A DNA stretch of 64,000 nucleotides, from contig JAWQFM010000018.1 of assembly GCA_033442325.1 (NCBI GenBank), positions 1,175,224-1,239,223 on the forward strand, given 5' to 3'. The stretch comes from Salpingoeca rosetta (taxonomy: Eukaryota; Protista; Choanoflagellata). The position numbers and the translations under genes were made by a program. Below the pieces are notes generated by a model that saw only the letters and a program-made list of their open reading frames with translations, did not search any database and was not told the DNA's origin. Position 1 is the stretch's first letter. The number at the start of each line of letters is the position of its first letter. Shown here one piece after another: positions 1 to 64,000 of the stretch.

Positions 1-844
1 ATCAACTCGCAGCTCCTCGCTGCCGGCGTGTCCATCCCGGAGGACGACCTGCGCACCCTCGTCCGCAACGAACTCCCCGCAGAGTTTGATGTGGCGATGC
101 GGTTCATGGAGCGCGAGGACCCGCCGCCATCGCTGTCCAAGATGACGGCGGACCTCATCCAGGAGGAGCGCCGCCTGCATCGTCCCAAGAAGCGCACGCC
201 CGTGCTCGCCATCGGCGGGCCAAGCCCCGGCTCCTTCGCTGCATCGCCGATGCACGCTGGCACGTCGCCCTCCGACACGAGCGGTGGACCATGCTGTCCA
301 CCTGCAGAGCGCGTGACTTGCGCGTTCTGCAACTTCCGCGGCCACTGCGCGCAGCAGTGCCGCAAGCTGCAGGCGGCCAAGCGCTACCACGTCATCGACG
401 TGCGGCAGATCCTGGCTACGCTTCGCAACCACGGCAACGGCAACGGCAAGCGGCCAGGATCCTCTCGCCCGCAGCACGGACGAGCAGCTCCATTCAAGAA
501 GGCGGCCGTCGTCAGCCACGCGCCTCAGCGCGTGGAGACCTTCGCCATCCACCACGATGCCCTCATGCTGCAGCCCGAGGGCGAGGAGGAGGGCCACGCC
601 ATCGGACCAGTGCCACCACAGCTGTGGCTCGCTGACAGCGGTGCCACGGCGCACATCACCAGCGACGCCTCCCTCCTCACCAACTACGTCGCCGTCACGC
701 AGCACGTCACCGTTGCCAACAGCCAGACCGTCACGGTCATCGGCAAGGGCGACGCCGTGCTCCGCGTGACTGGCACAGACGGCGCTCCAGGCACCATCAC
801 GCTCAAGAACGTGCTGCATGTCCCCGACATCAAGTACAACCTTT
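1..844 (+). pseudogene. copia gag (zinc knuckle) and aspartic protease fragment
   Basis: ORF 28..1356 up to the gap contains CX2CX4HX4C, DSGA and the LKNVLHVPDIKYNL motif. Confidence 0.9.
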
Positions 845-1299
845 NNNNNNNNNNNNNNNNNNNNNNNNNNNNNNNNNNNNNNNNNNNNNNNNNNNNNNNN
901 NNNNNNNNNNNNNNNNNNNNNNNNNNNNNNNNNNNNNNNNNNNNNNNNNNNNNNNNNNNNNNNNNNNNNNNNNNNNNNNNNNNNNNNNNNNNNNNNNNNN
1001 NNNNNNNNNNNNNNNNNNNNNNNNNNNNNNNNNNNNNNNNNNNNNNNNNNNNNNNNNNNNNNNNNNNNNNNNNNNNNNNNNNNNNNNNNNNNNNNNNNNN
1101 NNNNNNNNNNNNNNNNNNNNNNNNNNNNNNNNNNNNNNNNNNNNNNNNNNNNNNNNNNNNNNNNNNNNNNNNNNNNNNNNNNNNNNNNNNNNNNNNNNNN
1201 NNNNNNNNNNNNNNNNNNNNNNNNNNNNNNNNNNNNNNNNNNNNNNNNNNNNNNNNNNNNNNNNNNNNNNNNNNNNNNNNNNNNNNNNNNNNNNNNNNN
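845..1299. other. Assembly gap (others at 38295-38505, 45350-45449 and 58173-58272)
   Basis: Runs of N. Confidence 1.
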
Positions 1300-1520
1300 C
1301 GACTGCAGGGGGAGTCGCAGCTCCAACCACGCGACCTTGGCAGGCTCCATCTGTGACCAGCTGCTGGTGTCCGAGACCCTCGGCGACAAGGGACACCTCT
1401 GGTGGGCTCAACCCACCTCGTGTCACGTTGCCACCAGCGCTGCTGGCACGGGGGAGAAGACATCAAACAGTGGGTGGTCATCTACCAGACATCGCTGCTG
1501 GCAGTGCTGTCACGTCAGCT

Positions 1521-3734
1521 GAGCCAGCCACCGTCAAGGAGAGCGCTTGCCTCGCCAGACTCTGAGGAGTGGCGCCAAGCCATCCTGTGTTGAGAGTCAG
1601 TGAGTTTCTGTTTTGTGTTGAGTCCTTCCTAATTTGCCTTCTCATGTGGTTTTGTCTTGTTTGCCAACAACACCTGCTTTGTGGTTTTTCCGTTGGCAAA
1701 CATTCCTTCCTCTCTGCTGGCATGCATGTGTGCCAACTGCCTCTTCTCTCCTCCTCCTTCCCCTGCACACGTGAGTTGTGTGCCATGTGTGTGTGTGTGT
1801 GTGCATGCCCGTCATGCTTGGCAAATGCTATGCCTGCGTGCCATGTAGTGTTGTGAAGTGTTGTCTGTTGTGCATGCTTGCCTGCAAGCATTCATGCCAT
1901 GCCTAGCATTGCTCTGCGCGCATGTATGCATGCTGCTCATTGTTTAGATTGTTTGTGTTCGTGCACACTCTGCCCATGTCGCCTTGACAGCGTCATTGAC
2001 TGTGTGTGCACTTGTCTAGTGTTTGTTTGAGCGTGCTGCCCGAGTTGATTTGGCAGCAGCTTGTTGTGCTTGTTCATTCTCCTTGTGTTCTTGTTTGTTG
2101 CGTTTGCCTACAGTAAACACACACACCACCTGTCGTGTTTCTACATCCTGGACGAGTTTGCGGCAATGCAGGCCAATGACGTCTACGACGTCGTGCCTCG
2201 CGCTGACCTTCCCAAGGGCCACAAGCTTCTCCGCAGCATGGTCATCTTTCGGAGGAAGCGCGATGACCAGGGCAAGGTGATCAAGTACAAGGCGCGCTGG
2301 GTTGCCAAGGGCTACTCCCAGGTCCACGGTGTCAACTACACGGACACCTTTGCCCCGACGGCTACCATCGCAGCCATCCGCACCATGCTCGCCATGGCCG
2401 TCGCGCGTGGCATGGACATCCAGCAGATGGACGTCAACACGGCGTTCCTCAACGCGCCCGTGGATCACGAGATCTACGTCCAGCCACCGGCCGTCGACGG
2501 CATCTTCTCGCCGAATACGGTCCTGCGCCTCAAGCGCGGGCTGTATGGGCTGAAGCAGAGCCCGCGCCTGTGGAACCACACGCTGGACGCCTGGATGCGC
2601 GAGCAGGACTTCGTTGCCACAGCCACGGACGCCTGCATCTACCGCCGCACCTGCAAGGGTGGCAAGGTGATGTGGGTTGCCGTCTACGTGGACGACCTCC
2701 TCATCTTCGCCGACAGCGACAGCGACATGGCCGCGTTCAAGAAGGCCATCTCCAAGCGCTTCAAGATGAAGGACCTGGGCAGCCCAGACATTTGTCTCGG
2801 CATCAAGGTGCAGCACGACCGCAAGGCCAGGACCGTCACCATGAGCCAGGAGCACTACCTGCGCAACGTGCTGGAGACCTTCGGCATGGCTGACTGCAAG
2901 CCCGTCGGCACGCCGCTCTGCACGGGCTACGTCGACAAGCCAGCCGACAAGGAGGAGCCACTGCCGGACGTGCCGTTCCGCGAGCTGCTTGGCTCCCTCC
3001 TCTATGCTGCGACGATGACGCGCCCAGACATCTCGGCAGCTGTCTCCATCCTGTCTCGCCGCATGCAGCACTTCGGCATGGACCACTGGAAGGCTGCCAA
3101 GCACCTTCTTCGCTACATCAAGGGCACCTTGTCCTACACCATCAAGTACGCCGCCACTGGCGACGCCAGCAACGGCAGCACTGCCGACGGCGTGCTCTCA
3201 GCGTACTCGGATGCGTCCTTTGCCTCCGACGTTGACACGCGACGTTCCCGCACGGGCTTCGTCGTCTTCTGTTCCACGGGCCCCGTGTCCTGGAACTCCA
3301 AGCTGCAGGCCACCGTGGCCACAGCCTCCGCCGACGCGGAGTACATGGCTCTCGCAGCCACCGCACAGGAACTCATGTTCCTTCGCCAACTCCAGGAGGA
3401 GCTCACCGGTGCCGTCCTGTGCGAGCCCACGCTCGTCCACACGGACAACCAGCCGGCGCAGCGCGTTGCCGAACACGCCGCCTCGCGCATGCGGCACATC
3501 CTCGTCAAGTACCACTACATCCGCGAGTGCGTCGACACCAAGAGGATTGTGCTGAGCTACCTCGCCACGGAGCACATGATCGCAGATCTCCTCACGAAGA
3601 TCCTCCCTCGGCCCAAGACGGCTCAGTTCTGCACGATGCTGTTCGACCAGCGTCCTCTGCCAGGCTGCCAGCCACGGGCCCGTCCTCATTCGGGCCGGTC
3701 GCCACGTCCTTCGACTCCGCGTCAGGACCTCTGA
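1521..3734 (+). pseudogene. copia reverse transcriptase / RNase H, interrupted
   Basis: Reads EPATVKE / (+1 base at ~1542) / ALASPDSEEWRQAIL / insertion 1588-2145 / DEFAAMQANDVYDVV... to the stop at 3734. Confidence 0.92.
1588..2145. mobile_element. Solo LTR (558 bp) of a different family nested in copia pol
   Basis: Starts TGTTGAGAG, ends TTTCTACA, and is flanked by the direct repeat tcctg (1583-1587 and 2146-2150). Removing it restores the RT reading frame AIL-DEFAAM. Confidence 0.9.
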
Positions 3735-3956
3735 GTGGCCGCGCACCACAGGACACGCCTTCACTCGGGCCAGCCTTCCACAACAGGCTGCGCACCACAG
3801 GCACCAACCATTTTCTTAAACGTGTTCCACAACACACGTCCTTACTCGCATCTCACCTACATCTGCCCATGCCATTCCTACATGCATGACATCATCCACA
3901 TGCTCATCACGTTTCAGAACATCAACGCAGCAGAGAGGTAGGTCAATGCGGGGGAG

Positions 3957-4397
3957 TGTTGACAGGCAAGTCCTGTCTGCTGAGTCATCATTGACCTCCC
4001 TTCTTCACGACACCACAAATTTACATTCACCTCTCTTGTGTTCTGGAATGTTCACGTGATTTCCCTCCAACCTGTTGCACGTGCAGTGTTTAGCTTGTGT
4101 GGTTGCTCGATGTTACATGCTCTTGCATAACACACCACATAACCACACAACTCTCAACAAACACTGCCACGTCACCACTTTGCGTTGTCGACAATTCTTG
4201 TCTTCTGCTCTGTTTCTTTCTGTTGGAGTGTTCATTCATCCTACATCCTTGTTTGCTTCACAACTCAAGTAAACACACACAACTTCCTCTTGCCAAGACA
4301 ATCTCCCACACAACACACAGCATACTCTGCACACACAGCACACACACACACACACACAAGTCTCCAACAACAGCACCACCACCATGAACTTACAACA
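3957..4397 (+). repeat. 3' LTR of the copia element (LTR copy 1)
   Basis: TGTTGAC start immediately after the PPT; near-identical to 4467-4998. The end at ...TTACAACA is approximate. Confidence 0.85.
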
Positions 4398-4466
4398 ACC
4401 AGACCCGACACGAGGTTTGCGTGCGGGCTGCTGTGCAGGTACATGGACCGTTACACGACGGTCCAC

Positions 4467-4998
4467 TGTTGACAGGCAAGTCCTGTCTGCTGAGTCATAT
4501 CATTGACCTCCCTCCTTCACGACACCACAAATTTGCACTCACCTCTCTTGTGTTCTGGAACGTTCACGTGATTTCCCTCCAACCTGTTGCACGTGCAGTG
4601 TTTAGCTTGTGTGGTTGCTCGATGTTACATGCTCTTGCATAACACACCACATAACCACACAACTCTCAACAAACACTGCCACGTCACCACTTTGCGTTGT
4701 CGACAATTCTTGTCTTCTGCTCTGTTTCTTTCTGTTGGAGTGTTCATTCATCCTACATCCTTGTTTGCTTCACAACTCAAGTAAACACACACAACTTTCT
4801 TTTGCCAAGCCAATCTCCCACACAACACACAGCACATCCTGCACATCCTGCACATCCTGCACACCCTGCATACCCTGCACACCCTGCACACCCTGCACAC
4901 CCTGCACACCCTGCACACCCTGCACACACTGCACATACACACACACACACAAGTCTCCAACAACAGCACCACCCTACCACCAGCATGAATGTTCAACA
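4467..4998 (+). repeat. Second LTR copy, tandem, with internal 9-bp repeat expansion
   Basis: TGTTGA...TCAACA termini, near-identical to LTR copy 1, with about 11 copies of gcacaYcct at 4832-4930. Confidence 0.85.
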
Positions 4999-5289
4999 CT
5001 GGTCTGTGGGGTGGCTGCCGTTGTACTTGCACACAGCTCGCAAACGGGTCATGCCGAAGAGAAGCCACTACCTTGGTGTCTCTGGCGGCCATGCGTGAAG
5101 GCTGCTCGACGTACTGCTCGACAACTTGTTCTTCCACGTCGCTGGCATCGTCCGACGAGGTTTCTTGATCTTGATTCTTGCGGGACATCGTGGTCTGCAG
5201 AACGTGGCTGACAAGCGCTGCCAACATGAGTTGCAATTTCACAGAAGGTCTAAAACTCAGGCATCGGCCTATTTATAATACAGTCCACA

Positions 5290-5724
5290 ATGGATGACTT
5301 GCCTTCCATTGTGGGTGTGAGTGCGCGATTGGTGCGCGAGGTGGTGGCCGAGGTGCAGCGGGCGTTCCCCGACACGTATCGCAAAGTGTCGACGCGCGAG
5401 GTCTGTGCTCGTGTGGTACTGCCATGGACTCGCGCGCGAGCGTGTGCCCTTGTTGACCTGTATGACGACAAGGGACAGGAGTATGTGGGGCAGGCTAACG
5501 TGTTTGTGTCGCACGGCTGGGACTGCTGCGCCATGGACGTGCTCGACACAATGCTCGACTTTGCCTCCAACGAGCAAACTCAGCAAGACACTGCGCGTCC
5601 CATCTACTTTTGGCTGGATATCTTGGTTTGCAACCAACATGTATCATCGCCGGATTCGAGGGCATGGTATGTGTGTGTGTGTGTGTGCGTGTGCGTGTGC
5701 GTGTTCGCATGCTTGTGCGCATGT

Positions 5725-5770
<46 letters not shown>

Positions 5771-7794
5771 ACGCTTGTGCATGTACATGTGTGTGTGTGT
5801 GTGTGTGTACTGATGAGGTCTCAAACAATTTGCTGGTCTTGAAGAAGATGCGCACTCAGAGTCAACTGCTCCTGCTCGAGCCCGTATGCTGCTATTCTCA
5901 CTCTTCACGCACTTCCCTTCCGCATCACCAATACCCCGTGCTTGCTAGGTGGGGCTCCACCCTGGAGAAAACAATTGGCGAGATTGGCCAAGTACTTCTG
6001 GTGCTGAGTCCGTGGCATGATCCTGTCCCGCTGACGCGTACATGGTGCTTGTGGGAGGTGTTTTGTTGCCTGATGCACGAGAGCGCAGCACTTTCCATTC
6101 GGGTTCCCAGCACGCAGCGATCTGCGTTGAGGAACGCTATCGTGCGCGACTACCAGGCGATCATGGACACCCTGGTGCATGTGCGTGTGGAAAACGCCAC
6201 TGCATCTCGGCCCTTGGATCAGGAGGTGATATGGGAGGCAATTGAGCAGCAGGGCAACGGCGGTTTTGCACGGCTCAACAAGACAGTGAAAGACGAGATG
6301 CGTGCATGGTGCTTGCGCCAAGTGGAGCAGTTCGTGACGGAGATGGAGGCGGAGGCAACCGAGCCAACTGACACCTTCGTGGAGCTGTGCAGACAAGCGA
6401 GCTTGGTGATGTGGAGGTTCTATGAGCATGACAAGGCCACCCGCTTTGGTGAACTGGCTCTGGCGAGCGCCATTCGGCTATTTGGACCGAGACACGAGCG
6501 AGTGGCGGATGTGTGCCACGACCTCGGCCTCATCCACAACAGCAAGCAGGACCACCAAGGCGCCATATCGTACTTTGAGCGGGAGCTTGGCATGTCCAGG
6601 AACCTGAGGAATCGCAAGTCGCGCACGTCCGAGGCAACGACGCTTGGGTGCCTTGGTCAGGCATATGTGGGCCTGGGCCAGTATGACCGCGCGATTGAAC
6701 TGCACAAGAAGGCCCTTCGCATCAAGGTGGCAGAGCTGGGCCAGCTACACGAGCTCACGGCCATCTCATACCATGACCTCGGTGAAGTGCACAAGCGGAT
6801 GGGGGAGCACCACGAGGCGGTGGCGTGTTTCGAACAGGCGCTGCAAGGAAAACTGGCGGCGCGAGGAGAGAGGCATCCGCAGACTGCCGTGACACTGGGG
6901 GCCTTGGGTAAGGCCTACACTGCCATCGGACAATACGCCCGAGCTGTGGAGTACTTGGAGCAGGCGTTGCGCATTGAAGAGGAGACGCTTGGCGAGGAGC
7001 ACCTGTCCACTGGAGTCACGTACCATGCTCTTGGTGCGGCATGTCTTCACGTTGGCGACTACGCCCGTGCTGTTGAGTACAACCAGAAGTCCCTTCACGT
7101 GCAGTTGCTGAAGCTGCCGGAGAACCACTCGTCCTTGCCCTGGTCGTACAACAACATGGGGCTGGCTTACTTGTGGGGAGGCAGATATGATGAGGCGCTC
7201 ACGTGTTTGAAGCGTGCCCTCAACCTGTCGACTTCAGCTGCGCCTACCGCAGACGTTGCCACCACCCACCACAATATCGGCTTCTTGTACCACCAGCTTC
7301 AGCGACCGCACAAAGCTGTGCCGTACTTTGAACGTGCCATCGAGATCCGGCGTGAGGTACAAGGGGCGCAGCACGTGGACTTGGCAAACACGTACAGCCG
7401 ATACGCTGCCGTGCTGCTGTCGCTGGGTGAGAGTGATCGGGCTATTGCCATGTGCGAGGATGCGGTGAAGATGTGTCTTTGCTCGGTTGGGGAGACGCAT
7501 CTTGCGACGGCGGTGGCCTACGGCAGTATTGGTGACGCGTACAGCTGCATTGATGAGCATGCGACGGCACTGGCGTATTTGCGGAAGGCGATTGAGCTGA
7601 AAGAACAGCTTCTGGACAAGAGCCACCCCCGCACTGCCCTAGCGTACATGAGCCTTGGCGTGGCGTACGCTCGATGTGGCCACTGTGATGCTGGTCGCCC
7701 TCTCCTGGAGAAAGCCGTTGCAATTCTTGTGGCACGTCTCGGCGAGGAGCATCCACACACGCAGCGTGTGCAGCAACAGCTAGCGACCTTGTAG
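5290..7794 (+). CDS. TPR-repeat protein (kinesin light chain / nephrocystin-3-type TPRs, N-terminal FVSHxW...WLDI domain); 2 exons
   Basis: About 10 tandem ~42-aa TPRs (HPxTAxxY..LG..Y...G.Y..A..Y..KAL). GT-AG intron at 5667-5948 contains (GT)n. Confidence 0.88.
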
Positions 7795-8213
7795 TCCACG
7801 GCACTCGCTGCGTGCGTATGTTCGTGCGTGACTTTGTGTGCGTGTGTGTGAATGTGTGTGTGTGTGGGGTTTTTTGTGGGCTCAACGTCGTGTCTCTGTC
7901 GATCATACAGACTGTTCATACTTTTCCAAACTCGTTTGCATTGGTTCATTAACGATCCACCTGGTTGAGGCAGGGGGGGGGGAGAGAGGGAAGCTTTCAT
8001 AAAATAGACCATTGGCTAACAAACAAAGAAAGGTGACGTGACACCAAACAAGCAGAGTGACAACCCAAGGAGCTCTTCCTGATCACATGCATTAGTCGGT
8101 GAGATGGTAGGTAACATAACACGGGGGGGGGTTTCACATCTGTTGATGAATACACAGACACGCTCGCATAAGCAAAGGGGGATGAAAGAACAAGGCAGCC
8201 TGACGAGACAGGA

Positions 8214-14497
<6,284 letters not shown>

Positions 14498-14774
14498 GGT
14501 CTTTGGTGGCTTGTCACACCGAAAGCTGGAAGAGACCACCATCCTTGCGCGTGTGCGGTGGGAACGGAGCACCCCACGCCTTGATATTTGAGCACCTTGG
14601 TGTTGGCTTGCGTGAGATAGCGGAAGAGGAGAAGAGGAGAAGAGGGGAAGGCGCACCGTCCACTTAAACAAACAGGAGAGGACAGGAACAGAGGGGAAAT
14701 GCTGCACAGGGTCACGCTGAGCGGCCTGGGAACCAAGGCACAGGCAGCCAACAGAAGTGACCTAGCGTGTGTGC

Positions 14775-14821
<47 letters not shown>

Positions 14822-14899
14822 CTTGTGTGTGTGTGTGTGTGATGTGCGTGAGTGTGTGTGTGTGTGTGTTTACGTGTTGACGTGTGACAATGGTGGGGT

Positions 14900-15325
14900 A
14901 GGTTCGCCTTCCGTTCTCCGGGTGCGACTGCGCAATCGGAAGTCATCTTCACACATGACCGTTAGTGGTTGGCCCAAAGTCGTGTTTGTTGACACTGCCT
15001 CGCACCAAACTTTCACATGAACGCGCTTGAACATAGCGATGACGCGACGTGCGAAATTTATTATGACATCATCACAATGGAAGAAAAAGAGAAGAGAAGA
15101 AGGCCAGAGAAACAAACACGCACATCACATCACGCGCACGATGCAAGAAGGCTGCCCTGCACCCTAATGATACGTGTACGTGTGTGTCGATTGCTGATGT
15201 GAGCGTTGAATCATGAAACAATGGACGAATGCACGCGCAAGCAGAAGCAAGCAAGCAAGCAGGCACAGACGGGCGCATGGACGGACAATCGCTTATGCTC
15301 GCAACACACACACACACACGCACAC

Positions 15326-15367
<42 letters not shown>

Positions 15368-18044
15368 GCACACGCACACACACACTTGCGCACGTATATT
15401 TGCTTTGACGGGCGTCTGAGCGCAAGTAGTGCGTGGAGAACATCCACCATGTCATGTTCACTTGCAGCTTGCATTTCCAGTTCAAACTACAACGCAAGCA
15501 AGCAAAGAGCCACCGAGACATTTACACAAATACACCAGCAGTGTGAGCGCCAGCATGCAGACCAAGGAAAGCAAGCATTAACATGCAGGTACGCATGCAC
15601 GTGCACGTGCACGTGCGCGTGTGTTTGCGCTTACGATGGCGTCGTCATCGGGGATCGGAGCGCCAAGCTGCAGCAACCGCCACGCCAGCGAGCCAAGGCC
15701 GGCTCGACACGCCCTGAAAAGGGCATCCGCGTGTTTCTTTCATGCAGCAAGAAGCAGGAAACCACATGAGGAAAACAGCAGGCATGGGACGGTCACACAC
15801 ACATACACTTCATACACACACACCACACGCATACACACATACACATACAAGAACTTACCGGTTGCGGTTCAAAGGATATCGCGGCACCGTGGTCGAGGAG
15901 CGTGTGGGCAATGGCTTCTTGCTTCTGGGCAATTGCAAGCGCAAGTGCATCCATCTGCGGGCGACTGCTCAGCTGTCAAGCGAATTGCATCCAATGCGCC
16001 ACAGCACATAGTTGAGATACAGGCGACTCATGCACACACTCGCAGACACAGACAGGCAGGCAGACACAGGCTCAACACAGCAACCAACCTTTGCTTGAGA
16101 CACCAGGAGAGAAGCATCTGCGCTCATGTCGGTCAGCAGCCACTGAACCTTGGCCAAGTCATGCGCAGCAATGGCAGCATGCAATGCAGTTTTGCCCTAT
16201 CAACCGCACACACACACACACACATTTGCATGCACGAGGAGCATGATGCAGTTCATCGACAATTGTGTTGGTCACCCACGATGGACAGGTGTGGACGAGG
16301 GCAGATGTAGACAAGCACGGGAGCAAATGCATCAACACACTCACATGCACCCGTTCACACTCACACGCACATACACACATGTTCACAAATTCATGTTCAC
16401 AAACACAAACACACACACACACATTTTCACAAACACAAACACACAGGCTCACACTCACACGCACATACACATACACGCACGAACACACGTATACGCACAC
16501 ACGTACCTTGACGGTAATGTTCACATTGATGGCTTTGTCTGCAAACCAGCGTACTGCTTCCAGCGTTCCATGTGTGCAAACGTGGTGGAACGCATACGAC
16601 TGTAGCAATTGCAAGCAACGATGAGGTATGGGGTAAAGCACACCCTGAAATCACGACAATCACCAGCACCAGGTTTCGATGCGGTCGCAAACCTCCGCTC
16701 GCTCACCCCTTGTCTTGGGTCGGTCTTCAAGAGCTTCTCTGCTCTCCATAGGTCCCCTTTCATCACTGCCTTTGCAAGTCTGTTTGTCTGATGAGCGGGT
16801 GTGGGTGTCCCAGTGAGGCCTGGACCTCTCCCAGTCGCAGGAAAAAAAACAAAAACAAACAACGCCAAGGAATGAGCAGACACAGACGCATTCAAGCCGA
16901 CGCACATATTTACACGGTGTGCGAAGCAACTAGGACTCACTGCTGCGTAGAATGCGTTCACGGTCCGTTTCCATTTGCCCTTCATGTCCAGCACACTTTG
17001 CTGTGGAGGATGAAAGGCAAATACGATGTGGTGGAATGTAAGGTAGCACAGAGACAGACACAAACAGATAAGACAGACAGGCAGGCAGGTAGGCAGGTAG
17101 GCAGGCAGGCAGGCAGGCAGACACACACACATACACACATACACACACACATACACACACACACACGTGCACTTTGAGGTCATATGAGTTGATAGGCTGC
17201 TTGGGGCCGATTGATTGCATGGGTCACATTTCACAGCAGCTCACGTTGTTTGCCTTGAGGTGCAAGTCTGCACCGTGTTGGAGCAAGGTGTCGATAATTT
17301 CTCGAATGGAGGGGTGTTGGCCTTGCACACAGCACAGATACAGCGGCGTTCGTCCCTGGCGAGTGACGCAAGTGGTGAGATGGTCGTGCCGCCAGTGAAC
17401 GTGAGGGCGGAAGCACGCAGGTATGTTGTCGGTGACATGGCAACGCGCGAGAAGGTGTCATGCTCTGTTGCGATGATACAGACAGGGAGGGAGCGGAAGC
17501 GGCTAGTAAACACACAACACACACACACACACAAACACACACAGGCACACAGAGACAAAGCGACACACAGACACAGGCACAGACACAGACACACACACAC
17601 ACACAGATACAGACACACACAGACACACAGACACACACGGAGGTGTTCTCACCACGCTGTCGCGCGCGTTGACGTCTGCGCCCGATTGAAGCAGCAGTTT
17701 CGACATGGCGGCGTTCCGATTGCAGACAGCAAGGTGCAGCGGAGTCATGTGCTGTGGTGTGCAATCCAGGGAAGAAGAGCAACCACGCAACAAGCGTGAG
17801 AGATGCTCCACAGCGCGCAGGCGTCCAAGCAAGCACATGCACGTGCGCAAGCATTGAACTTGTGCCGGGGACAGGACGCCAGACAGTTGCACATCAGAAC
17901 ATGCAGCGCACCCGCTTGGACCCGATGGTATCCATCTGCACGCCGAGCCTGGCCAGAGCAGTGCGGGCACGGTGAGAGCCGCCGTCGCCAGCCCAGCCAG
18001 GCTGATGCGAGAAGAGTCCGGCCATGGGTAGCAGCGTAAGGGTA

Positions 18045-18131
<87 letters not shown>

Positions 18132-18851
18132 TGAGTGAGTGAATACAACGACGAGGCAGTATGCATACAGGTAAGCAGCCAGGCAAGCAAGCAAGCAGTG
18201 CTTTTGCGCGCACGCACCACGTCAAGGGTACAGTTTACATCTGCACCATGTGTGAGCAGTGTTCGGGTCAGATCAGAGTTGTTGGCATTGACGGCACAGT
18301 GTAGTGCCGTCCACCCCTCGCATGCACCCTGCAAACAAAGCACAAGGTACACCATGCGTATACATGTACAATCAACACGCAGACACACACAACATGGGTG
18401 AATCGGCACACGGGTCAGGATAGGAAAGAGCCAAGCAGAGGGGGCACATGACGAAGTAAGGAGACAAGTGATAGAGAGAGACGCGCAGACAACTTGTCAT
18501 GCATGCGCACTTACTCATACACACAGATACAGACACACAGAGGCACACACACACACACAGACACACAGACAGACACAGAGACAGACACAGACACACAGAC
18601 AGACACAGACACAGACACAGAGGCACACACCGAGGCACACAGACAGACACAGAAAGACCTGGCGCGCAACGGCGTCAATGTTCACGCCTGCAGAGAGCAG
18701 CTGGTCGACAATGTCGGTGCCTCCACGATAACACGCTGTCGGCAACACGTCTTCCGCCTGGAGTATGCCGTGTGGCGGAAGAAGTGAGTTTCGACACGAG
18801 GGAGCATGGTTCACATGCGCAGGTCACTGAGAAGAGCATTAAGCATTAAAG

Positions 18852-18929
<78 letters not shown>

Positions 18930-19633
18930 GCACACACACGCACGCAACATCAGTGCTCTGTACGCACCAACGTCTGCGCGAGGGAGATGTGCTGGAACGG
19001 GGACCGGGCTGTCACGGCGCCGTCCATGTCGTATGTGTCTGTCTCCTTGCCCAATTCAGCCGTCACCTATGTGTTTGCCGCAGATCAGCAGTTATTGAAC
19101 ACAGGCATCGAACACAGGGAAGCAAACAAGGAAGCAAAGAAGGAACGATGATGAGCAAGCGGCGCCGGTCGTTCTGGCTTGAAGGCAGCTGCGCTCCACC
19201 CATCGACGCAGGCCAAGCAGAGGGGGCACATGACGAAGTAAGGAGACAAGTGATAGAGAGAGACGCGCAGACAACTTGTCATGCATGCGCACTTACTCAT
19301 ACACACAGATACAGACACACAGAGGCACACACACACACACAGACACACAGACAGACACAGAGACAGACACAGACACACAGACAGACACAGACACAGACAC
19401 AGAGGCACACACCGAGGCACACAGACAGACACAGAAAGACCTGGCGCGCAACGGCGTCAATGTTCACGCCTGCAGAGAGCAGCTGGTCGACAATGTCGGT
19501 GCCTCCACGATAACACGCTGTCGGCAACACGTCTTCCGCCTGGAGTATGCCGTGTGGCGGAAGAAGTGAGTTTCGACACGAGGGAGCATGGTTCACATGC
19601 GCAGGTCACTGAGAAGAGCATTAAGCATTAAAG

Positions 19634-19695
<62 letters not shown>

Positions 19696-20189
19696 ACAGA
19701 CACACAGACAGACACAGGCACACAGACAGACACAGGCACACAGACACACAGACACACAGACACACACAGACACACAGACACACAGACACACACACGCAGA
19801 CACACACACAGACACACACACAGACACACACACACAGACACACACAGACACACACATACACCAACCTCATGAGTATTGGCAGCACCGGCTTCCACCAAGA
19901 TGCGTGCACATGCAACGGCTTGGTTATCAACACAAAGTTCCAGCGGCGAGACGGTGGCTACGTCGTCATGCACAGCGCGGTTCAGCAGCAGTCTTGGCTC
20001 GTGCCGCAGCAGGCTTCGCAGGCACTGGGTGTTGTTCTGAGTGCACGCCTTTTGCATGGCCAGTCTGAGTGCATCCTCTGCATACACGTGCTCCTGCAAC
20101 AAGCGTGCTACCTCTTCCTCGTTCCTCTCGTCACACGCTCGAAGCAGCGCCTCCACATCGCCTTCTCCAACAGCAACACGCAAATCCAT
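14900..20189 (-). CDS. Ankyrin-repeat protein, many small exons; 3' end uncertain
   Basis: Exons encode GWTALHCAV...[16 protein letters not shown]...[22 protein letters not shown] and [10 protein letters not shown]. First exon is 19870-20189. Confidence 0.75.
18430..19689. repeat. Direct duplication (~18430-18907 and ~19212-19689, offset 782 bp) containing one ankyrin exon
   Basis: The two copies look identical by eye, including the microsatellite tracts. Identical ORFs appear at 18494/19276 and 18515/19297. Confidence 0.9.
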
Positions 20190-20345
20190 CGTCTCCTGTC
20201 AAGCAAGCAAGCAGCTCATTAAAAGTTGCTTCCGTGTTGTTCTTCCTCCCCCCATCATCATCGATTGCATCATGTCAAGACACTGGACGTGGTGGGTTGT
20301 TTGCACCTCTTCACTGTGTTGGCGCAATGAAAGGTTCCATGTCAT

Positions 20346-20438
<93 letters not shown>

Positions 20439-20592
20439 CAGTGGGGAGAAGGGGAGATGTAACACGGAACGAAAAGGGAGAAAGCAGCCGCCGAGTTGTG
20501 TGGTGTGCAGCGCAGAGCAGAGGGACTGGCGTTGTTGTCGTGCCTGTGCGGCTCTTGTGTGACGCATGGCATGGTGGCATGAATGAAGCTGT

Positions 20593-22900
20593 TCACTTGG
20601 AGGCCTGGTGGGCGTACATGTCGTTGATCTGGCGCCGACAACAACGATGATGAACGCACATAGGAGGAAGGGTAGAAAGGTAGCGGGCGTGTGAGTGTGT
20701 GAGTGGTCGAGTGAGTTGTGTGTGTGTGTGTGGGGGGGGGGGGACTAAAGCACACCAGATACAATCATGGGTCGCAGTTACGCACATACACACGCACACA
20801 CCTGCTTGAGGTAGCGGGCCTTGAGCTGAGGGCGGCGCAGCTTGAACGTCGGAGTGAGGCAGCCGTTCTGGACGGTGAAGCCTTGCATCAGCTCGTTCAC
20901 CTCACCCTGAAAGAACACACACACACACAGACACAGACACACACAGACACAGACACACACACACAGACACACACAGACACACACACACACACACACACAC
21001 ATACACACACACATACATACCACGAGGCAACAACGTAGGTGCAAGCATAAGTGCACGGGCACACCAGCAGCCGGCTCGGGTACTAAGTACCCCACAGCAC
21101 ACGCGCACGCGCACACAAATTCACGTTTTGCAACATATGCACACACCTCGACGTGCACGGCCTTTGGAATCTTGAAGCTCGCGAGCTTGGCGGCCTTTCC
21201 TTCGCGCTTGATCTCCTCAAGCAGGAGCACGTTTACCTGAGACAGACACCACGGCACATGGGGATGAAGCAAGGATCACAATGGAATTAGCCCTGGTGAT
21301 ATTGACGTGGACAAACAATGTGGACACACGATGTCACGAAGGGAAAACACCACACAGTGACAGATGATGCACGCATCACATGGTCACACGCCATGCTCGC
21401 ATTCATGCACTGTCATGACAGGCGAAGATAACAAGCACAACAGCGCACCCTCGGGTCCTGCGTTGCCGTGGCAAAGTCGCCCTCAATGCCCTGCTCGCGA
21501 AGCCAGGGCTCCAGCGTCTCCTTGTCCGGAACAACAATGGCCACGAGCGTGGGCTGTGTGCTGTCACCGTACACGAAGATCTGGCCAATGTATTTGCTCC
21601 GATGGAAGATGCCCTCCAGCTCTGCAGGGCGAAGGCAAGAGAGAGGGGGGAGAAGTGGTGGGGTAAGTGGTGGGTGGAGGAGAGCAGATCGCAAACGCAT
21701 CACAGATGAGCTGATGGAGGTACAAGTTGATACCCACAAAAACAACACACACACAAACACATGTACACATGTACACGCAGCAACAAGGCACCAACCTTCG
21801 GCTGCGACGTATTCGCCGTGCGCGAGCTTGAAGATGTTTTTCTTGCGGTCGATGACTTGGATGGACCCGTCGTCAACAATCTGATGGCGCAGTGGTGGAT
21901 GTAGGGGCGGGTGGATGGAAGGAGGTGAGCATGTGTGGACGCTGTGGCCTTGATGGCGCTCCCACATGGCACCGCAATGCATGACATGGCACACAAACAC
22001 AGACACACAGACACAGACACAGACACAGACACACACACACACACACAAACAAACAAACACGCACACACACACAAACAAACAAACAAACAAACACACACAC
22101 ACACACAGACAAATGATGGTGCCGGCACCTGGCCAATGTCGCCGGTGTGGAGCCAGCCGTCGACGAGCGTCTCGGCCGTCTTGTCGGGCAGGTTGTGGTA
22201 GCCGTGGAACACATTCTTGCCGCGGATACAGATCTCACCGCGGGGGAACGGCTTGTCTGGTGACGAGAGGGATGGGCAGCAGTAGCAGCAGCAGAAGGAG
22301 ACAGAGGAACGGTGTACGCATGATGAGCAGGGCAAGCACGCCAAATGGGTGATGCTAGGGACGAAGAAGAATTGCTCACAAACACCACCACGGGCCGTAA
22401 ATACACACAAACACATACACAACGGAGGACGACACATTCACATACACACACAGACAGCACACACGCAGACAGCACACACACACACACACACACAGAGAGA
22501 GACACGCAGACAGCACACACACAGACAGCACACACACACACACACACAGATGTCATCCATCCATATCACCTTTGGAGGTGTACTCGAGCTCCGGCACGTC
22601 CTCAAGCTTAATCTCGCAGCAGGGGACAGGCTCGCCAATGGTGCCTGCGCGCGCATAACCAAGCGGTGTGGCGCATGCGGCGGCGGCGTTCTCCGTCATG
22701 CCGTACCCTTGCAGCACATCGCAGCAGAAGACAACCTTGAGGAAGTCCATGATGTGCGCAGGCAGCGGCGCAGCGCCAGAGACCATCAGCCGGATGCGGC
22801 CTGGAGATGATTGTGTGTGTTTGGGAAGGGGGGGGGGAGATAGTGGTGAGCGGGGTGGTGTGGAGCGGTGGAAGGAAGGATGAAGGAGAGACAGACACGC

Positions 22901-22938
<38 letters not shown>

Positions 22939-23883
22939 GACACAGACACGCAAAACATACACACACAGACACACACCTCCGAGCCGCTCCTTGGTTTTGT
23001 TGAAGATGAGGGCGTCCCACAGCGCATTGCGAGTGCCGTTCTGCACGTTGCCGAGTTGATTGCCCATGGCAAAGTTGAACAGCGTCTGCTTCAGCCAGCC
23101 AGAGCTCTCAACCGTTTGTGTCACCTGCACACCACAGGTGACCGAAAAGGGGAAGGGAAGGGGTGAGTGGAGGTGATAGGACACTGAATAAATGCTGGTG
23201 GGACAGACACATGCTCACGGACTGCGAAGGAAAACAACTACCAGCACGTCCACAAAAGCACACACACACACACACACACACGCACGCACTTAAACACAGA
23301 CATTTTCGCGACTGCACCTTGTCGTAGAAGCGGGAGTAGACGCGTGGCACGCCGGCAAAGACGGTTGGGCGAAGGGCCTGGATGTCGTCCATCAGCAGTC
23401 TGACGTTTCCTTGGTAGAACCCAATGGAGGCACCGCCTGTAAAGCACATCACCTCCACAATGGCCTCGAAGATGTGTGCGAGCGGGAGATAGCTGCCAGT
23501 GGCCCGTGCATGCGGCGCCACGTGAATCGAAAGAAGCGAGTGGGGTCGTGGGGGTCGTGGGGGTGAGGGTCGTACAAGGCCTCTCTGTGCATGACAACAA
23601 CATGAGCCCACCCCAGCAAATACGCACATACGCATAGACGCACACACAAACACCTACACAGACATACACACACACACACCTGAGGTAGACGTCGTGCTGG
23701 TAGATGGTGACGTTCATGCCCAACAGGCCCGCGGTGGAGGTGACGACGTTGCAGTGGGACAGCCGCACGCCCTTGGGGTTGCCCGTCGTGCCAGAGGTAT
23801 ACATGACGTCTGCAAAATGGATTTCATGTGTCTCCCAAAGTGAGCACGTGCCAACCACGCACAGGCACACAGAAGCACACAGA

Positions 23884-23937
<54 letters not shown>

Positions 23938-25414
23938 GACAGAAACACAGACACACACACACACACTAAGGGACGTACATGCGAGGTCATCTGGGGAAAT
24001 GTCAGCTGGAGGAACGGCCTTCTCTGCCTGGGCCTTGAACTCGTCAAGGGACAGGAGGGTCACGCCTTCGGGGACCTGTTTCAACGGAGGAAAGGGGGCA
24101 ATGGGTTGAATGCACAGCGGGGTACACAGACGTGCACAAACACAGACACAGACACAGACACAGACACAGACACAGACACACACGCACATGCCCATGCCCA
24201 CAGACACGCACACGCACATGCCCACAGACACACACACACACACAGACACACAGACATACAGACATACACAGCAGATACACAGACACACACACACAGACAC
24301 ACACACACACACAGACACACACACGATACCAACCTTGGCCCTGTGCTCGTCATCGACGGGCTCAAACTGGATGACGGTGGTGACATCACAGTGATCCACA
24401 ACTTCAAGGACCTGATCAATCTTCGCTTTCTCGCAGAACACGGTGGTGACCTTTGCATCGCGAAGAATGAACTTGCTCGACTCTGCCCCGAGCGTGTCGT
24501 AGAGCGGTACGCACACGTGGCCCTGCCGCCACACAGCAAGCAGGGACTTGACCCAGCCCATGGAGTTGACGCCGAAGATGCTGATGGTGGAGTGAGGGTC
24601 CAGGTTCAATTGGGCAATGGCTGAGCCGATCTTCGCCACCTCGTCGCCCACTTGTCCGTACGTCTCGAAGGTGTACGGGCCAACGCTGCCCTCGTCGTTC
24701 ACGGGGCGGTACCCCAGCATGTCGTTGTCCTTGAACTTCTTGGTCGCCCTGGCATGTCACATACAGGGACGGATGTAAGTGTGTGAGTGTGTGTATGTAT
24801 GTATGTATGTATGTATGTATGTATGTATGTATGTATGTATGTATGTATGTATGTATGTATGTATGTATGTATGTATGTATGTATGTATGTATGTATGTAT
24901 GTATGTATGTATGTATGTATGTATGTATGCATGTATGTGTGTGAGAGAGAGAGAGAGTGAGAGAGTGTGTGTGAGAGAGAGAGAGTGAGAGAGAGTGTGT
25001 GAGTGTGTGTGTGTGTGTGTGTGCGACACAAGCTGGTCGTCGGTGCAAGAGGGGTTGCGTTTGACAAGGAGGAAATATGTGAACACGCGCACCTCTCGAA
25101 GATGCGCCATAGCGTGTTGACGTCCGGTTCATCTTCAAATGGGAGGCTGATGATCTTGTTTGGCTGTTTGCTGTTGCGAATGATCGGGGAGCTTGTCTAC
25201 AAAACCCAAACAGCCGCCATCGTGCATCAAGAGGTGAACTGCGTGAGCATGAACGGAACACATCTTGCACACCAATAACAACCAACATTTTGGTGGTGTG
25301 GTGACAAGGAACATCTCGTTGCCACCATCAACACACACATGCACACACCTCCGTGGCAGAGTTGGGGACTTGGTAGCCAACACGGTCAATCAAGGTGGAC
25401 GGTGACAGGCCCAT
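20593..25414 (-). CDS. ACSL: Long-chain fatty acyl-CoA synthetase (ACSL/LACS family), multi-exon
   Basis: [54 protein letters not shown] and [12 protein letters not shown] motifs. Confidence 0.95.
24793..24929. repeat. (TATG)n intronic microsatellite
   Basis: Directly visible; one of many (CA)n, (GA)n, (GAGT)n, (CAT)n and (CAC)n tracts in introns and intergenic DNA. Confidence 0.95.
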
Positions 25415-25673
25415 GGTGCTGGTTGCGGCGGTGGAAGCAGGGTGTTGTAGGTGAGTGTGCTTTGTGTTGTTGTTGTTGTGTTGTTGTGGATTGGTCCTAC
25501 CGCGGTGGATACAACGATTATATGACCTAATGCGTACCTTACTTTGCACCTGAATTCAGTCGAAGTGCGACAACACACACACACACACACACACGCACAC
25601 AACACACACACAGACACACACACGCACACACACAGACACACAACACACAGACACGCAGACACAGACACACAAC

Positions 25674-25713
<40 letters not shown>

Positions 25714-25979
25714 CCGTTCTCATTCCATATCTGTCTCGCATTCCCACATGTGCATTTCATTGTCACATCAAACATAACCTCTCAATTCAAGCAAAACCAA
25801 TTCAAGCAAAACCAAGCCAAGCAAGCACATCGTCATCGTCTCAATCAAGCCAAACAAGCGCACACAAACAAGGGAGGGATCACCACCATCACCACAAACA
25901 AAAGGAACCCTGGCACCGAAACAAGCCGAAAGAAAGACTCGCAGGGCTGGGCATGCGCGTGCGGTGGTGCGTTGGTTGT

Positions 25980-29166
<3,187 letters not shown>

Positions 29167-29353
29167 GGTTGGTTGGTTGGTTGGTTGGTTGTTGTGCAAA
29201 GGGCAATCTGGGTGAGCTGGGTGAGCTGGACGAGCGAAGAAAAAAGGCGCAATGCACAATCAACGACAAGCGCACGTGGAAGGAACACTTTTGAAGAAAG
29301 TACCCAAGGATGTTTTGTATTAGCAAATTCCGCCAAATACATCAATAACAGTT

Positions 29354-29427
29354 GTTTCCGTGGTGTAGTTGGCTATCACATCAGTCTCACACACTGAAGG
29401 TCTCCGGTTCGAGCCCGGACGGAAACA
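29354..29427 (+). tRNA. tRNA-Val (anticodon CAC)
   Basis: Acceptor stem GTTTCCG/CGGAAAC, anticodon arm TCAGT-CTCACAC-ACTGA, T-loop GGTTCGAGCC and a downstream T-run. Confidence 0.97.
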
Positions 29428-29793
29428 TACTTGATTTTTCTTTCTTTTGCCGCGAACAATAAATTGTGCGCGTGTGTTTTCCCCCACAGAACAACCCAAA
29501 CCCAAAACGCTGCAACCGCCACTCATCGAGCCGCAGCCCACACGTCCCCCTCTCAGCATTCCACCCATCCATTGCCACCTCAACCAGTCCTTTTGTTTGC
29601 TGGCGAGTAACAACTGATCGGCGAGTGCACAAGCACAGGCAGACAAGAAGAAGGCAGGCCAGCAACCAACGGATCGCGTCTCATTCACCTCCTGATTCTT
29701 TCTCACTCCCTCTGCCCCCCTCCCCCTCCAATCTGGATGGCGTTGCATGCAAGCACGTCTGGCGTGGCCGCGCGTACGCGTGGGGCTGCGCGG

Positions 29794-30357
29794 ATGGCGC
29801 GTCTTCTTCTTCTTCTTGTGCTAAAGCTGATGATGTTGCTGGTGGTGCTGGGCGGGAACAAGGGGAACAGTGGCTTGCGCCTCCCTGCTGCGGCTGCTGC
29901 CGCTGCTGAGGGCGATCGCCCAAACGTCATCGTGTTCCTGCTGGACGATGTCGGTGCGGCGCGGTTCCCATTTTATGGGAGTGAGACAGATGTCACCCCG
30001 AACATCAACTCGCTCGCGGACAAGGCCGTTGTCTTCGATTCCTTCTTTACCCAGCCAGTGTGCGGCCCTTCTCGCGCCACGCTGCTCAGCGGGCGCTACC
30101 CTTCCAGCACGGGGGTGATCGAGAACAACTCAGACGCAGACACTTTCGCAGATGCAGACTGCACTCTTGGCTCGACCTTCCAGTCCGTCGGCTACAGCAC
30201 CGCCGTCTTCGGCAAGCTGCATGCTGCCCACACGCACGTCAACACGCTGAACTCCAGCTGCGGCTTTGACAAGTGGTCAATCTGGGCCCGCGAGGGCGCA
30301 CGTTACCACAACGCATTTGTATGTCGCACCATGTGTGTGTGTGTGTGTGTGCGTGTG

Positions 30358-30399
<42 letters not shown>

Positions 30400-31625
30400 C
30401 GCGCACGTTGATCGCTTGACACGGCGATGTGTGCATCTTTGTACCGATGTGTGCATCGTTTTACGGATGTGTGTTTCTTTGTGTCTACTGGTCTCTGAGT
30501 CCATGTGCACTTTGAGGTCCAGATCTTCACATCATCACCCGGTGGCCCCTTGATCCCCCCTCCCACAAACTCATTCGTGCGCTTGCTCGTTCACTCCACG
30601 CAATCGCACCCTTGCTGATGCATGCTGTACAGATCACGACCAACCTCGGGCACGGCGGCAACCTGACGTACGACGAGATGGTGGAGGCTGCAACAAGCGT
30701 CAACGGCACCGCAGAATCCCGCACCTTCCAAATCCAAGACGCATACTGCCCACACCTCAACCGCGAGCTGGCCAAGGCGCACATCACCGCAAGCAAGGCC
30801 GAGGGTAGGCCCTTCTTCATGTATCTGCCCATGTTGCTAGCCCACGGCCGCTTTCCCGAGCGAGATTCCGAGCCGTCTCTGCCACCGGGCATGATCCCCG
30901 CAAGCGACCCGCCGTACAGCAACCTGTTTGACCAGCGCGTGATGGTCGCCGACGCCATCATCGGCGACATCCTGCGCCACCTCACCATCGAGGGCGTGGC
31001 CAAGAACACCATCGTCGTCGTGGTTGGTGATAACGGGGCCCCTCGCAAGGTGGAGGCTGTCGTGAACGGCGTCACGGTCGAGAGCGGCAAGTTCACCGCC
31101 TACCGCAGCGCAGGCACGCGCGTGCCCTGTCTCTTCTATGACCCGCGCATTCCGGTTGCAATCCCAAAGGCCCGCCGCATCCGCGCCGTCGCGAACATGT
31201 ACGACATTCTCCCCACCCTCATGGACGCAACCAACATCGACCGCTTGCCTGCAGGCAAGAACAAGCCCAACGGCGCCAGCCTCTGGAAGTTCATCACAAA
31301 CGATCGGCGCGGGTGGGGCAAATGGACGTTCCTGTTTGGTCAGCAGCCAGCACACGCCGTCATTCGCAACCACAAGGTCATCATCTCCTCCCTGGGCGAC
31401 ATCTACTCCGAGAACAAGTGGTACACTCCCAAGCCGCTTGCACCAACTGCAGTGTGCACCAAGAAGCTGGTGCGAAAGCGCTATCAGTACATGGTAAACC
31501 ATGCCTGGAAGGCCGGTATCAACGTCACCTTGCCCGGCTCGGACACGCCGCTGGCCCCGTACTCCTGTGATGATCTCGTGTGCAACCCAGATACCAACCT
31601 TCTTGAGTGCATTACCACTAACTAG
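29794..31625 (+). CDS. Secreted formylglycine-dependent (S1) sulfatase, copy 1; 2 exons
   Basis: Signal peptide, PNVIVFLLDDVG, CGPSRATLLSGR, GKLH, GDNG and GTRVP. Intron at 30319-30632. An alternative start lies at 29737. Confidence 0.93.
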
Positions 31626-31628
31626 GCT

Positions 31629-31694
<66 letters not shown>

Positions 31695-32245
31695 TGTGAG
31701 TGCGTGCGAGTGCGTGCGAGTGCGTGTGTGTGTCTGCGCCATGCGTGTTGTGCAGCATGAAGCCTCGAGCTACATCCATGCATGCCTTGAATTTTCGCCT
31801 GTTTCGCTTGCTCATGTACAATCGTGCATTGAGCTTCTGACCCTTTTGTTTGCCCGCTCTTTCTGCATCTCACACGTGGTGTGGTTTGATGCCCTTCCTT
31901 GCCTGCTTTCTTGTTTGCTTGTTTCACATCACTTTGCTTGAGTCTTTTGGGGTTCTGACACGAGAAAATGCTGATGAACACACCCCAAGCACAAGCGCAA
32001 ACACACACAGACTCAGTCACACAGGCTCAGACTCAGTCACACAGAATCAGACACAGACACAGACACACACACACCCAAAACACACAGACACACACACACC
32101 CAAAACACACAGACACACACCCACCCACCCAAGCACACACCAACACATCCAAAGCACACACACCACACGTGAGACAGACAGAACACGGCAACATACAAGC
32201 AAAGCAATACACAAGATAAACCAGCCTGCAATGTCATAAACCACG

Positions 32246-35200
32246 TCACTTCCTGCCCTTCAGCCGGGTCTCCAGGACAGGGAATGAGGGGCGGCGAGTC
32301 GCCTCCTGCGCCATACACATGTACGCGAGATCCCGATACCACTCGGGCGTGGGGTGTACGGCATCTATCATGCGAATACGCGGGCAAGATGTGCGTGAGT
32401 GTGCATGTTTGAAAAGGAGGACATCAGAGATGTGTGATTGCGAGCTGTCTCACGACGAACGAGGAATGACGTCAAAGTAAACACATTGACACAAACACAC
32501 ACAGACACACACACAGACACACAGACAGACAGACACACACACACACACACAGACAGACACACACACACACACACACACACAAGCGCACAGTCAACTCACC
32601 ACCCTGTTTAACATCTTCGTCCTCGTCAAACTTGAGGCGCTTGCCCTCCTCCAGCAAGCTGCTCAGCGTGGCCAGCAATGGCCCACAGTACCCGCGCCCC
32701 TTCTCCTGCAGAATCAGATCTGGGTCGCGCTGGGTCGCCACCTCCCACATGAGCACGCCAAAGCTGAACACGTCTGCCTTGGCGTTGTACTTCTTGCCCA
32801 GCAGTGCCTCTGGTGCCATGTACAGCGGCGTGCCGACAGCAGCCGTCAGGTTCATGCTGACAGACGCCACGCCAGCACCAGCGCTGTACGGGAGGTCGCC
32901 GCCCGAAAACACCTGACCATCATTCCCGCCACCATCACCATCCTCGCTGTGAGCAGCGTTGTTGCTGCGGCGTGCAGGTGCAACCAGGCGATGGTTTGGG
33001 GAGATGCCGAGGTGCTGCGTAATGGTTCCAAAGTCTGTGATCTTTGCGCGCAAGTGGCTCGATACCAGCACATTGCCTCCCTTGAGATCCCTGATGACAA
33101 TGCAGCCGGTTTGCGTGCGGTTGGTGTGTGCGCGTGAGACGAAGAACAACGGGCCAGTGACACGGTACGGCAAATGCAAACACACACACGCACACAGCGC
33201 AACACACAGCGCCACACACCACACACAGACAAACCCACACCCACACACTCATACCCACACCCACACACAGATACACAGGTATACACAGCGCAACACACAA
33301 GCCCCCCCCCCCCCACACACACATAGACAGCTACACACACCTGTGGAATTGGGCGAGGCTGTGGATAAACGCCATTCCACACGCAACGTCTTGCATCCAC
33401 TGCAGCTTGAGATCCCACACAGACGCAGCAGCGCTGTCGCCACCATCATCGCGGTCATCAACACAGCTCTCCCCACTGCCTGCAAGCGGAACAACAACAG
33501 CAGCACCGCCACGTAAGCCACTGCCCCACCCACGTCTGTGCTGCTGCACAACAGCGTCAAGGTCTGTCCGCAACAGGTCTCGGAGCGATCCCAACGCAAC
33601 AAACTCAAGCACAAGGAAAGGGCGCGCGCTGTCGTCTTTGCCGGCACCAAAGAAGCGCACGAGGTGCGGGTGGCGCGTGCGCTGGAGAAAGTCAACCTCC
33701 TTCTCAAACTCGCGCTGTGTGCCCTCGTCAAACGCAAGCGCCGTGTCCTTCATCACCTTCACGGCAACGTGCACCGTGTCCCACTCGGCCTCCCACACAT
33801 CGCCGTAGGCACCAGACGCAATGTGCCGGCGAAGATCAAGCTCGTCAAATGGAATCTCCCACGCGGCCTTGAGCGCCAGCACCTCCGCGTCCTTCTCGGA
33901 GAGCAGCTGCACGTTGAGCTCGTTCTCTGCCCGCAGCAGCCGGTGTGTGCGGTACCAGCGGTACATGAAGTACAGCGCAGCCTGCAGCAGCAGCACGCCA
34001 GCCACCGTGCCCAGCACCACGGGCACGGGGTTGAGCTGCTTCTTGACACACGTCGTGCTGGCGCTGCCAATGCGGCCCCGCGTTTCATAGCCAACCGCAC
34101 ACGCGCACGAGTGGAAGTAGGCGAGGTTGTACTCCTGCACCTCCGGGCGCCCAAGCAGCCGCGTGCGAAGGTCCGTCACCTTGAGCTGGCACACCACGGG
34201 CGCGTTTGTCAGCTGCATGATGGGGATGCTGGGGCGGCTGCGCAGCCGGATAAACTGGTTGGTGTTGAGCTCCTGCGCGCTCACAGCGACAACCTGCCGC
34301 ACAGAGCCCTCAATCACCGCCGGGCTTGACAGCCACTGGTTGTCGCTCAGGTCAAGCAGCTCCACATTGCTGAACGTCAAGCACTGCGCAAGCAGCGTCT
34401 GCGTGTGCGTGGGCGCGCGCACCTGCATGTTGTACCAGCTCCTGGCCACAACAACACGGCTGCCGAGCGAGTGGCACAGCGCGCGCGTGAGTGGCACTTG
34501 CGTGCGGCTGATATCGACAATCTGCACAGAGGGCACGGCCAGGCTGGTCAGCTCGGGGCACCCGGACACGTTGAGCTGCTGTGCCGACGCGTACAGGGTC
34601 ACGCTCTCCAGCCGTGGGTTGCCTTGCAGAAACACAACGTCAATGTCGTTGTCGCGGCACAGGTCAATGCGCGAGTACCCCGTGTTGCGCAGCCCAACGC
34701 TCTCCACCTGTGGGCTGAGGAGCTTGCACAGCTGTGGCAGCGGTACGCTTGCCTCGTCCATCCCCGGCCACCCAAGATAGAGGCCTTTCAGCTGCAGTGG
34801 TGGTGCTGCTGGTGTTGCCGCCGCCAACGCAGAAAGCAGCGCGCGCACATCGACATTTGTGATGTCGAGTTGCACCAGCGGCGCGGAGATGGCAGCCAGG
34901 GCAGCGGCGGGCGATGTGATGTGGGGATCACGCACGGTGGGCGCTGGGCTGATCTCCAGTCGCTGCAGACGCGAGAGGGCAAGCAGCGGCGCAATGTCGA
35001 GCGCACTGATGGCGTTGTTGTTGAAGTAGAGGGAGCGAAGCGTAGGCAGGCCTGTCACGTCAAGCATCTGCGTGATGGGGTTGCTGTTGAGGCGGAGGGA
35101 GGTGATGGAGGGGAGATGCACACCGCGCGGGAACACCGTCAACCGGTTGTGTGCAATTGACAGGTGCTGCAGGTTTGGCAGGTCAGCCAAAAACGCGCAG

Positions 35201-36685
35201 CCACCGCCGCGAAGTTGCTGTTGCTGCTGCTGCTGCATTTGCATTTGCTGTTGCTGTTGGGGTGCCGTTGTGGGACCTGCTGCTGCTGTTGCTGTGACTT
35301 CGAAGGCGGTTGGCGGGAGGGAGGCAATCTGGTTGTGGCTGAGGTCCAGGATGCGAAGGAGGGTGTGGTTCTGCACCAGGCACGGCGGTACAGCAGTGAT
35401 GCTGTTCTGCTGCACGCTGAGATTCTCCAACACGGGCATCGCCTGCAGTAGCGATGGCGGCAGGGATGTGATGCTGTTCTCGAGCACAAGGAGGTCGCGG
35501 AGGTGCGGAGCATATCCGCCAAACCAGTCCATCGACAGCTGCGTCAGCGCATTGTCCTGTAGGGAGAGCACACTCAGGCGCGTGAGGGCAGCAAAGGTGT
35601 TGGGCGGGATGTGGGACAGGCGGTTGTGCCTGAGATAGAGCTCCTGCAGGTTGGGTGTGGAGCTGAAGAGCCCGGGCGGAAGGTGGGTGATGAGGGTGAA
35701 GGTAAGGGTAAACCAGCGAAGGCGAATCTGGTCGGCAAGCAGCGTTGCAGGCAGCGATGTCACGACGCTGACGCCGAGGTCCAGGTGGACGAGCCGGGAG
35801 AGGCCACGGAAGAGGTTGGGGTGCAAGGTGGACACGTCGTTCCTGCTCAAATTAAGGAAGAGGAGGGACGTGAGCGGGGCAAAGGCCGTGTTGTCGATGG
35901 AGTGGATGTGGTTGTGGGCGAGATCCAGCACGCGCAGATTCCCGAGCGCAGCGAAGGTGGCGTTGGGGATGGTGGTGAGCTGGTTGCTGTGCAGGACAAG
36001 GCGGTCCAGGGAAGTCATGTTGCTAAAAGTGGTGTCGTGGAGTTGGCGCACGCGCGTGTTTGTCACGCTGATGCGCTCAATCTGGCCGGCGAGCACGAAC
36101 GGGAGGTGGCGTGCTGCATATGTGTCGCTGTACATGCTGCTACGCTGCGCCGTGTTGTTGGTAAAGGCTGAAATATTGGTGAAGGCAAGTGAGGACATGA
36201 TGTCTTCGCCTTCATCGTCTGTGGGCGCAGGCGACAGCCCAAAGACCACGGTGCTGGTGTTGGCAATGTCGATGCGCGTGAGCGTGCTCAGCGGGTTGAG
36301 CATGTTCAGGAAGAAGAATGGCGACACGAGGCTTCGCAGCTGCACAGAGGTGATGCCGGCCCATGCCGAGCCACCCGTGGTGAGCACAAACTCGAGGTCG
36401 CCCGTGTGCACCTTGCCGGAGATTCTGAGGAGCGACGGCTGCACGGTTGACACGAGGGCGCTGATCCACGCCGTTACGTTGGCTGTGGACACGGGTTGCA
36501 AGGAAGGCAGCAGGGGCGTGTCATCGTCCACGGCATCGAACCACAGCACGAGTGTGCTGCTCTGTTGCACCAAGGTTCCTGTGGCATCTGTGGTTGTGCA
36601 GTTCCCAGCAACCAGAGCGGATACAAAGCACGTGATGCTGCCGCGATTGTTCTCCTGAGCAGCAAGTAAGGCACGTCGACCACGG

Positions 36686-36743
<58 letters not shown>

Positions 36744-37197
36744 GATGATGATGTTGATGATGATGATGATGGGAGAGCGCTATGGCTGCTGGCTCTGCCG
36801 ATGCAGTCTGACCAGTAGCCACAGCTTTCAACCGGCTCAAACCGGCCCCAGCAAGTGCGGCGGTGCTGCTGGTAAGGGTGGCTGCTTTATCTTGGGCATG
36901 CTGGCCACACATGGCCTGAAGCATGGCGTGTAATGGAGCAAGCTCGTCCTGCGCGGTTGGCGCTGCAAGGCGTCGGAGGGCTTCCTGTGCATCTGCGCAA
37001 AGCCTGCGGTGTGCGGGGCAGCCCACGCCAATGTGGTGCGTTGCATCGTGCAATGTGCACAGCAGCAGCGGTGGTGTCGTGTTTGATACAACATGGGCTC
37101 CAGCACCAGTCTCAGACACCAGCGTCACAACCGCCAAGACAAAAGGAACAACCACTGCAGCAGCCAAACGCCAACGTGCCACTCCCACTACAGCCAT
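32246..37197 (-). CDS. LRR receptor kinase (signal peptide, ~20 LRRs, TM helix, TKL-type kinase); 3 exons
   Basis: LxxLxLxxNxL repeats; TM VVLGTVAGVLLLQAALYFMY; kinase motifs ASGAYGDV, VAVK, HR/DLKGGN, DFG, GTPLYMAPE and DVFSFG. The last exon DAVHPTPEWYRDLAYMCMAQEATRRPSF...GRK* ends at 32246. Confidence 0.92.
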
Positions 37198-37339
37198 GAT
37201 GACAGATGCTTAAGTGGTGGGTGGTGGCGCTGCTGCACTGTTGGTTGGTTGGTTGTGAGTTCGTGGGCGCCACACGCGTCGTTGTGATCAGCCCGCGGGG
37301 AAAAAAAGATCGAATGTGTTTGGAAAAAAAGAACGAATG

Positions 37340-37413
37340 TGTTTCCGTCCGGGCTCGAACCGGAGACCTTCAGTGTGTGAGACTGATGTGATAGCCAACT
37401 ACACCACGGAAAC
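37340..37413 (-). tRNA. tRNA-Val (CAC), identical to the copy at 29354
   Basis: The reverse complement matches 29354-29427 base for base. A T-run terminator follows on the minus strand. Confidence 0.97.
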
Positions 37414-37719
37414 AATTCCTGTTGTCGAAGGGCGTTCAATTTGTGTATTTGAATGTGACCCCTATTCTTGTGTGGGTCGTGGCACGAGCATCTCTCTCTC
37501 TTCTTGCCAACGGGAAGGCAAACAACCACACAAACAGAACACTGACCTTGACCCCCCCCTCATTTTCGTCGCCTTCCCTTCCACACCTTCACCTTCACCT
37601 TCACCTTCACCTTCACCCAGCCACCAGCAGACAACCAGCACACCTCTGACCTTCTTCACCAGCACCGGCACCAGTGCACCAAGCAAGCAGCCGCCACCGA
37701 GACCGGCACCACCGGCGAG

Positions 37720-40700
37720 ATGGCTCTGTTTGGTGGCGCCAGCCAGGGTGCTGGGCGCACTGCGCTGTGCAACGGTGACTTTGTGTCGCTGTTTGTGGAG
37801 GAGCTCAAGGGCTTCGCCAGCGTGGACATTCTGTCGACGCGTGAGGTCACCGTGTACCAGGGCGACACGGACTCCGCGTTTGATGGCAGCACAAGCACCA
37901 AGTCATCCTCGGAGACCACGACCGCGCCCAACTTTGAGCAGTCGTGCGTCTTCCAGATCAAGGCGGTCACCGATCTGCCAGAGGGCGCCAGCCTCAAGTA
38001 CGGTGATGTCGTGCGCATCATCCACCGCAGCACCCAGCGCAGCATGACGCGCCAGAACCGCGCCGTCAACGGCAAGCACGCCGTGGCGCTGGAGAACACG
38101 GACCGTGCCGCCGCGCACTTCCGCCTCCTCCCGCGCTTCAAGATCCGCTCCGTCGGCGAGCCCGTGCTGCTCAACGACCAGGTCATCTTCCAGAACGAGG
38201 TGGTCATCGAGGGCAACCGCACGTACCTGAATGACGAACCGGCCAAGAGAACTCGCCCAAGTTCCTCATGGAAGTGCGCTCAAGCAAGAACCACNNNNNN
38301 NNNNNNNNNNNNNNNNNNNNNNNNNNNNNNNNNNNNNNNNNNNNNNNNNNNNNNNNNNNNNNNNNNNNNNNNNNNNNNNNNNNNNNNNNNNNNNNNNNNN
38401 NNNNNNNNNNNNNNNNNNNNNNNNNNNNNNNNNNNNNNNNNNNNNNNNNNNNNNNNNNNNNNNNNNNNNNNNNNNNNNNNNNNNNNNNNNNNNNNNNNNN
38501 NNNNNCACGTTTGCGCAGACGGTGCTCGTTGCCACGCACGACGAGGACGCCTTCTCGCTGCAGTCCGTGCACCAGCAGGACATTCGCGACTTCTACTACG
38601 CGCTCGGCCACGTCAAGGTGCTCACGCGCCTGGCAGCAGACGACGTGCTGACAGACGTCACCAACCCCGTGCACGCGGACCTGTACAAGCGCGCGCGCCG
38701 CAGCATCCACGCGCTCATCCAGTTCTGCTCGGAGGACAAGATTGAGGATGATGAGGACGTGGTGGGCCGCGCCAACACCCTGCACCAGAACATCCTCTTT
38801 GACCTGCAGGTGCAGGTGCCGCTCATGAAGGTGGTCAGCCTCCCCTTCCACGGCGCACACTGCGCAGAGTGGGGCAAGGGGTGGCGGGAGCGCCTGACAC
38901 AGACAGAGTACCGCCACTACAACAAGCTCGCCCGCGACGTGTACCGCCTCATCAGCTACCTGTGCCGGGAGAACGTGCACATTGGGCTCATGTTTGCCAA
39001 CGCGCACCTGACGGCCATGATCAACCAGTGCCGGCTGATTGGGTACCTGGACGGCATCAACTGGGACATTGCCGACGCCATTGACGAGATGTTCAAGGAC
39101 AACACCATCCTGCTCAACCGCGTCACGAAGCAGTCGATTGAGACATACCTCTCCCTCATCCACGAGGCGCACACCACCACCGCCCTCGAGCAGTACTTGC
39201 GCCTCCTCGCAGCCCTGTGCTCTGTCGACGGTGAGGCCATCACCTCCACCCAAGCCAGCATCCGCGACCTCATGCTTGTTCCTGGCGCGCCGTCAGCGGA
39301 CGTTCTGCCCTCCATCGCCAACGGTCCCAGCGGCATGCGCATCACCGCGCGTGTGCTCACCCCTGGCAAGCCCTTCCGCGCATGGAGCACCGTGACCCTC
39401 CCCCTGCAGGAGTACCTGAAGGACCACGACAACCTCGAGTACTTTGACGCCACGCTGGAGCTGTTTGCGCAGCTGTGCCTGGAGGGCAACTGCCAGGGCG
39501 AGCTGCGTGCGGCGGCCCGCACGCCGTTCCCCATGATCATGGGCGCCCTCAAGTCGCAGCTGCCGCCGCACGTCAAGGCGCGCTTCTGCACGCTCCTCGT
39601 CAACCTGTACATTGACGGCGATGACCTGCCCGACGTGGACCACTCCAACCGGCGCTGGCAGGACCTGGCCAACCACAAGTCGCACGCAAAGCTCAAGACT
39701 GCGGCGGTGCAGCTGTTTGACGTGGACGAGGTGGTGAACTGGGTGGAGGCGTACCTGTCGCAGAACGGCCTGCTCACCTACAACCACGAGTACCACAGCG
39801 CAGCCAACGGCAAGAAGCCCGAGATGATCGCCCTCAAGCAGGACGAGCTGCACCGCAACATGCTCACGGAGCAGGTGGTGCACGTTGCGCTTGCCCTGGT
39901 GAACAAGGGCCTGTACTGGGACGCCGGCAGCAGGAAGCGGCTGGTGCGGCTGCTGCTCACGCTGCTCGTGCGCACGCACCCGGGCGAGAACGATGACCTG
40001 AGCGCAACATCGTCGCTGGACGTGGTCATGCAGGCCAAGACGCTGGTGTGCCGCGCCCTCGGCGCGTGCATGGACGCGAACCTGGACGAGGTGGTGACGG
40101 AGCTGCTCACGGCGTTCAAGAAGGAGTATTTGGCGCACAAGCACAAGCACATTGAGGCGCACGCGGACGACCGCGCCCTGCACGAGGTCAGCCTCATCCA
40201 GCACAACGGCGACCACCGCCACTTCTTCGAGACCGACGGCCTGTCACAGCAGCAGATTGTGCACCTGCTGCTGGCGCTGACAACCTACCCGAGCGACGGG
40301 CTGCGGGTCGCGGCGCTCAATCTCCTGCTGCGCTGCTTCAACGTCAAGGGCTCCGTGCTGGCCCGCCTGTCGGATGTCGTCGTCATTGCAGACAGCAAGG
40401 ACGAGGCTGCCCTGGAGAAGCTGGAGCAGCTGCTGCTGACGCTCAAGCACGAGGACCACGACGACCTGCACACTGCGGCCGCGCACATGACGGAAGAGAT
40501 TGAGTGGATGTGCTCGCAGTGCATCACCGTCAACGGCACGCTGGCAGCCGACCTGCTGGCCCCCGGGGACAGCAGCAGCAGTAAGGCGGGGAGGAGGAAG
40601 CGGAAGGGCGTGAGCGGCCCACGTCTGCCGTGGCGCAAGCCCGGTGTGAGTATTGAGCCGCACCACGCGCACCAGGAGATGATGCGCAACGCCAACGCAC

Positions 40701-43700
40701 ACAAGGCCGTACTGCACATCCTTCACCACCACCTCTCTGGCGCCGACCTCAAGACGGCGCTCAAGGACGACCGAGCGCGGGACTTGTTTGCCGCGTGTTT
40801 TGAATTCCTCGCCTTCTTCTGCCTGCACAACAAGCACAACCAGGAGCTGCTTGGGCACGCGCACGACATCTCGTTCTTCGTGCACGCGTGCTCGTACGGC
40901 ATCCACGCAGAGAAGGTGCTGCACCGTATTCTGGAGGGTGAGCCCGACCTGGTGCGGGAGCACGTGGTGGACGAAGGCAAGGTGGACCGCCTCATTGCAG
41001 ACCTGATCAAGGAGCCGCGCTGTCGCAACGTCGACTTCCTCAAGCTGATGGAGGTGATTGTTGCGCCCACGGGCACGCCCTCGCGGGAGCTACAGGACCT
41101 GGTGGGCGAACATTTCCTGCAGGCAGAGGAGAAGAGCCATCTCTTTGAGCACGAGCTTGGTTCCTCCCACTTCATCTCGTTCATCGTGTCCACTTACACC
41201 AAGACCGGTGGCCGTGGCGACGAAGACGACGATGATGGCAGCACCAACGCCAACACCAGCGCGCAGGCGCTCTCCGCCCGCGAGCACGATCTCCGCGATT
41301 TCTTTGAGCAGCTGCTGTCATTCTATGCGGTGACAGCGCACGGGAACCAGGGCACCGCAGCCCATGTTGCCAAGCACGCACCGCTCGCTGAACTTGCACA
41401 GCCCTTCATTGACGGCGTCACACTCCCAACCGCCACAAAGGTGCTTATGTGTGTGTATTTCGTGTATTTCGTGTGTGTGTGTGTTTGTGGTGAGGATTTG
41501 TGTCTTATGTGTGTGTGTGTGTATGTCGTGTGTATTTCGTGTGCATCTGTGATCGTGTGTAGCTGTGATAATGCCCTGTTCTGAAATGTTACAGCTCCGT
41601 TCATGTTCACTTTGACACTGTGTGCTCGCCGTGTTTCATTCTTGCATGTGTATGCCTTCACTCTCAGACTCACATTTCTTTCCTTCCACACACACGCACG
41701 CACAAATGCACATGCATGCACAAATACACATACACACATACACACATACACGCACGCACGCACAAATACACATGCACACACACCGCCAGTCTCGCCTGCT
41801 GACGCTGATCCGAGATGTGTACCTGCTGCACGGCACGGACGAGGATGGCGATGGTGTTGTCGACGATGTTGATGCGGAGGACTTTGGATTTGGGTCGGCC
41901 GCAGCCAAGCAGGAGACGTGCGTGAGACTCTGTGGACCCCTGGCCAACGAGCTGCGGGCCATCGACAAGGGGTGGAAGCACAAGCCGAGCAAGGTCCGGG
42001 CAGCGCTCGACCGGTATGCGTTTATGACGCTGCTGCCGCTCGCTGCTGACCTGCTGCGCATCTTCGTGGAAGAGCACGGCAGCGTGCCGGCGGAGAGGCT
42101 TGAGGAAGAGGCTGTGTCGCTTGTTGCGGAGTGCGTGCGCTTCCTGAAGCACCGGCGAAAGGCAACATATGAGAGCCCGCACTACCTGATGGACCACGAG
42201 TACCGCGTGCTGGGTGGACATGTCACTGGCGAGCTGCTCAACAGCACGCTGCTGGCACAGCAGGACGCGACGCTGGTGAATGTGCAGACGGAGCACACGT
42301 GGTACGACGAGACGGAGGCGAAGGAGGCGCGAACGGCAGCAGCACGCTCCACCGCGCTCAGCATGGGCAGCAAGCACGGGTCGAGCAAGCGGCACGCGTT
42401 CTCAATCGACTCGTTTGCAGCCACGCACAGCAAGCGCGGCGGTGGCGGGCACACCCGCGGCGGTGGCAAAGCGCCACGCAAGGTGATGCCTGTGGAGAAG
42501 GTGAAGACAGAAGGCGAGCGCATCCAAGAGGAGCTGCCTTTCTTCGTTGATCAAGTGCGAGAGACATTCAACCACGGCTTCTCGCAGCCGCACCTGCCGT
42601 GGATGTCGTTTCTCTCCACGGAGTACAACTTTCAGCCGTTCTGGTCGCTGGTGGGTATTCTGCAGGCTGACTTGCTGGAGGACAGGCTGCACGAGGAAGA
42701 GAAGGAGGCCGAGGAGGCGGCACAGGGCGGTGGCGGCGGCGGTGTGAGTCATCAGGCGTCATCTGTGTCACGGAAGGGATCAAAACTGTGGCGAAGGAAG
42801 CAGGGCGCCGCCGGCATCACGCCCCAGGACACGAGCAAAGGTGATGGCGCACCCCCCTCGCCCTCGCGAACACGCGTGTCGCGCACATGGACGGCGCGCT
42901 CTGCCCGTTTCCAATTTCGCAAGCAAGTGCGCGTGCACCCCAAGTCCCCCAAGATGGAATCGTTTGACCTGAGTGCACAGCAGCTGGACGTGGACATCCG
43001 CTCGTGTGTCTCTCACATCATCAGCCATTTTGAGGTGTCTGACGAATACGATCATGACCACCGCATGCACCAGGACTTTGAGGAAGAGGAGGAGGACAAC
43101 GTGATTGTGGGCTTCCTCGCAGCCATGTCGTGTGCGCTGACGTGTGTCGTTGATTCCAAGATGGGTCGCGTGTACCAGGAGCTTGACGATGAGGACAACG
43201 AGGAAGCCAAAGCAGCCCACGAGGCTGCCATTGCCACCGTTGGGCGCTCCCTCAACAGCCTTGGTCTCCCCGACATGGTCCTGTCTCTGCTTGCGTCTCG
43301 CCACCGGTGCACGGTGCTCATGGCGGCGCAGCTTGGCTGGCTCATGCTGGATGCCACGCCGCACGTGTTTGAGGCAAAGGCCGCGGCTGCGCTGATGGAG
43401 AGCAGCGTTGAGGGCGGCAGCACGCTCGCCCGCCGGCAGCACCAGCAGCAGCAGGAGCGGCTGCTGTCGCAGTGGGCGTTCCACGATGCCTTTGAGAGCG
43501 GACCAATGGGCCGGCGCGCCCTTGCCGCCATCCAGCGCCACCTGCAGCACATGCAGGAGCTGCTGTTCAAGCGGGAGCACGAGGACCCGCTTGACCGGCT
43601 GCGTCGCGACCAGGACGTGGAGAACCTCGACGTCGCCATCGCCATCCGCATCCTCGGATTCCTGGAGGCGCTGTGCTTTGGGTGCTTCACGGAGATGCAG

Positions 43701-46305
43701 CAGCTGCTGCGGCGGCAGGAGAGCGGGCAGCGCGTGGACATTGTTGTGTGCGTGGTTGAGTTGTCGCGGTCGCTGGACCAGCTGTTCCGCAACAAGGCGC
43801 ACCACGGGTTTGACGTGGAGGAGGTGGAGCGGCTGGACGCCATCAAGGAGATTTACAACGAGCTGCAGCGCACGGTGAACGACGTGATGTTTCTGCAGCA
43901 GCTGTTCAGCACTCTCGGCGCCTTCGTTGGCGGTCCAAACGTCGACAACCAACGCGCGCTTCTCGAGCACAAGGTGTGGTGCACGGGCGTGTCGGCGTGT
44001 TGGTGTTGGTGTGGGTGTGGGATGAGAGTGTACGCGTTTGCGGTTTTGATTGTGTGTGTGTGTGCGTGTGCGTACTTATGTCCATGTGTGTGTGTATCGC
44101 ATATCCGTCAAGCTCCATCCACATGTGCTTGTTTTTTGTGCGTCGGTCGTTATGCACACAAAAGTGCCCCTCTTATCAATCACCCCACCCACCCCCGCCC
44201 CCCCCCCCACCAACACACCTCTCACCCCTGTCAACAATTTCAGGTGCACGAGCCGATTCTGCTGTTCCTGCGCTATCTGAACGCGTCGGACGACAGCGAG
44301 GACATTCCAGACAAGGATGTGTTCCACTCGCTCACGCTGTATGTGCTTGAGGCGGCTGCATCCCTGAGCATCTGGTGCGAGTCGTACGGCGTGGTGGACA
44401 ACGGGCACGGCGACTGGGTGCAGCAGGACGGCTACGATGTGGATGTGGACACAGAGCACATGCATGCGCTCGTGAAGAGCTTTGACCTGTGCAACGCGCT
44501 GGATGTGATTGACGAGTGCTGCGAGGCATCCATCCTCTTCCTCCTGCTCGGCGTGCTCGAGGGCCGGCGGGAGGGCGACGTGGTGCTGGACATGCTGTGC
44601 GCTGCGTTGTTCCCGGAGCCGTACCTTACCCGCGACGCGCACTTCACCCAGAGCGCGTTCTTCCGCCTCCTTGACGAGCACTCTGCTGCCGCGGAGAGCG
44701 ACACCAACATGCACGTGCGAGAGGCGGCCCTGCAGCGCGTGGCGGCGTCACCACACACGGCGCACTTCTTCGACCACGACGTTGCGCTGCTGTACTACAC
44801 GGTGCTGCGGATTCTTGGCGAGCAGGCTGAGAACTACTGCATTCGCGTGACGCACTTGCTCAACACGTGGGAGCAGCACTCCCCGCACAGCCACAACGCA
44901 CGCGACAGCGTTGGCCGGATTGAGCTGCTGCGTGATGGCGAGCTGCAGCCCGTGTACTTCCAGGTGCCCGCTGTTGTGCACGACACGAAGGACAAGCTGC
45001 AGGTGCGACAGCTGCGCACGCAGATGATCAATGGCACGGTGCTGGAGAACCCGGAGCAGAAGATGCAGTCGTTCTTTGGCAGCGTCGACTTTCTCATGAA
45101 CGTGATGAACTTTGAGGCGCGCGTGGCCCGCATGGGGGTGTCGTATGTGCTTGGCCACCAGCGGTTTCTGCTGCCATTGGCGTTTATCCTCGCCGCCATC
45201 ATCAACATCTGGGTCATCTTTGACCTGGGCGACGATGGGTTCCCGCACAGCGTTGTGCGGGTGCTGGCGATTGCGCATGCTGTTGTCAGCATGCTGATTC
45301 TGCTTGGGCAGTCGCTGTCCCCGCTGTACGTTGACTGGCAGCGGTGGCANNNNNNNNNNNNNNNNNNNNNNNNNNNNNNNNNNNNNNNNNNNNNNNNNNN
45401 NNNNNNNNNNNNNNNNNNNNNNNNNNNNNNNNNNNNNNNNNNNNNNNNNTACTACGTGGTGTACCTGCCATGAGCGTGCCGGCATCTCCAGTCAGCTGTC
45501 TGCTCCACCTGTTTGACCTGGTGCTGCGGTGAGTGATGACCTCGTGCTACGCGCCGTCAAGCAGAACGTCTCCAAACTCCTGGGCACCTTCCTGCTCACC
45601 TTCTTCATCATCTACGCGTTTATGCTTGTGGGCCGCGATGCGTTTGGTGGCACGTACGAGTTTGCGGACGCCCCGGCCACGTGTGCGCCGGGCACGCCAC
45701 TGGTGCAGTGCCTGCGCGACCATCTGTACTACGGCTTCTACTCGTCGCCCGTGTTTGCGCCCGCGGATGCGGATGTGGGCCTGTTTGTGTACTCGCTGCT
45801 GTACTTTATGGTGGTGGTGCTGGTGATGGCCGCGATTGTTTCCGGTATCATCATTGACTCGTTTGGCGAGTACCGTGCCGAGACGGAGGCCATCGCTGCG
45901 GAGAAGGAGAGCCGGTGCTTTGTGTGCAACTTCAGCCACGACCGCATCCAGGCTGCGCACAAGGGCGGCTTTGAGGCGCACATTGCGAGCGACCACAACG
46001 TGTGGAACTACATCTGGTTCCTCATGCGCGTGCTGGAGAAGCGAGAGGAGCACAAGCCGCTGACGGGCGTGGAGATTGAGGCTGTGCGGCACTGGGACAC
46101 CAGCAAGGACCTGACGGCAATGATGCCCGTGAACCGTGCGCTGTGCCTCGAGGCGGGGAGCGAGGACACCACCCTGGACCAAGTCCTGGACGTGGTGAAG
46201 CAGGTGGCCATGGCGACGGGGCAGGTGGTGATGACGTCCGACCGGTCCCTCCAGCTCCTGCTCTCCCTCACGCAGCAGCACAGCGCCAACACCAACAAGC
46301 CCTAA
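37720..46305 (+). CDS. Divergent IP3-receptor / ryanodine-receptor-family channel (~2600+ aa); 2 introns, 2 gaps
   Basis: N-terminal beta-trefoil motifs (LCNGDFVSLF, PNFEQSCVFQI, LKYGDVVRIIH, FKIRSVGEPVLLNDQV); RIH-associated ILGFLEALCFG...MQQLLRRQ; GRIELLRDGELQPVYF; TM6/zinc finger GIIIDSFGEYR...CFVC...FEAHIASDHNVWNYIWF. Introns at 41441-41789 and 43974-44243. Confidence 0.93.
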
Positions 46306-46916
46306 CTCGCCGCATGTGTGTGTATGTACGTGTGCATGTAATGTATGCATGCATGTGTGTGTTTTTTTTGGGGGGGGGGGATCCTCCATGGTTTCTGCCT
46401 GCTTGGATCATCTGGTTTCTATTTTATGTTTCAGTTTTCCCTTGACACCTGCTGTCTAGCTGTCTAGCTGTAGCTTTCTCCTAATTGTATTGTCTTTGTG
46501 TATGAAGTAGGCTGAGTTTTTTTGACTGCGCGTTTTGACTGCTGTTGTATTGGTTTCCTTCTGCCGTATCTTGCGTTGACACTGTTTTGGACAGCCGCTG
46601 AAAGCATTGCAGCCAAGCGCTGAACATTGTGAAACCTGTTGATGGTGTGTTTGCTTGCATGCGACGTGTTTTATGTTTTATGCAGCACATACAGTCGTTT
46701 ATGGGAAGCAATTCAAGAATTTGGCGCATCATAGATCCCAGCAGGCATGGGTACAAAGGGACGTGTGCATGGAGACACCAAGATGCGAGGAAGTAGTCGC
46801 AGACATCGGCACACGGAAGCACAGGGACGCGGATACAGAACCGCGGACGGACGCACACATGCACACACACGTGCGCTCACAAATAACACGTATACAACAC
46901 TCCCAACCTCCCAACG

Positions 46917-48131
46917 TTATCTTGGGATGGTGTTTCGTAAGAGAGCAGCAAGATCGTCCGGTAGAAGCGTGCGGATGAGGTGAATCTGGAACGTCTTGTA
47001 GTAGAAAAACGCACATGCGCAGAGGTGGTGCGTGTGCGCCGTGGCTTGTTGGATGAAGGTGCTTGCTGAGACCTGCATTGGCTTTGGGCAGGCTGTGAAG
47101 TGGGCAAGGTAGATGTGGTCGCACAGCAACGCCAGCGCCTCAATCTCAGCATCAAACTGGCAGTTGTAGAGGGCGCGAGGAAGCTCTTGTGCCTTGTCGC
47201 GGAACACGTGACGGACGAAGTAGGTGAGAAAGCCCTGGAGCGTGGCAGCGCCGTGGGTGCGACCATGCTGGAGCCCCGTACGGTACCAGCCTGTTTCGGG
47301 GCGGAAAGCGCGGGGCGCGGTGATGAGCGCCTGCATCTGCTTGAAGATGCTCATGCTGGGCTGGATGAGCTGGAAGCCGCCGTTGACGCTGCTGAACATG
47401 CCGTTGGTGAAGAGGAGGTGGGACGGCAACACGAACAGGTGGTCGATGTTGTTCATGACGAGCATGTCCACGTCCAAGATGAGCACGCGATCGTATTCCT
47501 CAAATGACCAGGGCCACAGAAAGTCAAAGTCCATCAGGCCGATGCCGGCATATTGGCCACCAGGCTGGACGAGGCGCTTGTACTCTGGGTCCTGGACGGC
47601 CTCGAGCGGAATGGCTGGGCGGCGGTGGCGGATGGTGATGTTGCATGCAGCCGCAAGGGCGAGCGTCTGCGGGCCAGGGTTGCGGGTGATGAGAAGATAA
47701 TCGACGTTGTGGAAGTTGGTGTTGCGGTGGAAGCTTTGGAACAGCACGCATGCGGGCCACGCGTACTTGAGCACAGCCGCATCGTCGTCGTTGTTGTTTC
47801 TGTTGCTGCTGCTGTTGTTGCTGTGTGATGAGGAGGATGGCTGGGCCTGAGGCGGCTGTTCTCTTGTTGTTGCAAGCGTGTCACGTGGTGTATCCAGCGG
47901 TGGCATTGCCACAGTGGTCACTGCAATCCGCATCGACCGCAACTGTTCTTGTGTTGGCTCATGTTGTTGTGCGTGTGCGGAGCTGAGCGTGATGGTCGTC
48001 GTGGATAACACGAGCAACACCAGCGAGAAGATGCCGGCCGACGCCAACCAACGACGAGCCAAGGTGCTGCCACCCCCACCACCACCACCACACCAACGAC
48101 AACAACACAGACACCTGGCACGCCACATCAT
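46917..48131 (-). CDS. Glycosyltransferase family 8 (glycogenin/GUX-like), type II membrane; apparently single exon
   Basis: N-terminal TM, W..EEYDRVLILDVDMLVMNNIDHLF (DxD), VNGGFQLIQPS, QGFL, YNCQ and HFT..PKP. Confidence 0.88.
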   Translation of the reverse strand: MMWRARCLCCCRWCGGGGGGGSTLARRWLASAGIFSLVLLVLSTTTITLSSAHAQQHEPTQEQLRSMRIAVTTVAMPPLDTPRDTLATTREQPPQAQPSSSSHSNNSSSNRNNNDDDAAVLKYAWPACVLFQSFHRNTNFHNVDYLLITRNPGPQTLALAAACNITIRHRRPAIPLEAVQDPEYKRLVQPGGQYAGIGLMDFDFLWPWSFEEYDRVLILDVDMLVMNNIDHLFVLPSHLLFTNGMFSSVNGGFQLIQPSMSIFKQMQALITAPRAFRPETGWYRTGLQHGRTHGAATLQGFLTYFVRHVFRDKAQELPRALYNCQFDAEIEALALLCDHIYLAHFTACPKPMQVSASTFIQQATAHTHHLCACAFFYYKTFQIHLIRTLLPDDLAALLRNTIPR

Positions 48132-49336
48132 GATAGGTGCTGACCCACCACCACGACACTCGTGTTGATTGATGTGTGTTGTGCCCAAACACGCAAGCAA
48201 GCAAGCAAGCAAGTGATGCCAGATCACGCCCCGCAAACGGGATTTCACCCCGCAAACGGGTCATTTCAGAAATAGGCACAAGCAAGAAGCGATGCATTTT
48301 GCTACATTTTGTGATGTTGTTTACAAAACCTGACTTGGGTTGGCTGCCTCGACGATGATGGCGGTGGCGATGAAGAGCGATGACACGGTGGGTGGATGCA
48401 TACATGCAAAGGCTGGCCGTTGCAGTGGGGCGCTGTCCGTTGCACGCGCAACACACGAGTGTCCATTGTAACGGAGAACAACGACGGACAGCAACACGAG
48501 CGAGGACTTGAGGTGAGGCAGGTGCTGTTGCTGGATGGATGTCGTTGTGCACTGTGTGCTGGGGACAGCAGTCATCAGCACACACACACACACACATCAG
48601 CACACAACGACAAGCGGCAACCACAACAACCTCCTTCATCTATCATTCACTCACATCAGTCAATGCATACCACCACAACACTCACGAGCACACGCGCTAC
48701 CAGTACACACACAGAACCACACCCGCCATACAGTGTGTTGATGTGAGACCTGACAAAACCGTTACACAAACACACCACCACCGCACGACTGCGACTGCGA
48801 TTGTTGCTGGCTGGTGCCTCTTGTGGTTGACGTTTGTCCTCCGTCCGTTTGTCCTCCGTCCGTTTGTCCTCCGTCCGTTGTCAGTTTTGCCGCACCCCGA
48901 CTCACCACCACCACCACCACCACCACCACCACCACCACCACCACCACCACCACCACCACCACCACCACCACCAACACACCACCTCATCCGTGTGCTGAAC
49001 ACCCTCGACACACCACCACACCACGACACTCAACACGTTGTCGTTGTCATTTATTTTACGTTTACTGCTCTGACCAACCCAACAAACAAACCAACCCCAC
49101 AATTCCGTCCCCAACAGCCAGCACCCACCCATTGACCCCAACTTGGCTGAGCAGCCAAGCTTGTGAGGACGCCCTTGTGAACCCCACCACTCCCTGACAC
49201 ACGACGCCAGCGAGCGCCACACCCGATTTCGTTCCACGTGACAAGTGGACCCAAAGAGAAGAGCAGAACACCAGCACAGCGCACACGCCCCCCCGCTCTC
49301 ACTCACTCACACACGACGGCACGTATCCTCGCTACG

Positions 49337-50070
49337 ATGATGACGACGTCCAGAGCACCTGCCTTTGCTGCAGCCATTGCGCTGCTCATGTGCTGCTGCT
49401 GCTCCTGCTGTTGGATGAGTGGCGCGCAGGCTGAGCCAGCTCAGCCCAACATCCTCATTCTGCTGTTGGACGACGTGGGCGCGGACCGGTTCACGTTTTA
49501 CGGATCCAACGTGGACTCCTCCGCCAACATCAACGAGCTCGCGGAGAAGGCGGTGGTGTTTGATGCCTTCTTTGCGCAGCCCATCTGCGGGCCATCCCGG
49601 GCGTGCTTGCTGAGCGGTCGCCTGACATCCAACACCAAGGCATACGGCAATGGCCACAAGCGCAACGAGGACTTTGATGAGTCTGAGTGCACGCTTGGCG
49701 CGACGTTCCAGGAGGCCGGGTACAGGACAGCCCTGTTTGGCAAGGCGCACGCCTCCGCACCATACCTGTCCACATACAACGAGAGTTGTGGGTTTGGCAA
49801 GTATGCCATCTGGGCGCGCCAGGGACCTCGCTACCACAATTCAACGGTCAGTATGCGCGTCTGTGTGTCTGTTGAAATGTGTGCGTGCGCGCGCGTCTCT
49901 GTGTTTGTGCGTACGTGCGCGTCTCTGTGTATGTGTCTGTGCATGTACACGCTTCAACCATCACTGACTCCGACTCACGCAGATACAACTCCCCCCCCCA
50001 AAAAAAACAACAACACCCCCCTTCCCAAACCGCGTCTCACCTCTCTTACACACACACACACACACACATA

Positions 50071-50135
<65 letters not shown>

Positions 50136-51135
50136 CACCCTCAACTATTGGCAGATCCAAACGAACATTGGAACGGGCGACCTGTCTGAGTTTGATGCGC
50201 TTGTTGCGGCGGCAAGGGAGGTGGAGAACGTGGGCCCGTCCCGCACGCTTGACATGAAGAACACATACCACCCGCACCTCAACCGCGAGCTGGCCAAGGC
50301 GCACATCACCGCAAGCAAGGCCGAGGGCAAGCCGTTCCTCATCCACATGCCGATGCTGCTGACGCACGGCCCGACGCCGGACAAGGAAGACGACCCCTCG
50401 CTGCCGTTGGACATGCACACGGAGCAAGGCGGCAACGAGCTGTTCAACCAGCGGCTCATGGTTGCGGACGCCGTGATTGGAGACATCCTGCGGCACCTAG
50501 AGGTGGAGGGCATGCAGAACGACACAATTGTGCTCGTGACGGGCGACAATGGCACGCCGCGCGGATATGACGCCGTTGTCAATGGTGTCAAGACACGCAA
50601 CGGCAAGCGCCACGCCGACCGGGCAGAGGGCACGCGCGTGCCGCTGCTGGTATACTACCCACCTGTGTTAGACACGGCGCCGCGGACGGTCAAGTCTGTG
50701 GCGACGCTGTATGACATTCTGCCAACGCTTGTGGACGCAGCGGGCGTGAGCGGATATCCGGCCGGCAAGGACGAGCCCGATGGCAGCTCGTTCTGGCCGC
50801 TTGTGACGGGGCAGCGGAAGAAGACGGGGGAGTGGGCGTACCTGTTCTCGGAGTCGCGGGACCCGCACGCCGTTGTTCGCAACCGCAAGACCATCATTGC
50901 CTCCGATGGCAACGTGTACAGAGAGCGCAAGTGGTATGACCCCGTGCGGGTGAGCCCGGAGTTGGTGTGCCAGCGCAAGAAGATTTTCCGCCGCATGAAG
51001 CGCATGGTGTTTGAGGCGTGGAAGCTGGACATCAACGTCACCCTCCCTGGCTCGGACACAGCGCTGCCGCCAGACTCATGCGCAAAGATTGTCTGCAATC
51101 CCGACACCAGCCTTCCAGAGTGCGTCTACGCTTAG
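49337..51135 (+). CDS. Secreted S1 sulfatase, copy 2 (paralog of 29794-31625); 2 exons
   Basis: Signal peptide, PNILILLLDDVG, CGPSRACLLSGR, GKAH, GDNG and GTRVP. Intron 49847-50154 sits at the same position as in copy 1. Confidence 0.93.
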
Positions 51136-51472
51136 CTTCACTGCTTCTTTCCCGTGTCGTCGCTGTTGTTCGTGTGCTTTTCTGTTTTGTTCGTGTATGT
51201 TTGCTTTCCATGTTTGCCGCCATCTCGTCATGATGCCCATGTATGCATTGTTGTAGCAGCACAGCATGTCCAATAGACAAAAAGCAAGCTGAACGTGCAT
51301 GCAAGTGGAGGGCGGGGGAGGCGAGTGAGTGAGTTTGGGGAGGAGGGAGACACAGAGGTGTGTGTGTGTGTGTGGGGGGGGGGGGAGGAGTTGTGCGGCA
51401 ACTCTCACTCTCACTCAGCTCTTTTACGGATTGTTGATGGGAAATATTGCCATTTTTCGTCAATGACCCATA

Positions 51473-52696
51473 ATGAAGCAACGACGACGGCGACGGATAC
51501 AACGAACACGACACCCCTCTACAGCAGGTCCGGGAAATGTGAGAAGGTTCGTGTGGTTGGTGCTGGTGGTGTCGTTGGTGGTGTTGTTGGTGTCAGGTGG
51601 CGGGGGCTTACACGGCAGTGGAGGCAGAAGAAAGAGCGGCAAAGGCGCGTGGAACACGCACAGCCCAGGAGCCGCAGCAGCGCCAGCAGCACGAGGACGA
51701 GCGGATGACCCGAAGAAGAAGGACGGGCGATGCGTGCCGGATGTTGACATCTATCTCGTGCACCTGCGCAAGGCTGGCGGGCGCACAATCCGCTGCACCT
51801 TCTCGGCGCAGTGCAACGCTCCATCGTTCCTGAAAGGGTTCAAACCGACCCTGCCCAACACTCTGGCGCGCGTCAGCCACGGCCATTCGTGGGAGAACGA
51901 CGTGCGTGAGGCGTACTTGGCCGCCAAGCAGGAGAACCCACCGCACAGCGTGACGGTGATGGCAACCGTGCTGCGCGAGCCCATGCAGCGCCTCCTCTCC
52001 GCATTCACCACGAGCCTGGGTCGCGAAGAAGCAAGACGCAACGACCGCACCCTTCCCGGGTGTGCGTGGGTCGGCCACACGCACATCTGCGGCGACGCCG
52101 TCGACGCCATGTACCACGGGACAATGACGCTGGCCGAGTTTGCCCAATCCAACGACACCGCGCCCGCCATGAACTACATGGTGCAGCACCTGGGGAGCGA
52201 GTCCATGAACCTGGAGAAGCAGCCCAAGGCAACGCAGCAGGCCATGCTGCGGCGAAGCCTGGGCGTGCTGGACCGCATGGATGCGGTGCTACTGGTGGAG
52301 CGCTTCAACGAGAGTCTGGCGCTGCTGTCGTGCGTGGTTGAGGAGCAGGGTGGGCCTGCGCTGCAACGCGCCACCCTGTGCTCCAACTGGAACCCGCACC
52401 CGCGCCCACGCGACATCACGCCAGAGGTGGAGGCCATGCTGCGGCACCGCAACTCCCTCGACCACGCCGTGTACCAGCACGCGGCGCTGGCGTTTGCCGC
52501 CAACGTAAACAAGTTCCAGGGAAGGCCGTGCTTCGAGCGTGTCATGCGGTCCCTGGCGTCGTGCGACACACCCACGTGGTATGGGCACAAGCGAGACCCT
52601 TCCCTCGGCAGCTACAACATTTCCGAGGCCATGCACATGCTTCATGGCCACACTAGCGAATCCTTGCTCCGTGTTGCGTCATGTCCAATATCTTAA
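51473..52696 (+). CDS. Golgi-type PAPS-dependent carbohydrate sulfotransferase (HS6ST/Gal3ST-like); single exon
   Basis: Basic N-tail plus TM (FVWLVLVVSLVVLLV); 5'PSB-like VHLRKAGGRT; 3'PB-like VLREPMQRLLSAF; VLLVERFNESLALL; NSLDHAVY. Confidence 0.85.
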   Translation: MKQRRRRRIQRTRHPSTAGPGNVRRFVWLVLVVSLVVLLVSGGGGLHGSGGRRKSGKGAWNTHSPGAAAAPAARGRADDPKKKDGRCVPDVDIYLVHLRKAGGRTIRCTFSAQCNAPSFLKGFKPTLPNTLARVSHGHSWENDVREAYLAAKQENPPHSVTVMATVLREPMQRLLSAFTTSLGREEARRNDRTLPGCAWVGHTHICGDAVDAMYHGTMTLAEFAQSNDTAPAMNYMVQHLGSESMNLEKQPKATQQAMLRRSLGVLDRMDAVLLVERFNESLALLSCVVEEQGGPALQRATLCSNWNPHPRPRDITPEVEAMLRHRNSLDHAVYQHAALAFAANVNKFQGRPCFERVMRSLASCDTPTWYGHKRDPSLGSYNISEAMHMLHGHTSESLLRVASCPIS

Positions 52697-52710
52697 CGCA
52701 AGGTGATGTT

Positions 52711-52776
<66 letters not shown>

Positions 52777-53267
52777 GGTGTGTGTGTGTGTTTGTTTGCT
52801 TTTGTTTGTGTGTGTGTATTTGTTTGTTTGCTTGTTATCACATCACAAAGCCTGCCCGCAGCTCTTCACTTGAATGTTCAGCTGCTTCTTTCACTGCTAG
52901 TTTGTTCATTGTGGGGGCGGGGGAGGCGTAATCAACCAGCCAGCCATGCGCCAGCGTGGGTTGCGTAGACAGACAGGCGCGATGCTGTTGTTCACCATCA
53001 ACTCGTTAGCCAATTCTCAATAGACAGCCAGACCAAACCGAATGCAAACCCAAGTATGCAGGGCGCGAGCATTCACGCACACTGATGCATGCGGAAAGCA
53101 CGCAAGATCACAACACCACCATCACCATCACCAACACCCCGTCAACAGCCGTGAAGAGAAGAGCGATCAGTGACATCATCATCACCATCACACCACCACC
53201 ACCACCACCACCATCACCATCACACCACCACCACCACCACCATCACACCACCACCACCACCACCACC

Positions 53268-53337
<70 letters not shown>

Positions 53338-53369
53338 CCATCACACCACCATCATCATCACCACCAAGC

Positions 53370-54233
53370 TCATCTGAGCTCCACGTGCAACTCGTGCGCA
53401 ACGGTCTTCCGAAGTTGCTCCTGAATCTCATTGATCTCTTCGTTTGTCACCGTTCTGTCGTGCATACATCGAGAAGGTGGGGTGAATGAGGGTGTGAGCG
53501 AACGTGTGTGTTTGTGTGTTGCCGCAAAGTTGACGATATCAAACACAATGACAATCAATCACGACGACTGCCAGCACTCTCACTGCCACTGCTGCTACTG
53601 CTGCACAGACCTATCCATGGATCTGTACACGATGCGGAACGTGCGGCTCCTGCGTCCGGTCTTGGGATGCGTGAAGGAGTCAATCTAATCATGAAGGCAA
53701 TGTATCGTCATGTCGTCGTGCGATTGTGTGTAAATGGGGGTAGCGTACATGCATGCAAGCATGAGTCGTGAGGGCGAGAAGAGTAGAAGGCTACACAAGC
53801 ACATTGTTCATGCACGCACATGGAGCGTACACGATACACAGTAACAAAGAACAGTCCTTCTCTTTACATTAATTGCCACCACGTCACCAGCCCTCACACC
53901 ACCACCACCACCACTATCATGAGCCACCACCGTCAACCAACAGCACGAGCAAAGGGCGTGCAACGGACCAAAGCAACGTGCTCGGCGAGGTCGCCAGCGA
54001 CAGAGCGCACAACATCTGTAAACGAGTTGTCGCTGAACGCGTCATCGTCAATCCAGAAGGAAATGTCTTTGTTACACGGCGGGTACTTGCTGAACGGCTG
54101 ACGAGGAAGGGAGGGGCGAGCGTGGTGGTGGTGGACGGAAGAGAAGAGAGGAGAGGACGTGTATGTGCGTGTAAGCCTCAAGCAGGCAGGCAGGCAGGCA
54201 GGCAGGCAGGCACACACAGACAGACACACACAC

Positions 54234-54296
<63 letters not shown>

Positions 54297-55621
54297 CACA
54301 CACACACACACAACTACGGAGCCAAGCATCGAACCTTGAACTTGATGGAGGCGAGCGGGGCGTCGTGCTTGAACTGCGAGAGGAATCGCGGATCTTTTGA
54401 CCAGAAGAGTCGGATGTCCGGAATTCCAAACAGGACCATCGCCAGCCGCTCAAGACCTGACACGGCAAAGGAGGAGGAGAAGGGAGAGCAGGAGGCGTTG
54501 ATATGAGGCACAAACTAGGGTGGGGGGGGGCGGTACATCGGTACGCAGGCAGGCAGATAGAGCAAGAGAGTGTGATTGTGTATCACACACATATGCACAC
54601 CCACACACATGCACACACATATGCACACACACATGCACACACGCAGACAGGCGTGTAGACGCGACGCAGTGTGTGTGTTGATGAAGGAGACCGACCGAGG
54701 CCAAATGCCCATCCGACTTTGTTGTCGGCGCCGGCGGCATCGAGGATCTCTTGCTCCATCACACCGCAGCCAAGCACCTCCAGCCACTCGCCCTGGTGGT
54801 GGTGATGTGGTGATGTTGTGTGGCGTGGTGGTGGGTGAGAGCAGCATGCGCAGGTGCAAAGGCTAAAACGTGTGATGTCTCAATTTGTGCAGATCAAACA
54901 CACACGCACACACGCACACACACACACACAACACACACACAACACCCACCCACAACACACAGACACAGACACACACACAAACAAACAACTAAGCAAGCAA
55001 GAAAGCAAGCAAGCAAGCAAATAACCAAGCCAGCCAGCGTGCGCCAGGTTTACCTCGAACAGGATCTCAAGTTCCCACGACGGGTGTGTGAAGGGGAAGT
55101 AGCAGTCGACCCACCGCTGCTCCACGGGCCCAAACAGGTGCTCAACGAGCCCGGACAGCGTGGTGCGGAGGTCTCTGCCGACTGCCTGTGCTGTCGTGAT
55201 GGTGTGTGATTCCTGGTGCTCTGGGGAGCGCGAGGCGTGCTGCGCAAACACAGACGACCCCGTCATCTTGTTCACCTGCAGTTTGGGGGTGGGGGAAGGT
55301 GAGTGAGTGAGTGTGTGAGTGTGTGTGAGTGAGTGAGTGAGTGAGTGAGTGAGTGAGTGAGTGAGTGAGTGAGTGAGTGAGTGAGTGAGTGAGTGAGTAA
55401 GTGAGTGATTGCACGTGTGCCAGGTGGGGACACCTCATCGATGGAGAAGAGACGAACGCCCTCCGTCTGATGGAACACCGGGTAGTGGCTGCAATGCACG
55501 ATGGTGGTGATGGTGGTGGTGATGGTGCTAATGCGATGAGTGGACGGAGGTGGTGGCGATGGTGACGGCGACGTGTTTTCAAGGAGAGCAAAGGCGTGCA
55601 ACAGCAGCTGTACACATTGAA

Positions 55622-55652
<31 letters not shown>

Positions 55653-57119
55653 CAAACACACACACGCACACACAAACACAAACACGTGCGCACACCTTCG
55701 GTCAATCTCGTCTGCAGTTGCATGGTACAAAAGCGGGGAATTGAACGCGCGACACGTGAGTAGGCAGGTGTTGGTGAAGGAAATCCAAACAGAGACACTG
55801 TTATGCACACACACACACACACACACACTCACACGCACACATGCACATTCACGCAGACATAGACAGCGCACCTCGGCGGTAGACGTCACCGGAGCAGATG
55901 AAGGCGTTGAGGCCCGAGGAGATGAGCTCAGACTGGTGCGCACTCGTGTGCGCGCGAAGCATAAAGTCCTTGTTCAGCTGCAGGCACACAGCCGATGCAG
56001 GGCACCCAGCGAAGAGAACACATTGACGTGAGATGCACCATTCTCAACGCCCGTGCTAGCAGTGACAGAACCCACGTGACATGAGGTTGCGTGACGGTGG
56101 TGGTGGTGGTGGCGATGATGATGATGATGAAAGTGGTGGTGGTGATGATGATGAAAGAAGTGGTGATGGTGGTGGTGGCCTTACGTAGTAGTTGTCGGAA
56201 GGAGACCGGCTGGGATGGTCCTGGGGAATGAGCAGCGAGTCAAAGTTCTGTTGAGGAGTGACGACTGACAGCGCACAGAACACCGTGGAGATGAGATGTT
56301 CATATACACGTGCTGACAGCTGTGCTCCTGTGCAGGATCACAGGGTGCAGAACCCATTCTACGTCCTCTCGCGTGCATGTGCATCTCGCGTGCATGTGCA
56401 TCTCGCGTACAGACACACACAGTGCAAGGAATCACGCTTCGTTCACGCAGACCTGGCTTCATATTACGGTGGGAGGAGAAGATACAGCGGCCAAAATGAC
56501 GGAACTGATCTTGCTGAAAATACTCCTCAATATGCCTCTACATCACCCACACACCCACAACATGCAAACTGTGAGCCTTGCAGCATTCAACTGGTGTGTG
56601 CGACTCGCACAACCATTGACAAGCAGTGGAGCACTCAGCTCAGAGAGAGAGAGGCAGAGAGACAGAGAGAGAGAGGCAGAGAGCGCAGAGGCAGAGTCGC
56701 ACACAGACACAGACACAGGCACACACACATACACACAGGCACAGGCACATACACACAGACACACAAACACACACGTACACTCACATACACACATACAGCG
56801 CCACACCACTGACCAGTAGGATGGCGAGTGGATGCGACGGCTGTGAAAGCAGGTCCGCGTCCATGCGTTGCACCACCGCTGGCGTCACATTGGACATGTT
56901 GTCCCGCGCATACTCCTGCCCCAGCACCCGCAACACCCGTTCACTGCTGTCCCCACTGCTGCCACCAGCGCCCGCACCAGTACTGCTGCTCGTACTGCTC
57001 GTACTGCTGCTCGTACTGCTGCTCGTACTGCTGCTGCTGCTTCGCCAGTAGCAGCAGCGTGCACGTGCACGCGCCACCACTCTTCGCGCACTTGTCGCAG
57101 TCAACAACAACGCCCTCAT
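53370..57119 (-). CDS. FARS2: Mitochondrial phenylalanyl-tRNA synthetase, multi-exon
   Basis: Arg/Ser-rich transit peptide; [76 protein letters not shown]; C-terminal FDX-ACB domain. Confidence 0.96.
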
Positions 57120-57301
57120 CTCCTTTCGGTGTTGTTGTGCAAAGGGAAAATTGCCTTTGAGACAAAGGCAATTTTGCCCTTGGCCACGTCGCACCAACCA
57201 ATCAATACACACACACACAGACACATCAAGCACCTTCTCAACACACCTTCTCCACACCCACACACAACTCTCACACACCAACCCACACGCGTTGGTTCAG
57301 C

Positions 57302-58117
57302 ATGGCGCTGTTGAGGCTGCTGGGGTGCAGCGCAGGGATCTATGTGTGCTACATCACGTATGGCATCCTGCAGGAGGGCGTGTACAAGTACACGTCGCCC
57401 GTGACCGGGGAGCGGTTCTCCTCGACACTGACGCTGCTCTTGATTCAGGCCGTGCTCAACTACATCTGCGCCACCACCATCTGCTGGTGGCAAGGCATGA
57501 AGCCGCTGCCGGCCACCGCGTTTGCCCTGCCAGGGTGCACGTTCATTGCTGCCATGCTGTGCAGCAACGAGGCCCTGAAGTACGTGAGCTACCCGACCCA
57601 GGTCTTGGCCAAGTCGTGCAAGCTCGTGCCCGTGCTGTTGGTGAACGTGCTCGTGTACAGCCGGACAGCCACCTTCTTGCAGTACGTCCACGTGGCCCTC
57701 GTCACCGCGGGCATCGTCCTGTTTCGTCTCAAGAACACGGACGCGGCGCAGGAGCACAACAGCCTGTATGGCATCGGCTTGCTGCTTCTGTCGCTGCTGC
57801 TGGATGGCGTCACGGGACCAACGCAGCAGCACCTCAAGGAGCGCTACTCGCCCTCCCCATTCCAGCTCATGCGCTACTGCAACCTGTGGGGGTCCCTGCT
57901 CATCATCGCCCTGCTCGTTGCCTCGGGCGAGTTCCTCTCTGGCGTCATGTTTTTGTTACAGCCGGAGCACGCGCCGCTGCTGTCCCGCGTCGTTCTCTTC
58001 TCCCTCGCCGGCGCCGCCGGGCAGGCCTTTATCTACACCACCCTCCTTGAATTCGGGTACGGACTGCTCTGTGTGTGTGTGTGGGTGGGGGGCGGGGGGC
58101 GGGGGGCGGGGAAGGCT

Positions 58118-58172
<55 letters not shown>

Positions 58173-58490
58173 NNNNNNNNNNNNNNNNNNNNNNNNNNNN
58201 NNNNNNNNNNNNNNNNNNNNNNNNNNNNNNNNNNNNNNNNNNNNNNNNNNNNNNNNNNNNNNNNNNNNNNNNTCATTTCGTTTTTGTAATCTACAGGGGG
58301 TTGTGTGAGACTGTGAAGTGTGTGCGTGCGTGCGAGTACACCCCGCCGTGTGTGTGTCACTCACATACGTGCATGCGCTCGCGTGTATACGCACACACAT
58401 ATACACACTGTCACTCTCTGATACAGGGGTGCGCGCGCGAGCGCGTGTATATGCTGGCTTTCGGACTACAGCGTAATCGGTTCTTGCGCT

Positions 58491-58573
<83 letters not shown>

Positions 58574-58962
58574 AAACACACACACGTAAACACGCATTGA
58601 CATACACGCATATAACCTGCACCGCAACACCATTCAGGGCGCTGACGTTGACGACGGTGACAACGACGCGCAAGTTCTTCACCATCCTGTTCTCGGTGGT
58701 GCTGTACGGGCACGTGCTGTCGGCTGTGCAGTGGGCGGGCGTTGCGCTTGTGTTTGTCGGCCTCTCCCTCGACGTGGTGGAGAAGAAGCGAAACCGCGAC
58801 ACCATGAGCGGCATGGACAAGGTGCGGCCTACGGCACCCGCCTCCGCCACTGGTGGTGATGGTGGTGATGGTGGTGATGGTGGTGGTGCCAACGGAAGCA
58901 AGGCGGCATCAGCTTCGCCATCGCCGGCATCAAACGCCTCGGGCAAGGAGAAGGCAATGTGA
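57302..58962 (+). CDS. SLC35B1: SLC35B1/HUT1-type UAA-family transporter (ER); 2 exons
   Basis: YGILQE, SNEALKYVSYPTQVLAKSCK, LDGVTG and TTTRKFFTIL motifs; C-terminal KEKAM (KxKxx). Intron at ~58057-58637 spans a gap. Confidence 0.88.
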
Positions 58963-59433
58963 CGCCATGACACCTCCACCGCCGCTGTTGGTGTTGGTGT
59001 TGGTCGTGGTGTTGGCAGATAGATGGTGTTGTGCTGCTGCTGCTGCTGCTGCTGCTTCTACTGCTGCTGCCCGCGTTGGCTCTGTCATGACAGCACACGC
59101 CTCGTGAGGAACTCAGGAGAAAGGCAAGAGAAGAAGCGCTTGGTGTGTGTGTAGATGTCCATGAGCACAGCACTTGTTCCTGTTCACAATACGCTTTCAA
59201 CTTTTCTTGCCCGCCTGGCCGTCTGTCGTTTTGCCCGTTAATCCCTTTCCCTTTGCACCACCACCACCCCGATGTACACTGTGTTTTGTATTGTTGCTGC
59301 TGCTAGACCTTGGCTGGGTTTGTTCGCTGCGTTGCTGTTGCTGGTGGTGTTGGAAGGGATGTTGTTCCAACTCATCCATACACGCTCTTAGAGGAGCCAG
59401 TGCCACAGGGCAGCAAAGCAGCGACACATGTAG

Positions 59434-59650
<217 letters not shown>

Positions 59651-59745
59651 CAGAGCACACCATATGGACTACATTTCATGGTGTTGGTACCAGTTTTCGT
59701 AATCCCCCACCGCTGCTGCTGCACACCACGAGACAACCACGAACG

Positions 59746-61441
59746 ATGAAGGGTGGGAGTGAACGGGACGTGGTGAACGAGAGCACAGACGAGCTCCTGC
59801 ACCACATGCACAAGGACGCCGACAATGTGGCTCATCCAATCAACAACATTGAGGTGCGTGACACACGACACATGTGTGTGGTGTTCATGCCGTTCTTTCT
59901 CTCGTTCGTTCTTGGCTCAATGGTTGGTTTTCAATGCCCACGTGGTGCACGTGGTGGGTTTGTCATGTGCTCATCCTGCATGTGTGCCGTGACAATGACA
60001 GGACAAATGGAGGCTGCTGCCTTCCTTCTTGCAGCTAAAGGGCCTTGTGCGCCAGCACGTGGACTCGTTCAACCACTTTGTTGAGATTGATATCCACAAC
60101 ATCGTCAAAGCCAACAGCAAGGTGGGAGAGAGAGCGTGTGTGTGCGCTTGTGTGAGTGTGTGGGTGAGTGTGTGAGTGTGTGAGTGAGTGTGTGAGTGAG
60201 TGAGTGTGTGTGTGTATGTGTGTAAGTCTGCACGTGCTGGTGCTACGTTTCGGCTCACGTTTGGCGCACAACACCAAACCAACTGTGTTGCACGTTAGAT
60301 TGTCTCCGACGTCAACCCACGCGTTTACCTGGAGTATACGAGCATCCGGTGAGTCCATTGTACCCAAGGGCGACGAGCCACGTGGTGCTTGTTGTGTCTT
60401 GTGCTGTTGCAAAGCGCCGTGTGTCACCATCACCGCTGCTGCTTGCTATATGCCCTCGCTCACCTTTGTTTTGTATTTCCACAGTGTGGGCGAGCCCGTG
60501 ATCCAGAACGGCCCCTTTGACGACCACGACGTCACGCCAATGGAGGTCAGTGAACTTCACACGCTCTCGGGTCCCTGTGTGTGCACTGCTGTCACTGACA
60601 ACCCAGTACTGCTCACTGCTGTGAATGTTGCCGCCATTCACATTGCATGTGCATCTGTGCATGTGTGTATGTGCCTGCTCTGTCGCTTATTTCCGTCGTT
60701 GTTCTGCGCCAGTGCCGGCTGCGCAACACGACGTATGCGGCTCCCATGCATGTGAACGTCAGGCTCTCCCTCAGCGGCGAAGGTGTGTCACACACAGCAT
60801 GGAGCGGCTGCCTGCAACGTTCACCCACTCACCCGCTCACCCGCTCACCCGCTCACCTGCTCACCTGCTCACGTTCACCTGCTCACCCGCTCACCCGCTC
60901 ACCCGCTGGCACCACCTCTTCGTGTGCGCGTGCGCGTGCGTGTGTGTGCGTGCGTACAGTGCGCAACTACAACGACATCTTGATTGGCCGGCTGCCCATC
61001 ATGCTGCGGAGCAAGAAGTGCCGTCTCTTTAGTCAGTTGTTCCGTACAGCGAGTGGGGAGAGGGGCCAAGATGAGATGTGGGAAGAATTGTGTGGGCTGT
61101 GACTGGCTCGAGTGATACATGGCTGCCGGAGTATCATATCTGTGTATACTCCGTCTACTCGGTGTTGTGTTGTGTACGTGTGTTGCTCGCATTTGTGCAT
61201 GTGTATCTTTGTGTGTACATGCCACACGTCTGTGTACACGTGGGCAAACACGCATGCGCGTTACCTCGACCTGACTTTTCCTCCTGTTCCGCTTGATTGC
61301 GTCATGGCGGTGCTGCAGAGGCCAACGACGAGCAGATGGCGAAGATGGGCGAGTGCCCGCTCGACCCAGGAGGTGAGCAACAGTAATCACGTTGGTGTAT
61401 GTGTGTACGTATGTGTATGTGTACGTGGACGTGGACGTGTA

Positions 61442-61514
<73 letters not shown>

Positions 61515-61851
61515 GTACATGTATACGTGTAGCTGTATCTGTGTGGACGTGTGTATGTGTGTGCGCTGGAAGGCAAGGTGTGCATGTCAATGCACCCCAC
61601 AAATGCCATCTCATATGCTGTGCATTACTTCCTTGTTAATCATCCCCGCAATTGCTGTCCCTCGGTGCGCGTTGCTCAACCCTACCCCCCTCACCACCTC
61701 CAATGCATTGACTGCTGTCAGGGTATTTCATCATTGGTGGCACGGAGAAGGTGATTCTCATGCAGGAGCAGCTCAGCAAAAACAGGATCATTGTCGAACG
61801 CGACAGACACGGTTCGTTCATGATGGCGGTCTGTGATGGCGTTGGTGTGTG

Positions 61852-61883
<32 letters not shown>

Positions 61884-63609
61884 GTGTGGGGGGGTGTTGT
61901 TTGCATGCTTCTGGTCGCGTGTTTCGTCATGTCCTCGCACGAATGTCTCAATCCCGACACCATCCACCCAACTCATCATCATCACCACCACCAGGGGAGA
62001 TGTCTGCCTCGGTCACGTCGTCCTCGGCCGAGCGAAAGACGAAGACAATCATCAATATGAAGCGTGGTAACTTCATGCTCAAGGTCAGCACACAATGTCC
62101 AGCTGCTCACATGTCATGATGTCTTTTGGGGGGGGCTGCTGTGCATCTACATGCTTGCATCTACATGCGTGCATGTACACATTTGCGTATGAATGTGTGT
62201 GTGTGCACACACAAGGAGATCATGAGCCATTGCTTGTCAGTTTGTGCCCACGACGTCAGCCCACTTCACCCCGTCACACCCCCGCCTCGGTTGCGAGACC
62301 AGGTGAACATGCTTGCCGAGGACGTACCGCTGGTTGTGGTGCTCAAGGCGATGGGGATGACGTCCGATCAGGAGATTCTCCAGTTCATCGGCGCAGACGA
62401 GCAATCGGTGCGCACGCGTGGCAGCGATGATGACGGCGATGGTGGTGGTGGTGTACACGTGGTGGTGGTGGTGGTGGTGGTGGTGTACACGTGGTCATGT
62501 ACACGTGGTGGTGGTGGTGGTGTTGATTGTGATAGTTGTGCGATGGTAACCGTGTGTGTGTTGTTGGTAAAGGCGTGCATGTGTTGTTTGCACACGCGCC
62601 AGTTGTGCTGTGCAGCAGTGTCGGTATTTACTGACGCCTGGTGCTCACGTTCTGCGAATGGCAGATGGAGCTGTTTGGACCGTCCCTCCAGCAGTGCGCA
62701 GAGCTCGAGGTCTTCACCCAGGACCAGGTGAACAGCACACACACATGCACACACGCACACATGTACACATACATGCATGCACCTGCACATGTACACACAT
62801 GAACGCATACACAAACGAGCACATGCACAGGCACACGATGCACATGAACACACGTTCACACGCTCGTTTCGGTTGAATCGCCCCAATAACACCACGTTCC
62901 ACACCCCTCTTTCGTTGCATCGTGCGTATTTTGCCTGCAGGCACTGCGCTATCTTGGGACAAAAGTTCGCATTCCACGGCGCGAGTACGGGCCGTCACGC
63001 CGCACGAAGGAGGACGAAGCACGCTCCATTCTCGCATCTGTTGTCCTCTCCCACATTGAGGTGCTTGCAAGCAACGTGGTGGGGCAGGAGCGCAGGGGGG
63101 GGGGAGTAGCGAGTAATGTGTGTGCACATGTTTGTAATCACGCCAGTGAAGATGTGTGCGTGTGTGCGTGTGTGCTCGTGTACAAGCTGCCCAGCGCTGT
63201 GCATGCTTGTTTGTGTTTGCGTTTGTGTTTGTGTCAAGAACGCCTTTCATCTCACCCCTGTCCTCATGCGTGCACCATCAACACCATCAACACCATCAAC
63301 ACCACCGACAGGTCCGCAACTTTGACATGCGGCCCAAGTGCATCTACCTGTGCGTGATGGCACGTCGCATGATCGCTGCAATCCGCAACAAGGTGACAAC
63401 GGCAGTTGTGATGACATGTTGGTGTTTGGAGTACACATACACACGTGTACGCAGAGATGTCGTATACATGCACACGAGTGCACGGCATGTGCTCACAGTC
63501 ACGCACGTTAATCCTGCCATCATTGTGTGTGTATCTGTGTGTGTGTGTGTATCTGTGTGTGTGTGTGTGTATCTGTGTGTGTGTGTGGTGTTGTGTGTGT
63601 GTGTGGTGT

Positions 63610-63642
<33 letters not shown>

Positions 63643-64000
63643 AGAGCGGAGGTGACGACCGCGACTACTACGGCAACAAGCGGCTGGAGCTCGCCGGATC
63701 CCTCATGGCCCTCCTCTTCGAAGACTCCTTCAAGACACTCAACGGACGGGTGCGTGCTTGTGATGTGTTTGTGCGTGCACGTGTGCGTGCGTACGTGTGC
63801 TTGTGTGCTTGTGTGCTTGTGCATGTGTGTGTGTGCGCTTGATTTCGTGTCTGTTTACTCCATTGTACGTCGCTCCACCCCGTCATGCCTCCCCCCCCGT
63901 AATCACCACAACTACAACCCCACCCTCCCCCTCTCTTCAGATCAAGCGAGAGCTTGACCACACGTTTGTGCGCGTGACGGCGCGAGCGTTTGATCCGGCG
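59746..64000 (+). CDS. POLR3B: RNA polymerase III second-largest subunit (RPC2), 5' partial, many small exons
   Basis: [77 protein letters not shown] and [15 protein letters not shown]. Runs off the window end. Confidence 0.95.

What the first reader, a model, noticed from the sequence alone, without database searches (positions are those of the whole stretch)
45680..45880. IP3R/RyR-like channel lacks the GGGxGD selectivity filter
Seen: between TM5 and TM6 the protein reads CLRDHLYYGFYSSPVFAPADADVG. Established: canonical ITPRs have GLRxGGGVGD here and RyRs have GVRAGGGIGD. TM6 reads AAIVSGIIIDSFGEYR, with Ser where ITPRs have the gate Phe (LIFGVIIDTF), while the CxxC...H...H zinc finger is intact. 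The frame is open and continuous through this region. Inference: a channel with altered ion selectivity, or a non-conducting / regulatory subunit, possibly representing an undescribed IP3R-like subfamily.
Basis: partly seen in the sequence, partly recalled or inferred. Interest (0 to 1): 0.78.

Follow-up and report, generated by a model that had tools for sequence, protein, structure and literature searches.

The report
Choanoflagellate IP3R/RyR-like channel, alternative pore loop
This Salpingoeca rosetta gene encodes a large relative of calcium-release channels that really lacks the classic GGGxGD ion filter. It carries instead a different, strongly conserved pore loop shared with related channels in many protist groups, so it looks like a distinct, untested channel type and not a broken gene.

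Summary
Window 45709-45780 encodes CLRDHLYYGFYSSPVFAPADADVG where RyR has GGGIGD, and 45829-45876 encodes AAIVSGIIIDSFGEYR. The CxxC...H...H zinc finger is intact. Contigs from four public runs show the same sequence.

The organism is Salpingoeca rosetta. NCBI names the gene 'cardiac ryanodine receptor', which is a misnomer: about 2,640 aa, IP3R-like domains, no SPRY or RyR repeats.

The genome holds four paralogs with this loop, alongside canonical GGGVGD and GGGLGE channels. S. kvevrii, S. urceolata and Mylnosiga have orthologs. The loop fits a consensus, H-L-[DY]-Y-G-[FL]-[RY]-x-x-P-[VI]-[WF], found across CRuMs, Rhodelphis, dinoflagellates, Paulinella and others.

With the loop columns removed, a tree still separates these proteins from all GGG-type IP3R-A, IP3R-B and RyR sequences (98/95). 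The S6 gate, the hinge and the fold are retained. The IP3-binding basic residues and both Ca2+-activation glutamates are replaced.

The frame is not continuous upstream. An N gap (45350-45449) is followed by 11 one-base deletions (45450-45545). These are assembly errors, since reads restore the frame, and the NCBI model wrongly splices them out.

Best reading: a functional endomembrane channel with a non-canonical filter and an unknown trigger. The scan had already reached this conclusion on paralogs elsewhere in this genome.

The parts
37720..46305 (+). Whole gene, IP3R/RyR-superfamily channel (NCBI model P0002, 'cardiac ryanodine receptor [Salpingoeca rosetta]'). The true product is about 2,640 aa, judged from the C1 paralog P0001.
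   Evidence: Pfam on exon pieces finds Ins145_P3_rec, RYDR_ITPR (RIH), RIH_assoc and a weak Ion_trans. tblastn of P0002 maps to 37720-38208, 38516-41473, ~41766-43976, ~44205-45326 and 45535-46302.
38295..38505 (.). Assembly gap (211 N) inside the N-terminal beta-trefoil region. The NCBI model treats it as an intron.
   Evidence: N runs are listed. The C1 paralog is open and continuous across the equivalent stretch (L011 ORF of 1433 aa).
43602..43976 (+). RIH_assoc region that holds the cytosolic Ca2+-activation site in IP3R and RyR. Both coordinating Glu positions are substituted here: LC-F-GCF and LG-A-FVGGPN.
   Evidence: Pfam RIH_assoc, E 7e-11. The profile alignment with IP3R, RyR and protist homologs is, and the paralogs. 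The role of hIP3R1 E1938 and E2002 comes from PMC9522344.
45350..45449 (.). Assembly gap (100 N) inside the transmembrane domain. Together with the bad bases that follow, it covers helices S3-S4.
   Evidence: Read contigs bridge 45349 to 45504 with 140 letters, equal to the intact C1 paralog.
45450..45545 (+). Low-quality assembly end with 11 one-base deletions, each collapsing a doubled base. They create false stops (TGA at 45472) and frame shifts.
   Evidence: blastn against the C1 paralog shows 11 gaps here and none elsewhere in about 1,730 aligned bases. All four runs insert G, G, G, A behind 45527, 45530, 45532 and 45538. No run holds more than 0.85 of the stretch's 31-mers.
45568..45645 (+). 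Transmembrane helix S5
   Evidence: AF2 model of the C1 paralog's TM domain: helix 167-192, pLDDT 93, mapped by an offset of 153 residues.
45700..45735 (+). Pore helix (LVQCLRDHLYYG)
   Evidence: AF2 helix 211-222. It aligns with the RyR and IP3R pore helix.
45736..45777 (+). Substitute filter loop, FYSSPVFAPADADV, in place of (R)AGGGIGDEIEDPAGDE. It has no Gly triplet and is shorter than the RyR loop.
   Evidence: In 51 no-GGG homologs, G is present in 51/51, P in 49/51 and W/F in 46/51. Column entropy is 0-1.5 against a median of 2.39.
45775..45912 (+). Pore-lining helix S6 with its cytosolic extension. It carries Ser 45841-45843 (the IP3R1 Phe / RyR1 Gln position), the Gly hinge, the Ile constriction 45853-45855, the Asp ring, and FGE.R.
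   Evidence: AF2 helix 236-281. G.IIID.F...R is invariant or nearly so across 51 sequences.
45916..45996 (+). C-terminal C2H2 zinc finger (CFVC ... H ... H)
   Evidence: C283, C286, H304 and H309 are invariant or nearly invariant in 51 homologs. They align to the RyR zinc finger.

Best explanation
The gene is real, intact and under selective constraint. It belongs to an old branch of the IP3R/RyR superfamily in which the GGGxGD filter is replaced by a different conserved pore loop, H-L-[DY]-Y-G-[FL]-[RY]-x-x-P-[VI]-[WF]; here it reads HLYYGFYSSPVF.

The protein most likely assembles as a tetrameric six-helix channel in an internal membrane. It would open and close through the usual S6 bundle (Gly hinge, Ile constriction, Asp ring), coupled to the cytosolic domains through the zinc-finger C-terminal domain. 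Ions would pass a non-canonical filter built from the Ser/Ser/Pro/Val/Phe segment, with acidic residues (ADAD) at the luminal mouth. Permeation should therefore differ from IP3R and RyR.

It is probably not opened by IP3, and in S. rosetta probably not through the canonical Ca2+-activation site. Its trigger is unknown.

Shown here: sequence, intactness, constraint, clade, fold, and the loss of ligand-site residues. Inferred: tetramer formation, conduction, cation preference and location.
For: - **Superfamily domains:** Pfam Ins145_P3_rec, RIH and RIH_assoc.
- **Fold:** AF2 model of the TM domain (C1 paralog, identical in the pore loop) has pLDDT 93.2. Its best Foldseek matches are RyR1/2/3 and IP3R1/3 TM domains, TMq 0.60-0.68, E about 1e-12.
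- **Sequence is real:** four runs from four studies show the filter region unchanged and restore the frame beside the gap. X1, X3 and X4 carry the copy-specific G at 45660, and an X1 contig runs into the copy-specific 3' end.
- **Constraint:** dN/dS against the C1 copy is 0.14, from 15 synonymous and 7 non-synonymous changes.
- **Same loop in paralogs:** four S. rosetta paralogs carry it, while canonical GGGVGD (C20) and GGGLGE (C12, C3) genes sit in the same genome.
- **Orthologs:** complete transcriptome ORFs in S. kvevrii and S. urceolata, and a 318-aa Mylnosiga ORF holding the channel domain.
- **Wider clade:** about a third of the best 150 hits (of 3,832) share the loop type, from Diphylleia, Rigifila, Rhodelphis, Polarella, Symbiodinium, Oxyrrhis, Paulinella, Platysulcus and Muranothrix.
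- **Tree:** with the loop columns dropped, no-GGG separates from GGG-type at UFboot 98 / SH-aLRT 95.
- **Loop conservation:** G 51/51, P 49/51 and aromatic 46/51, as conserved as the S6 GIIID.F motif.
- **IP3 site:** the positions of IP3R1 R504, R506, K508, R511, R568 and K569 are T, H, N, F, H and I.
- **Ca2+ site:** the two Glu positions are F and A, and D and A in the C10 and C34 paralogs. E-to-A at hIP3R1 E2002 cripples activation (PMC9522344).
Against: - There is no functional, localisation or permeation evidence for any member of this clade.
- Only a monomer was modelled, so which loop atoms line the pore is not known.
- The acidic residue that directly follows the canonical filter (the D of GGGxGD) is absent, so conduction or cation preference could be poor or lost.
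- Transcription in S. rosetta is not shown. The runs are only guessed to be RNA. It is suggested indirectly, because the X1 contig does not break at sites where the paralogs differ.
- Capsaspora IP3R-B, another IP3-insensitive relative, gave no Ca2+ release when expressed. This comes from my memory of the Alzayady 2015 abstract; the paper is not held. Silent relatives may therefore exist.
Confidence: 0.6

Rival explanations
1. The protein is a non-conducting or regulatory subunit or scaffold. It keeps the IP3R/RyR architecture but no longer passes ions. It would act alone as a tether or sensor, or co-assemble with the canonical S. rosetta IP3R-A or IP3R-B subunits to modulate them.
For: The Gly triplet and the filter Asp are gone. 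The IP3 and Ca2+ activation residues are replaced. Canonical-filter paralogs exist in the same genome and could carry the conduction.
Against: The substitute loop and the S6 gate, hinge and Asp ring are among the most conserved columns across 51 homologs from many supergroups, which is hard to explain without a pore function. Identity to GGG-type TM domains is only 22-26%, so co-assembly is unlikely. Several lineages hold multiple copies of this type on their own branch.
Confidence: 0.22
2. The gene is a divergent true ryanodine receptor, as NCBI names it, or a direct sister of RyR whose filter decayed secondarily in choanoflagellates.
For: The C-terminal piece scores slightly better against RyR than against ITPR in PDB (2e-19 against 6e-17). 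S6 reads FGE.R as in RyR. The AU test does not reject RyR plus the choanoflagellate clade (p 0.243).
Against: No SPRY, RyR-repeat or RR_TM4-6 domains are found (the fish RyR P0004 has them). The length is about 2,640 aa, not about 5,000. The N-terminal 700 aa hit only IP3Rs in PDB, with no RyR hit. The best tree places RyR inside the GGG-type side (98/95) and places this gene with no-GGG proteins of distant protists. The loop is a shared conserved motif, not decay.
Confidence: 0.1
3. The gene is a pseudogene or an assembly artefact. On this reading the odd loop and the frame breaks reflect a decaying duplicate or mis-assembled sequence.
For: A stop and frame shifts lie at 45450-45545, and there are two N gaps inside the gene. 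A 96-99% identical copy exists on another scaffold.
Against: All 11 deletions collapse doubled bases, and all lie within 96 bases of the gap. Contigs of four runs restore them and bridge the gap with the same length as the intact paralog. dN/dS is 0.14. The loop is identical in the intact C1 copy and conserved in other genera.
Confidence: 0.03

Closest known systems
Inositol 1,4,5-trisphosphate receptors (ITPR1-3; the IP3R-A lineage, including the S. rosetta gene on contig C20)
   Same: Length of about 2,600 aa and the same domain order (Ins145_P3_rec/MIR, RIH, RIH_assoc, six-TM channel, C2H2 zinc finger). The N-terminal 700 aa hit only IP3Rs in PDB. The TM fold matches IP3R1 and IP3R3.
   Different: There is no GGGVGD. 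Ser replaces the S6 Phe. The IP3-coordinating basic residues of ARM1 are replaced, and so are the Ca2+-activation Glu residues. The gene lies on the other side of the 98/95 split.
Ryanodine receptors (RyR1-3)
   Same: The best sequence and fold matches for the channel domain. S6 is RyR-like (G.IID.FGE.R). The zinc finger and the TG.E motif of the C-terminal domain are kept.
   Different: Half the size, with no SPRY or RyR repeats. There is no GGGIGD and no acidic DE pair after the filter, and the luminal loop is shorter. The gene is not placed with RyR in the best tree, although the AU test cannot exclude that placement.
IP3R-B lineage (Capsaspora CAOG_04510 = P0096, mollusc 'ITPR2-like' P0010, S. 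rosetta genes on C12 and C3)
   Same: These are IP3R-like relatives found in unicellular holozoans alongside IP3R-A, and are reported not to bind IP3 (Alzayady 2015, from memory; the paper is not held). Some members also lack the Gly triplet (P0096 GLENGLASVGIAD, P0010 YGLIGDLFE).
   Different: IP3R-B forms its own clade (100/99) inside the GGG-type side. Its S6 reads IGLNV.FGIIVDTFSELRDEK, and most members keep GGGLGE. The window gene is not in that clade.
Paramecium Ca2+-release channels with aberrant pore motifs (CRC-V, CRC-VI; Ladenburger and Plattner 2011, PMC3213138)
   Same: These are IP3R/RyR-like channels of a protist in which the filter motif is a variant or unrecognisable and the loop to TM6 is shortened. 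The proteins are expressed and sit on specific organelles, and their permeation is untested.
   Different: Whether any Paramecium CRC carries the G-x-x-x-P-[VI]-[WF] loop or belongs to the same clade was not tested here. The published description does not define this motif.

Membership tests
IP3R/RyR superfamily | RIH and RIH_assoc domains and an N-terminal Ins145_P3_rec/MIR region | tested here: met
   Pfam: PF08709 3e-7, PF01365 1e-31, PF08454 7e-11. The precomputed domains of ortholog P0003 add PF02815.
IP3R/RyR superfamily | C-terminal six-TM channel fold with pore helix, S6 G.IID.F motif and C2H2 zinc finger | tested here: met
   AF2 pLDDT 93. Foldseek to RyR and IP3R TM domains gives E about 1e-12. 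D263, R269, C283, C286 and H304 are invariant, and H309 is nearly invariant.
IP3R/RyR superfamily | GGG[VI]GD selectivity filter | tested here: not met
   The loop reads GFYSSPVFAPADAD, and reads confirm it.
IP3 receptor (IP3R-A) | Basic IP3-coordinating residues (IP3R1 R265, R269, R504, K508, R511, R568, K569) | tested here: not met
   The phmmer alignment to IP3R1 structures keeps the R265, T266 and R269 positions. R504, R506, K508, R511, R568 and K569 become T, H, N, F, H and I (on the C1 paralog; the window has the same ANTLHQNILF segment). Residue roles are from established knowledge.
IP3 receptor (IP3R-A) | Placement in the IP3R-A clade | tested here: not met
   IP3R-A, including S. rosetta C20, forms its own group (68/93). 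The window gene is on the other side of a 98/95 branch.
Ryanodine receptor | SPRY domains, RyR repeats, RR_TM4-6, size of about 5,000 aa | tested here: not met
   None of these domains is found in the five exon pieces or in the precomputed domains of P0001 and P0003. The fish RyR P0004 has PF02026, PF00622 and PF06459. The length is about 2,640 aa.
Ryanodine receptor | Placement with RyR in a tree | tested here: inconclusive
   The best tree puts RyR within the GGG-type side. Forcing RyR together with the choanoflagellate clade costs 12 lnL units, p-AU 0.243.
IP3R/RyR with canonical Ca2+ activation | Two Glu residues in the RIH_assoc region (hIP3R1 E1938 and E2002) | tested here: not met
   The window has F and A. 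C10 and C34 have D and A. S. kvevrii has D and E. Protist no-GGG members keep E and E. Function of these residues: PMC9522344.
No-GGG 'G-x-x-x-P-[VI]-[WF]' clade (unnamed) | Pore loop H-L-[DY]-Y-G-[FL]-[RY]-x-x-P-[VI]-[WF] directly after the pore helix, with a short link to S6 | tested here: met
   HLYYGFYSSPVF. Column counts are and the alignment.
No-GGG 'G-x-x-x-P-[VI]-[WF]' clade (unnamed) | Grouping with other members when the loop itself is left out | tested here: met
   A quick tree of 137 rows gives 99 SH-aLRT. A careful tree of 66 rows gives 98/95, and one change of state suffices.
Paramecium CRC-V/VI type channels | Same clade or same loop motif | not tested
   Only the paper's text was read.

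The most novel reading that the evidence does not exclude
The G-x-x-x-P-[VI]-[WF] channels are a third, ancient, eukaryote-wide branch of the IP3R/RyR superfamily. They would have their own selectivity filter and hence their own permeation properties. In choanoflagellates they would also have an activation mechanism independent of both IP3 and the canonical Ca2+ site. That would make them an unrecognised class of intracellular ion channel in the closest relatives of animals.
Probability: 0.35. Interest if true: 0.75.

Novelty: new variant of a known kind. Interest (0 to 1): 0.55.

Why it matters
IP3Rs and RyRs are treated as defined by the GGGxGD filter. This gene belongs to a conserved, widely distributed sister type with a different loop, and that type sits next to canonical IP3R-like genes in the sister group of animals.

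- It gives a natural experiment on what the filter does in this fold.
- It points to intracellular channels with unknown ions and triggers in many protists.
- It corrects the idea that choanoflagellates have 'ryanodine receptors'.
- S. rosetta is genetically tractable, so knock-out, tagging and heterologous recording could test it directly.
- The public gene model is wrong at two assembly gaps and lacks helices S3-S4.

Tried and rejected
- **Alzayady et al. 2015** (Mol Biol Evol), the paper most likely to have classified these genes, is not held. One guessed PMC id was a different paper. What I say about IP3R-B function is therefore from memory.
- **Other papers** on choanoflagellates and RyR do not mention this loop.
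- **Central region against PDB:** phmmer of 42990-43988 found nothing. A first MAFFT attempt to find the Ca2+ site used the wrong sequence windows and failed. An iterated profile then worked.
- **Tree runs:** one run returned no answer. The search had finished and was recovered.
- **RyR sisterhood:** the AU test was inconclusive.
- **Pore geometry:** model coordinates are not exposed to scripts and only single chains can be folded. Pore radius and which loop atoms face the axis could not be examined.
- **Full-length protein:** Exons were used one at a time by reference. The long open stretches of the C1 and C10 paralogs and database proteins served as proxies.
- **Rejected readings:** pseudogene and sequencing artefact.
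Full report
**What is in the sequence**

The window is contig C18 (1175224-1239223) of a 55.4-Mb eukaryotic genome. Database hits identify it as Salpingoeca rosetta.

A gene runs on the + strand from 37720 to 46305. Pfam finds four domains on separate exon pieces:
- Ins145_P3_rec (37720-38289)
- RIH (38504-41500)
- RIH_assoc (41790-43988)
- a weak Ion_trans match (45529-46302)

- CLRDHLYYGFYSSPVFAPADADVG at 45709-45780
- AAIVSGIIIDSFGEYR at 45829-45876
- CFVC...H...H at 45916-45996

phmmer against PDB aligns this ORF with RyR2/RyR1 (2e-19) and ITPR2 (6e-17), and opens a gap exactly at GGGIG. MAFFT puts YGFYSSPVFAP opposite VGVRAGGGIGD, with a shorter link to S6.

**Is the gene intact?**

The frame is not continuous upstream of 45529. 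A 100-N gap (45350-45449) is followed by a stop and frame shifts.

Against the 96-99% identical paralog on contig C1, the 96 bases after the gap carry 11 one-base deletions. Each collapses a doubled base. The other roughly 1,730 aligned bases have none.

No public run holds more than 0.85 of the 31-mers of 45451-46450. Contigs of four runs from four studies all do two things:
- They bridge 45349 to 45504 with 140 letters, the same length as in the intact paralog.
- They insert G, G, G, A behind 45527, 45530, 45532 and 45538.

Three of the runs carry the copy-specific G at 45660. One contig continues without any difference into the copy-specific 3' end, so these contigs describe this locus.

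The breaks are therefore assembly errors. The NCBI model (P0002, 2,479 aa) treats both N gaps as introns and lacks helices S3-S4. The true product should be about 2,640 aa, like P0001.

dN/dS between this copy and C1 is 0.14, from 15 synonymous and 7 non-synonymous changes.

**Paralogs and relatives**

The genome holds four genes with this loop, on C18, C1, C10 and C34. It also holds canonical genes with GGGVGD (C20) and GGGLGE (C12, C3).

A profile of the channel domain found 3,832 relatives among 1.84 billion representatives. About a third of the best 150 lack GGGxGD and share one loop type.

Its consensus over 51 sequences is H-L-D-Y-G-F-R-[SG]-[AP]-P-V-W:
- G 51/51, P 49/51, W/F 46/51
- column entropy 0-1.5 against a median of 2.39, as tight as the S6 GIIID.F motif

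Named members come from:
- choanoflagellates: S. kvevrii and S. urceolata (complete transcriptome ORFs) and Mylnosiga (a 318-aa ORF with the channel domain)
- CRuMs: Diphylleia, Rigifila
- Rhodelphis
- dinoflagellates: Polarella, Symbiodinium, Oxyrrhis
- Paulinella, Platysulcus and Muranothrix

**Tree**

The loop columns were removed so that the trait could not drive the result. A 137-row quick tree splits no-GGG from GGG-type sequences at 99. A careful 66-row tree (251 columns, LG+C20) does so at UFboot 98 / SH-aLRT 95, and needs only one change of state.

The GGG side holds vertebrate ITPRs with S. rosetta C20 (IP3R-A), the IP3R-B clade (Capsaspora CAOG_04510, a mollusc protein, S. rosetta C12 and C3; 100/99), and RyR (100/100).

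Support for the window gene's groupings:

| Grouping | Support |
|---|---|
| with C1 | 100/97 |
| with all four S. rosetta paralogs | 100/100 |
| with S. kvevrii, S. urceolata and four unnamed metagenome proteins whose loop reads TFGER | 99/91 |

An AU test does not reject RyR plus this clade (p 0.243), so RyR sisterhood is unlikely but not excluded on these data.

**Structure and functional sites**

An AF2 model of the C1 paralog's TM domain (51-sequence alignment) has pLDDT 93.2. It shows S1-S6, a pore helix (window 45700-45735), a short loop, a long S6 and the zinc-finger C-terminal domain. Foldseek's best matches are RyR1/2/3 and IP3R1/3 TM domains, TMq 0.60-0.68.

The N-terminal 700 aa match only IP3Rs in PDB. 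The R265, T266 and R269 positions are kept, but R504, R506, K508, R511, R568 and K569 are T, H, N, F, H and I. IP3 binding is therefore unlikely.

The two Glu residues of the Ca2+-activation site (hIP3R1 E1938 and E2002; PMC9522344) differ between lineages:

| Sequence | First Glu position | Second Glu position |
|---|---|---|
| Window gene | F | A |
| C10 and C34 paralogs | D | A |
| S. kvevrii ortholog | D | E |
| Protist members of the clade | E | E |

**Interpretation**

The loop is a conserved alternative, not decay. Together with the retained gate, hinge, zinc finger and fold, this favours a working tetrameric channel with a different filter and an unknown trigger (confidence about 0.6).

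A non-conducting or regulatory role remains possible (about 0.2). A true-RyR reading is weak (about 0.1). Pseudogene or artefact is essentially excluded.

**Literature**

- Reviews cite Mackrill 2012 for 'RyR-like structures' in choanoflagellates (PMC5715910).
- A later alignment paper that includes S. rosetta does not mention the missing filter (PMC7399828).
- Ladenburger and Plattner 2011 report Paramecium CRCs whose filter is variant or unrecognisable and whose loop is shortened, with permeation untested (PMC3213138).
- Alzayady 2015 could not be read.

Two earlier notes of this scan (s1-444827, s1-440349) reached the same conclusion on other pieces of this genome, presumably the paralogs. 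I reached mine before reading them, and I tested their claims here.

**Limits**

Exons were used one by one by reference, with paralog ORFs and database proteins as proxies.
- Transcription in S. rosetta is not shown, because the run kinds are guesses.
- No tetramer model or pore geometry could be made.

Noticed in passing
window 37720-46305; P0002: The public gene model named 'cardiac ryanodine receptor' treats two assembly gaps (38295-38505 and 45350-45449, plus the bad bases up to 45534) as introns. It loses about 160 residues, including helices S3-S4.
   Followed up: yes
L002 (G000:C1:330981-334691) against window 44290-46210: The C1 paralog is 97-99% identical at the DNA level over the last exon, but has a different C-terminal tail and 3' flank. 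This points to a very recent duplication or to gene conversion. In the DNA run X13, depth is about twice as high over the shared part as over the copy-specific 3' end.
   Followed up: partly
P0096 (Capsaspora CAOG_04510) and P0010 (mollusc 'ITPR2-like'): Two members of the IP3R-B clade also lack the Gly triplet (GLENGLASVGIAD; YGLIGDLFE), although their clade mates keep GGGLGE. The canonical filter seems to have been lost independently there.
   Followed up: partly
L013 (metagenome contig, gene at 1001-3616): A no-GGG channel-domain protein (P0029, 871 aa) lies directly downstream, on the same strand, of a called gene of 4,834 residues with a weak SPRY hit. Together they may form one giant SPRY-bearing channel of this clade.
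   Followed up: no
window 33331-37197 (-), with further ORFs at 32472-33418 (-): A long ORF with a signal-like N-terminus, polyQ runs, many leucine-rich repeats, a TM segment and a protein-kinase start (GAYGDVWEAEW...VAVKVMK). It looks like a receptor kinase lying head-to-head with the channel gene.
   Followed up: no
window 29737-31625 (+) and 49238-51135 (+): Two similar sulfatase-like genes (LLLDDVGA..F..CGPSRA motif) flank the region on the same strand, each split by a CA/GT-repeat intron. An ORF at 46917-48248 (-) looks like a glycosyltransferase.
   Followed up: no
window 41500-41790, 43980-44290 and many other places: Introns and intergenic DNA are full of CA/GT microsatellites. In ORF lists these read as long CVCVCV or THTHTH 'proteins' and sometimes stay open in frame with the exons, as in ORF 41622-45473.
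   Followed up: no
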